Part shown: in pieces, positions 1-62,399 of the stretch
Layout: every line of letters begins with the position of its first letter
Numbering within the stretch: the stretch's first letter is position 1
Assembly: GCA_020721865.1 (NCBI GenBank)
Contig: DYLW01000013.1
Coordinates: 1 to 62,399 of the forward strand
Length of the DNA: 62,399 nucleotides
DNA from: Leptospira biflexa
GTDB lineage: Bacteria > Spirochaetota > Leptospiria > Turneriellales > DYLW01
Direction: 5' to 3'
The notes under the pieces: model-generated
The model's input: only the letters and a program-made list of their open reading frames with translations
What the model was told of the DNA's origin: nothing
Database searches by the model: none
Position numbers and translations under genes: made by a program

Positions 1-420
1 ATAAATTTCTCGGAAGTAAACTGACTTCCTTGATCCGTGTTAAATATCGCAGGAAATTCCAGGCAAGTTACATTGTTCCGTTATTGTCAGCATTTTTATG
101 TCCTTTTCTATAAGTTTGGTTCTGTCCCGTATATTTGCCGATATTTTTTTTTTAGGAATTCTTTCTCTATTTGGAGTTTGCCGATTTGACTGTACAGATT
201 ATCAAGCTTTTCATCATTTTCATTTATATCTTTTTTCTTGTTCTCTTTATCAAAGGCACTGGACGCTCCTTCTACGAGTTTTTTCTTCCAGAGGTTAATC
301 TGTTTGGATGGACCTCTGCGTCTGGGCCAGTTCCTGAATTGTTTTTTCTCCTTTTTACCTTTTTACAAAGAAGAACCCTTGTCCAACATAAATCCGGTTC
401 TGATTTATGGGCTCACTATA
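1..420 (-). mobile_element. Degenerate IS3-family insertion sequence (frameshifted orfA plus internally deleted orfB), cut by the window edge
   Basis: Manual minus-strand translation across several frameshifts gives orfA-like KGEK-TIQELAQ..EVHP.QINLWKKKLVEGASSAF..LDNLYSQIGKLQIEKEFLKKKYRQIYGTEPNL*, with an A10 slippery run (T-run 144-153). The orfB start RDRTKLIEKDIKMLTITEQCNLPGIS is joined almost directly to the catalytic-core motif PAIFNTDQGSQFTSEKF. The element end near 395-420 is approximate. Confidence 0.85.
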
Positions 421-425
421 GTTAC

Positions 426-2006
426 TTAAAAGCGGAAAGCAACGGTTCCTTTTATAAACGCCCCATGGCGGTCTTCTGCGTTAGCGGCATATTCCACACC
501 AATTTCTTCCTTGAAGATGAGCCTGTTTTTGAACATCTGACGAGAAAAAAATGCCCCAATATGGGAATTGGAGCGGTATCCGGAGAAAGCATTCCCTTTG
601 GTCGCTTTTGTGATATCCAGCCCAAAAAAGCCCTGGCCATTCCCAAAAGCAGTGGGAGAAGTGTCATTCAGATCAATCATATAGAGGCGTTCCTTGAGAT
701 AACCACCAAAGGTAATCACCGGCCGGATGGAGGGGCGTAGCTTTCCGTATTCCAGACCCAGGGCAAAATCATAATATCCTATATAATGGCCCAGATTTTC
801 ACCTGCACTCACTTCATACTCGGTTATGAAAAGCTCATTGGCAGCGATGGAAAGCAATACCTCAAAGGGTTTTTCATCGGCACCGGGAATGGCTTTTTGC
901 CTTTTCCACAGCTTGGCACTGGTGCGGTATTCCAGCTCAAACAGAGAGCGGTCAATTTCATTTTTTTTGGGACCACTGCTTTTATCCCGGAAAAGGTATT
1001 TATTATACACTTTCAGGGAAAAATCCCCAATTACGCTGCGGCTGCCAATCAAAAGGCCAAATTTGGTGTCTGTCACCATATCATAATCCCGGTTGGAAAT
1101 AAAGGTGTTATAGCGGGGGGTAGCGTCCGAACCAAGGTCTGCCTGTGTGAATAATACACCAAAACCATAGTAATTATCTTTATGATTATACGTCAGGTTG
1201 AATTCTTCCTGTCCATACAGAATGGAGGGATTCAGCAACCCAAAATCCGGAGTACCCAAAGAAATGAAAATGTTAAACTCATCGCCGGGCTGGAAAAGCA
1301 CATAAAAATCCATGGGAATTTTTACCCGGCTGGAATCCACCATGTAGTTGGCCAGTTTGCCGGATTTGTAAATGGCCAGGGTCTCATGAACATTATATCC
1401 GATTTCTGTGTTATAGATATTTTTTCTCTCCGTGCAACTTCCGGCTGCATCACCACCATCAGGATATTTCCCGTTTTTGTCCTTGCGGGTTTGCAGCTCC
1501 AGAATTCTTTCTTCCGAGGCTTTCCGGTACGCATCCGGCAACCACTGGGGAACATCCGCATTAAACCGGTCCATCTCCAGTACTTTCTCCCCTTCCAAAA
1601 TGGCTTCCTCATAGGCCCCGGTCTGGTATAACAGTCGTCCCAGATTCTGTCGGGGTAAAATGAAATGGGGATTACGTTCCACAGATTTTTTATAGGCCGC
1701 CACCGCTTCCGGCAGCTTCCCCATCATTTCATAGGAATAGGCCAGGTTATGGTACGCAATGGCCGATTGCTCATCTATGATCCGGGATGCTGCGATAAAT
1801 TTACCTTCGGATTCCTCATAAAGTTGCTTCTTTCCGGAGTAAACCCCTTCCCGGATGAGCGTATCCGCACTTTTCTCCTTTGCAGAGGAAGAGTTTTGGA
1901 ATGCATCCTTCCGGTCAGGTTTCTTTTCCTGAGCGGGAATTCCCGTTGTTATGAGAAGAGATATAAAAATGGCAGAAACGGAAAAATTAGAAGATAACCG
2001 GGTCAT
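426..2006 (-). CDS. Secreted TPR-repeat protein with a probable C-terminal outer-membrane beta-barrel
   Basis: Signal peptide, TPR motifs (AIAYHNLAYSYEMMGKLPEAVAAYKKSVERNP; NLGRLLYQTGAYEEAI), an aromatic/Gly-rich beta-strand C-terminal half, and a terminal Phe (VAFRF). Confidence 0.75.
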   Translation of the reverse strand: MTRLSSNFSVSAIFISLLITTGIPAQEKKPDRKDAFQNSSSAKEKSADTLIREGVYSGKKQLYEESEGKFIAASRIIDEQSAIAYHNLAYSYEMMGKLPEAVAAYKKSVERNPHFILPRQNLGRLLYQTGAYEEAILEGEKVLEMDRFNADVPQWLPDAYRKASEERILELQTRKDKNGKYPDGGDAAGSCTERKNIYNTEIGYNVHETLAIYKSGKLANYMVDSSRVKIPMDFYVLFQPGDEFNIFISLGTPDFGLLNPSILYGQEEFNLTYNHKDNYYGFGVLFTQADLGSDATPRYNTFISNRDYDMVTDTKFGLLIGSRSVIGDFSLKVYNKYLFRDKSSGPKKNEIDRSLFELEYRTSAKLWKRQKAIPGADEKPFEVLLSIAANELFITEYEVSAGENLGHYIGYYDFALGLEYGKLRPSIRPVITFGGYLKERLYMIDLNDTSPTAFGNGQGFFGLDITKATKGNAFSGYRSNSHIGAFFSRQMFKNRLIFKEEIGVEYAANAEDRHGAFIKGTVAFRF

Positions 2007-2045
2007 ATTATAGTATCGTTTGTTTCTGTCTCATTTTAGCAATAA

Positions 2046-2390
2046 TTATTTTAAGTTTTTTATGGCCGATTTTATTTCCTCCAGTTTTGCCTTCATCAAT
2101 TCAGGGTCGCCTCCGGAATCCAGGGATTTTTTAATCTCTTCCAATGCGTTTTTTATGGGGGAGGTTGTGGAATAAATCTCCTCCAGGTGGCTACGGATGG
2201 CCTCCCCGATGGTTTCCGGTATGGAGCCATCGGGGGATTGTTTTTTTTCTTTCCCCTGGGAAAGAAAATCTCCCAGGGAGGTTTCCAAATGCTCCGTTAT
2301 TGCATTCCTTTTTTTGTTTAAATTCTCCGCCGTTTCCGCAAAAATCCGGAAACCGTTCTGAAAAATATCTCCCAGGGAGTCTTTCATCAT
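2046..2390 (-). CDS. Small helical hypothetical protein (phasin-like character), translationally coupled to the MCP
   Basis: 114-aa amphipathic helical ORF whose start overlaps the MCP stop (TAATG at ~2388-2392). Confidence 0.65.
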   Translation of the reverse strand: MMKDSLGDIFQNGFRIFAETAENLNKKRNAITEHLETSLGDFLSQGKEKKQSPDGSIPETIGEAIRSHLEEIYSTTSPIKNALEEIKKSLDSGGDPELMKAKLEEIKSAIKNLK

Positions 2391-4768
2391 TAAAACCTCT
2401 CAAAATCTCCACTGGATTCCGGATCTTTTGCCAGATGATCGCTATGGACATCGTGAGGATTCTTATGGTCATGGGGAGCAACGGCTGGTTTTTTGATGTC
2501 CTTTGCTTTCTGGGCGGATGCAGCATGGAAGACATTTTGGGATTTATCTTTCTCTTTTTTCGTGGCCACCATCCGGGACTGTATCTGGTTTTCTTTGATG
2601 CGGAAGAAGCTCACCATCTGCTTAAGAGCTTCCGCCTGACCGGTCATCTCTTCTGCGGTGGATGCCAGCTCTTCGCTGGAAGCCGCATTGGTCTGGGTCA
2701 CGGTATCCAGTTGACCCATAGCTTCGTTGATCTGCTGCACGCCAGCGTTCTGCTCTTCGGATGCGGAGGTGATTTCCTGTACCAGATCCGCTGTTTTCTG
2801 GATGGCGGGAACAATCTCATTCAGGAGTTTCCCTGCCTTCTCTGCGATCTGGACACTGTTGCCGGCCAGATCTCCAATCTCCTGGGCGGCCTTCTGGCTT
2901 CTTTCTGCCAGCTTTCTCACTTCTGTGGCCACCACGGCAAACCCTTTCCCCTGTTCCCCGGCACGGGCGGCCTCAATGGCCGCGTTCAGGGCAAGCAGGT
3001 TAGTCTGGTATGCAATCTCTTCAATTATGTTAATTTTTTCGGCTATGGATTTCATGGCCGCCACGGTTTCTGTCACCGCTTTTCCGCCTTCGTCTGCATC
3101 CGTGGATGTTTTCTTGGCGATATCATTGGTCATTTTTGCATTTTCTGTGTTTTGTTTGATATTAGCTTCCATCTCTTCCAGGCTGGCACTGGTTTCTTCC
3201 ACGCTGGATGCCTGCTCATTGGCCCCCTGGCTCAGGTTCTGGGCGGTACTGCTCACCTGATTGGAAGCATCGGCAAGAGCATCTGCATTGGTCAGAACAT
3301 CCCCCATTACCTGGGAGAGTCTCTCCATGGTATTGTTGGAAGACTGTTTCAACTGATCAAATGTTCCCCGGTAATCGTTGATTATCCGGTCGGTGAGATC
3401 GCCGGCTTCCATGGCGGACAGAATGCGCACCACTTCTGCCAGACTAGCGTTGATTACTTCCATTAAATCATTCATGCCTTTGCCCATATTGTAGATGAAC
3501 TGGTCATCCACACCGGCCAGATCCACTCTCTTTTTGAAATCCCCGTCCAAGGCGGCCTGGACAATGCCTTCAATTTCCTTCTGCAGTTTTAACCGGAGGG
3601 TAATATTGGTCCATTCCACCGCAGAGCCCAGGCGTTTTCCTTTTTCATCAATCACCGGATTTGCCACCAGATCAAAAGTCTGGTTCCCGATTTCAATCCG
3701 GGAACTGTGGGTTGTACTGAAAGAGGAAAGGATTCTTTCCTGGTGGGCAGGATTCCGGTGGAATTCTCCCATGTTTTTTCCTATAATGGCACTGGCATCA
3801 AAATTGGGGAGAGCCTTACGGATTTCCATCTGGGCATTCTGGAACATTTTCTGAATGGCTTTATTCGCGTAGATTATTTTAAACTGATCGTCCGCCATCA
3901 TGATATTGGTGGACACATTATCCAGAGCCACTTTGAGACGCAGAGCATCGCCCAGATTCTCTTTTAGTTTCTGCTGGGTATCCTTTAGCGACTGCAACAG
4001 AATTCCCATCTCATCCTTCCGGTGCACGTCAATTTCATTATCCAGTTTCCCCTGCCCAATGAATCCAAAAAGATTGATGACCTGCCCCAGAGGACCGGTG
4101 ATCCCCCGGACAATCGCAATGGAGAAAAGGGTAGAGATGACCAAAGAGGACAGAACAAGGATAATGAAAAGCATTAAAGTAAATGAATAACTGGATTGCG
4201 AATCCTTGTATTCCTTCTCTGAATATTTTCTCTGGTATTCCACCAGATTCATGTGAGATGTTTTTAAGTCTTCAAAATATCCGGCCATTTCTTTGGAAAA
4301 AGCAAAATGATTTGCCTCTTCGTAATTCCCTTCCCGGATGTAACGTATTATCACATCAATGCCTTTTCCCCGGTAATCACCCATGGCTTTTTCAAATTTG
4401 GCTATTAATTTATTCTCTTCTTCTGTCGTAACTGTCGCGGTATATTTTTTCCACCATCCCATCGCCTCCTTTTTGTATTGTTCAATTTTTTCCAGGTGGA
4501 CATTGACACTGTGATCCGCGTGGTATACACTGGTATATAGCTTTGGATCATGGGCCAGTGCTTTATTCGCTTCAATATACGTTGCATTAAACCGATACTG
4601 AATCTCTAAGAGGAACGTAATGGGCTCCAATCTGTCCTTGAATGTACTTTCAATGCTTTGGTTCAAGCCTCTCATACTATAGATGCCAATGATACTGAGA
4701 ATCAGCAAAAAAAGGGAGATCGTACCCACCAGTAAAGACAGACGTGCAGATATTTTCATGTTGTTCAT
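2390..4768 (-). CDS. Methyl-accepting chemotaxis protein (TM-4HB sensor-TM-HAMP-PAS-HAMP-signalling domain)
   Basis: Two TM helices, HAMP (RKDEMGILL), PAS ([13 protein letters not shown]...EFHRNPAHQ...VEWTNIT), the signalling hairpin [40 protein letters not shown], and C-terminal DFERF. Confidence 0.96.
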
Positions 4769-4883
4769 TTTTTTCTCCGGTACTTATTTCACTGGTGTTG
4801 CTACGAATTCCACCGGCGTGTTGTCAAGATAATTATCTGTTTTTTTATTGCCAATCCCGGATAGATAAAGAATATATCGCAAA

Positions 4884-5876
4884 ATGATTCCGGATGTTTG
4901 TATTTATGACAGAAGGGAAAAGAGCGGGAATCTCCTGCTTTCTGTTTTCCGGCATCTGGAATTCCATGCCCGTCTGGTAACAGAAGAAAATGACCTTTTC
5001 CGGGAGCGTTTCCAGATTCTGGTCACGGAAATTAACGATGATCCGCTTTTTGGCCGCTTGAAAGTACAAAATCCGGGGCTGAAAATTCTTCTATTTTCCA
5101 ATTTTTCCCGTGATCCGTACATTGAAAAACTGTATGAATCCGGCATTGAGATGGCTTTAACAAAATCCTATAAACTGAATGATATTGTGGGAATGACAAA
5201 AAATGCAGCCATGGGCAAAGAAGCCGAATCTCTTCTGGGTTTAAAAAAATATTTTATTGGTGATCCCGCCGGTGACCAAAATGAACAAATGGAAGCCCTC
5301 TGTGCGTATTCCCAAAGAGCGTATTCCGGTGACCAGAAAACAGTGGCATCGGCTATGTTTGCTGATTTTAATAAATTTTATAGCTCTTCTGATCTTCAGA
5401 AGTGGATCCCGGATCCGGACATGCTGCATATCGCGGTCAGCGAGCTGATTGACAACGCTGTACGGGCACAGTTGGTTTCCGGGCGGGACAATCTGGATAT
5501 CTCCATGGAAATTGGCTGTGATTCGGAGAAAATCGGGATTTCCATCTATAACGATGGGAAACCGCCGGATAAAGTATCTCTTTTTTCCAGCCTCAACAGA
5601 AAGATGAAATTGACCCACTCCAATTCTTCCCCGGTTTCCCGGGAAAATATTGATAAATATGTAAACGACCACTATCTGGGGGAAAGTGGAAGGGGTTTTT
5701 ATATCATCCAGAAAGGAGTCCACCTTCTGTCCATCATGCTGATTGAAGATCAGAAAAAAGAAGAAAATCCCAATCTGTTTGAGGCCAGCATTTTATTATA
5801 TTTGTCCCGCCATCGGAAAGAGGTACAGGAAGGGCAGGGGAAGACTCAAGGGAATTATATGGTATTAACATTATGA
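4884..5876 (+). CDS. Receiver-like domain plus GHKL (HATPase_c) domain protein, RsbW/anti-sigma-factor kinase-like
   Basis: N-terminal CheY-like pattern. C-terminal N-box AVSELIDNAV, YNDG and G2-box GESGRGFYII. No His-box dimerisation domain. Confidence 0.7.
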   Translation: MIPDVCIYDRREKSGNLLLSVFRHLEFHARLVTEENDLFRERFQILVTEINDDPLFGRLKVQNPGLKILLFSNFSRDPYIEKLYESGIEMALTKSYKLNDIVGMTKNAAMGKEAESLLGLKKYFIGDPAGDQNEQMEALCAYSQRAYSGDQKTVASAMFADFNKFYSSSDLQKWIPDPDMLHIAVSELIDNAVRAQLVSGRDNLDISMEIGCDSEKIGISIYNDGKPPDKVSLFSSLNRKMKLTHSNSSPVSRENIDKYVNDHYLGESGRGFYIIQKGVHLLSIMLIEDQKKEENPNLFEASILLYLSRHRKEVQEGQGKTQGNYMVLTL

Positions 5877-7222
5877 AAGCAAAAGATTTTGGAAACAATT
5901 TTTTATGGGGATTTGCCACATCGGCCGCACAGATTGAGGGAGCCTGGGACAAGGATGGTCGCCAGCCGTCCATCTGGGATACATTCGCCCGGAAAAAAAA
6001 GCTGAACGGAAAACACCGGGATAATCCATACATTGCCTGCGATCATGTAAACCGCTATTCGGACGATGTGAAAATGCTGCACCATCTGGGAGTGAATTCT
6101 TACCGTTATTCCATTTCCTGGAGCCGGGTTCTGGAATACGATTCCCGTGGGTTATCCTTCAAAATTAATCAGCGTGGTATGGATTTCTACCGCAAACTTT
6201 CTGATAAATTGCACAAAAACGGTATACGCCCTTTTGTGACTCTCTACCATTGGGATCTTCCGCAAATTCTGCAGGATCGGGGAGGCTGGACCAACCGCGA
6301 TATTATTTCCCTTTTCCGGGAATATGCCTCTGCCGTCACCGACCATCTGTCCCCAACGGTGAAGGACTGGATTGTACTGAACGAGCCCATCATGTTCACG
6401 CTCCTGGGTTACGGCATTGGTGTGCACGCACCGGGAAAAAAAGGGGTAAAAAATCTTCTGAAATCCATACACCATGCTAATCTGGCCCAGGCCATGGCTG
6501 CTGCGGATATTAAGAAAAATTTTCCCCGGTCACGGGTGGGGACATCCAATGCCATTATTGATATCCAGCCTTTTCGGGAAGATCACAAGGGGGATATCCT
6601 TTCCGCAGACAGATACCACGCCCTTTTTTCCCGTGCGTTTGTGGAGCCATACCTGGGGATGGGATACCCCACGGAGAAATTCCCCATGCTGCAGAAAATA
6701 GAAAAGTATTTCCGGGAGGGGGATGACTGGAACATCCAGTTTCATTTTGATTTCTGGGGAGTGAACCATTATTCCCGTAATCGCATTAAAAGCAACCGAT
6801 GGATCCCTTACGTGAAAGGTAGAATCCTGCCTCCGCCTTCCGGAGCGGAAACCACCCAAATGGGCTGGGAGGTATATCCTCAAGGAATGTATAATATTTT
6901 AAAATGGATGAGTTCCTACCGTGGGGTCAAAAATATCATGATCACGGAAAACGGTGCGGCCATGGAAGACGTTCCGGAAGGGGGCAGGGTGCATGACCCC
7001 CGGCGGATTGAATACTATAAGGCATATCTATCGTCCGCCCTGAAAGCAAAAAAAGAAGGTGTTCCCCTGACCGGTTATTTTGCCTGGAGCTTTCTGGATA
7101 ACTTTGAATGGGCGGAAGGTTACCGCCCGCGTTTTGGCATGGTCTATGTGGATTATCCCAGCGGGGAAAGAATCCCCAAAGACAGTGCTCTCTGGTACCG
7201 GGATTTTATTGCCGGAAAGTAA
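5873..7222 (+). CDS. GH1 beta-glucosidase
   Basis: FLWGFATSAAQIEG, YRYSISWSR, TLYHWDLPQ, acid/base LNEP, nucleophile ITENG, and WSFLDNFEWAEGY. Confidence 0.96.
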   Translation: MKAKDFGNNFLWGFATSAAQIEGAWDKDGRQPSIWDTFARKKKLNGKHRDNPYIACDHVNRYSDDVKMLHHLGVNSYRYSISWSRVLEYDSRGLSFKINQRGMDFYRKLSDKLHKNGIRPFVTLYHWDLPQILQDRGGWTNRDIISLFREYASAVTDHLSPTVKDWIVLNEPIMFTLLGYGIGVHAPGKKGVKNLLKSIHHANLAQAMAAADIKKNFPRSRVGTSNAIIDIQPFREDHKGDILSADRYHALFSRAFVEPYLGMGYPTEKFPMLQKIEKYFREGDDWNIQFHFDFWGVNHYSRNRIKSNRWIPYVKGRILPPPSGAETTQMGWEVYPQGMYNILKWMSSYRGVKNIMITENGAAMEDVPEGGRVHDPRRIEYYKAYLSSALKAKKEGVPLTGYFAWSFLDNFEWAEGYRPRFGMVYVDYPSGERIPKDSALWYRDFIAGK

Positions 7223-7224
7223 CG

Positions 7225-8118
7225 TCATTTCTGCCCCAGAAGTCCATGGAACCACTGGTTTAATTTCTCATCCCATGCCTTTTTTGTTTCCACTGCCTTT
7301 TGCAGAAGATAATCCGGGTCACGCATTTTTTCCAGTTCATCCAGAAATTTTTCCGCTTCTATGATCTTTTTCTCAAATTCATCCAGAATGCTTTTTACGG
7401 CATCCGAATTTTTATTATCAAAATCGGCAAACTGGTATTCAATGATGTCATCCCGGATTTTCCCTTTGGTAAGGAGATGCCATTCTACTTCAAAATATTT
7501 CTGGATCAGGGAAAATCGTCCTTCTTTTTCCAGCCGACGGATGCTCACGGTGAGGTAGACATCCTCCAGCATCCGGAAACACGCAATTTTTGCGGCACGG
7601 GATACCAGATCATGGTCCTCCGCCAGTTTGAGAGTCTCATCAAATCCGCCAATTTTATCAAAGATTTCCTTCCTTATAAAAATAGCAAAACCGGCGGCAT
7701 GGGGATCCAGATACTGGTTGATCCGCACGGAGAGATTGGCAAAATGAAACATGATTTTATCCAGACGCAGATCGGATTCCGGACGGAATTCACAGGTGGC
7801 AATTCCCAGATTTTTTCTTTTCATTTCTGCAAGGGCTTTTTCCAGAAAAAAATCTGGGAGGATCACATCGGCGTCAAAGAAAAACAGATATTCCCCGCTG
7901 GCCACTTCGCTTCCCCGGTTTCTGCCCGGGCCCGGCATTCCGCCGTCCACAACCCGGACACCATAACTTTCTGCAATGGAGCGGGTGGCGTCTTTGCTGC
8001 CGGCATCGGCCAATATGACCTCGTAATCCGTGAAGGTCTGTTTCTTAATGGAATCCAATAGTTTGGGAATAAATTTTTCTTCGTTAAGGGCGGGTGTGAT
8101 TATACTGATTGTGGGCAT
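7225..8118 (-). CDS. Glycosyltransferase family 2
   Basis: ISIITPALNEE, DAGSKDAT, RNRG, FFFDAD (DxD) and GGFDETLKLAEDHDL. Confidence 0.93.
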   Translation of the reverse strand: MPTISIITPALNEEKFIPKLLDSIKKQTFTDYEVILADAGSKDATRSIAESYGVRVVDGGMPGPGRNRGSEVASGEYLFFFDADVILPDFFLEKALAEMKRKNLGIATCEFRPESDLRLDKIMFHFANLSVRINQYLDPHAAGFAIFIRKEIFDKIGGFDETLKLAEDHDLVSRAAKIACFRMLEDVYLTVSIRRLEKEGRFSLIQKYFEVEWHLLTKGKIRDDIIEYQFADFDNKNSDAVKSILDEFEKKIIEAEKFLDELEKMRDPDYLLQKAVETKKAWDEKLNQWFHGLLGQK

Positions 8119-8188
8119 AAATTCTCCTTTTGTTTACTTTATAAAAGCCGGATTTATTGTCCAGTCAATTCTTCCTGCCATATAAAGT

Positions 8189-8215
8189 TTGACATCGGGT
8201 TTCCGGATTAAAACT
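8189..8215 (+). promoter_or_regulatory. Possible sigma70 promoter for the tRNA-Cys/tRNA-Leu/tatD unit
   Basis: Perfect TTGACA at 8189-8194, just upstream of the tRNAs. The -10 element (TAAAACT, 8209-8215) is imperfect and its spacing is short. Confidence 0.4.
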
Positions 8216-8223
8216 GGGCTTGT

Positions 8224-8294
8224 GGCGTCGTCGCCAAGTGGTAAGGCAGAGCTCTGCAAAAGCTCCACCGCCGGTTCGAATCCGACCGACGCCT
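8224..8294 (+). tRNA. tRNA-Cys(GCA)
   Basis: Cloverleaf: acceptor GGCGTCG/CGACGCC, D-loop with TGGTAA, anticodon arm GAGCT-CTGCAAA-AGCTC, T-loop TTCGAAT, discriminator U. CCA is not encoded. Confidence 0.97.
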
Positions 8295-8301
8295 TGATTT
8301 A

Positions 8302-8385
8302 GCCCGAATGATGGAATAGGTAGACATACAGGACTTAAAATCCTGGGAGGGAAACCTCGTGCCGGTTCAAGTCCGGCCTCGGGCA
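8302..8385 (+). tRNA. tRNA-Leu(TAA)
   Basis: Acceptor GCCCGAA/CTCGGGC, anticodon arm CAGGA-CTTAAAA-TCCTG, long variable arm GAGG-GAAA-CCTC, T-arm GCCGG-TTCAAGT-CCGGC, discriminator A. CCA is not encoded. Confidence 0.97.
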
Positions 8386-8400
8386 GATTATTCTAACCTT

Positions 8401-9189
8401 ATGATCATAGATTCCCACACCCATATAGATATCACCCTGGAATCCGCTCCGGAGCTGAAAGACACTCTGTTTATAAACGCACGGGAGAATGGCGTTGCCG
8501 CAATGGTGCAGATTGCTGCCCACGTAGATTCCTATGAATACTCCCGGAGTCTGTCCCATTCTCCCACCCCGGTTCCGGTGTTCTATACCATCGGTATGCA
8601 TCCGGGGGAAGCCCATGAATCGGATACGTCCGCGGGTATCCATTTCGCGAGAGAACATAAAGATGATCCAAAATTTATCGGGATTGGAGAAATTGGACTG
8701 GAATACTATTACGCGAAGGAGCATGCACAAATCCAGAAAAAAGTATTCCGGGAATATCTGGATTTGGCTGCCGAATTGGGAAAGCCAGTGGTGATCCATA
8801 GCCGGGACGCTTTTGAGGATACCCTTTCTATTTTGGAATCATACCAGAATGATATAAATATTTTAATCCACTGCTTCACCGGGGATCGGGAGCAGATGGA
8901 AGAATATATGAAAAGAGGTTTTTATATTTCCTTTTCCGGTATACTCACGTTTAAGAACGCAAAAGCCATCCAGGAAGCGGCTCTGCATACTCCTCTGGAT
9001 AAAATTCTCATTGAAACGGATGCCCCCTTTCTGGCCCCCTCTCCCATGCGGGGAAAAACCAACCAGCCAGCCTATCTGTGGCATACCTTTGAATATCTTG
9101 CCAAATTAAGAAACCTTCCCGTCGATGAAATTTCCCTGACCCTTGTGGAAAATACGCTGGCGTTTTACGGGATTCCCTTTCTTCCCTGA
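8401..9189 (+). CDS. tatD: TatD-family DNase/hydrolase
   Basis: MIIDSHTH, GMHP, IGEIGLEY, IHSRDA, HCF and ETDAPFLAP. Start moved to ATG 8401 because the ORF-track start lies inside tRNA-Leu. Confidence 0.95.
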   Translation: MIIDSHTHIDITLESAPELKDTLFINARENGVAAMVQIAAHVDSYEYSRSLSHSPTPVPVFYTIGMHPGEAHESDTSAGIHFAREHKDDPKFIGIGEIGLEYYYAKEHAQIQKKVFREYLDLAAELGKPVVIHSRDAFEDTLSILESYQNDINILIHCFTGDREQMEEYMKRGFYISFSGILTFKNAKAIQEAALHTPLDKILIETDAPFLAPSPMRGKTNQPAYLWHTFEYLAKLRNLPVDEISLTLVENTLAFYGIPFLP

Positions 9190-9328
9190 ACGGATTTTTG
9201 AATCGCAAAATGGCCGCTTCGCCGGTATTTATTCCGGTAAGCATTTTTTTAATCCAGAAAGCATAACACAGATCTTAGAAGACGGAGAGGAGGGGGATTA
9301 TCAAAGCTCTGGATTTTGCCTATATAAC

Positions 9329-9350
9329 AAAAAAACCCCTTGCGGGGTCT
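9329..9350 (-). terminator. Rho-independent terminator of fcpA
   Basis: Minus strand GACCCC-GCAA-GGGGTT followed by a U-run, ~30 nt after the fcpA stop. Confidence 0.85.
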
Positions 9351-9377
9351 TCTTGATTGTCTAAAGAATTTTACGTC

Positions 9378-10199
9378 TTAGTTGTGGATAGCTATAATCT
9401 CGTCCCGGTTGACCTCAGAAAGGATTTTTTCATACTCAGGAGAGTTCTTTTTATACTTCAGTTCAGCGGCACGCAGAAGGTGTTCATTCTTTTTCTTTTT
9501 CAGGAAAATTCTTTCATCTTCTGTTCCGGCATTATATTTGGTCAGCACATTTTCCCGGAATCCATAGCAGGATGCCAGATATTTGTGGGGTGAAATCTCT
9601 TTGTCATATTTGGGATCCAGATTGATATATCTTTCCAGTATGTCTATACACTGGGGAAGATTTTTCAGGTCATACTGCTGGATTACCCAGTCTCTGTACA
9701 CATCTGCGATCAGCTCTTTAAACTTGTCGGATTCCCGTACTTTTCTATTCTGGATTTCATCCATGTGTGAAATGGAACGGCTGAAGTATGTCACTGCCTT
9801 CAGTTTGGCTTTGCGCTTCATTTCTGCTATCTGCCGCTCTTCCTTTGACTTTCTGTCCAGAGTCTGCCAGTACCATTTTTCGTTCAGATGCTTGGCTTCT
9901 GCAGCTTCTTCTCTGTATCTCTGAACACTTTCCCTCATTTTTTGGATGATGGATCTTCCGGTCTGGTAATTGGAAAGAGCCAGTCTCAGTTTATTCTCCG
10001 CAAACGCATCACTCAGTGTTACTAACTGATCAAAGGACTCAATATACGGTTTATAATCAGGATTATGCCATTTTGCTTCAGACTCATCGGCAACCTGACC
10101 TTCTGTTTTTTTATCCCCGCCCTCGTTCGCAGGCGGATTCTGAGCCGAAATTCCTGCTGTCAGCATTGCGACAGCGAATAACATTAATATCTTTTTCAT
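9378..10199 (-). CDS. fcpA: Flagellar-coiling (sheath) protein FcpA
   Basis: Signal peptide plus motifs I recognise from Leptospira FcpA: W.NPD.K.Y, LS.AFA.NK.RLAL..YQ.G, EKWYWQ, YDL.NLPQCI.ILE.YI, HKYLASCY and HLLRA.ELKY. Confidence 0.92.
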   Translation of the reverse strand: MKKILMLFAVAMLTAGISAQNPPANEGGDKKTEGQVADESEAKWHNPDYKPYIESFDQLVTLSDAFAENKLRLALSNYQTGRSIIQKMRESVQRYREEAAEAKHLNEKWYWQTLDRKSKEERQIAEMKRKAKLKAVTYFSRSISHMDEIQNRKVRESDKFKELIADVYRDWVIQQYDLKNLPQCIDILERYINLDPKYDKEISPHKYLASCYGFRENVLTKYNAGTEDERIFLKKKKNEHLLRAAELKYKKNSPEYEKILSEVNRDEIIAIHN

Positions 10200-10243
10200 A
10201 ACTTAACCCTTCCCTTATAAAATTTTATAGCTATTTACGGTAA

Positions 10244-10271
10244 GTATCGGTAAACGCTCTTCCCAAACTTA
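10244..10271 (-). promoter_or_regulatory. Putative sigma28 (FliA) promoter of fcpA
   Basis: Minus strand TAAG-N16-ACCGATAC, 45 nt upstream of the fcpA ATG. It matches the TAAA-N15/16-GCCGATAA consensus. An overlapping TTGAAA-N16-TAAGTT sigma70-like pair spans 10293-10266. Confidence 0.7.
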
Positions 10272-10527
10272 AAAAAAAACTAAATTATTTCAAGCGGCTT
10301 GGACATTTCTGAAAATGTTTTTACAAAAGGCAAGCTATTTTTGCTGTATTTTTCATGGAAAAACCTTATAAAAAAACGTTGACGGGCATCGACCAGTTTT
10401 TGTTACTGCCGTAATGACGAAAAACATCGTTATTGAAAATGTCTTATCCAATCGATGGAAAAGCATTAGAACAAGGATAAAACTATCTGCGGGAACGCAG
10501 AAAGAGTAAATAATCCAAGGAGAATAT

Positions 10528-11835
10528 ATGTCTAAGTTAAAAGAAACGTTGAAAGAAAAGATTGAAGGCTGGAGACCCCGCACCACAAGACTCATCAAAG
10601 AATTTGGTAATGTCAAACTGGGAGAGGTAACCATTGAGCAGGCAATTGGCGGTATGCGTTCCGTAAAATCCCTGGTAACAGATATTTCCTATCTGGATCC
10701 CAATGAGGGAATCCGTTTTCGCGGATACACCATTCCGGAAACTCTGGAAAAACTCCCCAAAGCACCTGGAGTGGATATGCCGTCCGTGGAGAGCTTTGTA
10801 TATCTTCTGCTTACCGGAGATATTCCTTCCGCTTCCAATGTGCAGGAAGTTGCGGCAGAATTTAAAGCCAGGTCCGGAGTTCCGCAGTATGTTTTTGATG
10901 TAATGAGAGCACTTCCCCGGGATTCCCATCCTATGGTGATGCTGTCCGCAGCGGTTGTGGCCATGCAGCGGGAATCTGAATTTGCAAAAGCTTATGAAGC
11001 CGGCGTCAATAAAATGGACTATTGGGACAGCACGTACGAAGATTATATGAATCTTCTGGCAAAACTGCCCACCATAGCGGCTTATATCTATCGTATGAAA
11101 TACCGTGCCGATGTGATCATTCCTCCCAATAATGATCTGGACTTTGGAGGAAACTTTGCTCACATGATGGGAATCCCCAAACCGTATGATGATGTGGCCC
11201 GTATGTATTTTATCCTCCACAGTGACCATGAAAGCGGAAACGTATCCGCACACACCGGACACTTGGTTGCCAGTGCCCTTTCTGATATGTATTATGCTCA
11301 GTCTGCCATGCTGGATGGTCTGGCTGGTCCTCTGCATGGTCTGGCTAACCAGGAAGTGTTGCGTTGGATCCAGGGCGTGATGGATAAAATGGGCGGAAAA
11401 ATCCCATCAGAAGAAGAAATGAAAAAATTTGTTTGGGATACTCTGAATTCCGGACAGGTAATCCCCGGATATGGTCATGCTGTACTGCGGAAAACTGATC
11501 CTCGCTACCAGACACAACGGGAATTCTGTCTCAAGCATCTGCCCAATGACGATATCTTCAAGTTTGTGGATATTCTCTACAAAGTGGTACCAGACATTCT
11601 GGTCCAGCAGGGAAAAGCCAAAAACCCATGGCCAAACGTGGATGCCCAGTCTGGGGTTATCCAATGGTACTATGGCCTGAAAGAATACGATTTCTATACC
11701 GTTCTTTTTGGTGTGGGACGTGCTATCGGTGTTGGGGCCAATATTGTTTGGGACAGAGCTCTGGGATATCCTCTGGAAAGACCAAAATCTCTGACTACTG
11801 CAATGCTGGAAGAAGTGGCCGGAATCAAAAAGTAA
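10528..11835 (+). CDS. gltA: Citrate (Si)-synthase, eukaryote/mitochondrial-type
   Basis: GGMRSVKSLVTDISYLDPNEGIRFRG, HSDHESGNVSAH, GLAGPLHGLANQEV, PGYGHAVLRKTDPRY, NPWPNVDAQSG and LERPKS. SD AAGGAG. Confidence 0.96.
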   Translation: MSKLKETLKEKIEGWRPRTTRLIKEFGNVKLGEVTIEQAIGGMRSVKSLVTDISYLDPNEGIRFRGYTIPETLEKLPKAPGVDMPSVESFVYLLLTGDIPSASNVQEVAAEFKARSGVPQYVFDVMRALPRDSHPMVMLSAAVVAMQRESEFAKAYEAGVNKMDYWDSTYEDYMNLLAKLPTIAAYIYRMKYRADVIIPPNNDLDFGGNFAHMMGIPKPYDDVARMYFILHSDHESGNVSAHTGHLVASALSDMYYAQSAMLDGLAGPLHGLANQEVLRWIQGVMDKMGGKIPSEEEMKKFVWDTLNSGQVIPGYGHAVLRKTDPRYQTQREFCLKHLPNDDIFKFVDILYKVVPDILVQQGKAKNPWPNVDAQSGVIQWYYGLKEYDFYTVLFGVGRAIGVGANIVWDRALGYPLERPKSLTTAMLEEVAGIKK

Positions 11836-11855
11836 AACGCTCATTTCTCAGGAAG

Positions 11856-11889
11856 AGGCCGCTCCAAGCGGCCTTTTTTTTCTTTTTTT
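11856..11889 (+). terminator. Rho-independent terminator of citrate synthase
   Basis: AGGCCGC-TCCAA-GCGGCCT hairpin followed by a long T-tract. Confidence 0.9.
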
Positions 11890-11990
11890 CAAAAAAAAAC
11901 AAAAAAAATCCGCATATTTTCCATAAATTTATTGACGGAGTGACTCATTTATTTATTGTGCACTGCACAACAAAACAGGAAAGCGGAAAC

Positions 11991-12320
11991 ATGAAAAATT
12001 TCTTCCGAAAGATGAAAAAAAACGAGGTTGCCCGGAGAAAACGGAATATTTTGCGGGTGTCTGTGGCCGTGATCCTGCCCGTTCTGCTTTTGGCTTCCAG
12101 TGGCGTGCATAGTACCATACAGAAAGATATTTTTAATACATATACCAATATCCGACTGGGCGTAGCTTATCTGAACGACCTGGCCGGACAAATGACCTCT
12201 CTGGAAGAGGTAGCCATGGCCCATAACGCAGGGCCGGGTGCCGTGAGACGGGGCTTTAGGCCGGAGTCTTACTGGGAAAAAATACGCACCTCCTATAGCG
12301 AGATTTCACACGATTTTTAA
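11991..12320 (+). pseudogene. Internally deleted lytic transglycosylase (SLT) gene: signal anchor fused to the C-terminal half of an SLT domain
   Basis: 109 aa. A basic N-terminus and hydrophobic helix run directly into DIFNTYTNIRLGVAYLNDL...EVAMAHNAGPGAVRR (SLT motif III, YNAG-like). The catalytic ES and GLMQ motifs are absent. Confidence 0.7.
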
Positions 12321-12355
12321 AGCGACACTTAAAGACCAATTCGAAATCCTTCGGA

Positions 12356-12862
12356 TTGGTCTTTTTTTCTTTTTCCTCCAATCCGGTTTCCAAATATTAT
12401 AATATCCATGCCGGCTTCATCTTTTTTTATCTGGAGGATGGGCTTGAAGGCGGGGCATCCTATTATTGGGCACGGGAGGAGGATTATTCTGCGGATATGC
12501 TTTCTGTTCCGGTTACGGGGGAATTGATTCTGGAAATATCTCCGCTGCGTACTTTCCCCAAAGTGAAAAACAAAAAAGCCACCCACTGGGAAAAACCGCG
12601 ACCGGTTTTTGTTCCATATATGAAATTCTTTGCCGGTGGAAGCTATCTGTGGGTACAACGGGAAGAAAAGAAAGGATATTACCGGGGATATTCCCGCAGC
12701 GTGAATTCTGTTGATTTTCTGGGTGGGGCGGCCTGGGTTTTAAATATGCTCTGGTTTCCCGTTTTTCCCTGAAGATGGAAGGTGTTTTTTTTATCCAGAC
12801 AGAAACAGAAATCCAGAGTTTTGCGGCTGTGGAGATGGGGGGAGTTTTTCACTACTGGTACC
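12356..12862 (+). pseudogene. Frameshifted fragment of a small outer-membrane beta-barrel protein
   Basis: Beta-strand pattern (PYMKFFAGGSYLWV). After a -1 shift at the G4 run (12725-12728) it continues GGLGFKYALVSRFSLKMEGVFFIQ...AVEMGGVFHYW, a typical barrel C-terminus. No signal peptide remains. Confidence 0.55.
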
Positions 12863-12908
12863 GTCTACCGAATCGTTTACACTGTCAAGGAGAAATTATT
12901 TTTATCCC

Positions 12909-14270
12909 ATGTTCACTTTTTACCTGGAAACCCATGGCTGCCAGATGAATGAGTATGATACCCTCATCGCCCGGAGTATTCTGGAAAGGGCGGGCGGGGT
13001 CTGGACATCCCGGGTGGAAAGTGCCCATTTGATTGTCATCAATACCTGTGCTGTCCGGGAAAAAGCCCAGGAAAAAGTGTTGAACCGGGTGCGTAGCCTG
13101 CTTTACCTGAAGAAAGAGAACGCCCGTGCCATCGGGATTATTGGGTGTGTTGCCCAGAGCGAAAAAGAGAAATTACTGGAAAATGCTCCGTTGGATTTTG
13201 TGATTGGGCCGGATTCCCTCCGTTCGCTGGCAGACCTTGCTGGCGTTGCGGAAAAAATTCCGGATGCAAATTCCCTGCCGGTTGTGAAGACAAAAATATC
13301 AGAAAGAGAAACCTATGAGGATATCCTTATCCGGAATTCCCGGTATTTCAGTGTGGAGGATTTTCCTTTTTCCCGGTTTGTCACCATCCAGAGAGGCTGT
13401 GACCATTTTTGCAGCTTTTGTGTGGTTCCGTTTACTCGTGGCAGGGAGAGATCCAAATCCACCCAGAGCATTCTGGATGAAATTAAACACTGGGAAGAAA
13501 CTGGTGCAAAATCCATTCTACTTCTGGGACAGAATGTGAATTCCTTTCATAATTCCACGGATACTTTTGTGGATTTGCTGGAGAAAATTCTCCGGGAAAC
13601 CGGGATCCCCCGGATATCTTTCACCTCTCCGCATCCAAAGGATTTTCCCATGGAGCTTCTTTCCCTCATCGGCCGGGAAAAGCGTCTGGTGTCCCACCTG
13701 CATGTCCCCCTCCAATCCGGCTCCGATGGGGTTCTGGAAAGAATGAAGCGGGGATACAGCCAGAAAGACTATCTGGAATTAATAGAGAACGCATACCGGG
13801 AAATTCCCCGGTTAAACCTGACCACGGATATTATTGTGGGTTTTCCAGGAGAATCCCACGAGGACTTTGAACAGACCCGGAAAGTCATGCAACTGGCCGA
13901 TTTTGATTCCGCATTCATGTTTGCCTATTCAGAAAGGCCACACACCTACGCCCGGCAAAAATACCCGGATGACATTCCGGAGAAGTTAAAAATAGAACGG
14001 TTGCAGATTATCATAGAGGAACAGAATGCCAGAGCCCGCAAAAAAAATGAGACCTATCGGGGAAGCACCGTTCTTATGATCCCGGAAGAATTTTCCAAAC
14101 GCGGTCAGGAATACATTGCCGGAAAAAGCGAAAACGGGAAAAAAATTCTCCTGGATTCCCGCAATCTGCCGGAGGAATGGATTACCCGGCATGAGGAAAT
14201 ACCGGTTATGGTGGAATCGGCCACATCTGTCACCCTGTTTGGGAAAATTACGGAACCGGATGTTTGTTGA
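12909..14270 (+). CDS. miaB: tRNA (N6-isopentenyl-A37) methylthiotransferase MiaB
   Basis: ETHGCQMNEYD, NTCAVREKA, GCVAQ, radical-SAM CDHFCSFC, LLGQNVNS, HVPLQSGSD and TDIIVGFPGE. Confidence 0.96.
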   Translation: MFTFYLETHGCQMNEYDTLIARSILERAGGVWTSRVESAHLIVINTCAVREKAQEKVLNRVRSLLYLKKENARAIGIIGCVAQSEKEKLLENAPLDFVIGPDSLRSLADLAGVAEKIPDANSLPVVKTKISERETYEDILIRNSRYFSVEDFPFSRFVTIQRGCDHFCSFCVVPFTRGRERSKSTQSILDEIKHWEETGAKSILLLGQNVNSFHNSTDTFVDLLEKILRETGIPRISFTSPHPKDFPMELLSLIGREKRLVSHLHVPLQSGSDGVLERMKRGYSQKDYLELIENAYREIPRLNLTTDIIVGFPGESHEDFEQTRKVMQLADFDSAFMFAYSERPHTYARQKYPDDIPEKLKIERLQIIIEEQNARARKKNETYRGSTVLMIPEEFSKRGQEYIAGKSENGKKILLDSRNLPEEWITRHEEIPVMVESATSVTLFGKITEPDVC

Positions 14271-15096
14271 AGCGGGTACGAAAATCCATGGATTCAATAA
14301 ATATGGGATTCGTCATTTCCTCCAGGCGGGAAAAAATTCTGCCGTTAAAAAGATCTTTCCATTTTTTGGGTTCCTCATTGGATGTGATGATGGTGGGTTT
14401 CATGCTTTCATAGCGGGCATTGATTAAATCGTAGAGGGTTCTTTTTTCCCATTCACTATCGGCCTGGACGCCAAAATCATCAATAACCAGCACATCGCTT
14501 TGTGCGATTTTATTATATATTTCCTCCCCTTTGCCATACATCGCATTTTCTGTATTGAACGTTGCACGGATGGGATTAAAAAAGTCCCGTGTAATATTGA
14601 TATACGTGGATTTAACCTGGTATTCATAGATGAGTTCATTAAGGATTAACGACGCCAGCATGGTTTTTCCGGTGCCGGTGGGTCCATAAATATACAAACC
14701 GGAGCGGTTTTCCAGGGATATCTGGCGATAATTTTCCAGATAATTAATGGCCATATCAAAAGCTGCCAGAAGAGATGTCCGGATACCCGGATCATCGGAG
14801 AAATCTGTCTGGAAACTGTCCAAGCGGGAGTATATATACTTTTCCGGGATGTGGGAATTCTGAAAAATCTTTTGGATTTTTTTCACGGTTTCCCGGGTGT
14901 TTTTGCAAACGCAGACTCTTGTGGTTCCGGTAGTGTATTCATGGATCAGATATGGATACTGCTTTTCGCACTCACAGTATTTTTCCACGCACTGGCATAT
15001 TTCCAGATTCAGCACATTCTTTTTCCCCGATGGCGGGCGGTAGATATATCCTTTCCCGTGGCAGTAGGGGCAGTGGATATCCGGAACGGGATGCAT
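14248..15096 (-). CDS. DnaC/IstB-like AAA+ ATPase with a Cys-rich N-terminus
   Basis: CPYCHGKG plus three CxC motifs, Walker A GPTGTGKT, Walker B VLVIDDFG, LINARYE...TIITSN and GRIFSRL. Confidence 0.9.
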   Translation of the reverse strand: MHPVPDIHCPYCHGKGYIYRPPSGKKNVLNLEICQCVEKYCECEKQYPYLIHEYTTGTTRVCVCKNTRETVKKIQKIFQNSHIPEKYIYSRLDSFQTDFSDDPGIRTSLLAAFDMAINYLENYRQISLENRSGLYIYGPTGTGKTMLASLILNELIYEYQVKSTYINITRDFFNPIRATFNTENAMYGKGEEIYNKIAQSDVLVIDDFGVQADSEWEKRTLYDLINARYESMKPTIITSNEEPKKWKDLFNGRIFSRLEEMTNPIFIESMDFRTRFNKHPVP

Positions 15097-15181
15097 AGTG
15101 CCAGAAAAAAATAACGGGGGAACGCATAAAGAAAAAAACGTTTTTGTTACCTTTTTAGTGGATAAAGCGTCCTATTGAGAA

Positions 15182-15556
15182 ATGAGCAAGGAATTATTTC
15201 AATCGGAGGGTTTTCGTAGAGAGCAGGATTCCCTGGATCAGAATACAGATTTAAGGATGGTTCATCTGCCCATCCATCTCTTCACGCTTATGGAACGCGA
15301 GATCATACCATTTTTTTATGCAGTCCATCAATCCATGGTAACGGAGGATATTGCCATATTCTGTGGGAAATTAAAAGAATTCTCTGTTCGGTATAATCTG
15401 GGATTTCTGGAACGATTTGCACAGAATTTGGAGATGCACCTCCGGAATTTCTCTGTGGAGGAGATGGAAAACTATCTGGATATTTTTGACGGCTTTATCC
15501 GGAATCACACACGGGGTAAAATTGACGGAAAAAAAATATCGGAAAAAAATCCATAA
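15182..15556 (+). CDS. Hypothetical helical protein (Hpt-like four-helix pattern)
   Basis: 124-aa ORF with plausible composition, overlapping the start of the PNP gene. Confidence 0.6.
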   Translation: MSKELFQSEGFRREQDSLDQNTDLRMVHLPIHLFTLMEREIIPFFYAVHQSMVTEDIAIFCGKLKEFSVRYNLGFLERFAQNLEMHLRNFSVEEMENYLDIFDGFIRNHTRGKIDGKKISEKNP

Positions 15557-16403
15557 GGCGGCCAAATATATCCAATCCAAAATGGGAATTTCTCTGCCGG
15601 AATCCGGAGTCGCCATTTTTCTGGGGTCTGGTATGGGGGAATTTATCAGGAAGGTGGAAATTCTGGGGCGTATCCCCTATCAAAAGATTCCCGGATTCCG
15701 GAAACCTTCGGTGCCGGGTCACGCCGGCGAACTCATCTTGGCCCGGCGGAAGAGAACCGTTTTCTGGATTGCCTCCGGCAGAATTCATTATTACGAAGGT
15801 TATGGCATGGAAACCGTAACGTTTCCAGTGCACGTGCTGGCCGAACTGGGGGTGTATGTCCTCATCCTGAGCAATGCAGCCGGCAGCGTATCCGGGGAAT
15901 TGCATCCGGGCGATGTGGTGGTTCTGGAAGATCATATCAACGGCATGGGAACAAACCCCTCCCGGTTTCCGTTTCTGCCGGAAAAACCTTTTACGGATAT
16001 GACGGAAACATACAATAAAAAACTGATTTCTGATTTTATAGCCATCGGTCAGAAATATTCGATTCCCATAAAAAAGGGGATTTATTATGCGGTTTCCGGG
16101 CCCTCCTTTGAAACTCCGGCGGAAATCCGGATGATGGCCACGCTGGGAGCGGATATGGTGGGAATGAGCACAGTGCCGGAAGCCGTGGCCGGGAAATACC
16201 ATGGCATGAAAATTTTTGCTTTCAGCGTTATATCCAACTATGGCTCTGGTACCAGTGGCAGTGGTGTGGATCATGATTCCGTGCTGGAAACAGTAAAGAA
16301 GAGAATGAACGCCCTCAATCCGGTGCTACTGGAATTTATTGGGAATATGACGTCCCTTGATGAGGTTAAACAAAATGCAGAAAAATCCGCTCTTTCAGAA
16401 TAA
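15522..16403 (+). CDS. Purine nucleoside phosphorylase (trimeric PNP/XapA type)
   Basis: FLGSG, VPGHAG, GRIHYYEG, SNAAG, GPSFETPAE and GADMVGMSTVPE. TTG start at 15522 chosen from the upstream GGGG SD. Confidence 0.93.
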   Translation: MTEKKYRKKIHKAAKYIQSKMGISLPESGVAIFLGSGMGEFIRKVEILGRIPYQKIPGFRKPSVPGHAGELILARRKRTVFWIASGRIHYYEGYGMETVTFPVHVLAELGVYVLILSNAAGSVSGELHPGDVVVLEDHINGMGTNPSRFPFLPEKPFTDMTETYNKKLISDFIAIGQKYSIPIKKGIYYAVSGPSFETPAEIRMMATLGADMVGMSTVPEAVAGKYHGMKIFAFSVISNYGSGTSGSGVDHDSVLETVKKRMNALNPVLLEFIGNMTSLDEVKQNAEKSALSE

Positions 16404-17841
16404 GACCACCATGGTCATCCGTAAATCCCCGCTGGTATCCGAATACAACCGGCTGGACGAAGAGAACCCGCAGCAGGAAAATCTACCCAGGGAAGTCCAG
16501 CGGAAAAAACCCGATGTGTTTCCCCATTTGAAGGAACCCCTTCTGATGCGGCACTACCACCGTCTGGCACGGATGAACTACTCCTGGGATGACGGTCTCT
16601 ATCCTCTGGGATCCTGCACCATGAAATATAATCCCGTGCTGCATGATTCCCTTTCGGCTCGCCCGGCCTATTTGAACGCCCATCCGGCCTGGGGGGAGGG
16701 ATATACCCAGGGAGCTCTGCGTCTGGTTTATGAAACCCAGAAAATGCTGGAGGATATTCTGGATATCCATTCCGTGAATCTCCAGCCGGCAGCCGGTGCC
16801 CATGGAGAACTGACTGGTGTTCTTATGATTCGCCGGTATTTTGAAGATAAAGGGGTGGAAAAAAAAACCATATTGATTCCGGATTCCGCCCACGGCACCA
16901 ATCCCGCCTCCGCCATGATGGCGGCGTTTGATCCCGTGCAGGTGAAATCCCGTCCGGACGGCACTCTGGATTTGGAGGATTTAAAAAATAAAATTAATGA
17001 TAAAACCGCCGCTTTGATGATCACCAATCCCAACACTCTGGGGGTTTTTGAAAAAAATATTATTGCCATAAAAGAAATTCTGGAAAAATACCACGCCCTT
17101 CTCTTTATGGATGGTGCCAATTTAAACGCCATTGCCGGAAGAATCTCCTTTAAAAAAATGGGTGTGGATGTAACCCAAATGAATCTGCATAAAACATTTT
17201 CCACCCCCCATGGTGGCGGTGGACCGGGGCAGGGGGCCATTGGTGCGTCCGAAAGAATGGCACCCTATCTCCCCAACCCTTCTCTGCGGATGACCCTGAA
17301 AGACCAGAAGCCCTGGTATGAATTCTATTCCCCGGCAAAATCCATCGGCAAAATGAAAGCATGGTATGGACAGTTTGGGATCATCATCCGTGCCTGGGCG
17401 TACCTGAAAACCGTGGGAAACCGGATGGCAGATGTTTCCGGAAAGGCCGTACTGAATGCGAATTATATTAAAAAGGAATTGTCCGGTTTCCTGGAACCGG
17501 CATCGGAAAATCCCTCCATGCACGAAGCCGTTTTCAGCCAGAAGACACTGGCGGATGCCGGTATCTCCACCATGAATCTGGCTAAAGCACTGCTGGACCG
17601 GGGTTTTTATGCTCCCACGGTTTATTTTCCGCTGAATGTACCCGGTGCGATTATGATTGAACCCACAGAGACAGAATCCAAAGAAGAAATGGATTATTTT
17701 ATATCCTGCGTGCGGGAAATTGTGGATATGGCAAGGGCGTCCGATGAGGGCAGGGCAAAAATTGCCGGATCTCCTTACGATACCGCCGTGCGACATCCCG
17801 ATGAGGTGGGGGCAGCCAGAAATCCACGGCTGAAGTGGTAA
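16375..17841 (+). CDS. gcvPB: Glycine dehydrogenase (decarboxylating) subunit 2
   Basis: YPLGSCTMKYNP, QPAAGAHGE, DSAHGTNPASA, MITNPNTLG and PLP-Lys NLHKTFSTPHGGGGPG. Start after the GAGGT SD. Confidence 0.95.
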   Translation: MQKNPLFQNKTTMVIRKSPLVSEYNRLDEENPQQENLPREVQRKKPDVFPHLKEPLLMRHYHRLARMNYSWDDGLYPLGSCTMKYNPVLHDSLSARPAYLNAHPAWGEGYTQGALRLVYETQKMLEDILDIHSVNLQPAAGAHGELTGVLMIRRYFEDKGVEKKTILIPDSAHGTNPASAMMAAFDPVQVKSRPDGTLDLEDLKNKINDKTAALMITNPNTLGVFEKNIIAIKEILEKYHALLFMDGANLNAIAGRISFKKMGVDVTQMNLHKTFSTPHGGGGPGQGAIGASERMAPYLPNPSLRMTLKDQKPWYEFYSPAKSIGKMKAWYGQFGIIIRAWAYLKTVGNRMADVSGKAVLNANYIKKELSGFLEPASENPSMHEAVFSQKTLADAGISTMNLAKALLDRGFYAPTVYFPLNVPGAIMIEPTETESKEEMDYFISCVREIVDMARASDEGRAKIAGSPYDTAVRHPDEVGAARNPRLKW

Positions 17842-17850
17842 GGGGGAACG

Positions 17851-18825
17851 ATGGTTATTGTAACAGGAGGAGCGGGTTTTATTGGCAGTGCTTTTGTGTG
17901 GAAACTCAACCGCGAAGGCATTGACAATATCCTCATCGTGGATAATGTGAACACATCGGACAAATGGAAAAATCTGGTCCCACTGCGGTTTGCCCAGTAC
18001 CAGTCCAAATTTGATTTCTATGACCGGATGACAGAGAATGAGATGCCCGGCGGGGTTTCCATGGTGGTGCATCTGGGAGCCTGCTCCTCCACCACGGAAA
18101 CCGATATGGACTATCTATACGATAATAATGTGGAATTTTCCCAGAAACTGGCCGAGTGGAGCATCCGGAAAAAAATACCGTTTATCTACGCCTCCAGTGC
18201 CGCCACCTATGGGGAAGGGGAAAATGGCTTCACCGATGACCACTCCAGCCTGGCTAAACTCCGCCCGGTGAATCGCTACGGGTATAGCAAACAGCTCTTT
18301 GACCTGTGGCTGCAACGGAATCATTATCTGGACAAGGTGACTGGCATCAAATTCTTCAATGTATTCGGTCCCAATGAATACCATAAAGGAGATATGTCCA
18401 GCGTCATTTTTAAGGCGTTCCATAAAATCAAGGAGACAGGAAAATTCAGCCTGTTCAAATCCCATCGGGAGGGGTACCGGGATGGAGAACAGAAACGGGA
18501 TTTTATTTACATAAAAGACGTGGTGGATGTGATCTGGTATCTGTCCCAAAATCCGGATAAACCGGGCATCTATAACTTAGGTACCGGAATTGCCCGGAGC
18601 TGGAATGATCTGATCCTTGCCGTCTTTTCCGCCATGGAGCTTCCTCCCCGGATTGACTATGTGGATATGCCGGAAAATCTCCGGGGAGCATACCAGTATT
18701 TTACACAGGCAGAAATGAGTAAATTAAAGAACGCCGGCTTCACCAACCCAATGACGTCTCTGGAAGATTCCATCCGGGATTATGTGCGGAATTATCTGGC
18801 AACCCCGGATCCTTTTTTGACGTAA
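17851..18825 (+). CDS. rfaD: ADP-L-glycero-D-manno-heptose 6-epimerase
   Basis: VTGGAGFIGS, HLGACSSTTE, YASSAATYG, YGYSK, FFNVFGPNEYHKG and YQYFTQA. Confidence 0.96.
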   Translation: MVIVTGGAGFIGSAFVWKLNREGIDNILIVDNVNTSDKWKNLVPLRFAQYQSKFDFYDRMTENEMPGGVSMVVHLGACSSTTETDMDYLYDNNVEFSQKLAEWSIRKKIPFIYASSAATYGEGENGFTDDHSSLAKLRPVNRYGYSKQLFDLWLQRNHYLDKVTGIKFFNVFGPNEYHKGDMSSVIFKAFHKIKETGKFSLFKSHREGYRDGEQKRDFIYIKDVVDVIWYLSQNPDKPGIYNLGTGIARSWNDLILAVFSAMELPPRIDYVDMPENLRGAYQYFTQAEMSKLKNAGFTNPMTSLEDSIRDYVRNYLATPDPFLT

Positions 18826-18842
18826 TACGGACTCCTCCGGAC

Positions 18843-19286
18843 TTACGGCAACAGGGCGGCACAGTCTTCGCATTTGCCGGCGGCCTGGGCATCCCGTGCA
18901 TAATCTGACGGGCGGCGGGAATCAATATCCACCAGGTTTTGATCCGCTCCGGCTTTGAGGAGAATCTCTATATTTTTGGTCATCCCATTCATGGCGGCAA
19001 TATGCAGGGCATTCATCTGGAGCCGCTCCACCTTCAGGTTCACTTTGGCACCGTTCTTGAGCAGAAGCTGGAGAATTTCCGGGGAATTCATGCCGGCGGC
19101 ATAATGCAGAGCCCCAAACCCATATTTATCCAAAGCGTTCACATCCGCCCCGGCTTTGAGGGAGGTTTTCACCAGCTCCACATCCATCTTCTTAACCCCT
19201 TTTATCAGATCCCACTGGGGATTAGCTGTGATGGTGACGCTCACCAAAAGAAAGGTGACGCTCACCATAATTTTTTTAAATTTCAT
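18843..19286 (-). CDS. Secreted ankyrin-repeat protein
   Basis: Signal peptide, ankyrin repeats (GADVNALDKYGFGALHYAA; ALHIAAMNG...LLKAGAD) and C-terminal CEDC. SD AGGAG, 17 nt after the giant gene's stop. Confidence 0.9.
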   Translation of the reverse strand: MKFKKIMVSVTFLLVSVTITANPQWDLIKGVKKMDVELVKTSLKAGADVNALDKYGFGALHYAAGMNSPEILQLLLKNGAKVNLKVERLQMNALHIAAMNGMTKNIEILLKAGADQNLVDIDSRRPSDYARDAQAAGKCEDCAALLP

Positions 19287-19303
19287 TTAATCTATTCTCC
19301 TTT

Positions 19304-22300
19304 TTATCTGACCACTACTACGGTTCCCCGGTAACGGTTGCTGCCGGCACGGATGGAATACATATACACCCCGCCACGCACGTAGTTGCCGTAATCGTCC
19401 CGGCCGTCCCAGTAGACACTGCCCTGGTTGTACGTATTATCTTTCACCCAGTACCGGACTCTTTTCCCGTCCATGGTATAGATGGCCACCTCATACTTCT
19501 TCGCGGAGGCATCCAGATCAAACGTGAGTTTCATGTTCGCGAATGTTTTGTACCCTTCAGCATAGTCTTTTCCATTTACATAATAGGAGTCTGTCCGGCC
19601 GGGGGTGAATACCCGTGGGAAGACTTCCACATTGTCGATGGGGGCATCTGCCGATTTGGAGAGTATGGTGTAGGTGCGGTGCAGGTAGGTGATATTTGCG
19701 GTGACCGTGTTATCGGAAGGATTCACCGTGCCGCCCACTTTCATCCATTTCTTACGGGTATACTCCCAATAGAAGATAGAAAGGCTGGATTCACCCCACC
19801 CATTGGCGGAAATATCCGCGTCCGAATATCCCAGAATCAGGGTGGCGTCGCTCTTGAGCTGGTTTTCCACCACGGGCGTATAGCTTCCGGATTTTTCCAT
19901 TTCCGTGATGACGTTGAACACATAGTGTCCGCCCCGATTGGAAACGCTATAGGAACCATAGTCGCTTTGCTGGCTGCCGATGTCTGCAAGGATACCATAA
20001 ACCTGGCTGGCAGTTTCTTCCATGCGGATATTGATCCGGGGGGAGTTATCCAGAGCACCGGGAGGCAGAATGAGCCGGGATTTAAAATCGCTCATGTTAT
20101 ACACTTCCTGGGTGGCCACGGCGTCTCTATCCAGTTTTTTATACTTAACCTGATAGGGACCGGGCACTTCGTTTTCCGGGCGGGTAATCACACCCTTGGT
20201 GACAGTGAACGTACTCCAAGTTTTTTTCTGTTCCACGTCTGCATTCTTGAGAAGATAATCCACGCTTTCCAGCAGGGAGCTCGATGAGTTTACTTTTACC
20301 ACATAGTTGCCATCGGCCAGCCGGTCAAAAATATAGGTGGGATACTCTCCTTCTCCGTTTTTCTTGTACACGGAAACTGGTACGGTGGCATTGCTCACAT
20401 CCACTGCACGGGTGGTCCCATTGGACTGGTACAGGGTGAACTGGAGGGAGGAAAGCACGGACTTCATCCCGGCATTGGTGTCCTGGTATTTGGGGGCAAT
20501 CTGCCCGATGATCCGCCCATAGGTGGGTTTGCGGAAATACTGGTAAACCGGATTTCCATTTTCTATGGTGGATTTGGGATCCCCGCCCACTCCGACTTTT
20601 TTTACCCGGGAAGACAATTTCAGGTAATAGTTACCATTGAGGAACGTGGCCGGGGTTGTATTCCCACCAATAATCTCCCCTTTCGCGTCATAGGTATAGG
20701 TCTGGGTGTCTTCCGCCTGCAGGTTATCATCCAGATTCTCCGGAAGGGTAAACGTGATGGTGATTTTATCAATCTCGCCGATGGCCAGACCACCTCCGGT
20801 AAGGCCGGAATAGTCCACCGGAATGCGGAGAGTCTCAAAATGGGTTCCATCCGCACCGTCCGCATCTGCACCGTAGCTTCCATCCTGCGTGTACAAATCC
20901 AGCAGGTTGACACTCAGATTAGAATAATCTTCCGTGGCGGTGGAAATACTGGCCGGCAGGGTGATGACTCCGCCCTTGGAGCTGGATATCGTCACTTTAT
21001 CCGCAGAGGTGAGAATTTTATTCCAGAGGGTGTGGACAGCTCCCGCCCCATGATTAGAAACATCCATTTCAGAAAGATAAATGTAAGCATGGGATATTTT
21101 ATAGTTCTGGGAGCCGTTCTGCAACAGGTACGTGATCTGGGCTTTATTCCCCAGAAGAGAGACCACATAGTGGGAATCCGTGTATTGTGCCAATTTTGCT
21201 ATATCGTTTTCGCTGGACACGTCATACAAATCTGGATCCACAAAAAACTGAGAATACCCAATGGAATCCGTATCCGCATTCAGCAGGGTCAGACGCAGGG
21301 TTTTGCTGGGATCCAATCCGGGGTTCAGGGCAATCCCCTGGCCGGTCATAACCGCATCAGCCTTGACCCATTTGTTTTCATCCGCCTTGTTCTCATTCCC
21401 TGCCGTTGTGAGAACTCCAGAATGGTTATCCGCATGGACAACCAGATCAATGTTCCCGCTGGTGCTGGAAGACTCTTCAATGCGGAACTGGATGGTGTCG
21501 CTTTCTCCGGGACGCAGGCCGTTTTTGGCTTCATAGTCGATGGTATACACTCCGCCATCATTGCCGCCATTCCCATCAGTATTTTGTCGCTGGGTGACAG
21601 TCGCATTCTTGGTGACAGTCAACCCATCCGGGGTATCCCAGCCCGCATTATCGGAATCAAATTTCACACCGGCCTGGATGTTCATGGTATCATCCGGAAT
21701 TTTTATCTTGAGACGGTAGATCACATTTCCCGGCTGGGTAGTGGAGCTGGCTGTATTCTCCACCCGGATCCGCAGAGTGTGGGTACGGGGAGCCCCAGTG
21801 GTGCCATCCACTTCATCCTCCATGACCATCTGGGGTTCCGTGATATAGGCAATGGCGGATGGATCGCTCTGGGCAATTTCAATCAGGTTGGATTCTTCCG
21901 GAAAGGATTTGATAAACGCATAGCCCCCGCCACTGGTTTCATACAGAGCGGACGCCTTGAAAGAAATTTTTCCGCCCAGACATTTCTCTCCAGCTTCACA
22001 GGTTCCGTTATCATTGCCGATGCTATCCCCGGAGATTTCCACCGGTGTTCCGGAGCGGGCAATGTTTTCTCTCAAATCGCGACGATTCGCCATTGCCAGA
22101 TCCGCTGCCACACTGCCGGCATCAAAGAATTTATCCGGCAGGGTGACAGTGATGGTATCGGACTGGTCTTTGGCGATGGGGGTGGCATAGCTAAGCTGGA
22201 GATAATTACACCGGTTAAAGGAATCCGGCTCATTGGAATTCAGGTCATCGGCGGAAATATCCGTGGTGTCATAGTGAATAGCTGTTCCCGCATCACATTT

Positions 22301-25300
22301 ATCAGCGTTTGTACTGGCGGCATTGTACACTCCGCTTTTAGTCAGTTCAAACGCCCCACGGGTGGAGCTCACATTGGCCGCACTTAAACCACTCAGATCA
22401 AAATAACCGGGAAAGGCAATCCGCACTTTGGTTATTTTGTCATCGGCATCTGTGGACTGGTTGGCTACTGTGAACGTGAATGTATTGGAGGAGGATTCCG
22501 CCTTGATCAAGCGGTTGTCCACCACGAAGTTGGATTTATACGTGGGTGTCACCACCTCTGTCTGGGTGGTTTTGCTGGAGCTGGAAAGCAGGGCGGCATC
22601 CGGAGAGACCACCGTGGTATCATTGAAATTCCCGGCTTTGAAAGTCCACGCATGGAACGCCAGAGTGGTTTCATCATGGGCCGCGTCAAAATGGAGGGCC
22701 AGCTTTTTACTGCCCACGTTCACCGGAGTCAGCCGGGCACTTTCGCAGAGCGTGATCCGGAGTTTATGGGGTAAATCATAGTCTCCCCCGTCTCCAGTAT
22801 CCACAATGGTATAATCCCCCGTGGCACAGGAATCCGTACTGCGGGTCAGGAGAGTGCCACCGGCGGTGGATTCCGGAGCATTCGCGGAAGGAATGGAATA
22901 CAGCCGGAAACGGGAGAAGGGGATGGCGGTGGCCGTACAGGAAGAACCGTTATCTTCTGCCACGCATTTGACCAGAGCCGGTGGGGTAATCTCCACCACC
23001 CGCAGGTCGTTATACTGCTCAGCCCGGTTTTCCACCAGAATCACCTGTTCCCAGGGATAGTCCGGATTTCCGGCGGATATTTTATTGACCGATTGCGGAT
23101 ACACATACATAATATGGAGTGCCTCCGGATTGGCCAGACTGAGGATATTCCAAGCCAGACCTGCCTCTCCGGTGCCAGTCACCGGATTTTCCGCCACGGC
23201 AGTGACGTAATCGACTATGGAATGGTAGTGCTCCAGATCGTCATTGGAATCTGCCGTCAGCTTGCCCGTAAAAAGCGGTCCCGGCAGATTGGTATGGGAA
23301 TAGGTGGCGTTGGTGAAAAGATCCGACCAATAATCGGTATACACATTCCAGGTGAGATTCTCCGCATTGGAATGGGTTCCGGGAACGTTGAAACTCCGTG
23401 TCTCTTTGAGGCGGAATTCCAGATTGGCCTGGGATGTGGCCAGTTTTCCCAGAGAGAAATTTACCAGAATATCACTGCCGGAGACGGTCATGGTGGTTCC
23501 CGCCGGCAATGCGTCCACACTCTGGAAGCTGGAAAGATCAAACTCCGCCGGAGGAGTGATTTTGAGCCGATGGATTTTTGCACTTCCGGAATTGGCGTTG
23601 ATGGTCATCTTGAAACGGTGGTAGTCTGTCACCGTGGAGCGGATGGACTGGTTGTTGATCCGGGATGCCGGGTTGCTGGGATCCGTGGGCTTCTCAATGA
23701 CTTCCACCTTCATGGAAGGACGGGTCAAAAATTCCGTGGTCAAAAGAGAAGACGGAATGGCCTCTTTATTCCCGTAGCCATTGCCGTCCCCGTTATAAAA
23801 CGTCGCATTCCACACCCGGGTGGTATCTGTATTGATGGAATGAGTCCAGGAAATGAGAGCGGATGCCGTGGCTGCCGGAGCTAACCCTGGAGCCGTCCAT
23901 ACCATCCGCAGAGCTTCTCCATCGGCACCGGTACAGGGGAATGCGGACGCGGAATTGTCTGCATTCAGAATACAGGTCACGGTCGCCGCCGGGGTGACAG
24001 TCACCGCCCCATCTGCCACACTCACTCCGGAAGGAACCTGGAGTTTGACTTCGGTTACGTAGTTGGAACCGCCACCGGTGGCCGCATTCTTTAAAAACAG
24101 CTTGGACTGGACGGTGTCTGTCCCGGTTGTACGGTATACCACTTTGGGTTCCATGGTGGCTCCCATCTCCGGAGGGGGTTTTTTATAGACAAGCTGATTG
24201 GTCTGGTTGTCCGTATCATTATACGCATCGTCCGTGTCTCCGGATCCATAGTATTTGGTGGAAGGAGCGTACTTTCCGGTGGAAAGGTCATTGGCTTCAT
24301 TATACAGATTCACCACAATGGATTGGGTACCAAAATCCGTGACAGAATCCGTAAAGGTGAAATTGACAACGTCCACCACAGAGGTTCCGTCTGATGCGGC
24401 TCCGGATTTGGGCAGGGAGTCCGCAAGGGCAGAATACTGGATGGTGAATGTCCGGTTGCCGGCATTCCAGGAGGAGGTATACTTACCGGCCATGGAGGTT
24501 ATGGTACCATTCGTGTCTCTCTGGATGGAATTGATGGTGGGTGCAGCGGAAACCATCCCGGCGGGGAAAACCACATCGTATTTGTACAGATTGTTCTCTG
24601 TCAGCGTAGCGGTATTTTTCACATAGAGGACGGCGGTGGTGGACGGTTCTGTGGCGTCCACATCATAATTTTCAGTGGCGGTTTTGGGACCAGTAAAAAA
24701 GGATACCCCGGTTGGATCCGGAAACTGGAGTTCCATATCCAGGGTCTTTGCGGTGGAGGCTTTTGCATACGAAAGTGTCCCGGAGGCATTCTCCAGTTTC
24801 ACATAAAAGGTACCGCTTCTTTTGGTGGTATCCCCATCATTCCCATCACAGGCCGATGGGTTGATGGTCTCAAAGATGCCATCAGCGTTGGTATCCAGAA
24901 CAGAGCATTTGCCATCCGCCCCGCCGGGATTGGTGAGGGACGCGTCCTGGCTCACTGTAAAGGTGATTATCTCATAAGGAGATCCGGTATCCTGGTTGGA
25001 GGGGATGGCTCCGGAACCCAGTCCGGCGTAATTGATGGTGACTGTTTTAGCTACATCATCAATGGTGGCTGTTGTATACGCACTCCCGGATGCAACCCCG
25101 GATACATAACGCTGCGTTGATATCCCGGTTATGGACAGAAAAGCCGGGTAATGGATCACCGTCTGGTTGATGTTGTTACTCTTTCCTCCGGTATTCACCA
25201 GCTTCATTTTGAGTTCGGTGGTTCCCTGGGTGACTTCGTTTGTGTATACTTCCGCCGGGGAATTGGCTTCTATACTCCGGTAAACAAACGCCTCGCCTCT

Positions 25301-28192
25301 GGGATCCGGCGGAGAGAGGGATACATTCCAGCTTGCCGCCGGGCTTTCCTGTCCCATGGAAAAATGGGGACCGGCGTCCGCATAATTGTGATTATCCGCC
25401 CGGAATAGAACGGGGAACGTGTGCAGAGGATCGTTGGTGGAACGGTAGTATTTCAAATCCATTTGGATTTCCAGCGTTTTTCCTTGTTGCAGATAACTGC
25501 CTGCGGGGAGATCAAACTGCATCACTTTCCAGTTATGGCCACCGAAACTTTCCTCCGTGGGGCCAGTAATGGTGGGAGAAATGGCCGTCCCATCAATTGT
25601 AATGTTATGAAAAGTTGCTCCCGTGATGGGCTCCGGATTGAGTCTTTCCCTCAAAGCATCCGCATCCCCGCCGGAATAGGTATCATCCGCTGCACAGTCT
25701 CCTTCATGAGGATCTCCGGAGGGACAGTTGTATACTTCAAAAGGAATCAGAATCTGCACCCTCTCAATAATGTTGGATGCCCCTCCCTGGTTTTTTATGC
25801 GGTACACCCCCTGGGGACTATTATGGTCAGTTCCGTTGGTGATGGTGGGGAAACTACTGTCTACGTTATTCGTGACCAGATTGGGATATGCCCAGCCGAT
25901 GGCATCCGGCGGTAATGCCCTTACAATGGTCTGCAGATTGGCAGCCACCGCATTGTACGCAGCCACATTCTGCTGGGTGGCGTCATCCAGAAAGCCGGGG
26001 GAATCCACATGGGCAGCCCATTGGGCGGTGATCTGGGTGTTCGCAGTGAAAAGCGGGGCTTTCTTGAAGAAAAAGGTGATCCTTTCAAAACCGCTTTTCC
26101 CCGGGATTTTGTATGTGGTGCCATAGCGAACCACCAGACGCCGGGGGGTTTCATTGGGATAATAGCAGAAATAATTCGTACAACCCGATGGATCCAGCAC
26201 ATTGGGGTCGCCGTTTCCATCGTCCGCGATGGTCTGGTATGCTGTGATGCCTTCCACTGCGTTGTCAATCTTCAGGGAGTCCACCATGGCAATATCTTCT
26301 GTGCCGTCGTTCAGGGCAAACTCAAACGGGGTGTCCCCTTCCTGTGGAAGATCAATGATCAGCCGGGTGATATCCGCTCCGTTGGATGTAGCCGATGTGT
26401 AAATTTCCAGAGTGGCCAGAGGATCCTCTTCCCCATAGTAAAGGGGATCAGGGCTCATAGTCACCTTCATGGTCGCTGACGGAGCATCATAGGTTTTTAC
26501 CAGAAGAGCCTCGGAGGACGCCGGGGTGGCCTTCATCCGGTGGGTGGTGGCATAATACACGCCGTCAGAGGTGTCCAGAATCCTTTCCTGGGCCGTATTG
26601 GCAAATTTCTCATTGCCCACCCAGGCGGTAAATTCCTCTCCGGTGGCATTGGCAGCTCCGGTGTTCAGGGTGAAATACACCCGGATATTGGCCCCCGCAG
26701 TGGTGGAGCGGAAAATCTGATTATCCCCCCAAGAGGTCTTCCGCAACCGCAGGACAAGGGTATTTCCGGTATTGTCCGCCGCCTCCAGAGTGAACGCGGC
26801 CACATTATTTGTATTGGGATTGGTGGTGGCAAGGGCGGTGGAAGCATCCGCATTCTGAGCGGTCAGTTTCACCTCTCCGGAGCCGTTGCAGGTTTTTCCG
26901 CTATTGCTATTGCTGGGATCCAGACACACTTCTATGGTGTTGAACACCCAGTTGGAACCGGAAAAACCGGCGGGCTTCTGGATATAAATCTCCCCCACTC
27001 CGGCGTCATTCGCACGGATGGACGGATTAAGCTTCAGCCCAAACTGGATATTGTTGGTACTCGCTAATGCCCGGTTATTCGTGGGCAGCGTCATTTCCGC
27101 CGTGACGGCATCTGCCACCGGACGCACCAGATAGTGATCGTACGCACCCTCTGCATAATCCGTAGTAAATTGTCTTTCCTCCTGGCCCACCATCACCTTC
27201 ATATTCGTATTGAACGGCACCGCCCGGCTGGTCACTTCATACCAGGCATTGGAATACCCAGTGTAATCCACATTGATATATGTCCCTGTCCGCCCGTGCG
27301 GGTTTGGGTTCATGTATATTCGCACCGTGGTACCATCGTGGGTCATCCGGATCCCCACCTCCCGGTCATCCCGTTTGTCCGGAACCCCATCCCCATTGGC
27401 ATCCAGATTCTGTGTGGATTTATCAAAAGTGGTGGAAGTCGCCAGATTAATATCCTGTTCCCCGCCGTAGTAGTACTGCCACATGGCCTCATTGGATTGT
27501 TTATCAAAAAGGAAAATAAAATTATTAATCGTATCAAAGTCATAGTCCTGCCAATCGCTATATTCGTGGGTATGAGAATCAGTAAAAGTGCAATCTGTTC
27601 CATCGGGTCTTTGGGTAAAACTGGTGCAACCACTGGTTGCCGCATTCGGAAGCATTTCTGATATGGATCCGGTGGATGATTCAATCAGCCAGATATTGTT
27701 TGTGTTTTGTGAATAGATGCTACTTCCACCCAAGCGTCCGTAATACCGGATTATCTGGAAACCAAAGGGCTGGCTTTCTGACGCAGAGTATTTTCGCTCA
27801 AAGCGGGCCACTCTTCCTGTCCATAAATTGTACGCCAGATCCCCATCATTCGGCCATCCGGCAACATAAAGGTAGGTGTCATTGGATATGGCATGGCTAT
27901 CCAGATTGCCGGTGGCAAAACGTATGTTGTCTCTGGCACTCCCATCTCCACCGCCATACCCATAAGTAAACCCACCTCTCTCCACATAGGCAAATTTATC
28001 CCTGCCCACCGGGAAATCCATGCACCACTGGTCAGTGGATACACTGGAAGAACAGGTATAATTTGTCCCGTTAAAGTCATCATGGTAATAATCCAGAGCC
28101 AGGGCCGGGGATGCCAGAGCCGTCAGAAAGAGGATTTGTATTACTGGTTTCATTAAATTTTTCATTATTCTTTTCATGTTCTTACCTCTCAT
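19304..28192 (-). CDS. Giant (~2,960-aa) secreted Ig-like repeat protein with a FlgD-Ig/T9SS-type C-terminal domain (paralogue B)
   Basis: Signal peptide (..ALASPALA), about 11 repeats of x-I/V-x-N..N-x-I-x-x-V-x-I-x-x-P, DxDxDG-like loops, paired Cys, and C-terminus VFPRVFTP..IYTMDGKRV..WDGRDDYG..GGVYMYSI..RGTVVVVR. Alternative start at 28177. Confidence 0.9.
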   Translation of the reverse strand: MRGKNMKRIMKNLMKPVIQILFLTALASPALALDYYHDDFNGTNYTCSSSVSTDQWCMDFPVGRDKFAYVERGGFTYGYGGGDGSARDNIRFATGNLDSHAISNDTYLYVAGWPNDGDLAYNLWTGRVARFERKYSASESQPFGFQIIRYYGRLGGSSIYSQNTNNIWLIESSTGSISEMLPNAATSGCTSFTQRPDGTDCTFTDSHTHEYSDWQDYDFDTINNFIFLFDKQSNEAMWQYYYGGEQDINLATSTTFDKSTQNLDANGDGVPDKRDDREVGIRMTHDGTTVRIYMNPNPHGRTGTYINVDYTGYSNAWYEVTSRAVPFNTNMKVMVGQEERQFTTDYAEGAYDHYLVRPVADAVTAEMTLPTNNRALASTNNIQFGLKLNPSIRANDAGVGEIYIQKPAGFSGSNWVFNTIEVCLDPSNSNSGKTCNGSGEVKLTAQNADASTALATTNPNTNNVAAFTLEAADNTGNTLVLRLRKTSWGDNQIFRSTTAGANIRVYFTLNTGAANATGEEFTAWVGNEKFANTAQERILDTSDGVYYATTHRMKATPASSEALLVKTYDAPSATMKVTMSPDPLYYGEEDPLATLEIYTSATSNGADITRLIIDLPQEGDTPFEFALNDGTEDIAMVDSLKIDNAVEGITAYQTIADDGNGDPNVLDPSGCTNYFCYYPNETPRRLVVRYGTTYKIPGKSGFERITFFFKKAPLFTANTQITAQWAAHVDSPGFLDDATQQNVAAYNAVAANLQTIVRALPPDAIGWAYPNLVTNNVDSSFPTITNGTDHNSPQGVYRIKNQGGASNIIERVQILIPFEVYNCPSGDPHEGDCAADDTYSGGDADALRERLNPEPITGATFHNITIDGTAISPTITGPTEESFGGHNWKVMQFDLPAGSYLQQGKTLEIQMDLKYYRSTNDPLHTFPVLFRADNHNYADAGPHFSMGQESPAASWNVSLSPPDPRGEAFVYRSIEANSPAEVYTNEVTQGTTELKMKLVNTGGKSNNINQTVIHYPAFLSITGISTQRYVSGVASGSAYTTATIDDVAKTVTINYAGLGSGAIPSNQDTGSPYEIITFTVSQDASLTNPGGADGKCSVLDTNADGIFETINPSACDGNDGDTTKRSGTFYVKLENASGTLSYAKASTAKTLDMELQFPDPTGVSFFTGPKTATENYDVDATEPSTTAVLYVKNTATLTENNLYKYDVVFPAGMVSAAPTINSIQRDTNGTITSMAGKYTSSWNAGNRTFTIQYSALADSLPKSGAASDGTSVVDVVNFTFTDSVTDFGTQSIVVNLYNEANDLSTGKYAPSTKYYGSGDTDDAYNDTDNQTNQLVYKKPPPEMGATMEPKVVYRTTGTDTVQSKLFLKNAATGGGSNYVTEVKLQVPSGVSVADGAVTVTPAATVTCILNADNSASAFPCTGADGEALRMVWTAPGLAPAATASALISWTHSINTDTTRVWNATFYNGDGNGYGNKEAIPSSLLTTEFLTRPSMKVEVIEKPTDPSNPASRINNQSIRSTVTDYHRFKMTINANSGSAKIHRLKITPPAEFDLSSFQSVDALPAGTTMTVSGSDILVNFSLGKLATSQANLEFRLKETRSFNVPGTHSNAENLTWNVYTDYWSDLFTNATYSHTNLPGPLFTGKLTADSNDDLEHYHSIVDYVTAVAENPVTGTGEAGLAWNILSLANPEALHIMYVYPQSVNKISAGNPDYPWEQVILVENRAEQYNDLRVVEITPPALVKCVAEDNGSSCTATAIPFSRFRLYSIPSANAPESTAGGTLLTRSTDSCATGDYTIVDTGDGGDYDLPHKLRITLCESARLTPVNVGSKKLALHFDAAHDETTLAFHAWTFKAGNFNDTTVVSPDAALLSSSSKTTQTEVVTPTYKSNFVVDNRLIKAESSSNTFTFTVANQSTDADDKITKVRIAFPGYFDLSGLSAANVSSTRGAFELTKSGVYNAASTNADKCDAGTAIHYDTTDISADDLNSNEPDSFNRCNYLQLSYATPIAKDQSDTITVTLPDKFFDAGSVAADLAMANRRDLRENIARSGTPVEISGDSIGNDNGTCEAGEKCLGGKISFKASALYETSGGGYAFIKSFPEESNLIEIAQSDPSAIAYITEPQMVMEDEVDGTTGAPRTHTLRIRVENTASSTTQPGNVIYRLKIKIPDDTMNIQAGVKFDSDNAGWDTPDGLTVTKNATVTQRQNTDGNGGNDGGVYTIDYEAKNGLRPGESDTIQFRIEESSSTSGNIDLVVHADNHSGVLTTAGNENKADENKWVKADAVMTGQGIALNPGLDPSKTLRLTLLNADTDSIGYSQFFVDPDLYDVSSENDIAKLAQYTDSHYVVSLLGNKAQITYLLQNGSQNYKISHAYIYLSEMDVSNHGAGAVHTLWNKILTSADKVTISSSKGGVITLPASISTATEDYSNLSVNLLDLYTQDGSYGADADGADGTHFETLRIPVDYSGLTGGGLAIGEIDKITITFTLPENLDDNLQAEDTQTYTYDAKGEIIGGNTTPATFLNGNYYLKLSSRVKKVGVGGDPKSTIENGNPVYQYFRKPTYGRIIGQIAPKYQDTNAGMKSVLSSLQFTLYQSNGTTRAVDVSNATVPVSVYKKNGEGEYPTYIFDRLADGNYVVKVNSSSSLLESVDYLLKNADVEQKKTWSTFTVTKGVITRPENEVPGPYQVKYKKLDRDAVATQEVYNMSDFKSRLILPPGALDNSPRINIRMEETASQVYGILADIGSQQSDYGSYSVSNRGGHYVFNVITEMEKSGSYTPVVENQLKSDATLILGYSDADISANGWGESSLSIFYWEYTRKKWMKVGGTVNPSDNTVTANITYLHRTYTILSKSADAPIDNVEVFPRVFTPGRTDSYYVNGKDYAEGYKTFANMKLTFDLDASAKKYEVAIYTMDGKRVRYWVKDNTYNQGSVYWDGRDDYGNYVRGGVYMYSIRAGSNRYRGTVVVVR

Positions 28193-28203
28193 GTTCTTAC
28201 CTC
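28174..28203. repeat. Perfect 15-bp tandem duplication at the junction of the two giant genes
   Basis: TCATGTTCTTACCTC x2 (28174-28188, 28189-28203). On the minus strand each unit reads GAGG-TAA-GAAC-ATG-A, i.e. SD, stop and start. Confidence 0.95.
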
Positions 28204-31200
28204 GCCACCACTATGGTTCCCCGGTATCTCTCTTTCCCGGCCTCAATGGAATAGATATACAGTCCGCCGTGCACCAGTTTCCCTTGGGTATCATAGCCAT
28301 CCCAGAAAATCTGCCCGCTCTGGAATTCTCCGGATTTTTCAAATTCGGCCACTTTTTTGCCACTCATATCAAAAATAGCCACCTTAAATTTGGGATAACT
28401 CTGATCCAGACTGAACTGGAGAGCCATACGGTTAAAATAGCGGCTGCCCCGTCCCGGTGTGAACACACGCGGGTTGATCACCACATCGCTGATGGCACCG
28501 CCTCCGGGGGAGGAGCCATAGACCCCGTAATAGCGGGTGAGGGTGGAGATGCCCACTTTAATGGAATTGGTATCCGGATTGGCTTTGCCACCTAATTTCA
28601 CCCAGTAGTTCCGGTATGGATCAAAGGAGAAGACCGCAAGCTGGCTCTCTGACCACCCATTGGCCGCGATGTCCGCTTCATCATACCACAGCTCCAGTGT
28701 GGATTCCACGGAGGTCTCATTGATGCCTTTATCATTTTCCCGGTGGAACAGGTCGATGTTTTCCAGCACCGTTCCGGCGGAATTATACAGATTCAGAATA
28801 TATACCGGGGCCAGATTGATGGAGGCCGGGGAGGCAATTTTCTCTTTTCCGGATGCCAGAGCACTTTCTATCTCATAGCGTTTGGCGTCGGAGCCAGACC
28901 GCAGATCGCCAATATTGGTGCAACTGGCACGGACGGTGAAGGTTTCATTCACTCCATCCGGGGGGACAGTCACCCGTGCACAGATGGACGCCCCATCCCG
29001 TGCCACGGCAATATTATCCTCCGTTCCACCCACCGTAAACGGGGCTTCCTTGAGAACGTATGGCTCCACGAGGGTTCCGATGTCCAGCTTTTTCCCCCTC
29101 TGGAGGCGGACAGGTACCCGCAACGCGGAGTATTTGGGGGCGGTAAAACTCAGGATCACATCCCTTGTGGCCGTACAGGTGGCCTCATTGTTATAGTCCG
29201 TGCACAGAGGAATCACCCCGGCGGAAATCCCAGAGACGGTGTTGTCATTGTCCCAAGTTCCGGAAAACTCAAATGCCCCGGTTCCAGCCACCGTGGTAAT
29301 ACCGATGGGAGAATTGCCATAATCCATGAGGGGATTTCCGGCAGAATCCAGCACACTCACGCTCACCTCCAGAGGCTCTTCTTTGGGGTTTTTAAACGGA
29401 GTGACGATTCCTTTCACATAGCCATAGGGGGCTTTTGCTATCCGGAAGTCCTGGGTTTCTCCGCTGGCGGCGGTGAAGATGGAGCGATAGCATTTTTCCG
29501 TGCCGTCCTTGAGATCATTCTTCAGGTTGTCGTTGTTTGTATTGGGACACGAAGACAAATCGTCCGTGGTATTGAAATAGCGGGTTTCCATGGTGAGGGT
29601 GGTTTCATTGGCATCGGTGAGAGTGCCTGTCAGAGGGATGGTCAGAATATCCGTTTCCCCGGCTGCAAGCCCTCCGCCGGCAAGACTGGAATAATCTACC
29701 AGCAGAATGGGGTCAGTGGCATCCAGAGACACCGCTCCACCTTTTGCGGAGACGACCGTTGTCTGAGTCACTATCGGAGATGCCCCACCAAATAAATGGT
29801 GCGGCACGCGGATGGCCACCGCTTTGGTGGGGGCTCCCTTGGGACGGATGCGGTATTTGAGAGTATGGGCGATGGTGGCTGTCCCGGAGACTTTGGTCAG
29901 ATGGAACAGATTCTTTCCTTCAGAAATATCGGAATACATCACGCCTTCCGGGTAGATAAAGTCATGCAACAGTGTCTGGCCGGAGGGAGGAGTCAGAACC
30001 TTCACGTTGGCATTGGAACTGTTATACATCACGTCGTCCGCTGTTCCCGTGGAAACAGCCTCGCTGTTCGTGACCATCACTTCATAAGCCTGGGCATTTT
30101 CCGGGGGATTCAGCAGCTTATAATCCACGGGGATGGAGAGCATGAGTCTTTGCTGGCCTTGAAATTTATCGTTGTTATATTTAATGGTGATGATTTTATT
30201 TCCCTCCGCATCATCGACTGCCGTCAGGGTGGCATCGGCGGTGCTGATCAAACCACTGGCCGTGGTATGCAACCCGCCATCACAACCACCCGCAGTCTGA
30301 TTAAAAGAAGTCGTATAAACAGACGCATCAGAATTAATACAGTGATTATCTTTGAAATAATCTTCATTGTTCCCCGGTGGTTCCAAAACCCCTCCCGTAG
30401 TAGAGTCTTTTTTCGGAATCTTGATCTTCACGCCCCGTATGTCATTCTGTGTGGAGCCGGGGTTATTGATTACAATTCGGATTTTTCGCCGTTTATTCAA
30501 GTCTGTATGCCAACCGTTAGCACTCAGGGCATGGATGGTGGGATCGCTGTTATTGAAACCTGTGAAATTTACCCCACCGGTTGTCTTCAGTTGCAGATCC
30601 CCGGAATAGATATACGCTTCCCCCGCGGGGGCGGGACGCTTCATGGAGATATAATCACTTTTTCCGGAAAGGATGCTCGCCACATAGGGACCGGAGGTAT
30701 AGCGGGTGTTGTAGTTTACCTCCACCACAAATTTATCCCCGGCAGCGGCAGGGTTGGGATAGAGATCCGCACTTCCGGCGGCGATTCCTGTCCCCAGATC
30801 CGTGAATTTAAAGGTGACATAGTCATTGGCCTGTCCGGAAGGGAAAATCCGCCCATCGTCCGTGGGATTGGCACTGTCCCGGCAGAGCTCCACCTGCACA
30901 ATCTGAAGGGTGGTATTAACCTGGGTGGCTTCGGCATCGTCCGTGCAACCGGAAAGGCAGTGGAAATACTTCTGGTTATTCGTGCTGTCCGGACAGGATG
31001 TGGCGTTTTTATAGGTGAAATCCGTTCCGCCGGGATTGTGTCCCACCAGAGACAGCTTGCCGGATGTGGATGTGAACACATTCGCCGGTACCGTTATCTT
31101 TACTTTCTCTACCAGAGAGCCCTCATGTCCGGTATTTCTCACGATCACATTGGCTTTATGGGTGGTCTCCGTGTTGTAGAGCATATTCATATTTCCGTTT

Positions 31201-34200
31201 TCCCCGGCGTTCACATCCCCTTTCTCCACATAGAACTCGGAGGCGGTACCGGGCTGGTAATAGTGTAATGTGAGGGCACGGTTGGTGTTCGCGGAACTTT
31301 CCGCAACTGGAGAAGTGGCCACCGCCAGATTTTCCACTCCGTTTACGTCATTGGTGACGCTCACCGCAAAGAGAGCGGAAGGCGAGCCCGGCAGAGTGCC
31401 CACCCGGGTCATCGCAAAGTTGATTTTCAAGAGGTCATCTTTGGTAAATACACCATCCGTAAACTGGATGACCAGAGTATTGTTATCGGGGTCGTTATTC
31501 ACAATGGTGTAATCAGTACCTCCACCGGTCAGGAGGGAATTAGCTCCCTCCGGATCTTTTCTGATGGAAACTCCGGAATCATCCTCAATGGTGGAAATCA
31601 GGGCTGCCGGAGCAGTAATTTTTACATAGCGGATATTATTGGATACAATATCCGTGGTGTTCTGCACATATACGCTGAATTCACCATCATCGATGGTGGT
31701 ATCCGCCAAATCTCCCCAGGACGGGAAATCCTCTCCCAGGTGGTTGTATTTATTATCAAAACGAGTGGTGTTATTGGAAATATAGGCTGTGGCACTCATG
31801 GGAGGACGGATGAACTCCGTGGCTATGGATGTACCGGTAAACACATTGGCACTGGCATTTACCCAGTCGCCACCGTCGGGGGAATCTTTGTCGTAATCCG
31901 TATCCGCCAGGGCGTTCGTGGAACCATCGTCGTAATATACCCGCACATTCCAGTCATAACTGGCGATGTCAAAATTCGCCGGGGTTGCTTCTTTCTTGAA
32001 CTGGAAGGTCACATCATCCAGACTGCCGGCAGCGATGGAGCTGGACGATCCCTCATAATTTAGCACGATGGGATCGCCACAGTTTGCAGGAGTGGCCACC
32101 GCTCCGATGACACTGGACTGGATGGTCCCGTTCACAATACAAAACGAATTCGGCACCAGAATCTTTGCCCGGCGGATGGTCTTCCCCGTGCCGGCAGCAT
32201 TCTCATTCTGGATACGATAGGTGACCGTGGGGGTCTGGTTGATGTTATACAGTTTCACCGGATTCCCGGGCGAAGTGGTGTTTTTATCTTCAGAGGAGGA
32301 AAGCTGGACTTTGGGCATTTTCACCACATACAGATGGCGGGTGTTGCCGCTTCCTCCCAGTGTACCGGGATCATAGACCACCGTCTCTCCCGCATCGGAG
32401 TCATTTTCCGCATATACGATAAATTCATAGTCCTTTTCCGTGGAGATATCATTGGACAGTGTAAAATTGATGGTGTCTGTCCCCGTGGCTGCCAGATTCC
32501 CCGCCCCATAATCCACAATGATACACTTGGCATAGTCCGCGTGGTGTGCGGTCACATTGGCATGGCAGTCACCCACGGAAGCCGTGGCTCCACTGGTGGC
32601 GGAAACACCGGATATTTTCCCGTTCAGCTCGGAGGGGATGCCAATCTGGACGGCGTAGATGGCATTATTGCCCAAACCTTCGTTTTTAATACTATACTTC
32701 ATGGGATGAGCCACGGCAGAGCTCTGCGTGAGGGCAAAGGAACGCACCAGATATCCGGAGACGTATGCCTTGGGCCGGGCAATAGAAACTTCCACCGAAC
32801 CGGTGGAAGCAGCCCACTGGGCAGCAGTGGCCGCCTCAATATGGGCGTATGTGGCCTGGGTATCACTGGGATAGAATGTGCTATTCTCCACTCCCAGCTC
32901 ATTCTGTGCCCGTGCCCGCAACCCAATGGCCGTGCCTCCGGCAATAGCCTGATAATGCCCCATCTTAAACTGGATATACGTATCATCCGTTGCCGATGGA
33001 TCAATCCCGCCCGATGCGTGACCAGTAAAGTCGCAGTCGACGTATTTGGCTCCCCCCGCATCACTGCGGGAATAGGTGGCGTCTGCGTTACAGGAAATCC
33101 CGCCCGTGGTACCGCTGATAGCACCCGTCACCGTTGTAAATGCATGGGAAGCGTCCCCGGCAATCCCGCCTGCCCCGCTGGTCAGGGCTCCCGCCCCGGC
33201 GGTATCCCAGGCAGCTTCGGAGCCGTTCCGCAGATAAATACGGACTTTCTGGAGCTTAGTGCCGGGCAACCCCAGGTTTTTCAGATAATAGCGGATGGTA
33301 TTTTCTTTGCTTCCGTTGTCCCATGCCACGTTGATGTCCAGCTTGAGGGGGTCGCTTTCATTGTCATCGGCATCGGCAAGAGTATCGGGCTTATGGATCA
33401 CTTTAGCATAACCCACGGCGGTCAGGGGTTGGTTCACGAACGCAATGTCATTGGCACCGGAGATCTTCTCCACGGTTGCCATGCGGTTTTCTGGGGCGGG
33501 AGTCCCGGAATTGGATACCGTGGAAGTAAACGAGACTGTCCCTTTCGCAGAATTGCCTTCATCGGCGGTGAACACAATCTCATCGTTTTCCCCCGGAGCC
33601 AGGAAGGGGGAGGCGTAGGTGACTGTCACCACATTTCCCGCCAGCGTGACTGTCCCCCCTTTGATGGACTGGAGATTGGCAATACTGGAGAAGGTGGCCG
33701 GCACCGTAATTGTTACTTCCTTGATGACGTTTTCCACATTCGTGGGGTCTTCCACGGTGGAGGGGTTATATATAAGGTAGGAAAATTTCACGTTGTTGTT
33801 GCAACTGGTCACGTATAATTCCCTTGTATTCGATGGGGTGGCCACATAGTTGCTGCTGCATCCCGCCCCGGCATTGGTATAGGAGAACGTGGGGTGGCGG
33901 GTGATCTCGCTTTTGGCACGGGCGGCGGGGGAAACCCAGGTGAGAGCCAGAAGGCCGGAGCCATCCTTGGTGTATGCGTTATCCTGCAGAGCGTCTCCGT
34001 TTCCGTTGTCCACATAGCCATTAAACGTGAGTTCCTGGTTTGCACTCAGACTGGGGATATTATCCTCAATGGTAAACTGGATCTGGGCAATGTTATTGTC
34101 CCCTCCCAGAAGCCCCAGAAGGTTATTTCCACTCTGGCCGGACACATCATTCAACTGCACCACATAGCATTTGTCCACATTGGTAATGTTTCCACAATCG

Positions 34201-36935
34201 GCATTGGTGGTCTTGAGGCTGAAGTGGGATGGGTCGGTGGCGGACGTAAAACTGAATTGGCTGCCCCCGGAAGCGGCGGAATTCTTCACGGTGACGCTCA
34301 CATTGGATATTCCGTTAACCAAAGCCGCAGCAAAGTCGTCATCCGTGAGGTTGATCTGGAGGCGGCGGATGGAATTTCCCGCATTCCCCTGGTTGGTCAT
34401 GGTCAGAGTAACCGTCTGGTTCTGGTTATTACACAACCGCCCTGTGGTACTGGTGTCCCCGTCGTTGCACTCAGAATCCGGGGCGATCTTTACAATGGCG
34501 TTGGGTTTGGCTGGCCGTAGCTCAAAATATTGGGAATAAGTGCCAAAACTGCCGGTGGTGGCGGTGGTTCCGTTTGCCGCGTCCACTTCCGTGTTGTACA
34601 CTGTTGCGGTCAGTTTATAATATTGTCTTTGGGTGATATCCGAATTGTCCAGCTTTTTGAGCGGGGTATCGGTAATGTCCAGAATGATCTTGTCCAGTCC
34701 TCCGTTTCCGGGGATCCCGTTATCCGCCGAGGAAAACTGCACGGTGGCTCCGGTGGCATCCACGGAACAGCTTCCCACACCACAGATATTACTCTCTACC
34801 TGGCTGGTGGCAAAACTGGTCCCGGTGATCCCAAAGCCTTTGGATGTTCCGGAAGAGGTGTCCTGCACGTCCACCACCCCGCCCAGAGTCCAGGAACAAT
34901 TGGCGTTGGAAAGAGCCAGATTGTTCAGAGTACAGGTGGTTCCGTTCAGGGTGTAGTTGTACTCCCGAACCTCATAAAATATTTTATCGATATTGGAGTT
35001 ATTGGGATCCGATGGGGCCTGGATAAATGTCTGGAAATCATAGGGAACGCCCACGTACATAAAAGAGGGAGTGGTGGAGGCATAACCGGTGGGGATGTCC
35101 ATGGTTTTTATTGTAGTGGTATTATTGGCCCAGTTTGCCGTGGTGTCTCCCGCCAGGACTTTCTGCCAACTGGTGGTGGCAAAAAGCAGGCCATCGTTCC
35201 CGGTGGTATTATCCGTATGGGAAGCATCATATTTTTCATTCCCAATATAGACCACAAATTCCTTACCGGACAAGTCCGCAGTATTGGGAGCCGTAAGAGA
35301 AAATTCCACCGCAATGCGTTTTTCCGTATCCCCATTTTTAACGACGTCGTTATCTCCGCTGGACACGGAGCGGAAACGCAGGATAAGATCACTGCCACTG
35401 GCACAGACCGCTACGGAGCCATCCGCCGGCTGGCTGAATGTACAGGTGGTGCCCCGGTTATCCAGAGTAAGTTTCTTCACGTTTGCATAGCTGGTGGTTC
35501 CATCGCTGAACGCCGCCCCTCCTCCATGCGTGGAGTACACTCCGATATTGGCGGTATCCCAGGCTCCGGAGAAGGTGGAGGGTTTCACGATCTTAACTTC
35601 CGCAATCCCGGCGTCGTTGGCATTGATGGTGGGACTGATCAGCATCTTGAATGCCGTGGAGGTATCTTTCCGGACTTTGGTGGGGCTCATCTCCACTTTA
35701 GTGTCTGCCACATCTCCATCCGCCACGGAACGGACTAAGAGGTTATCCAGCTCCACCCAGTGCATTTCCGTATCCCTTCGTGGAGTCTCCACCCCCAGCA
35801 TGAAATTCATATTGTCTGTAAAAGTGGCTCCGACCGAACCAATGCGGATATATTCGTTGGGGAGAGCGTCGTAATTTCCATCCCCCTCAATGGGATTGGG
35901 GTTTGCATAAAAATAAAGAGTGTTTCCGTTATGGACAATCCGGATTCCCACCGGATTCACATTGGCGGCATTTGTGTTATGTATTGCATCTGTAAAATTA
36001 CCACTGTCATCTAACTGCCCGCCACCACCATCAGCAGTAGCTGTGGAATAGTAATCATCGTAATTCCATTGAAGAGGGGCTCCGGACAAATCCTGGGATT
36101 GACCATCCGGACGAACCGACGTGGAAAGATTGAAATCGGCTTCCGCAGAGGTGTAATAGCCCCACTCGCTCACCGGACTTCCCAATACCGGTTTCCAGGC
36201 ATAATATTTTTCATACAACCCCACAATATTGGTGAAAGGATGCGGTGGGATATTCCCATTGTTAAAAACCCCCGCCTCCGGCTGGTACAAATAGAACATG
36301 AACGCATTCTGGTGACGCTGGGATTCGTCGTTACTATTATCATCGCTGGGATCCAGGCGTGTCTTTACTTTTATTATCTGGATACCAAAAGGCTGGTTAG
36401 ACGACGCTGCATAGCTGGTTCCATGGTACACCGCCATTTTCCCCGTCCACACAGTCCAGTTATAGGCATCAATTTCCCCGTCGTCCCCACCCTCTGTAGT
36501 TATACTACCTGTGCCTCCGGTAAACGTGAGCAACCCATTACCCCCGTTATTGATCCGGAACAGAATGTCAGTACCCGACTGAGAATTATAAGACCCCTCC
36601 CGTCCATACGCAACCCCCCGGTTGGCATTGTCCCAGGTATCTGCGGTTCCGGCGGTGGCATTGCTCCAGCCAGCAGTGGGTACAGCAGAGAAATCTTCAT
36701 ACTTATACAAACTCTCCGCCCGGAGTGAGGAGAAGGTGACAGTCACCAGGAGAAGAGTGACTGTCACCCCAGGGGAAAACATGGGAAACAAGATTTTTGG
36801 CAAGGAGAAGGATTTTATTAATGATAACAGTCTATGAAAAATCAGCCACAACCCGGATGGCCACTCCGGGAGAGTCCCACGGTTTTTATGATGCACCCCA
36901 TTATAGAATTTTTCTTTATAAATATTTTTGCACAT
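28197..36935 (-). CDS. Giant (~2,910-aa) secreted Ig-like repeat protein with a FlgD-Ig/T9SS-type C-terminal domain (paralogue A)
   Basis: Same architecture as paralogue B. Signal peptide ends ..TFSSLRA. C-terminus INPRVFTP..IFDMSGKKV..WDGYDTQG..GGLYIYSI..RGTIVVAR. Start is uncertain (36977, 36935 with SD GGAG, or 36782). Confidence 0.9.
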   Translation of the reverse strand: MCKNIYKEKFYNGVHHKNRGTLPEWPSGLWLIFHRLLSLIKSFSLPKILFPMFSPGVTVTLLLVTVTFSSLRAESLYKYEDFSAVPTAGWSNATAGTADTWDNANRGVAYGREGSYNSQSGTDILFRINNGGNGLLTFTGGTGSITTEGGDDGEIDAYNWTVWTGKMAVYHGTSYAASSNQPFGIQIIKVKTRLDPSDDNSNDESQRHQNAFMFYLYQPEAGVFNNGNIPPHPFTNIVGLYEKYYAWKPVLGSPVSEWGYYTSAEADFNLSTSVRPDGQSQDLSGAPLQWNYDDYYSTATADGGGGQLDDSGNFTDAIHNTNAANVNPVGIRIVHNGNTLYFYANPNPIEGDGNYDALPNEYIRIGSVGATFTDNMNFMLGVETPRRDTEMHWVELDNLLVRSVADGDVADTKVEMSPTKVRKDTSTAFKMLISPTINANDAGIAEVKIVKPSTFSGAWDTANIGVYSTHGGGAAFSDGTTSYANVKKLTLDNRGTTCTFSQPADGSVAVCASGSDLILRFRSVSSGDNDVVKNGDTEKRIAVEFSLTAPNTADLSGKEFVVYIGNEKYDASHTDNTTGNDGLLFATTSWQKVLAGDTTANWANNTTTIKTMDIPTGYASTTPSFMYVGVPYDFQTFIQAPSDPNNSNIDKIFYEVREYNYTLNGTTCTLNNLALSNANCSWTLGGVVDVQDTSSGTSKGFGITGTSFATSQVESNICGVGSCSVDATGATVQFSSADNGIPGNGGLDKIILDITDTPLKKLDNSDITQRQYYKLTATVYNTEVDAANGTTATTGSFGTYSQYFELRPAKPNAIVKIAPDSECNDGDTSTTGRLCNNQNQTVTLTMTNQGNAGNSIRRLQINLTDDDFAAALVNGISNVSVTVKNSAASGGSQFSFTSATDPSHFSLKTTNADCGNITNVDKCYVVQLNDVSGQSGNNLLGLLGGDNNIAQIQFTIEDNIPSLSANQELTFNGYVDNGNGDALQDNAYTKDGSGLLALTWVSPAARAKSEITRHPTFSYTNAGAGCSSNYVATPSNTRELYVTSCNNNVKFSYLIYNPSTVEDPTNVENVIKEVTITVPATFSSIANLQSIKGGTVTLAGNVVTVTYASPFLAPGENDEIVFTADEGNSAKGTVSFTSTVSNSGTPAPENRMATVEKISGANDIAFVNQPLTAVGYAKVIHKPDTLADADDNESDPLKLDINVAWDNGSKENTIRYYLKNLGLPGTKLQKVRIYLRNGSEAAWDTAGAGALTSGAGGIAGDASHAFTTVTGAISGTTGGISCNADATYSRSDAGGAKYVDCDFTGHASGGIDPSATDDTYIQFKMGHYQAIAGGTAIGLRARAQNELGVENSTFYPSDTQATYAHIEAATAAQWAASTGSVEVSIARPKAYVSGYLVRSFALTQSSAVAHPMKYSIKNEGLGNNAIYAVQIGIPSELNGKISGVSATSGATASVGDCHANVTAHHADYAKCIIVDYGAGNLAATGTDTINFTLSNDISTEKDYEFIVYAENDSDAGETVVYDPGTLGGSGNTRHLYVVKMPKVQLSSSEDKNTTSPGNPVKLYNINQTPTVTYRIQNENAAGTGKTIRRAKILVPNSFCIVNGTIQSSVIGAVATPANCGDPIVLNYEGSSSSIAAGSLDDVTFQFKKEATPANFDIASYDWNVRVYYDDGSTNALADTDYDKDSPDGGDWVNASANVFTGTSIATEFIRPPMSATAYISNNTTRFDNKYNHLGEDFPSWGDLADTTIDDGEFSVYVQNTTDIVSNNIRYVKITAPAALISTIEDDSGVSIRKDPEGANSLLTGGGTDYTIVNNDPDNNTLVIQFTDGVFTKDDLLKINFAMTRVGTLPGSPSALFAVSVTNDVNGVENLAVATSPVAESSANTNRALTLHYYQPGTASEFYVEKGDVNAGENGNMNMLYNTETTHKANVIVRNTGHEGSLVEKVKITVPANVFTSTSGKLSLVGHNPGGTDFTYKNATSCPDSTNNQKYFHCLSGCTDDAEATQVNTTLQIVQVELCRDSANPTDDGRIFPSGQANDYVTFKFTDLGTGIAAGSADLYPNPAAAGDKFVVEVNYNTRYTSGPYVASILSGKSDYISMKRPAPAGEAYIYSGDLQLKTTGGVNFTGFNNSDPTIHALSANGWHTDLNKRRKIRIVINNPGSTQNDIRGVKIKIPKKDSTTGGVLEPPGNNEDYFKDNHCINSDASVYTTSFNQTAGGCDGGLHTTASGLISTADATLTAVDDAEGNKIITIKYNNDKFQGQQRLMLSIPVDYKLLNPPENAQAYEVMVTNSEAVSTGTADDVMYNSSNANVKVLTPPSGQTLLHDFIYPEGVMYSDISEGKNLFHLTKVSGTATIAHTLKYRIRPKGAPTKAVAIRVPHHLFGGASPIVTQTTVVSAKGGAVSLDATDPILLVDYSSLAGGGLAAGETDILTIPLTGTLTDANETTLTMETRYFNTTDDLSSCPNTNNDNLKNDLKDGTEKCYRSIFTAASGETQDFRIAKAPYGYVKGIVTPFKNPKEEPLEVSVSVLDSAGNPLMDYGNSPIGITTVAGTGAFEFSGTWDNDNTVSGISAGVIPLCTDYNNEATCTATRDVILSFTAPKYSALRVPVRLQRGKKLDIGTLVEPYVLKEAPFTVGGTEDNIAVARDGASICARVTVPPDGVNETFTVRASCTNIGDLRSGSDAKRYEIESALASGKEKIASPASINLAPVYILNLYNSAGTVLENIDLFHRENDKGINETSVESTLELWYDEADIAANGWSESQLAVFSFDPYRNYWVKLGGKANPDTNSIKVGISTLTRYYGVYGSSPGGGAISDVVINPRVFTPGRGSRYFNRMALQFSLDQSYPKFKVAIFDMSGKKVAEFEKSGEFQSGQIFWDGYDTQGKLVHGGLYIYSIEAGKERYRGTIVVAR

Positions 36936-37094
36936 ATCCCTTCTCCATACGGTATTATATAACGGCATTTTCCCCAATACTCAAAGAAGTGGACGCAACA
37001 GGCAACGGAAATACAACACAAATAATAATTTTTTTTACGGGGGAATTCCGCAGTAAAAGAATCGACACCGGGAATGCGGAATTTGGAATTGTCC

Positions 37095-38720
37095 ATGAAA
37101 CATACCGATTTTCTGGTGGTGGGTTCCGGTATATCCGGGCTGATTTTTGCTTTGAAAGCGTCCCAATTCGGGCAGGTGATTTTGGTCACAAAGAGACGTC
37201 TGGATGAGACATCCACATATTATGCCCAGGGTGGGATTGCGGCTGCGGTGGGGGAGACGGATGATCCCCAGAAGCATCTGGAGGACACCCTGACAGCGGG
37301 GGCGGGGTTATGTGATCCCCGTGCTGTGGAAATTCTGGTCAATGAGGGCGTGGACAGGGTCAATGAGCTGATAGAATGGGGGATGGAATTCACCCGGAAA
37401 TCCGATGGCAGTCTGGATCTGGGCAGAGAGGGTGGTCATGGTAAATCCCGGGTTCTCCGTGCGGATGATTTTACCGGACGGGAAGTGGAGAATTTCCTCA
37501 TTGACCGCCTGAAAAAAACAAGCTCGGTGATGATATTGGAAAACCACATGGCCATTGATCTGATCACGGAGCACCAGATTAATCCCTCGCTCCCCAAAGA
37601 AAATGTATACGGGGCATATATCCTGAATGATACAGAAGATAAAATTGAAATTGTCCGGGCACACTACACCGTTCTGGCCACCGGAGGCACCGGGAGGGTC
37701 TATCCGTTCACCACAAATCCCAAAGTGGCCACCGGGGATGGGATTGCCATGGCATACCGGGCGGGTTGCCGGGTTCGCAATATGGAATTTGTCCAGTTCC
37801 ACCCCACGGGGTTTTTTTCTGACCGGGATCCCGCCTTTCTGATCACAGAAGCCATGCGGGGTTTTGGCGGATATCTGCGGAACCATGCGGGCGAACGTTT
37901 CATGGAAAAATATCATCCGGATATGGAACTGGCCCCCCGTGATATTGTTGCCCGTGCCATTGACTCCGAACTCAAGCGAACCGGGGATGACAGTGTTTAT
38001 CTGGATGTTACGCACCGGAATGCAGATGAAATCATCGCCCATTTTCCGAATATATACAGGACACTCAAAGAGGAATTCCATCTGGATATTACCCGGGAGA
38101 TGATTCCGGTGGTACCGGTGGCCCATTACCAGTGTGGGGGTATTCTGACCGATTATGATGGCCGGACGGATTTGAATTTTCTCTACGCAGTGGGGGAAAC
38201 GGCTTCCACGGGGATTCACGGCGGAAACCGTCTGGCGTCCAACTCCCTGCTGGAGGGTCTGGTCTTTGCGGACAGGGCGGCACGGGATATAAAGAAGCGG
38301 CTGCAGGCGGGAGAGCATTCCATCAAAGAAAAAAATAACGGGAGCATTCCGGAGTGGATCAAAAAAAGCACGCGGTATTTTGAAGAATGGACGCTCATCA
38401 AACATGATAAGCGGGAAATCCATAATCTGATGCGGGATTATGTGGGCATTGTCCGGTCCGATTTGCGGCTACAGAGAGCCATCCGCCGGATCAATCTGAT
38501 TTACGAGGAAATCAATGATTTTTATTCCCGTTCCATCGTCACCCGGAAAGTGGCGGAGCTGCGGAATCTGGTTTTGGTGGCCCAATTGATCATCCGCTCC
38601 TCTCTGGCCAGAAAGGAAAGCCGGGGTCTTCACTACAGTCTGGATTATCCGGAAAAGCGGGAACCGTCCCGGGAGGATACCGTTCTGGAACCCAGTTCGT
38701 ACCCAAAGAAAAACAGTTAG
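37095..38720 (+). CDS. nadB: L-aspartate oxidase
   Basis: LVVGSGISGL, YAQGGIAA, LGREGGH, LATGG, EFVQFHPT, ELAPRDIVAR, HYQCGG and HGGNRLASNSLLEG. Confidence 0.96.
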   Translation: MKHTDFLVVGSGISGLIFALKASQFGQVILVTKRRLDETSTYYAQGGIAAAVGETDDPQKHLEDTLTAGAGLCDPRAVEILVNEGVDRVNELIEWGMEFTRKSDGSLDLGREGGHGKSRVLRADDFTGREVENFLIDRLKKTSSVMILENHMAIDLITEHQINPSLPKENVYGAYILNDTEDKIEIVRAHYTVLATGGTGRVYPFTTNPKVATGDGIAMAYRAGCRVRNMEFVQFHPTGFFSDRDPAFLITEAMRGFGGYLRNHAGERFMEKYHPDMELAPRDIVARAIDSELKRTGDDSVYLDVTHRNADEIIAHFPNIYRTLKEEFHLDITREMIPVVPVAHYQCGGILTDYDGRTDLNFLYAVGETASTGIHGGNRLASNSLLEGLVFADRAARDIKKRLQAGEHSIKEKNNGSIPEWIKKSTRYFEEWTLIKHDKREIHNLMRDYVGIVRSDLRLQRAIRRINLIYEEINDFYSRSIVTRKVAELRNLVLVAQLIIRSSLARKESRGLHYSLDYPEKREPSREDTVLEPSSYPKKNS

Positions 38721-40063
38721 GGAAGCTTTTCCGGGACGGCCGATTTCTCTTCCGTGAGGTGGCGGATGGTCGGAGATTGTATGGAGCTGGCATAAGCGGA
38801 GAGAAATTCTTTTTCGCGTGTAAATGCCTCCGGGCTCAGATGGTAATAAAGCCGGAAGGTCATGCGGGAATTTTCTCTTTTCAGAATTTTTAAATAAAAT
38901 TCCCGGTTCTGAAATTCCGGATACTGCAGATATGTCTGGAGATATTTTTCCACCAGCCGATTCTGGATTTCCTTTTTTTGTCTGTACAAGAAATCTTTTG
39001 CCTTCTGTGGATTTTCATGGATTTGAGCCAGATGGCAGGAATCAAAAACAGGATCATCCGGATTGGTTATTGTCTCGCATTTCTGAATCCATGCTTTTTT
39101 GAGGATGGGGCGGGATTCTTTGTAATTCATTCCAATGACAAAGGCAAACCGGGGAGAGTTTTCCATTGCCACAAGTTTCAGAAGAAATTCCTGGCTGCGG
39201 AAGCTGGGTTCGCCGGATTCCTGGGGGAGGAGAAATGCCACAAGGATGGCCCTCCGCAGGCCGGGACGATTTTCCATTGGGATATTCTGGGCGGCGTCCA
39301 GTACCATTTCCGGATTACGGCGGAGGAGGGTTTTATAGATAAAATACCGATGATCTTGCGACAGTTTGGGCACCCAGTCCTGGAGGTAAAACAGCATCAA
39401 TTCTGTGGAAATATTTTCTCCCAGGTATATTTTCTTCAAGTGTGCATAGTCCGCCGGCAATTCCATACAGGAGGAAAAAAGCTGATGGGTTTCCAGAAAT
39501 CGGTCCGGGGGTAATTGGGACAGATAGCGGAAATACCGGGAATCCGCCAGAATATCTCCAGCCCATTTTTTGTCATTTTCATTGAAGTCACAGTCCGCTT
39601 TCAGATCGTGCCGGAGCTGGATATAGGGAACAAAGAGATCTGGCCGGTGTTTTTCCAGAATCGTGGTTTTCAGCTCTCTTCGCAGGGTGGGGCGGTGCAG
39701 GTTGTCCAGAATGGAAAGGGCTTTCCGGATTAACACTTCGTGGGAGACCAGAACCAGATAATCTGAGAGATAGAAAAAGTCATCCCGGGAGTTTCTTTTT
39801 TCAAAATATTCCAGGACCAGAAGGGATATTTCCGGAATATTCTCATATTCCAGCAGAAACGTCATGGTATCCAGAATATCCGCATCCTGGGGAAGGGGTT
39901 TCAGGTTATTCAGATTCCGGATGGTGGATTTTCTTATATTGGCATCATTGTTGAGCAGGGCATCGTGCAGGGATGTCTGGGAAAACGCAGGAGCCGCCAG
40001 CAAAAGCCCACCGGCAAGGAACACAGACGCAAGGCGATTAATAAAATTTCCGGGTTGAATCAT
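38717..40063 (-). CDS. Exported hypothetical all-helical (HEAT-like) protein
   Basis: Signal peptide (..LLLAAPAFS) followed by Leu-rich helical repeats. Overlaps the end of the ftsB-like gene. Confidence 0.7.
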   Translation of the reverse strand: MIQPGNFINRLASVFLAGGLLLAAPAFSQTSLHDALLNNDANIRKSTIRNLNNLKPLPQDADILDTMTFLLEYENIPEISLLVLEYFEKRNSRDDFFYLSDYLVLVSHEVLIRKALSILDNLHRPTLRRELKTTILEKHRPDLFVPYIQLRHDLKADCDFNENDKKWAGDILADSRYFRYLSQLPPDRFLETHQLFSSCMELPADYAHLKKIYLGENISTELMLFYLQDWVPKLSQDHRYFIYKTLLRRNPEMVLDAAQNIPMENRPGLRRAILVAFLLPQESGEPSFRSQEFLLKLVAMENSPRFAFVIGMNYKESRPILKKAWIQKCETITNPDDPVFDSCHLAQIHENPQKAKDFLYRQKKEIQNRLVEKYLQTYLQYPEFQNREFYLKILKRENSRMTFRLYYHLSPEAFTREKEFLSAYASSIQSPTIRHLTEEKSAVPEKLP

Positions 40064-40499
40064 CGGGGGAAGTATTCTGCCGGCGGTAAGCCCGGCGGTA
40101 AGCAATGAGGGAAACAAAAACCAGCAGTATGGATGCGGCAATGATATAGATATTCTGCAGAAGTTTCAGATCGTATAAATTTTTCTGTTCTTCCGTGGGT
40201 GTCTTGCTTCGTGGGGAGTTCTCTTCAAATTTAATAATCTGTACTTTGTCCTTGAATACCAGATATTCCCTTTCGAAATTCCGTATCATTTTATCCGGAT
40301 CATCCGCATCCTGGAGTTTCCCACGGGTGGAAGCAATCCGGGCGTCCAGTTCGGATATCTGTTTTTCCATGATCTCTTTCTGAAATGAAAGATTCCGGTA
40401 ATCCAGATATCCGCCTTCTGCAAAGACCAGAAGGTTTCCCGCCACCAGCCCAAGCACGGTCAGGAACGGAATAAACGCCCAGTGGTTCAGCCCTTTCAA
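40038..40499 (-). CDS. Septum formation initiator (FtsB/DivIC-like) with an extra C-terminal TM helix
   Basis: TM helix, FAEGGYLDY, coiled coil and the conserved position right after eno. Confidence 0.7.
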   Translation of the reverse strand: MKGLNHWAFIPFLTVLGLVAGNLLVFAEGGYLDYRNLSFQKEIMEKQISELDARIASTRGKLQDADDPDKMIRNFEREYLVFKDKVQIIKFEENSPRSKTPTEEQKNLYDLKLLQNIYIIAASILLVFVSLIAYRRAYRRQNTSPDDSTRKFY

Positions 40500-40516
40500 G
40501 TGGGAACCGTTAAAAA

Positions 40517-41812
<1,296 letters not shown>

Positions 41813-41854
41813 CTATGGGCTCCCCTAATCCTGTAAAGTTAGAAAATAAAATAT

Positions 41855-41882
41855 TTGACATAACGTTTTCAATCCCTTAACT
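41855..41882 (+). promoter_or_regulatory. Possible sigma70 promoter for the 41888-51561 gene run
   Basis: TTGACA at 41855-41860 in the divergent eno intergenic region, with an imperfect -10 (TTAACT). Confidence 0.4.
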
Positions 41883-41887
41883 GAAAT

Positions 41888-42412
41888 ATGCAGGTAATAA
41901 AATTTGTCCACGTGTTGCGGCGGATTGAGAATATTGAAAGAGATATTGAGGAATTGCATTCCATGGAGAAAAACCTCCAGGATGACCGGGAATATTCGGA
42001 AAAAATCCGGATTGCTTTGGAATTGGAAATAAATACGCTCTTGAATGAGAAAGTCAAGCTCATGGAGCTCAAGATTGAAAATCCACCGGAAAAGATTTTG
42101 CGTATGATTTATCCGGAGGAGCATACCAGCGTGGTGAAAACCCGGCAGAAAGAAAAATTCCCGCTGGAAGAAATGGAAAAGGACTATATTTACGATTTCC
42201 TTTATGGGAAAAAAGACTCTGGTAGCGGGAATGAAAAACCCGCAGAATCGGAGCGGGAAATATCTGTATCCGAAAAAAAACGGGATGACCAGAATTTTCT
42301 CCGGCCTGCCGGACGGGAGAGTGTTACCCGCACCGGGTTTCGCCGGGAGGAAATTCAGAATACTCCCAAAAGTCGGGACCAGATTATCAAAGAATTACCC
42401 ATGATTGACTGA
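41888..42412 (+). CDS. Hypothetical coiled-coil protein
   Basis: 174-aa ORF rich in E/K/R with an N-terminal heptad pattern. First gene of a tightly packed run. Confidence 0.75.
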   Translation: MQVIKFVHVLRRIENIERDIEELHSMEKNLQDDREYSEKIRIALELEINTLLNEKVKLMELKIENPPEKILRMIYPEEHTSVVKTRQKEKFPLEEMEKDYIYDFLYGKKDSGSGNEKPAESEREISVSEKKRDDQNFLRPAGRESVTRTGFRREEIQNTPKSRDQIIKELPMID

Positions 42413-42426
42413 CCCCGGGTGCATAG

Positions 42427-43953
42427 ATGAAATATTTTTCAGTTATCCAAGCCCGTCCTGCCGGGTTCATTTTCTTAATATTGTTCTTTGTACTGTTCGG
42501 GGTGGGGATTTCCTGCCGGAGCGACCGCCCCCTGGCAACGTACCAGGGTGGGAAAATCATGGAGTCCGATTTAATATCCATTGCAGAGATGTATTTGGGG
42601 GATTATTCGTTGCTCCAGAAAGAACAGAAAAAGATTATCCTGCGGGATATGGCATTGATTCGGATTTTGTCTGAACTGGGGAAAAATGATACGGAAATAA
42701 CTTCCTCCGGAACAATTCTGGAAGAACGAGTGTCTGCGGATTTTTTTCTGAGCCGATGGAGGAAAAATTCAGAGAAAGTGCGGGAACCATTTGTTCCTAT
42801 TTTTCACATACTGATTACCACCGGGAAGGAATCCCCGGAGAAAGCACGGGAGGACGCCGATATTATATTCCAGGATTTGAAAGCCGGCAAAATTCGATGG
42901 GAGGATGCTGCGAAAAAATCTATGGATAAAAACACATCGGGAAAAAACGGCGATCTGGGATTTGTCGCGGAGAATACCCGTTTCCCGGCAGAGACTTTCC
43001 CCCAGTTTGCACTAATAATCCGCAAGGAAGGAAATCCGGAAAAATACGGATCATATTCATACTGCCGGGTGAGGGAAATTATCACTTTGGAGGAGAAAAA
43101 AATTCCCGCCGGTTTTCTGTCTCTCTGTAAAAAGCAAAAGGATGGCAGTAAAGAAATCCTCATGGAATATTCTCCGGGAAAAACCGCCACAGTTCGGCCG
43201 CAGGATGTGGAAATTACGGATCCCATCCGGAAGGATGGACAAGCCATTTTTCCGCCGGTATATTCCATCTATGGCTGGCATATTATCAAAACCGGTAGCA
43301 CCCTTAAAATGGATAAAAAAGAATACCGGAAACATCTGGAAGAAAGCTCTCCCCCGGAGCAGAAAGCCGGGGTGGAAGCGACTGCGGGATTTATCTGGGA
43401 TAAAATCCTGAATAAGCGGATTCAGGATTTTATAGATAATGAGTACCAGCTCCATAATATTCCCAGAGATTTTGCCCTTCCCTGTGACTGGAAAAGCGGG
43501 AAGGGGATCATCCAGACGGAAAAAATTCGGATTGACCAGGATGAATTCCAACATTTTCTGGAATGGTATCGCATCCGTTATAACACCGGAACGGCCATGG
43601 ACTGTGATCTGGAAAGAAAAATCTTTGCACGATATCTTCAGAACAGAATTCTCTCCCAAACAGCACAGAAATCCGGAATTCATGCCGATGTGCAATTCCA
43701 GAAGAGAATGGAGTGGGAAAAAATGAGCGAAATTGCTCATGCTTACATGGAAAAGCAATGGGGATCCGGAATTAAAGTGGATTCCGGGCAACTGGAGAGG
43801 GAATATAAACAGATTGTGTCCAGGGAAAAAAAATCCGGAGTGCGGAAAGAAGAAGTGCACCGCTATCTGTATGCCAGAGAAAAAAGGGCAAAGATGGATA
43901 AAATGAAAAATGAGATTTTAAATAAATATTCATTTAAAATAACAATGGAATAA
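42427..43953 (+). CDS. Parvulin/PpiC-type peptidyl-prolyl isomerase lipoprotein (PrsA/SurA-like)
   Basis: Lipobox VGIS-C, HILI, WEDAAKKSMD..SGKNGDLGF and PVYSIYGWHIIK. An insertion splits the parvulin domain. Confidence 0.85.
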   Translation: MKYFSVIQARPAGFIFLILFFVLFGVGISCRSDRPLATYQGGKIMESDLISIAEMYLGDYSLLQKEQKKIILRDMALIRILSELGKNDTEITSSGTILEERVSADFFLSRWRKNSEKVREPFVPIFHILITTGKESPEKAREDADIIFQDLKAGKIRWEDAAKKSMDKNTSGKNGDLGFVAENTRFPAETFPQFALIIRKEGNPEKYGSYSYCRVREIITLEEKKIPAGFLSLCKKQKDGSKEILMEYSPGKTATVRPQDVEITDPIRKDGQAIFPPVYSIYGWHIIKTGSTLKMDKKEYRKHLEESSPPEQKAGVEATAGFIWDKILNKRIQDFIDNEYQLHNIPRDFALPCDWKSGKGIIQTEKIRIDQDEFQHFLEWYRIRYNTGTAMDCDLERKIFARYLQNRILSQTAQKSGIHADVQFQKRMEWEKMSEIAHAYMEKQWGSGIKVDSGQLEREYKQIVSREKKSGVRKEEVHRYLYAREKRAKMDKMKNEILNKYSFKITME

Positions 43954-43976
43954 AACAAAACATTAAGAGAGGAACA

Positions 43977-44303
43977 ATGGAAAAAGGAAACATAACCAGA
44001 ATTTCTGCGGACATGGAATTTTCCGGAGAAATTAGCTACCATGATATTCTGGTGGTGGAAGGAAGCGTGAAGGGCATCATAAAAAGCGATGGAAAAGTGA
44101 TCATCTCCGAGCATGGAAAAGTCCAGGGAGATATCTACGCTAAAAATCTGGAAATCCAGGGTGAAGTCCAGGGGAATATTTATGAAGCCGGTTTTGTCCA
44201 GTTAAGACCCACCTGCGTTTTGCATGGGGATATTTTTTCCAAAGAATTACAGATTGAAAGAGGTGCCCGCTACTATGGCAGCAGCACTATGATAACTGAA
44301 TGA
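43977..44303 (+). CDS. Bactofilin (polymer-forming cytoskeletal protein)
   Basis: Repeated beta-helix motifs (VEGSVKG, GKVQGDI, IQGEVQGNI, LHGDI, IERGA). Confidence 0.93.
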   Translation: MEKGNITRISADMEFSGEISYHDILVVEGSVKGIIKSDGKVIISEHGKVQGDIYAKNLEIQGEVQGNIYEAGFVQLRPTCVLHGDIFSKELQIERGARYYGSSTMITE

Positions 44304-46315
44304 CGGAAAAAGAAATGCTCTCAGCGTACCTCCCGGGGTACACCGTAATACAGGAAAAACTATTCTCTGCATGGAATGAGCGTTTGTCTGGGTATTACAA
44401 GGACTCCCTCCGGAATATGGATGAAGGGGAGCGGGAAGAGTTTTTCTTTCAGAAAAGTCTAAGGCTGTTTTTCCCCTATTCCTGTCTCCTGAGCAATTCC
44501 TTCCGTCTACCGGATATGGATAAAGCTATTTCTTTAATGAGGAAATATTATGAGGATGACCAGAATGGAATTTCCCGGGAAATTCTGATTTATGGGGACA
44601 GGGACGCGGATGGGGTGATATCCTCATCCATCATCTATAACTTTTTCCGTCCGTTGTTCCGTCATCATTCCATAAAAGTTTTTTTCCCGTTGCAGGATGA
44701 TAAATACGGAGTTACGGAAAAAGTGGCTGCCCGTCTGGCGGAAGAGAAATCTGATCTTGTGATTATCCTGGACTGTGGCTCCGGTAACGCCAGAGAGATA
44801 TCTAATCTGAAGAATGGAAAGAACCATTTTATCATAATGGATCACCACACTCTCCCGGAAAATCCGGCGGATTATCCGGATGTGGACGCTTTCATTAATT
44901 CCAAAAGAATGGCCCATATTCATCCGGATGCTGAGCCTGCCACTTCCGGTCTGGCGTTCAAGTTTATCCGGGCATTTGCTTATTCTTTCACCTCATTGTA
45001 TCATCAGGAAATTCAGGTGGAATGGAAAAATAAATATCATATATTTTTTCATGGTGAATGGAAAGAAAGTCTGGAAACTCCCCGGAAAGAAATGAAAATT
45101 CATTCTCTGGATCAATTCTGGGAAGTTCAGGCAAAAAAGGATCGCAACATTTCTCTATTATCCTCGTATCTGAAAAAACTGGGAAGGGAGGATCTTCCCT
45201 TCCTGTACACTGTTTTTGAAAACCACTCCACCGCAAATATCCGCAAAAAAATCCAGCCGTTTTTTGCATGCACGGCAATCGGGACTGTCACGGACATGAT
45301 GCCACTGGTGGATGATAACCGAATCCTGGTTTCTGCGGGGCTTGCGGAGATGAACCGCAGGGGAGCTCCCATCCCGCCCGGATTGGAGTCGCTTTTGTTG
45401 CGTCTGAAATTAAGAAATTACCGGGTGGCGGAATCTGACATTGGATTCTTTATTGGGCCGGTTCTGAACGCACCGGGGCGACTGGATACGGCGGACATCG
45501 CGTTTGAATTACTCACGGAAAGGATTCCGGAAAAAGCAGCAAAAAAGGCCTATGAGTTGGAATCCATCAATAAAAAACGCAAAGAGTATTCCCAGAATGG
45601 AATTAAAATAGCAATATCGGAGGCAGAACGGGAGGAGGATGCCAACATTGTTATCATCTACCATCCGGACATCCATCCCGGAATTTCCGGCAATGTGGCC
45701 AACCAGATATCCCAGGTTTATAAAAAACCGGCGGTAATCATGGTGCGGGAGGGGGATGGAATCCGGGGATCCATCCGGGCGTACCAGAATGAGGATGTAT
45801 ATTCCCTTTTGGAAATGAATGCCGATTTATTTATCCAATTTGGAGGCCATAAAGGGGCAGCCGGATTTTCTCTGGAATTTTCAAAAAGAGAGGAGTTAAT
45901 CCAGCGATTCCGGAAGACTCTGGAAGAGAAAAAATTAGTATGGAAAAAGACAGAAGAAAAGAATGTTCTGGCATCACTGAAAGACAAGGATTTGTATCCT
46001 TCATTCTGGAATGATATTATGGTATTCTCCCCTTATGGGATTATGAATCCGCATCCGGAAGTGGAAATCACAGCGATCCGTCCTGTCCGGATATCCAATA
46101 TCGGTGAGGGGGAAAAGCATGCAAAGGTATTCTTCACCGGAATTTCTGATCCCAGTATTGAAGGGATCTGGTTTTTTCATGAAGGGGAAGCACAGAAATT
46201 TCATGAAAAAAATAATCTGGCCATTGTGGCGGAACCTCATTTTAAATATTTCCGGGAAAGGCTCACGTACCAGTTGAAGATAAAAAAGGTTGACATTGTA
46301 ACGCAAACCGTATAA
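44300..46315 (+). CDS. recJ: Single-stranded DNA exonuclease RecJ
   Basis: YGDRDADG, LDCGS, MDHH, IGTVTDMMPLVDDNR, PVLNAPGRL and FGGHKGAAG. Confidence 0.9.
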   Translation: MTEKEMLSAYLPGYTVIQEKLFSAWNERLSGYYKDSLRNMDEGEREEFFFQKSLRLFFPYSCLLSNSFRLPDMDKAISLMRKYYEDDQNGISREILIYGDRDADGVISSSIIYNFFRPLFRHHSIKVFFPLQDDKYGVTEKVAARLAEEKSDLVIILDCGSGNAREISNLKNGKNHFIIMDHHTLPENPADYPDVDAFINSKRMAHIHPDAEPATSGLAFKFIRAFAYSFTSLYHQEIQVEWKNKYHIFFHGEWKESLETPRKEMKIHSLDQFWEVQAKKDRNISLLSSYLKKLGREDLPFLYTVFENHSTANIRKKIQPFFACTAIGTVTDMMPLVDDNRILVSAGLAEMNRRGAPIPPGLESLLLRLKLRNYRVAESDIGFFIGPVLNAPGRLDTADIAFELLTERIPEKAAKKAYELESINKKRKEYSQNGIKIAISEAEREEDANIVIIYHPDIHPGISGNVANQISQVYKKPAVIMVREGDGIRGSIRAYQNEDVYSLLEMNADLFIQFGGHKGAAGFSLEFSKREELIQRFRKTLEEKKLVWKKTEEKNVLASLKDKDLYPSFWNDIMVFSPYGIMNPHPEVEITAIRPVRISNIGEGEKHAKVFFTGISDPSIEGIWFFHEGEAQKFHEKNNLAIVAEPHFKYFRERLTYQLKIKKVDIVTQTV

Positions 46316-46318
46316 AAA
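46290..46318 (+). promoter_or_regulatory. Possible internal sigma70 promoter for lon within the recJ 3' end
   Basis: TTGACA (46290-46295) followed 15-17 nt later by TATAAA/TAAAAA. Confidence 0.45.
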
Positions 46319-46339
46319 AAGCAGTCATAATAAAGTCCT

Positions 46340-48715
46340 ATGAAAAAGAAAAACAGTGAAAATTCCGAATTCCTGATTTCCGTGGATCAATTGATGCCGG
46401 AAAGCTTGTATATTTTTCCATTAAAACAGAGACCCATTTTCCCGGGAATTGTAACTCCTGTGGTGATTCCACCTGGAAGGGCACAGGAAATCCTGAGCCG
46501 GGTTCTGGAAAAAACATCATTCATCGGTTTTGTTTTACTGAAGGATGATATGCTGGATGAAATGGATATTTCCAACCTGTATATGGTGGGGACATCCTCA
46601 AAAGTTATTAAAAGAATTAATCTCCCGGACGGGGGGATGCATCTTTTGATCAATACCATCTACCGTTTTCGCGTGAAGCAATATGAGAAACGGGAGAAAA
46701 ATATTGTGGCTCAGGTGGAATACTACAAAGAAACGGATGAAGAGAAAAAGTCAAATCATAAAAAAGAAATTAAAGCACTTACCCGTGCGGTGATCACCGG
46801 TGCCAGAGATGTGATGAGCCAGAATCCTCTCCTTACGGAAGAAATGAAACTTGCCCTGCTGAATGTGGATGAATCCGGAAAGATTGCAGATTTTACCTGC
46901 AATATTCTGAGTTTGGATAAAAAAGAATTTCAGAATGTTCTGGAAACATTTTCCATCAGGGAACGGCTGGAAAAAACTCTTCAATTTCTGCACCGGGAAA
47001 TGGAGATGATAAAACTCCAGAATAAAATCCAGAACCAGATCAATAACCGGATGGAAAACCAGCAGAAGGAATATTTTCTGCGTGAACAATTGAAGGAAAT
47101 CAAAACCGAGCTGGGGTTGGATTCGGAGGGCAAAGAAAAGGGTGCGGAATACTACCGGAAAAAAACGGAAAAACTGGAATTGTCTGCGGAAGCACGGGAA
47201 AAAGTAAATGAAGAAATCTCCAAATTGGAATATGTGGATACCCATTCCAATGAATATTCCGTGATCCGGAACTATCTGGATATCATCATTGATCTTCCCT
47301 GGGCAAAGCCGGTTTTCCGGGACATTGATATTACAAAAGCCGCAAAAATCCTGAACCGGGATCATTATGGTCTGGAAGACATAAAAGAAAGAATCATTGA
47401 GCATATAGCTGTGATCAAGCTTCGGAAAAATGCAAAAGGTACCATCATCTGTCTGGTGGGTCCGCCGGGAGTGGGAAAAACATCTCTGGGGAAATCCATC
47501 GCGGCCAGCCTGGGAAAGAAATTTTTCCGTTTTTCTCTGGGAGGAATGCGGGATGAAGCGGAGATTAAAGGCCACCGCCGTACCTATGTGGGGGCCATGC
47601 CGGGAAAAGTGATGGGAGCTTTCCGGGTGGTCAAGGAAAAAGATCCTGTCATAATGCTGGATGAAATTGATAAACTGGGGGTTTCTTTTCAGGGAGATCC
47701 GGCGAGTGCCCTCCTGGAAGTTCTGGACCCGGAACAAAACCAATCTTTCCGGGATCACTATCTGGATATTCCGTTCGATTTGTCCTTCACAACATTTATT
47801 ACCACAGCGAACACCCTGGATACCATTCCGCCCCCCCTTCTGGACAGGATGGAAATCATCCGTCTTTCCGGTTATGTATTAGAAGAAAAAATGAACATAG
47901 CCCGGAAGTATATCATCCCCCGTATGATTAAAGAAAATGGTTTGTCCGCATCTAATGCTCCCCGGATCACCCAGAATGGTCTGAAAGAACTGATCAATGG
48001 ATATTCCAGAGAGGCGGGAGTACGGTCCCTGGAACAGCATATCAAAAAGGTATACCGGAAAGCGGCGGCTGCCTTGGTGAGCGGAAAGGAATTTCCATCC
48101 ATCATAGATGGAAATCTGGAGGCGGTGCTGGGTCCAGCCCGTTTTACCAAAAAGGAAAATTCCCTCGCGGAATACCCCGGCACGGCCATTGGTTTGGCGT
48201 GGACTCAAATGGGCGGAGCAACCCTCATCATTGAAGCCAACGCCGTTCCGGGGAGAGGGCGGGTCCGCATTACCGGGCAGTTGGGGAAAGTCATGAATGA
48301 AAGCGTGGAAATTGCTATGACCGTTGTCCGCAGTATTGTTAAAGATGAAAAATACTGGATGAAAAACGACTTTCATATCCATGTGCCGGATGGTGCCACC
48401 CCCAAGGACGGACCCTCCGCAGGAATAACCATGACCACCGCTCTGTTGTCTTTATACCGGAAAGCACCCATTAAGAAAGGGTTTGCGATGACCGGAGAAA
48501 TCCGGCTGAGCGGAGATGTTTTACCCATCGGCGGGTTAAAAGAAAAAACCATTGCCGCTAAAAGAGCCGGTATAAAAAATATTATCTTTCCGGAAGAAAA
48601 TCTGAAAGACTGGAAGGAAATGCCGGATTTTATTAAAAAAGGAATTTCTTTCCATCCGGTTTCCCGGTATGCGGAAGTGGAGACCCTGGTCTTTGGAGAA
48701 AAAATTAAAGGATGA
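46340..48715 (+). CDS. lon: ATP-dependent protease La
   Basis: LON N-domain, GPPGVGKTS, GHRRTYVGAMPG, LDEIDK, catalytic PKDGPSAG and GGLKEK. Confidence 0.98.
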   Translation: MKKKNSENSEFLISVDQLMPESLYIFPLKQRPIFPGIVTPVVIPPGRAQEILSRVLEKTSFIGFVLLKDDMLDEMDISNLYMVGTSSKVIKRINLPDGGMHLLINTIYRFRVKQYEKREKNIVAQVEYYKETDEEKKSNHKKEIKALTRAVITGARDVMSQNPLLTEEMKLALLNVDESGKIADFTCNILSLDKKEFQNVLETFSIRERLEKTLQFLHREMEMIKLQNKIQNQINNRMENQQKEYFLREQLKEIKTELGLDSEGKEKGAEYYRKKTEKLELSAEAREKVNEEISKLEYVDTHSNEYSVIRNYLDIIIDLPWAKPVFRDIDITKAAKILNRDHYGLEDIKERIIEHIAVIKLRKNAKGTIICLVGPPGVGKTSLGKSIAASLGKKFFRFSLGGMRDEAEIKGHRRTYVGAMPGKVMGAFRVVKEKDPVIMLDEIDKLGVSFQGDPASALLEVLDPEQNQSFRDHYLDIPFDLSFTTFITTANTLDTIPPPLLDRMEIIRLSGYVLEEKMNIARKYIIPRMIKENGLSASNAPRITQNGLKELINGYSREAGVRSLEQHIKKVYRKAAAALVSGKEFPSIIDGNLEAVLGPARFTKKENSLAEYPGTAIGLAWTQMGGATLIIEANAVPGRGRVRITGQLGKVMNESVEIAMTVVRSIVKDEKYWMKNDFHIHVPDGATPKDGPSAGITMTTALLSLYRKAPIKKGFAMTGEIRLSGDVLPIGGLKEKTIAAKRAGIKNIIFPEENLKDWKEMPDFIKKGISFHPVSRYAEVETLVFGEKIKG

Positions 48716-48718
48716 AGT

Positions 48719-49228
48719 ATGGAACCCACCAGTATTAAGCAAAAAGTGGACAAACAATTTATTTCTATTATTATCATAATCTGGGCACTGGATCTTCTGA
48801 CAAAATTCTGGGCTCTGGATTTTCTGGACGTCGCAAAAAATCCAGAATATGCCTATAAAGGATATGATATACTGGGGAATTTTCTGCGGTTTAGGCTCAC
48901 CTATAACACGGGCGGAGTTTTTGGAATTTTCCAAGGGAATGCAATTGTCTTCCATATCCTTACCGGGGTTGCAATTCTGTTTCTTCTCTTTTACTATATC
49001 AAAACTCCGGATTTTTCCCGTTGGTTTCAGATCTCTATCGCATTCATTGTGGGGGGTGCTTTGGGGAATTTTACAGACCGGTTTTTTCGTCCTGGGGTGG
49101 TGGATTTTATTGATATGGGAATTGGTACGCACAGGTGGCCCACCTATAATATTGCGGATTCCTTTATAACCGTGGGGGCTCTGGTTCTGGCTTTGGCATT
49201 TTATCTGATGGAAAAGAAGCGGCAGTGA
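48719..49228 (+). CDS. lspA: Lipoprotein signal peptidase II
   Basis: LDLLTK, YNTGGVFG, GGALGNFTDR, VVDFI and YNIADSFI. Confidence 0.96.
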   Translation: MEPTSIKQKVDKQFISIIIIIWALDLLTKFWALDFLDVAKNPEYAYKGYDILGNFLRFRLTYNTGGVFGIFQGNAIVFHILTGVAILFLLFYYIKTPDFSRWFQISIAFIVGGALGNFTDRFFRPGVVDFIDMGIGTHRWPTYNIADSFITVGALVLALAFYLMEKKRQ

Positions 49229-49241
49229 AACCGCAGGGAAT

Positions 49242-50192
49242 ATGAATGTTCTGGAATTTACACTGGAACCGGGGGAAAGGGTGGACGTTTTTTTGTCCAG
49301 AGAATATCCGCAGCTATCCCGGAGCCGGATACAGAAATTAATAGAGGAGGGGGCTCTTGCCATTGAAGGGAAGACAATACTCCGCCCTTCCTATAAAAGC
49401 AAAAAAATCGAGGCGGGAAGATTTGAGTATCCGGAGGAAAAAATATTTGTTCTTCGCCCGTCCCCGGATAAGGTACCGGTGATTTTTGAGAATGACCACT
49501 TTGCCATTGTGAAAAAACCGGCGGGTATGACCACCCATCCGGGAGCCGGGACAGGAGAGGATACGCTGGTGCACGCATTAATGGGTAGCGTGGATTCCCT
49601 GTCCGATGGGCTGACACGGGAACGGCCGGGGATTATCCATCGGCTGGACCGCTCCACGGAAGGCCTGATGGTAATTGCCAAAACCAATGAAGCCCATCAG
49701 AAAATTGCAGCACTTTTTAAGGAAAAGAAAATTACAAAAAAATACCGTGCTATTGTCTGGGGATTTTTACCGGAGGGGGACTGGATTCCCGTGGAGGGGT
49801 ACATTTCCCGTCACCCCAAAGACAGAAAAAAAATGGCATTTTCCACGGAGAAAAAATCTCGTTTTTCCAGATTGGCTCTCCATGATTTTCGGGTTATCCG
49901 TTCCGGAGAAATTTTCAGCCAGGTGGAAATCCGGCTGCTTACCGGGAGAACACACCAGATCCGTGCCTTTTTTACCAGTATGGGTCATCCCATAGTGGGG
50001 GATACAATTTATTCGGTTCCGGAAAAAAGAAAGAATATTTACAAGGAAAAACTGGCAGCCAGAAAATTACCCTTGGATATTCATTCTCTTTATCTGCGTT
50101 CGTATTACTTGGAATTTGTCTCTCCTTTTGATGGGCAACGGCAAAGGTTCCGGATACCCATGGAAGACTGGGATAGTATTCCCCCGATGTGA
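49242..50192 (+). CDS. RluA-family (RluD-like) pseudouridine synthase
   Basis: S4 domain (RVDVFL..LSRSRIQKLI), KPAGM, IIHRLDRSTEG, TGRTHQIR and HPIVGD. Confidence 0.95.
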   Translation: MNVLEFTLEPGERVDVFLSREYPQLSRSRIQKLIEEGALAIEGKTILRPSYKSKKIEAGRFEYPEEKIFVLRPSPDKVPVIFENDHFAIVKKPAGMTTHPGAGTGEDTLVHALMGSVDSLSDGLTRERPGIIHRLDRSTEGLMVIAKTNEAHQKIAALFKEKKITKKYRAIVWGFLPEGDWIPVEGYISRHPKDRKKMAFSTEKKSRFSRLALHDFRVIRSGEIFSQVEIRLLTGRTHQIRAFFTSMGHPIVGDTIYSVPEKRKNIYKEKLAARKLPLDIHSLYLRSYYLEFVSPFDGQRQRFRIPMEDWDSIPPM

Positions 50193-50199
50193 GAAAATA

Positions 50200-51561
50200 A
50201 TGGCAAAGAAAAAAATTGAGTATGTCTGTACAGAATGCGGGGATACATTTATCCGCTGGATGGGACAGTGTCCCACTTGCAAGACATGGAATTCCATGAA
50301 GGAAATGGATGTTTCTACGGAAGATTCTGGAGTAAGGAAATCACCGCCCGGGCAGTTGAAAAGCATCTCCTCCATTGCGATGGAAGAATCTCGGAAGAGA
50401 ATGAGTCTGTCCCCCATGGTGGAATTTGACCGTCTTCTGGGAGGAGGGGCCGTACCGGGAAGTGTGATTCTTCTGGGGGGAGAACCGGGCGTGGGGAAAT
50501 CCACTCTTTTGTTGGAATTGGCCCGATGTGGAAAAAAGATTGTTTATGTGACCGGGGAGGAAAGTGACCGCCAGATAGCAGAACGTGCCCGGCGGCTGGG
50601 AGTGGATAATCCGCATCTTTTCATTCTGCAGGAAAATTCTCTGGATACAATTCTTTCTGTGCTGGAAACGGATGCTGCGGATATGATCATCATCGATTCC
50701 ATCCAGACTGTGTTTCCCTCCGGTCCTTCCGGCTCCGGTTTTGTCTCCACCATAAAAGAAGCAAGCCGGCAGTTGATTGATCTGGCCAAACGCAGGGAAA
50801 TCCCCATGATCATAACCGGCCATGTCACCAAAGACGGGCAGATTGCCGGCCCCAAACTTCTGGAACATTCCGTGGATGTGGTTTTATATTTTGAGAGCCA
50901 GAATTGGGGACAATACCGTTTTATAAAATCTGTAAAAAACCGTTATGGTTCCACCGGGGAAATTGCCATTTATGAAATGACCGCCGCCGGATTAAGAGAA
51001 ATCCCCTCTCATGTGAGCCTTATCCCCATGGAAGAGACCGGAGGAATTGGGAGTATACTCTTTCCCCAGGTGGAGGGAAGCCGGGTGACATTAATGGAAA
51101 TACAGGTTTTGGTGACCCCCGCCGGTTATGCCAATGGCCGCCGGATTGGGGAAAACATTGATGTTTCCCGTATCCATCTGATTGCCGCCATCATTGAAAA
51201 AAATTATGGTTATCATCTTTCAGAAAAGGACATATTTGTCCGTGTCCGGGGTGGCTCACGGCTGGAGGATTCAGCGGCGGATCTGGCCCTTTTTGTGGCC
51301 ATGCTTTCGAGCGTGTTGGATATTCCCCTCCCCGGAGCCTGGGCCGCAGCAGGGGAAATCTCATTGACCGGAAAAATCCGCTATCCTTCTCATGATGAAA
51401 ATCGCCGGCATTCTCTCCGGCAGTTTGGGGTAAACTATTTTATCTGGGGAAAAGACCCATCGGGGAAGGCAGAAAAAGAGATGAATAAAACCGGAAGGGT
51501 TTTTTATTATGAGCATGTGAAAAATATTCTGGAAAACCACCAGTTTTCATTTACCGGTTGA
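50200..51561 (+). CDS. radA: DNA repair protein RadA/Sms
   Basis: CTECG..WMGQCPTC zinc finger, GEPGVGKST, IDSIQT, GHVTK, KNRYG and a Lon-like C-terminal domain. Start at ATG 50200. Confidence 0.96.
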   Translation: MAKKKIEYVCTECGDTFIRWMGQCPTCKTWNSMKEMDVSTEDSGVRKSPPGQLKSISSIAMEESRKRMSLSPMVEFDRLLGGGAVPGSVILLGGEPGVGKSTLLLELARCGKKIVYVTGEESDRQIAERARRLGVDNPHLFILQENSLDTILSVLETDAADMIIIDSIQTVFPSGPSGSGFVSTIKEASRQLIDLAKRREIPMIITGHVTKDGQIAGPKLLEHSVDVVLYFESQNWGQYRFIKSVKNRYGSTGEIAIYEMTAAGLREIPSHVSLIPMEETGGIGSILFPQVEGSRVTLMEIQVLVTPAGYANGRRIGENIDVSRIHLIAAIIEKNYGYHLSEKDIFVRVRGGSRLEDSAADLALFVAMLSSVLDIPLPGAWAAAGEISLTGKIRYPSHDENRRHSLRQFGVNYFIWGKDPSGKAEKEMNKTGRVFYYEHVKNILENHQFSFTG

Positions 51562-52647
51562 AGCGTCCCATTCCAGCATGGAATCCAGAACCCACTCCGG
51601 GTGGATTCCCCTGAGACAGGCGATGGATTCATTTTTTCGCGGGCAGGTTTTTTTCATGCAGGGGGAGCAGGGCAGATTCAGGTTGAATACGGTTTTTTGC
51701 CGGGACAGCGTGAGGGTCTCCTCTTTGCGTCCCATCCCCAGAAATGTTACCAGTGGTGTTCCCGTAAAGGCGGCAATGTGGGCAATCCCGGAATCATTGG
51801 CAATAATGCCCCGTGCATTTTCCATCAGATAAACACTCTGGCTCAGGGAGGTTAATTCGGTTAAATCCCGGACGCGGGTCCGGAATTTTTTATCCAGAGA
51901 GGATAGTATTTGTCGTACATATTCTTTCTCCAGGGAGCTTCCGGAAAAGACAATCTGTGCTGTTTTGTTTTTTTCCAGATACCCATGGATGATCCGGACA
52001 AGATAATCCACGGGATAGACTTTGGACGGGGCAACGCTTCCGGGGCAGATGATCCAGAAGTTTTTCTTTTTTATGTTTTCTTTTTTCAGAATAAGTTCCA
52101 TTTCCTTTTTTTTCTCCGGAGACAATTCCAGATCCGTTTTCATTATTTGGGACAGATAGCCGGAAAAATAATCTTCCGCTGTTTTATCTGGAGGAAAAAA
52201 GGGAGTCAGAAGCCGCAGATAAGAAAGGGAGCGGTGTTCGTATTTATTGTACGGAGGAATCCGCAAGGAGCCAGCAAAACGGGGATGCCGCAGAAGTGTC
52301 CCCCGCATATCCCCCGGATAGCCCAGACGCACCGGAATCCCAGCCCGGAATAAAAAATAGGCACTGCGGAACGATGGAGATAAGGTGAATCCCAGATCAT
52401 ACTTTTCTTTCTTCAGATTGATAATGAGCTGGCGGTCGATTTTTTTTCCGTGCAGAGGGATTACCTTCCGGAATACACCCCTCGGCAGCAGATCCCAAAC
52501 CCAGGTTCTTCCCATCAAATCAATTTCTGATTCCGGGAATATTTTTTTTGCACTCAGGTAAAAGGAAAATGCCATCGCGTGATCTCCCACCCAGTTGGGG
52601 GCATGGATGAGGATCCGCGAGGGTTTGTTATTCCATCCGGAGGTCAT
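51547..52647 (-). CDS. waaF: Lipopolysaccharide heptosyltransferase II (GT9)
   Basis: PNWVGD, SFRSA, ICPGS, ANDSGIAHIAA and C-terminal CSPC..CP..CL. Confidence 0.88.
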   Translation of the reverse strand: MTSGWNNKPSRILIHAPNWVGDHAMAFSFYLSAKKIFPESEIDLMGRTWVWDLLPRGVFRKVIPLHGKKIDRQLIINLKKEKYDLGFTLSPSFRSAYFLFRAGIPVRLGYPGDMRGTLLRHPRFAGSLRIPPYNKYEHRSLSYLRLLTPFFPPDKTAEDYFSGYLSQIMKTDLELSPEKKKEMELILKKENIKKKNFWIICPGSVAPSKVYPVDYLVRIIHGYLEKNKTAQIVFSGSSLEKEYVRQILSSLDKKFRTRVRDLTELTSLSQSVYLMENARGIIANDSGIAHIAAFTGTPLVTFLGMGRKEETLTLSRQKTVFNLNLPCSPCMKKTCPRKNESIACLRGIHPEWVLDSMLEWDASTGK

Positions 52648-55108
52648 AGGGCATCATAAAATAGACAGTGTCATTTTTGTGTTCCGTTGTCCGGTTGTAC
52701 AAAGAAAGGGCACTTTTCACCACTTGGGGTAGTAAAACCCGGGTGCCGTTTTCCAGATCCAGAATATCCACGGCTCCCCGGGGGAGTTGGATAATTTCCA
52801 GCTCGTCTTCCCGAATTTGGGTTTTCTGCCGGGCCATTTCAATCGCCAGCATCAAGCCGCCGGTCTGGTCAGCCATCTTCCGTTCAATACCGGATGAGCC
52901 CAGATACACCCGGCCACCGGCGTGTTTCTCCACTTCTTCCATGGGCAGTTTCCGGCCGGTTTTCACTCTTTGCAGAAAGAGGGCGTAAAAGTCCTTTATG
53001 TGTTCCTGCAGAAGAGCTTTTTCTTCCGGAGAAAAGGTGTCTGTCTCTGACCAGATGGATGCTTTGGAATTCATTTTAAAAGTATATTTATTGACTCCCA
53101 GTTTTTCATACAACCCTTTGAGGCTGAATTTTCCGGCAAACACGCCCACGGAACCCATCACCGATGTCTGGTTGACCAGAATGTGATCTCCCCCCACCGC
53201 CAGATAATAACCGCCGGATGCGGCCACATCGCCAATGGATACAATCACATATTTACCGGATTTTTTGAGATCCATGATGGCTTTCCAGATAATATCGGAT
53301 GCCAGTCCGGAGCCTCCGGGGGAATTGATCCGGATGACCACTGCCTTGATGGATCCATCCTGTTCAATTTTATCCAGTAGTGTCACCATGGTATCCGAAC
53401 CGGTGGAATTACTCTGGAACAAAGAGGTATCTCCGGATGGGCCACTAATAATTTCCCCATCCATGACCACCAGAGCAATCCGCTTTTTGGAAGCCCAGCT
53501 ATCATCATACGTGCGGGAACGGACATAGGATTCCAGATCCATTTTCCAGAAGGGTTTATTCACCAGGGTGTCCTTGAGTTTGTCTTCCATATCAGAATAA
53601 TAGGCAATTTCATCAATCAGACCGGCTTTTTTTGCATCGTCCGCCGAAAAAAGTCCCCGCTCAAACTGGGAATTCAGATTTTCCGGATTCATCCGGCGGG
53701 ATATGATAATGGAATTTTTGATATGCTCATCCAGATTTTTCAGAATGTCTTTGGTCTGTTCCTCATCAAAGGGAGTGGGAGAGTTACGGGTGAACATATT
53801 GGGTGCACTTTTATAATCCCCCGCCGAGACAAAATCCGCCTTGATGCCGATTTTATCCAACAGATCAGAGATGAACATCAGCTCTGCTTTTAATCCCGTT
53901 ATGGCCAGAGTTCCCGCTGGTGGCATAGATATTTCATCGGCTGCGGACGCAATGTAGTATTCCTTATTGGAAGCAGATTCCAGGTGGGCATAAACCATTT
54001 TACCGGAATTAATGCGGAAATCAGAAAGGGCATTTCTTAACTCCTCTGCCTGTCCCCATCCACCCCGGAACTTTTGCCCAACAACAAGGATTCCCTTCAC
54101 CCGGGAATCGTTTTCCGCACGGGCAATTGCGGCCAAGGTTTCATAAAATGTCAGATTTTCTTTGGTGAAAAAGGCTCCATCGTTTTTTCGTTCCGGATAA
54201 GCCAGATTCAGGTCAAGGACCAGATATCGTTGGATGGCGGCCATTTTTGCGGGGAATCTTTCAATTCCGTAAAGAAAACCTCCACTGTAAAAATTCCCTT
54301 TTTCACTGGGGATGTTCCCTTGGGCGGAAAATTCCACGAACTCTTGGGAGAATTTAATTCCCATGGCGTAGTTTTTATTCGTGTCCATGTTCCCATAGAT
54401 GGTGAATCCGGTGACAGGCACTATCTCCACACCGTATTTGGGGGCAATGGCATCAAAAGTTTCGCTGGTGAAATAGGTGCCGTCCACGGAGAAAGTGATG
54501 AACTCCGGATTCCGGAACCAGGGACGCAAGGCTACTCCCATATCCAACCGGGGACGCAGTTCCTCCCCTTTATATGTGGGTCGGTTCAGAGAACGCCCCA
54601 CCAGACCCAGGGAGAGGAATCTCCACGGACGCATCAGGACGCCCACATCCCACTGGTAATAATTGTCCAGATAGGGCGATGTGGACTGCATCCAGCTATA
54701 CGATGTCCCCAGACTGAAGGAGCGGGTGGCGGAAAAACCGGTCCCAAAGCTGTATTTGGTGGCTCTTTCTTTATCCGGAGCGGTCCGCCACAAGGTGGAG
54801 AATGCCAGACCAAAGAAATTCAAAAATAGAGTGTGGTCGGAAATATTAAAATCCGGGTTATTTCCGTAAAAATAGCCAATCTGAAGGGGGTGCATTCCCA
54901 AACCCGCAGGATTGTAATACAAGGATGTGATATCATCGGATGTGGCAACGGATTCATAAGGCAGATTTGGGCTGGTGATGAACCGGTCCGGTTGCAAAGG
55001 ATCTTCCACATTTTCCAGAGAATCCACGCCAAATACACTGTGGACGCAAACCAGAAAAAGCAAAGATAGAAGACCAATCCGGAGATGATTTTTGAATGGG
55101 TTTTTCAT
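52628..55108 (-). CDS. sppA: Signal peptide peptidase SppA (S49, tandem domains) fused behind an N-terminal PorV/FadL-like beta-barrel domain
   Basis: EYYIASAAD, catalytic Lys GDYKSA, RINSPGGS, catalytic Ser GDVAASGGYY, GSVGV and GGRVY. Residues ~28-280 contain DDITSLYYNPAGL and amphipathic beta-strands. Confidence 0.9.
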   Translation of the reverse strand: MKNPFKNHLRIGLLSLLFLVCVHSVFGVDSLENVEDPLQPDRFITSPNLPYESVATSDDITSLYYNPAGLGMHPLQIGYFYGNNPDFNISDHTLFLNFFGLAFSTLWRTAPDKERATKYSFGTGFSATRSFSLGTSYSWMQSTSPYLDNYYQWDVGVLMRPWRFLSLGLVGRSLNRPTYKGEELRPRLDMGVALRPWFRNPEFITFSVDGTYFTSETFDAIAPKYGVEIVPVTGFTIYGNMDTNKNYAMGIKFSQEFVEFSAQGNIPSEKGNFYSGGFLYGIERFPAKMAAIQRYLVLDLNLAYPERKNDGAFFTKENLTFYETLAAIARAENDSRVKGILVVGQKFRGGWGQAEELRNALSDFRINSGKMVYAHLESASNKEYYIASAADEISMPPAGTLAITGLKAELMFISDLLDKIGIKADFVSAGDYKSAPNMFTRNSPTPFDEEQTKDILKNLDEHIKNSIIISRRMNPENLNSQFERGLFSADDAKKAGLIDEIAYYSDMEDKLKDTLVNKPFWKMDLESYVRSRTYDDSWASKKRIALVVMDGEIISGPSGDTSLFQSNSTGSDTMVTLLDKIEQDGSIKAVVIRINSPGGSGLASDIIWKAIMDLKKSGKYVIVSIGDVAASGGYYLAVGGDHILVNQTSVMGSVGVFAGKFSLKGLYEKLGVNKYTFKMNSKASIWSETDTFSPEEKALLQEHIKDFYALFLQRVKTGRKLPMEEVEKHAGGRVYLGSSGIERKMADQTGGLMLAIEMARQKTQIREDELEIIQLPRGAVDILDLENGTRVLLPQVVKSALSLYNRTTEHKNDTVYFMMPYDLRME

Positions 55109-55304
55109 TTTAAATCCTTTCTGAAATTCAATGGAATTTTCCGCATTTTGTTAGGTTTTGGAACGTGGTCACCGTGTCAAACCTTGTACGGAAAAAGAAA
55201 ATTTCTTGACTTTGCGTTTATCTTCTCCCAGATAAACTCTGGTTTGCCCAGCATGAAAACAACAGGAAAATATAATACATTAAAGGCAATAAAAAGGGTG
55301 GGCC

Positions 55305-55784
55305 GTGGCCAACGATAACAGGAAATCTTATTTCCCAAAAATCCGGGTGAGGGTGGCCGGAGTTTTTGTCCAGGATTCCCGCATTCTTCTGGTCAAACAC
55401 CGGAAAGCCCACCGGGAGTACTATCTCTTACCGGGGGGTGGACAGGAGCCGGGCGAAAGTATGACAGAAACCCTGGTTCGGGAGTGGAAAGAGGAACTGA
55501 GTCTGGATATTGAACCCGGAAAATTCCTGTTTATGGGGGAATCCGTTCCGCCCAAAAATCTGAAAAAATCCCAGGTGGTCCAGATCACCTTTCTTGTCCG
55601 CTCCATCCGTGGGGAAATCTATGTCGAACCCGATGAAGCTTTGTTTGGATTTGAGTGGGTTCCCATGGATAATCTTCTTTCCATACCATTTTTCCCCGCC
55701 TGCCAAAGCCAGATAATAACAGCATTAACGGATAAAAAAAATGGAGTTGCCGTTTCGTATTCCCGCTATGAATGGATTAAGTAA
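55305..55784 (+). CDS. NUDIX hydrolase
   Basis: Nudix box LPGGGQEPGESMTETLVREWKEEL. GTG start. Confidence 0.92.
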   Translation: MANDNRKSYFPKIRVRVAGVFVQDSRILLVKHRKAHREYYLLPGGGQEPGESMTETLVREWKEELSLDIEPGKFLFMGESVPPKNLKKSQVVQITFLVRSIRGEIYVEPDEALFGFEWVPMDNLLSIPFFPACQSQIITALTDKKNGVAVSYSRYEWIK

Positions 55785-55800
55785 CCAACGGATAATAAAA

Positions 55801-56331
55801 ATGAATAGCAAAAATCCCCTTTATCCTTTTGCGTTCGCCTCCATTCTGCTCCACGCATCGGTGGCGGTTATTTTTTGGGGAGACAAAAAACCGTATCCCG
55901 GGAATTTGGCAATATCAATTGAAATATCCCGCCCTGCACGTAAAGGAACAGATGGATTAAACCAGAATGGGAAACAGGAAAAGCATTTTCAAACAAAAGC
56001 CGATGTGGGAAAAACGGATTCCGGAAAAATTCCTGGAAGGGATCGCATGGATAATTCCGCTCTGGCGGAACTGAACCGGAATATTGGAAATTCCATTGCC
56101 TATCCGCCTGCCGCTCTGGAAATGGGCTGGGAGGATGTGGTCAAAATAGATGTTCCCATCCTTCCTCCGGGCAATGCCGGAAATCCGGTCTTCATCCGGA
56201 AAAGCCGGTACGAAGTTTTTAACGCTGCCGTTGTGGATGCCGTAAAAGCCTGGCGTTATCCTGTTCGCAAAGAAAAAATTAATATAGTTTTAACATTCAA
56301 ATTTACAATAAACGAAAAGGAGAAAATATGA
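55801..56331 (+). CDS. Energy transducer TonB-family protein
   Basis: TM helix SILLH, then the TonB_C pattern YPPAALEMGWE..V....KSRY..FNAAVVDAVKAWRY..FKF. Confidence 0.85.
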   Translation: MNSKNPLYPFAFASILLHASVAVIFWGDKKPYPGNLAISIEISRPARKGTDGLNQNGKQEKHFQTKADVGKTDSGKIPGRDRMDNSALAELNRNIGNSIAYPPAALEMGWEDVVKIDVPILPPGNAGNPVFIRKSRYEVFNAAVVDAVKAWRYPVRKEKINIVLTFKFTINEKEKI

Positions 56332-57659
56332 AAAAATTAAGTTTGGGTCAGAAAATAGCGTATTCCATGGGGGGCATGGCAATGAACCTCACAAACCTGG
56401 TGATTGCCCAGTGGATATTCAAGCGATATACAGATCCCCCCAATGTGATGCTGGTGGGGGCACTGGCAATGTCCATAATTGTCTTTTCCGGACGGGCATC
56501 CGATGCGATTACGGATCCCATTATTGGAAACTGGAGTGATAATTTCCGTAGCCGGTGGGGACGCAGGATCCCTTTTATTGCCTGGGGAACCATTCCCTTT
56601 GCGATTGTGTTTTTCCTGTTATGGACACCTCCATCGGAAACCATGGGATGGATTAATGTTGTTTATATTTTTGTCATGGTGCAGTTGTATTTCATTTTTT
56701 ATACAATTGTGGTCACACCATATTTGGGTCTGCTTCCGGAAATCACATCGGATCTGGATGAACGGGTGAACATCACCACCATGCAGGCGGTCTTTGTAAT
56801 GCTTGGAACCATCGCCTTTGTTGCCATGGGGGTGATCAAGGAAAAAGGGGGATGGATGGCCCTGGGTGGGGTGGTGGGGGTTATCACGTTGATATCCTTT
56901 TTCCCCACCGTTTTCTTTGTCAAAGAAAAAAAGGACGCCATTGACTATAACCAGGAGAAAACCCCTCTTTGGGAATCCATCCGTATGACAATGTCCAACC
57001 GTCCTTTCATGTATCTGGTAATATCCACATCCTTTTACTGGTTTGCCCTGAATATCATGCTGATGCTGATTCCGTACTGGGTACAAAATTATCTGGGACT
57101 GAAGGAAAGTGCGGTTTCCGTTATTATGGGGCCATTTCTGGCAGCAAACCTGGTTTTCTTTTTTGTGTTCAACTGGGTATCCCATGAAAAGGGTAAATTT
57201 CTGGCATACCAGATTATGGCCCTGGGATCTGCCCTCCTGGTTCCTTTATTATCCTTGTCATGGTTTATACCAAAAATAATTCCCGGAATGGATCTCCTGC
57301 TGTACAGTTCCATTGTCATGGGTCTGCTGGGCATTCCTGTGGCCGGTTTTTCCATGCTACCTTTTGCCGTTCTGTCCGATGTGGTGGATTATGATGAAAC
57401 CATCTCCGGAAAAAGAAGAGAGGCCATTTACTTTGGGGTGCAGGCCATCTTCCAGAAAACCATCATTGGCTTGTCCATTTTTGCCTTTGGACTGGTGGCC
57501 ATTGTGGGGGATAAAATTTCCATCCATGGACTGATGGTAGTTCCCTTGATAGCGGCGGTGGCTTTTTTTATTGCTTTTTTGGCCTTCACCCGATACCCCA
57601 TCCGGGAAAGGGGCGGGGAGTTGTATTTGGGAGATAAACTCATAAACAGGAAGAAATGA
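56328..57659 (+). CDS. MFS transporter, GPH/MelB (glycoside-pentoside-hexuronide) family
   Basis: DAITDPIIGNWSDNFRSRWGRRIPFI, PYLGLLPEIT...ER, DVVDYDE..SGKRREAIYFG and many TM helices. Confidence 0.93.
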   Translation: MKKLSLGQKIAYSMGGMAMNLTNLVIAQWIFKRYTDPPNVMLVGALAMSIIVFSGRASDAITDPIIGNWSDNFRSRWGRRIPFIAWGTIPFAIVFFLLWTPPSETMGWINVVYIFVMVQLYFIFYTIVVTPYLGLLPEITSDLDERVNITTMQAVFVMLGTIAFVAMGVIKEKGGWMALGGVVGVITLISFFPTVFFVKEKKDAIDYNQEKTPLWESIRMTMSNRPFMYLVISTSFYWFALNIMLMLIPYWVQNYLGLKESAVSVIMGPFLAANLVFFFVFNWVSHEKGKFLAYQIMALGSALLVPLLSLSWFIPKIIPGMDLLLYSSIVMGLLGIPVAGFSMLPFAVLSDVVDYDETISGKRREAIYFGVQAIFQKTIIGLSIFAFGLVAIVGDKISIHGLMVVPLIAAVAFFIAFLAFTRYPIRERGGELYLGDKLINRKK

Positions 57660-58780
57660 AAAATTTTTTTAATCATATAGCAGGATCCCAAAAAAACTTT
57701 CCCTTGAGACACAGAATTCTGAACATTACGGAATTTTTTGGCCTGCTTGTCTTCCTTCAAGTTGCCGTAACCAATTATGTTATCCGGCTTCCGTTTATGG
57801 CAGTCTTGATGCCTTTTCTATCTTTCCTGATTATTGCCTTCCTCTATTACCTGTCAAGGTGGAAGCAAAAATATGAAGTCCCGGTGGTTCTGTCTCTGAT
57901 ATTTGTGGGATTTGTTGCCGGGCCTTCCCTGTGGATCAATGGTGCAGGATTGGGTGGTTCTGTTCCCTACTGGTATGTGTATCTGGTGGTATCTGCATTC
58001 ATTTTGACGAAAAAATTTGCCCGTTTTTTTATAGTGACCTCCCTGTTTTTCACTGTGGGCACATTGGCTGTGATGGAACATTATGGCTGGATTATGGTCC
58101 AGCCTTATGACAGTTCCGATGAGAAATTCTGGGATATTTTGACGCAGATTCTTCTGGTCATGTTTGTTATGGTCTCTCTTGTCCGTGTGATCATAGACAA
58201 TTATCTATATGAAAACAAAAGAGCCACCCGTTTTGCTAATCGTCTGGTGATGGCCAATGAAAGAATGAAAACCATAATCAATACAGATACATTGACCGGG
58301 CTCTTCACCAGAGCCTATATTCTGGATAAAATTGAATACGAAAAAAACAAGCTTATGCGGAATAAAAAGGAATTTGGAATTATCATGGCGGATATTGATA
58401 ATTTCAAAAATATCAATGATAACCTGGGGCATTCGTTTGGAGATTTTATTCTGAAAGAAGTCGCAAATGATATCCGCTCCCTTCTGCGAACCCAGGATAC
58501 CGCCGCCCGATGGGGTGGAGAAGAATTTCTGCTTCTTCTTCCGGATACCCCGCTGGATAATTCTGTGCATGTTGCCGAAAAAATTCGCGAAACAATATCA
58601 AAAAAAATCTATTCCAATGGAGACAACGACGTCTATCTGACCATTTCTCTGGGTGTCAGCGTGTACAATGATTTAACCGGGAAACGAAAGCCGGACTCCT
58701 GTATAAAAAAAGTGGATGATGCCCTTCACATGAGTAAACGTCTTGGAAAAAATATGGTAAAAGCCCTCTCCTGCACCTGA
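57656..58780 (+). CDS. Membrane-bound diguanylate cyclase
   Basis: About six TM helices, DTLTGL, DIDNFKNINDNLGH..GD, I-site RTQD and active-site RWGGEEF. Confidence 0.95.
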   Translation: MKNFFNHIAGSQKNFPLRHRILNITEFFGLLVFLQVAVTNYVIRLPFMAVLMPFLSFLIIAFLYYLSRWKQKYEVPVVLSLIFVGFVAGPSLWINGAGLGGSVPYWYVYLVVSAFILTKKFARFFIVTSLFFTVGTLAVMEHYGWIMVQPYDSSDEKFWDILTQILLVMFVMVSLVRVIIDNYLYENKRATRFANRLVMANERMKTIINTDTLTGLFTRAYILDKIEYEKNKLMRNKKEFGIIMADIDNFKNINDNLGHSFGDFILKEVANDIRSLLRTQDTAARWGGEEFLLLLPDTPLDNSVHVAEKIRETISKKIYSNGDNDVYLTISLGVSVYNDLTGKRKPDSCIKKVDDALHMSKRLGKNMVKALSCT

Positions 58781-58781
58781 A

Positions 58782-59192
58782 TCAGAGAGGGGTGGGTCTG
58801 GGCTTTTCCACATTCGTCGATTTTTGTTCCAAACTGCGGTGAATTTTTCTGGCAAGATTGCTCATTATAATAAGAAAATCTTTTTGGGTTTTGTCATCGC
58901 ATTTCCAGAGGATTTCTTCAAAAGACTGGAAAGCCCGTTTTGCGTCTTCTTTTCTATCTACGTGATTCATTGTCATCGTAACCTTTTGTCTTCCCGTCCG
59001 TAACCAACATTGCCGCTTAGACCAGGATCTCTGCGATATCTTCCTGGGATAGCCTTTGGCCAGCATATCGTAAGCCTTTTCTTTGATACCTTGTCGCAGT
59101 ACTTTGGTTTTGCTTTTTTGCTCATCCTTTCTAATCAATATCGCCGTGGTCATAATAATATCTCCTTTCTCCGGAGCAATTCTTTCCTCCGG
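58782..59192 (-). pseudogene. Degraded Rpn (YhgA-like) C-terminal fragment, fused by frameshifts to a short unrelated ORF
   Basis: PEERIAPEKGDII-MTTA...QGIKEKAYDMLAKGY, then after single-base shifts QEDIAEIL.LS, the typical Rpn tail. SD AGGAG precedes MTTA at 59153. Confidence 0.55.
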
Positions 59193-59268
59193 TCAAGGGG
59201 ACTCAACGAAATGCATCTCTCTGTGGCGTCTTTATGCACCGCCTTTGGTGGGATAAGCGGAGAGCGGA

Positions 59269-61140
59269 TTATGGGGTCGATGGCGGTGGGTCTGCGGGGA
59301 TGGCCATTTCTTTTTCCACCATTTTAAGGTAGTTTTTTATATCTTTTTCTGTCATCTCTTTGAGTTGTTTTTTTCTTTCAGCATCGGTTAATTGTTGCTC
59401 TGAGAGTGTGGCCTTATTTTTTTTGTTGAAGCCTTTTTTGACTGTTTTATTAAGATCATCAGAAATATCTTCGTCCCACAGGTTTTTGACAAAATTATCC
59501 CAGTTCAGATTCACATCACCTGGAAGCGTTTTATCTTTGTTCATTTTCAGGATGAGGAGGGTGATCAGATTTCCCATTCCATTTTTTACGTCGTCCAGTT
59601 TATAATTAATAATGGTACCAATTTCGTCATAACAGACATGGGTGAACAGTTTTTTCTGGGTTTTATTCAATTCACCATAGGCTTCAAACCATTTTTCCCC
59701 ATAAATGTTATCCGCAAGGGGGGTGAACCATTGTGCATATTCTTTCCAGTCTATGCTTTTTTCTGCCTCTTTTTCCAGATTTTTTTTCAGGTTAAAGAAT
59801 GCAAAGAAAATGGCTCTCTGCCCTATGTCTTTTCTGAGGGTTGCGTGCATTTTGCTGATTGAGGTTTCTATGGCTTGAATAATTTCCGATTTTTTTTCAT
59901 CATAACTCAGTTTATCCATATCTCCTATGTCATAGAAGCTGTAGCGGAGGTATTCAAAAACTTTCTGGGCTGTAACTTCTTCATATTCATCCTCCATAGT
60001 TCTTAATTCGGAGATAATGGCCTTATACGGAGCGAAGTTTTGCAGAAAGTAGTTCAATCCCGGCAGCATGATCTCTTTGAAATTATTCCTGACAATCCGA
60101 GCTTCTTCGTGTGTCAGTCCTTCCTGGCTGGTGACGGGGGGAATAGCGTCATCCAATTTAAGGATTCTTTTTTCATAATCTTTATTATTCTCAAATAAAT
60201 AGTTCTTCAAAAGATCATAGATTTCCATATTATGGAATATGGAATAGGGGTATTTACTTCTTTCCCCCTGTTGTTTATAATCTTTATCATCTTTATCATC
60301 TTTATCGTATTTTATTTCTCCCCGCCAGTCAAACAGGTACAGGGGTAAATGTTCTTGGTTTCTATCCTTGCGTGGTTTAATATCATTTTTGTGTGCACTT
60401 TCAATGACTTCCTGTGTACAGAGGGCGGTGATGTCCTCATCATTGATCATGATTCTGCGGGATGCGTTCACAGTTTGTGCTTTATCGTTAATATACATGA
60501 AGGTTTTGCGGACCACTTCAATGAGGGTATCTGTTTTTTTATGTTCATCTGTTTTAAAGATTGTCAGGATGATGACGGGGATATGCCAGTTGGCCATTGT
60601 ATTCTGGAACTCTTTATCCTGTGCCAGGTTTTTCAGGGAGGAGAGCCGGTGTTGTCCATCGATGGCAATCACGAAGCTTTTGTTGCTGTTCCATTCCAGG
60701 GAAGAAAATGCGGGTTCAATTTTATGGATTTTGAGACGGAAAACATTTGTCACTTCTATCTGGGAGTAAGGATGTCCTTCTTCTTTAATACCCTCTTCGC
60801 TGAGGAGGGGGGGGTTGGTGATGATGTTATTATTTTCTTTGGGAAGCACCACCAGGGTGAGGGGGTTGAAGAATTTCACTTTATTGGGATCTTTGAGGTA
60901 GGGGATGATTTGCTTTTCCACGCGATGCTTTCTTACGAGCAAATTTTCCATTTCTTTAATGTGCCATTGAAGTCTGACTGGGATTTTTTCGAGAGTACTT
61001 ATGAAATCCAGATCAGCAATATCAATAGTGGTTTGAATAAATTTTATCATAACCGGAGAGGTGACCCCCATATTCCCACAATAACCGGTTTTTTTAAAAT
61101 TATAATATGGTGCTGTTTGTGGAGGAAGAGGCATAGGCAA
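59269..61140 (-). CDS. DGQHR-domain (DndB-like, ParB/Srx superfamily) protein, 623 aa
   Basis: LLVR..RVEKQIIPYL..FFNPLTLV, VIAIDGQHRLSSL and FMYINDKAQTV, followed by a long helical C-terminal region. Confidence 0.85.
   Translation of the reverse strand: MPMPLPPQTAPYYNFKKTGYCGNMGVTSPVMIKFIQTTIDIADLDFISTLEKIPVRLQWHIKEMENLLVRKHRVEKQIIPYLKDPNKVKFFNPLTLVVLPKENNNIITNPPLLSEEGIKEEGHPYSQIEVTNVFRLKIHKIEPAFSSLEWNSNKSFVIAIDGQHRLSSLKNLAQDKEFQNTMANWHIPVIILTIFKTDEHKKTDTLIEVVRKTFMYINDKAQTVNASRRIMINDEDITALCTQEVIESAHKNDIKPRKDRNQEHLPLYLFDWRGEIKYDKDDKDDKDYKQQGERSKYPYSIFHNMEIYDLLKNYLFENNKDYEKRILKLDDAIPPVTSQEGLTHEEARIVRNNFKEIMLPGLNYFLQNFAPYKAIISELRTMEDEYEEVTAQKVFEYLRYSFYDIGDMDKLSYDEKKSEIIQAIETSISKMHATLRKDIGQRAIFFAFFNLKKNLEKEAEKSIDWKEYAQWFTPLADNIYGEKWFEAYGELNKTQKKLFTHVCYDEIGTIINYKLDDVKNGMGNLITLLILKMNKDKTLPGDVNLNWDNFVKNLWDEDISDDLNKTVKKGFNKKNKATLSEQQLTDAERKKQLKEMTEKDIKNYLKMVEKEMAIPADPPPSTP
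60280..60306. repeat. In-frame 9-bp tandem repeat (ATCTTTATC x3) encoding DKD-DKD-DKD
   Basis: Three perfect copies read directly from the sequence. Confidence 0.9.
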
Positions 61141-61220
61141 AACTATAATTTCCGTCCATTCTTCAACCCAAATTATACTGGAAGTTTATTTCTTTACATC
61201 CCGATTAATTAAAACGAACA

Positions 61221-62333
61221 TTGTTCATGCCGTTGGAGAACCCCCTGCAGCTTCCGGAGAGTTATCTTCCGGTTCAGAATATTACTGCGACATTCAGGAA
61301 TACTACGGCATCGTATAAATATTACTGGTTTTTATCCATTTTGAATCTGGCAGTTAAGACAGGGATCAAGACGCAGGGGGGTCTGTTGCCCAGAGAGGAA
61401 TTACTGGCGGAGATGTTGTCAATGGCTTGGTACCCCATTCATTATTATAGACTATCTTTTGGTGCGGCTGACAGGTTTAAGCGTACAGTAGATGAATTAT
61501 TGATACATTTGAACATTGAGAAAAACATTCCCCGAAATGTCCTTTCTGGGAAAATACTCGCGATGGGAAAAAATTCAAATATTGATAGTTTTTACAATTA
61601 TGTCCCCTTTCGTTTTTTAAGCCCATGGTTCAGTCATGATATTAAGGGAATGCCGGACGGGGATTTTAATAACCGTATTGAAATTCTGGCATCGGAAAAA
61701 TTTCACAACCCGGATTTTTTACCGATGTATAAATTTTCTGATGACGGAATCATTCTCCAACCCCGGTGGCATAGTTATTTGCAAAAGCATTATTCCATTT
61801 TACATGATTATGGACTCTGGGAACTGCTCTCCTTTGTTCAGAAACGAAATCCCAATATTCCTGGTCTTTCCACAAAGCTTTTTGATTTGCCGGAGAGGGT
61901 AGCATTGACGGAGCAGAGAAAAATTTGGAGAGATTATCTGGATGGGAAACCGTTTCCCTGTATTTTTACAGGAGAAAATGTCTTTCTGGATGATTTTGCG
62001 TTGGATCATTTTATTCCCCGGAGTTATATTTCTCACGACCAGATGTGGAATCTGCACCCCATGCGTCCGGGTTTGAATCTTGCCAAAAGTGATTCACTTC
62101 CCCAGAGTGTTTTCATTGAAAAACTCGCGAAAGTTCATTATGACTTGATTAAAGCGACGGACATAGACCTGAAAAATTCATTCAAAGAAGAATATGTGAT
62201 TCTTTTCCGGACGAACAGCTTTGCTGAAATAAAATCCTCCACATGGGAAAACTTTTGGAAGGTTTACCATGACCAGCTTTCCCCGCAATTGGACATTGCC
62301 CGCAATATGGGTTTTTCCGAGTGGATTCTGTAA
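61221..62333 (+). CDS. HNH endonuclease domain protein (restriction-type)
   Basis: N-terminal TTASYKYYWFLSIL and C-terminal CIFTG...LDHFIPRSY..HD..WNL......NLAKSD HNH motif. Alternative start ATG 61227. Confidence 0.88.
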   Translation: MFMPLENPLQLPESYLPVQNITATFRNTTASYKYYWFLSILNLAVKTGIKTQGGLLPREELLAEMLSMAWYPIHYYRLSFGAADRFKRTVDELLIHLNIEKNIPRNVLSGKILAMGKNSNIDSFYNYVPFRFLSPWFSHDIKGMPDGDFNNRIEILASEKFHNPDFLPMYKFSDDGIILQPRWHSYLQKHYSILHDYGLWELLSFVQKRNPNIPGLSTKLFDLPERVALTEQRKIWRDYLDGKPFPCIFTGENVFLDDFALDHFIPRSYISHDQMWNLHPMRPGLNLAKSDSLPQSVFIEKLAKVHYDLIKATDIDLKNSFKEEYVILFRTNSFAEIKSSTWENFWKVYHDQLSPQLDIARNMGFSEWIL

Positions 62334-62399
62334 TCTTGTAATTTTATCCCCACACCCAAAACCATAGAAGCCTTCCACAGAATCCTCACATCCCTCCAG

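Follow-up and report, generated by a model that had tools for sequence, protein, structure and literature searches.

The closest known parallel to the genes described here is the SprB/SprF pair of Flavobacterium johnsoniae, a T9SS type B cargo with its PorP/SprF-family carrier. According to the available portions of the published accounts, type B cargo stays on its own dedicated carrier (PMC12635249), a dedicated carrier travelling with its cargo is the type B pattern (PMC12635249, PMC9143113), and the twin-cysteine C-terminal tail of SprF ties the carrier to GldK (PMC12635249). The accessible part of a genome survey recorded the T9SS in 60 of 97 Bacteroidetes genomes and in none elsewhere (Abby 2016, PMC4793230), and further reviews and surveys, in the excerpts available, confine it to Bacteroidota or the FCB group (PMC12398890, PMC10202324). 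No description of a T9SS in spirochaetes was found in the literature, as far as titles and the opening parts of abstracts mostly tell. T9SS parts had been expected to be absent from the present genome, which nonetheless encodes a SprA/Sov-like protein and a PorV/PorQ-family barrel that scores above its family cut-off.

In this study, a stretch of spirochaete DNA of 62,399 nucleotides (the window; contig DYLW01000013.1) was analysed together with its source genome (2.66 Mb, 90 contigs, 98.7% complete). The window holds two giant genes, A and B, whose family has the following features in common with SprB/SprF: a giant repetitive putative surface protein, a C-terminal domain (CTD) that is a candidate sorting domain, a PorV/PorP-like barrel gene that adjoins in most relatives, and a putative SprA-type translocon encoded in the genome. 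Unlike SprB/SprF, there is no sequence relation beyond the CTD, and two paralogous cargo genes are present per barrel. The source organism had been assigned to the Leptospirales; it does belong to the same class as family f3, which was taken as Leptospira-like, but to another order, so that label is imprecise.

Architecture of the two giant proteins

The original prediction described an operon of two co-directional paralogous giants, each with a signal peptide, and the reading frames agree with it: two minus-strand open reading frames of about 2,860 and 2,950 aa lie 4 nt apart. The features of the pair are as follows:

28197..36782, minus strand: gene A, the upstream member of the giant pair, with 2,861 aa when read from the ATG at 36782 within the open frame 28197..36977; homologous to B in head and tail, and placed in the "upstream" clade of the head tree
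36717..36782, minus strand: putative signal peptide of A (MFSPGVTVTLLLVTVTFSSLRA), read by eye from the translation
34803..36782, minus strand: head of A, a ConA-like jelly roll plus the first Ig-like domains, with homology to B's head (profile E 2.8e-185)
30384..34430, minus strand: eight Ig-like repeat units of A, by HMM, at mature positions 785, 992, 1155, 1353, 1512, 1694, 1869 and 2094
28200..28799, minus strand: tail of A, a pre-CTD beta-sandwich and, as the last part of the protein, a FlgD_ig/CHU_C-like CTD (FlgD_ig match 28236-28430)
19304..28192, minus strand: gene B, the downstream member of the giant pair, with 2,962 aa; the database copy begins at an alternative start at 28153, which gives 2,949 aa
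26273..28153, minus strand: head of B, a signal peptide, a ConA-like lectin/glucanase jelly roll with insertions, and Ig-like stalk domains (AF2 and Foldseek)
21674..25834, minus strand: eight Ig-like repeat units of B, by HMM, at mature positions 774, 970, 1166, 1342, 1506, 1695, 1885 and 2119
19307..19906, minus strand: tail of B, two beta-sandwiches of which the last is the CTD (FlgD_ig match 19343-19537)
18843..19286, minus strand: a small secreted ankyrin-repeat protein of 147 aa with a signal peptide, directly 3' of B

The open frame of A starts with TTG, and a hydrophobic N-terminus first appears from the ATG at 36782 (MFSPGVTV...; MFSPGVTVTLLLVTVTFSSLRA/ESLYKYEDF), which is most likely the true start. 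The sequence GGCGAGG stands immediately 5' of the first ATG of B, which follows the stop of A after 4 nt. Judged by eye, the N-termini of both proteins look like Sec signal peptides. A scan for promoters and terminators returned 31 promoter-like sites against 20.5 +/- 4.0 in shuffled sequences and 26 terminator-like sites against 19.7 +/- 5.1, including one weak promoter-like site at 36840-36812. The ankyrin-repeat protein is conserved only in the closest relative (locus L013) and is therefore probably not a core part of the system.

All of the head motifs quoted in the original prediction occur in both proteins. Using BLASTP, 773 columns of the heads of A and B align with 25% identity (E 3e-35) and 187 columns of the tails with 42% identity (E 5e-41), and the middle regions yield scraps of alignment only. 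Searches of A and B against Pfam and NCBIfam matched nothing outside the last ~70 residues, and no Pfam repeat family was found. The expected 11 copies of the strand motif N..N.I..V.I..P in each protein did not hold up, since the literal motif occurs once in A and not at all in B; an iterated HMM built around it (E<=0.01) gives eight repeats in each. The positions of these repeats differ by no more than 25 residues between A and B, so the domain boundaries are colinear, and the relatives carry 7-11 copies. The repeat segment led to DUF11-type clusters with an Atlas score of 0.87, which lies below the 0.9 mark and is to be read as a lead only; the strand motif of both proteins is one that we take to resemble DUF11. 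The cysteines stand in close pairs, 15 in A (5-21 residues apart) and 11 in B (5-29 residues apart), in agreement with the Cys-bridged loops that had been noticed, and this spacing fits disulfide-stapled loops in an oxidising compartment.

The head of B was modelled with AF2 from its first 627 residues and an alignment of 26 heads, with a mean pLDDT of 75.1. In Foldseek, the N-terminal part of the model resembled ConA-like jelly rolls, including GH16 lichenases, PL7 alginate lyases and legume lectins; this likeness is one of fold only, with a TM of about 0.5 on the target and 7-10% identity. The remainder of the model resembled the Ig-like stalks of the Gram-positive adhesins PrgB, Sgo0707 and Aap. 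No invariant Asp/Glu column was present in the jelly-roll part of the 26 aligned heads, and the head profile had no match among PDB sequences. The model and the alignment suggest a head that would be lectin-like rather than catalytic. In its arrangement of a lectin-like head on a beta-sandwich stalk, the predicted protein is similar to the Gram-positive Ig-repeat adhesins and to DUF11/CARDB repeats.

Family and ancestry of the pair

The cargo family is rare. A word-indexed search with the head of B recovered 7 proteins among 5.8 billion, and a full HMM search with the head profile recovered 148 cluster representatives among 1.84 billion. Full-length head matches were mostly 2,200-3,200 aa long, beside which the search returned a group of head-only proteins of about 450-520 aa; the single source name encountered for a family member is "hypothetical protein". 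Among species-representative genomes, the full-length relatives were found in MAGs labelled Leptospiraceae or "Leptospira biflexa"/"Turneriella" (sulfidic-cave bins), in a single MAG under the name Caldithrix and in many under Brevinematales/Brevinematia, a group to which the complete genome CP053071.1, with two loci, also belongs. The head was detected in 37 of the 301 sampled Spirochaetota genomes (23 of 126 genera), and in none of 45 genomes of a ~4.4-Mb family of the window's own class.

Both giant genes are visible in 13 of 21 related loci, and in all 13 they are arranged in tandem, with gaps that are tiny or overlapping. Seven of the other eight loci run into a contig end, and the remaining one, L032, has a giant gene with two head-only genes behind it. 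In a maximum-likelihood tree built from 26 heads, one branch with a support of 100/99 separated the 12 upstream from the 14 downstream copies, and the order of the lineages was alike within each half. This single split and the matching lineage order point to one ancient duplication, inherited since then as an ordered pair, which bears out the earlier suggestion that the duplication is old. Constant pairing, matching architecture and a single origin by duplication suggest that the two proteins may function together.

Head-only relatives of about 450-580 aa, consisting of the jelly roll and the first Ig domains with neither stalk nor CTD, were also observed in several genomes. These genes occasionally stand in tandem behind a giant, as at L032:6659-9792.

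C-terminal domain and candidate partners

The A and B tails had been described as closely similar and as resembling FlgD-Ig and CHU_C domains, and a check on PF13860, PF13585 and TIGR04131 had been proposed. The identity of 42% between the two tails and the matches across the family are in line with that description. When the 33 family tails were scanned individually (E<=0.01), FlgD_ig matched 33 of 33 (best 1.2e-11), CHU_C 28, Por_Secre_tail (PF18962) 11, TIGR04183 26 and TIGR04131 5; the C-terminal part of PorU matched 31, the C-terminal part of PorZ 24, and FlgD models 29. The class of the CTD is split accordingly, with Pfam leaning towards type B, NCBIfam towards type A, and TIGR04131 found in only five tails, a difference from SprB. 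FlgD_ig is the sole model above its curated cut-off on the tail (29.8 against 27); TIGR04183 reached 18.3 against 23 on B, and CHU_C 17.9 against 27 on A. All 33 tails finish in the strand Y.G[TS].[VI]..[RK] at the very C-terminus.

Against the PDB, the tail profile matched FlgD (1.7e-6) and the PorU CTD (7.5e-4), and the gingipain CTD only at E 0.12. The AF2 model of the last 200 residues, computed with the 33 tails as input alignment, had a pLDDT of 85.5 and consisted of two beta-sandwiches; in Foldseek it recovered PorZ (111 columns, rmsd 3.6) and PorU amid many generic tandem-Ig matches. The tail belongs to the same fold family as the T9SS CTDs. By sequence and by profile, the last ~70 residues match the Ig-like domain of the FlgD hook cap (PF13860; PDB 3osv) best. 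Unlike FlgD, which has about 140-230 aa and an N-terminal domain, the proteins studied here show FlgD_ig alone in Pfam, as the end of secreted proteins of ~2,900 aa, so that the match is one of fold family and does not imply a flagellar function. FlgD_ig was also considered as a phylum-wide marker of T9SS cargo and was rejected, as the domain is nearly universal in the phylum: 257 of the 301 Spirochaetota genomes sampled have it, among them members of families with no SprA-like gene (27 of 28 in f17, 33 of 38 in f15). The CTD family alone is therefore no T9SS-specific or secretion-signal marker in Spirochaetota. Thirteen of the 33 tails additionally matched NF053608, the Leptospira fibronectin-binding adhesin Lsa66 (best 2.9e-7), and Lsa66 may carry a related Ig-like domain in a lineage that lacks the SprA-like gene.

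The candidate partners encoded elsewhere in the genome are listed below:

C88:53593-59568 (L059:8593-14565): SprA/Sov-like protein, 1,991 aa (TIGR04189)
C4:77-1282: PorV/PorQ-family barrel, 401 aa (NF033709, 135.7 bits against a cut-off of 90)
C26:4854-6104: orthologue of the barrel that neighbours the pair in related loci, with 52-58% identity to the syntenic ones and sub-threshold on the models

The SprA-like protein matched TIGR04189 in three colinear segments with 157.8 bits (E 2.3e-46), below the cut-off of 200. The database proteins closest to it come from Leptospiraceae and Spirochaetia MAGs, are named "hypothetical protein" and have no Pfam domain, and relatives from E 6e-33 down carry PF14349, some of them being named "cell surface protein SprA". 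Neither phmmer nor a five-sequence profile found a PDB match for it. The search method works, as TIGR04189 matched in all eight FCB-type genomes that had been reached via CTD-only hits; SprA_N (PF14349) had no match in the present genome, a result that is uninformative since the control genomes were blank as well. Of the 301 sampled Spirochaetota genomes, 96 (from 61 of 126 genera) carry the SprA-like gene, always with a score below the cut-off, and in three large families it was found in 0/45, 0/38 and 0/28 genomes. With the C88 protein matching TIGR04189 in three colinear segments and the C4 barrel above its family cut-off, the genome encodes candidate counterparts of the SprA/Sov-PorV core of the Bacteroidota T9SS (PDB 6H3I, TIGR04189, NF033709). 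Unlike SprA/Sov, the spirochaete proteins, which are hypothetical in public sources, have about 1,900-2,000 aa against 2,319 model positions and score below the cut-off, which seven of the eight FCB-type genomes exceed. The SprA-like gene accompanies the head in 35 of 37 head-bearing genomes, compared with 96 of 301 genomes in the whole sample; of the two in which it was not found, one is a bin of 78% completeness and the other has weaker and shorter head matches only. As related genomes are not independent, this co-occurrence is a pattern and not a statistical test.

The C4 barrel, which also weakly matches the PorV chain 6h3i_F, stands back to back with a gene for a 5,295-aa protein (C4:77-17465, L060). 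The last ~90 residues of that protein match the tail profile (E 3e-11), and its sole Pfam match is a CHU_C-like end (20.6 bits); the C4 locus is a second cargo-carrier locus of the same genome. The tail profile hits only four proteins among the open reading frames of the genome, each at its C-terminus, and the two other than A and B adjoin PorV-like barrels. At C50:12151-13590 (L061:3151-4587), a signal peptide and a CTD-like domain make up an entire protein of 125 aa; 4 nt further on lies the gene of a 352-aa PorV-like barrel with a weak PorV-family N-terminus (31.9 bits), and the two may be a minimal cargo-carrier pair.

Of 21 related loci, 14 have a barrel gene of ~400 aa immediately next to the pair and in the same orientation; it precedes the pair in loci labelled Leptospiraceae and follows it in those labelled Brevinematia. 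The N-terminus of this neighbour barrel carries the motif R.RGMGNA...YNPA. Among seven such barrels tested, six matched PorV_fam along the full model length (E 8e-13 to 3.6e-4), four matched PorP/SprF and one matched nothing, all matches being below the NCBIfam cut-offs; hhalign aligned the neighbour barrel to the C4 barrel with a probability of 96.4%. Exactly one copy is present in each of the five pair-bearing genomes. The barrel is non-adjacent in the window, in L013 and in CP053071.1, where it lies ~77 kb from the nearer pair, and the C26 orthologue lies amid menaquinone-type genes. Unlike SprF, none of the 17 barrels examined has a Cys-X-Cys tail; most of the barrels (L014-L031, G000:C26, G000:C4) end in long Lys/Glu-rich low-complexity tails. 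In addition, GldK/L/M/N were not detected and the host is a spirochaete. The original prediction would have been contradicted by a genome with no barrel partners, and the SprA/Sov-like protein and the PorV/PorQ-family barrels described above show that this is not the case.

Prediction of a complex between barrel residues 30-385 and the tail of B gave a median score of 0.75 over three runs, where the best of three controls scored 0.00, with at least 76% of contacts common to the runs and a partner pLDDT of at least 69. The mark of 0.75 is reached by 58 of 80 solved complexes and by 2 of 110 mismatched pairs. The tail of B is thus predicted to dock on the C26 barrel, a result that may reflect the model's memory of PorV-substrate structures because such complexes have already been solved.

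GldL/GldM (PorL/PorM) were found in none of the five pair-bearing genomes; the same models were blank in all eight SprA-bearing FCB-type genomes, so the absence of the motor is not established by them. The catalytic part of the PorU sortase was absent from the matches: what the cargo tails match in NF033707 is the CTD-like C-terminal end of that model (positions 996-1084), and the sortase search, like that for the motor, had no working positive control. PorP_SprF (PF11751) had no match in the genome, and this is uninformative as the controls were blank too. Matches to GldK (TIGR03525) were dismissed as generic ones of the FGE-sulfatase type, the best of 78.4 bits against a cut-off of 350, and unrelated control genomes match as well. 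A 474-aa open reading frame of the window (38717..40141, minus strand), 5' of nadB, with a signal-peptide-like start and, by eye, a helical and repeat-like sequence, was considered as a partner of A and B and dropped, since it has no Pfam or NCBIfam match and is helical rather than barrel-like.

Export route and competing explanations

On this evidence, A and B are probably carrier-anchored surface fibres exported by a divergent T9SS-like route, a reading in which we place moderate confidence. Both proteins would first be exported by Sec, and would then cross the outer membrane via the SprA-like protein of C88, a putative divergent, spirochaete-type relative of the T9SS translocon. The C-terminal beta-sandwich domain would be captured by a dedicated PorV/PorP-family carrier barrel, that of C26 in this genome, which would hold the protein on the surface. 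Disulfide-stapled Ig-like domains would build a long stalk in each protein, with the lectin-like jelly-roll head outward, and the whole would serve as an adhesin or fibre whose head may bind carbohydrate. The proposed anchoring by CTD and barrel is unlike that of the Gram-positive adhesins, which use a sortase and LPXTG. The idea of CTD-dependent export, put forward before this analysis, gains support from the CTD profile matches, the colinear repeats and the barrel partners, and none of the three outcomes that had been named as speaking against it (no CTD profile match, non-colinear domain boundaries, no barrel partners) was encountered. The pathway had also been called uncharacterised; it appears not to be wholly unknown, being better described as a divergent relative of the T9SS. 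Counting against the carrier-anchored reading, the SprA-like protein falls below its curated cut-off and has no PDB match, and the barrel lies on another contig.

The CTD might instead be a structural Ig module of the FlgD_ig type and not a sorting signal, with A and B periplasmic or associated with the outer membrane by another route. We regard this as unlikely, even though FlgD_ig is the best-scoring family and is common in spirochaetes without the SprA-like gene, Lsa66 is matched by 13 of 33 tails, and every T9SS-specific match of the tails stays below its curated cut-off. A purely structural module is harder to reconcile with a domain that is always at the extreme C-terminus and keeps the Y.G[TS].[VI]..[RK] strand, with the SprA-like gene in 35 of 37 head-bearing genomes, with a PorV/PorP-like barrel adjacent in 14 of 21 loci, and with a predicted barrel-tail docking that passed its controls. 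If a sorting signal is accepted, A and B could still be type-A-like cargo, their CTD being cleaved and the proteins released or glycolipid-linked as a coat or S-layer-like sheet. The prevalence of TIGR04183 over TIGR04131 among the tails (26 versus 5 of 33) and the general PorV/PorQ-family barrel above cut-off in the genome point in that direction; however, the PorU sortase was not found, just its CTD-like end matching cargo tails, CHU_C is present in 28 of 33 tails, and a dedicated single-copy barrel goes with the pair, as the available text of two papers describes for type B cargo (PMC12635249, PMC9143113). A cleaved, type-A-like cargo seems quite improbable.

Within the reading of A and B as carrier-anchored surface fibres, the two chains may or may not combine. 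That they are independent fibres with different ligand specificities, merely co-transcribed and not heteromeric, is a real possibility held here with some reserve: their middle regions scarcely align and head-only relatives of about 480 aa occur elsewhere, but order and pairing have been kept in 13 of 13 loci with both genes visible after one ancient duplication, the repeats are colinear and the lengths nearly equal, and the genes are 4 nt apart or overlapping. A heteromer of A and B would be in keeping with these latter features.

A broader and more speculative proposal, which we advance tentatively and with considerable doubt, is that many Spirochaetota outside the Leptospira, Treponema-like and Borrelia-like families run a stripped-down SprA-based secretion, energised unlike the Bacteroidota T9SS, whose flagship cargo is an obligate two-chain A+B fibre on one carrier barrel. 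If this were true, the fibre would represent a kind of spirochaete surface appendage not seen before. The SprA-like gene in 96 of 301 sampled Spirochaetota genomes, together with a conserved cargo-plus-carrier module, makes a testable case for the surface display of very large proteins by spirochaetes. It would also be an instance of SprA-type transport for which the known motor was not found, with motor models that lacked a working positive control.

Elsewhere in the window, a 282-aa IstB/DnaC-like AAA ATPase (14248-15096, minus strand; IstB_IS21 2e-13) is encoded amid housekeeping genes, and may represent a helicase loader or what is left of an IS21 element.
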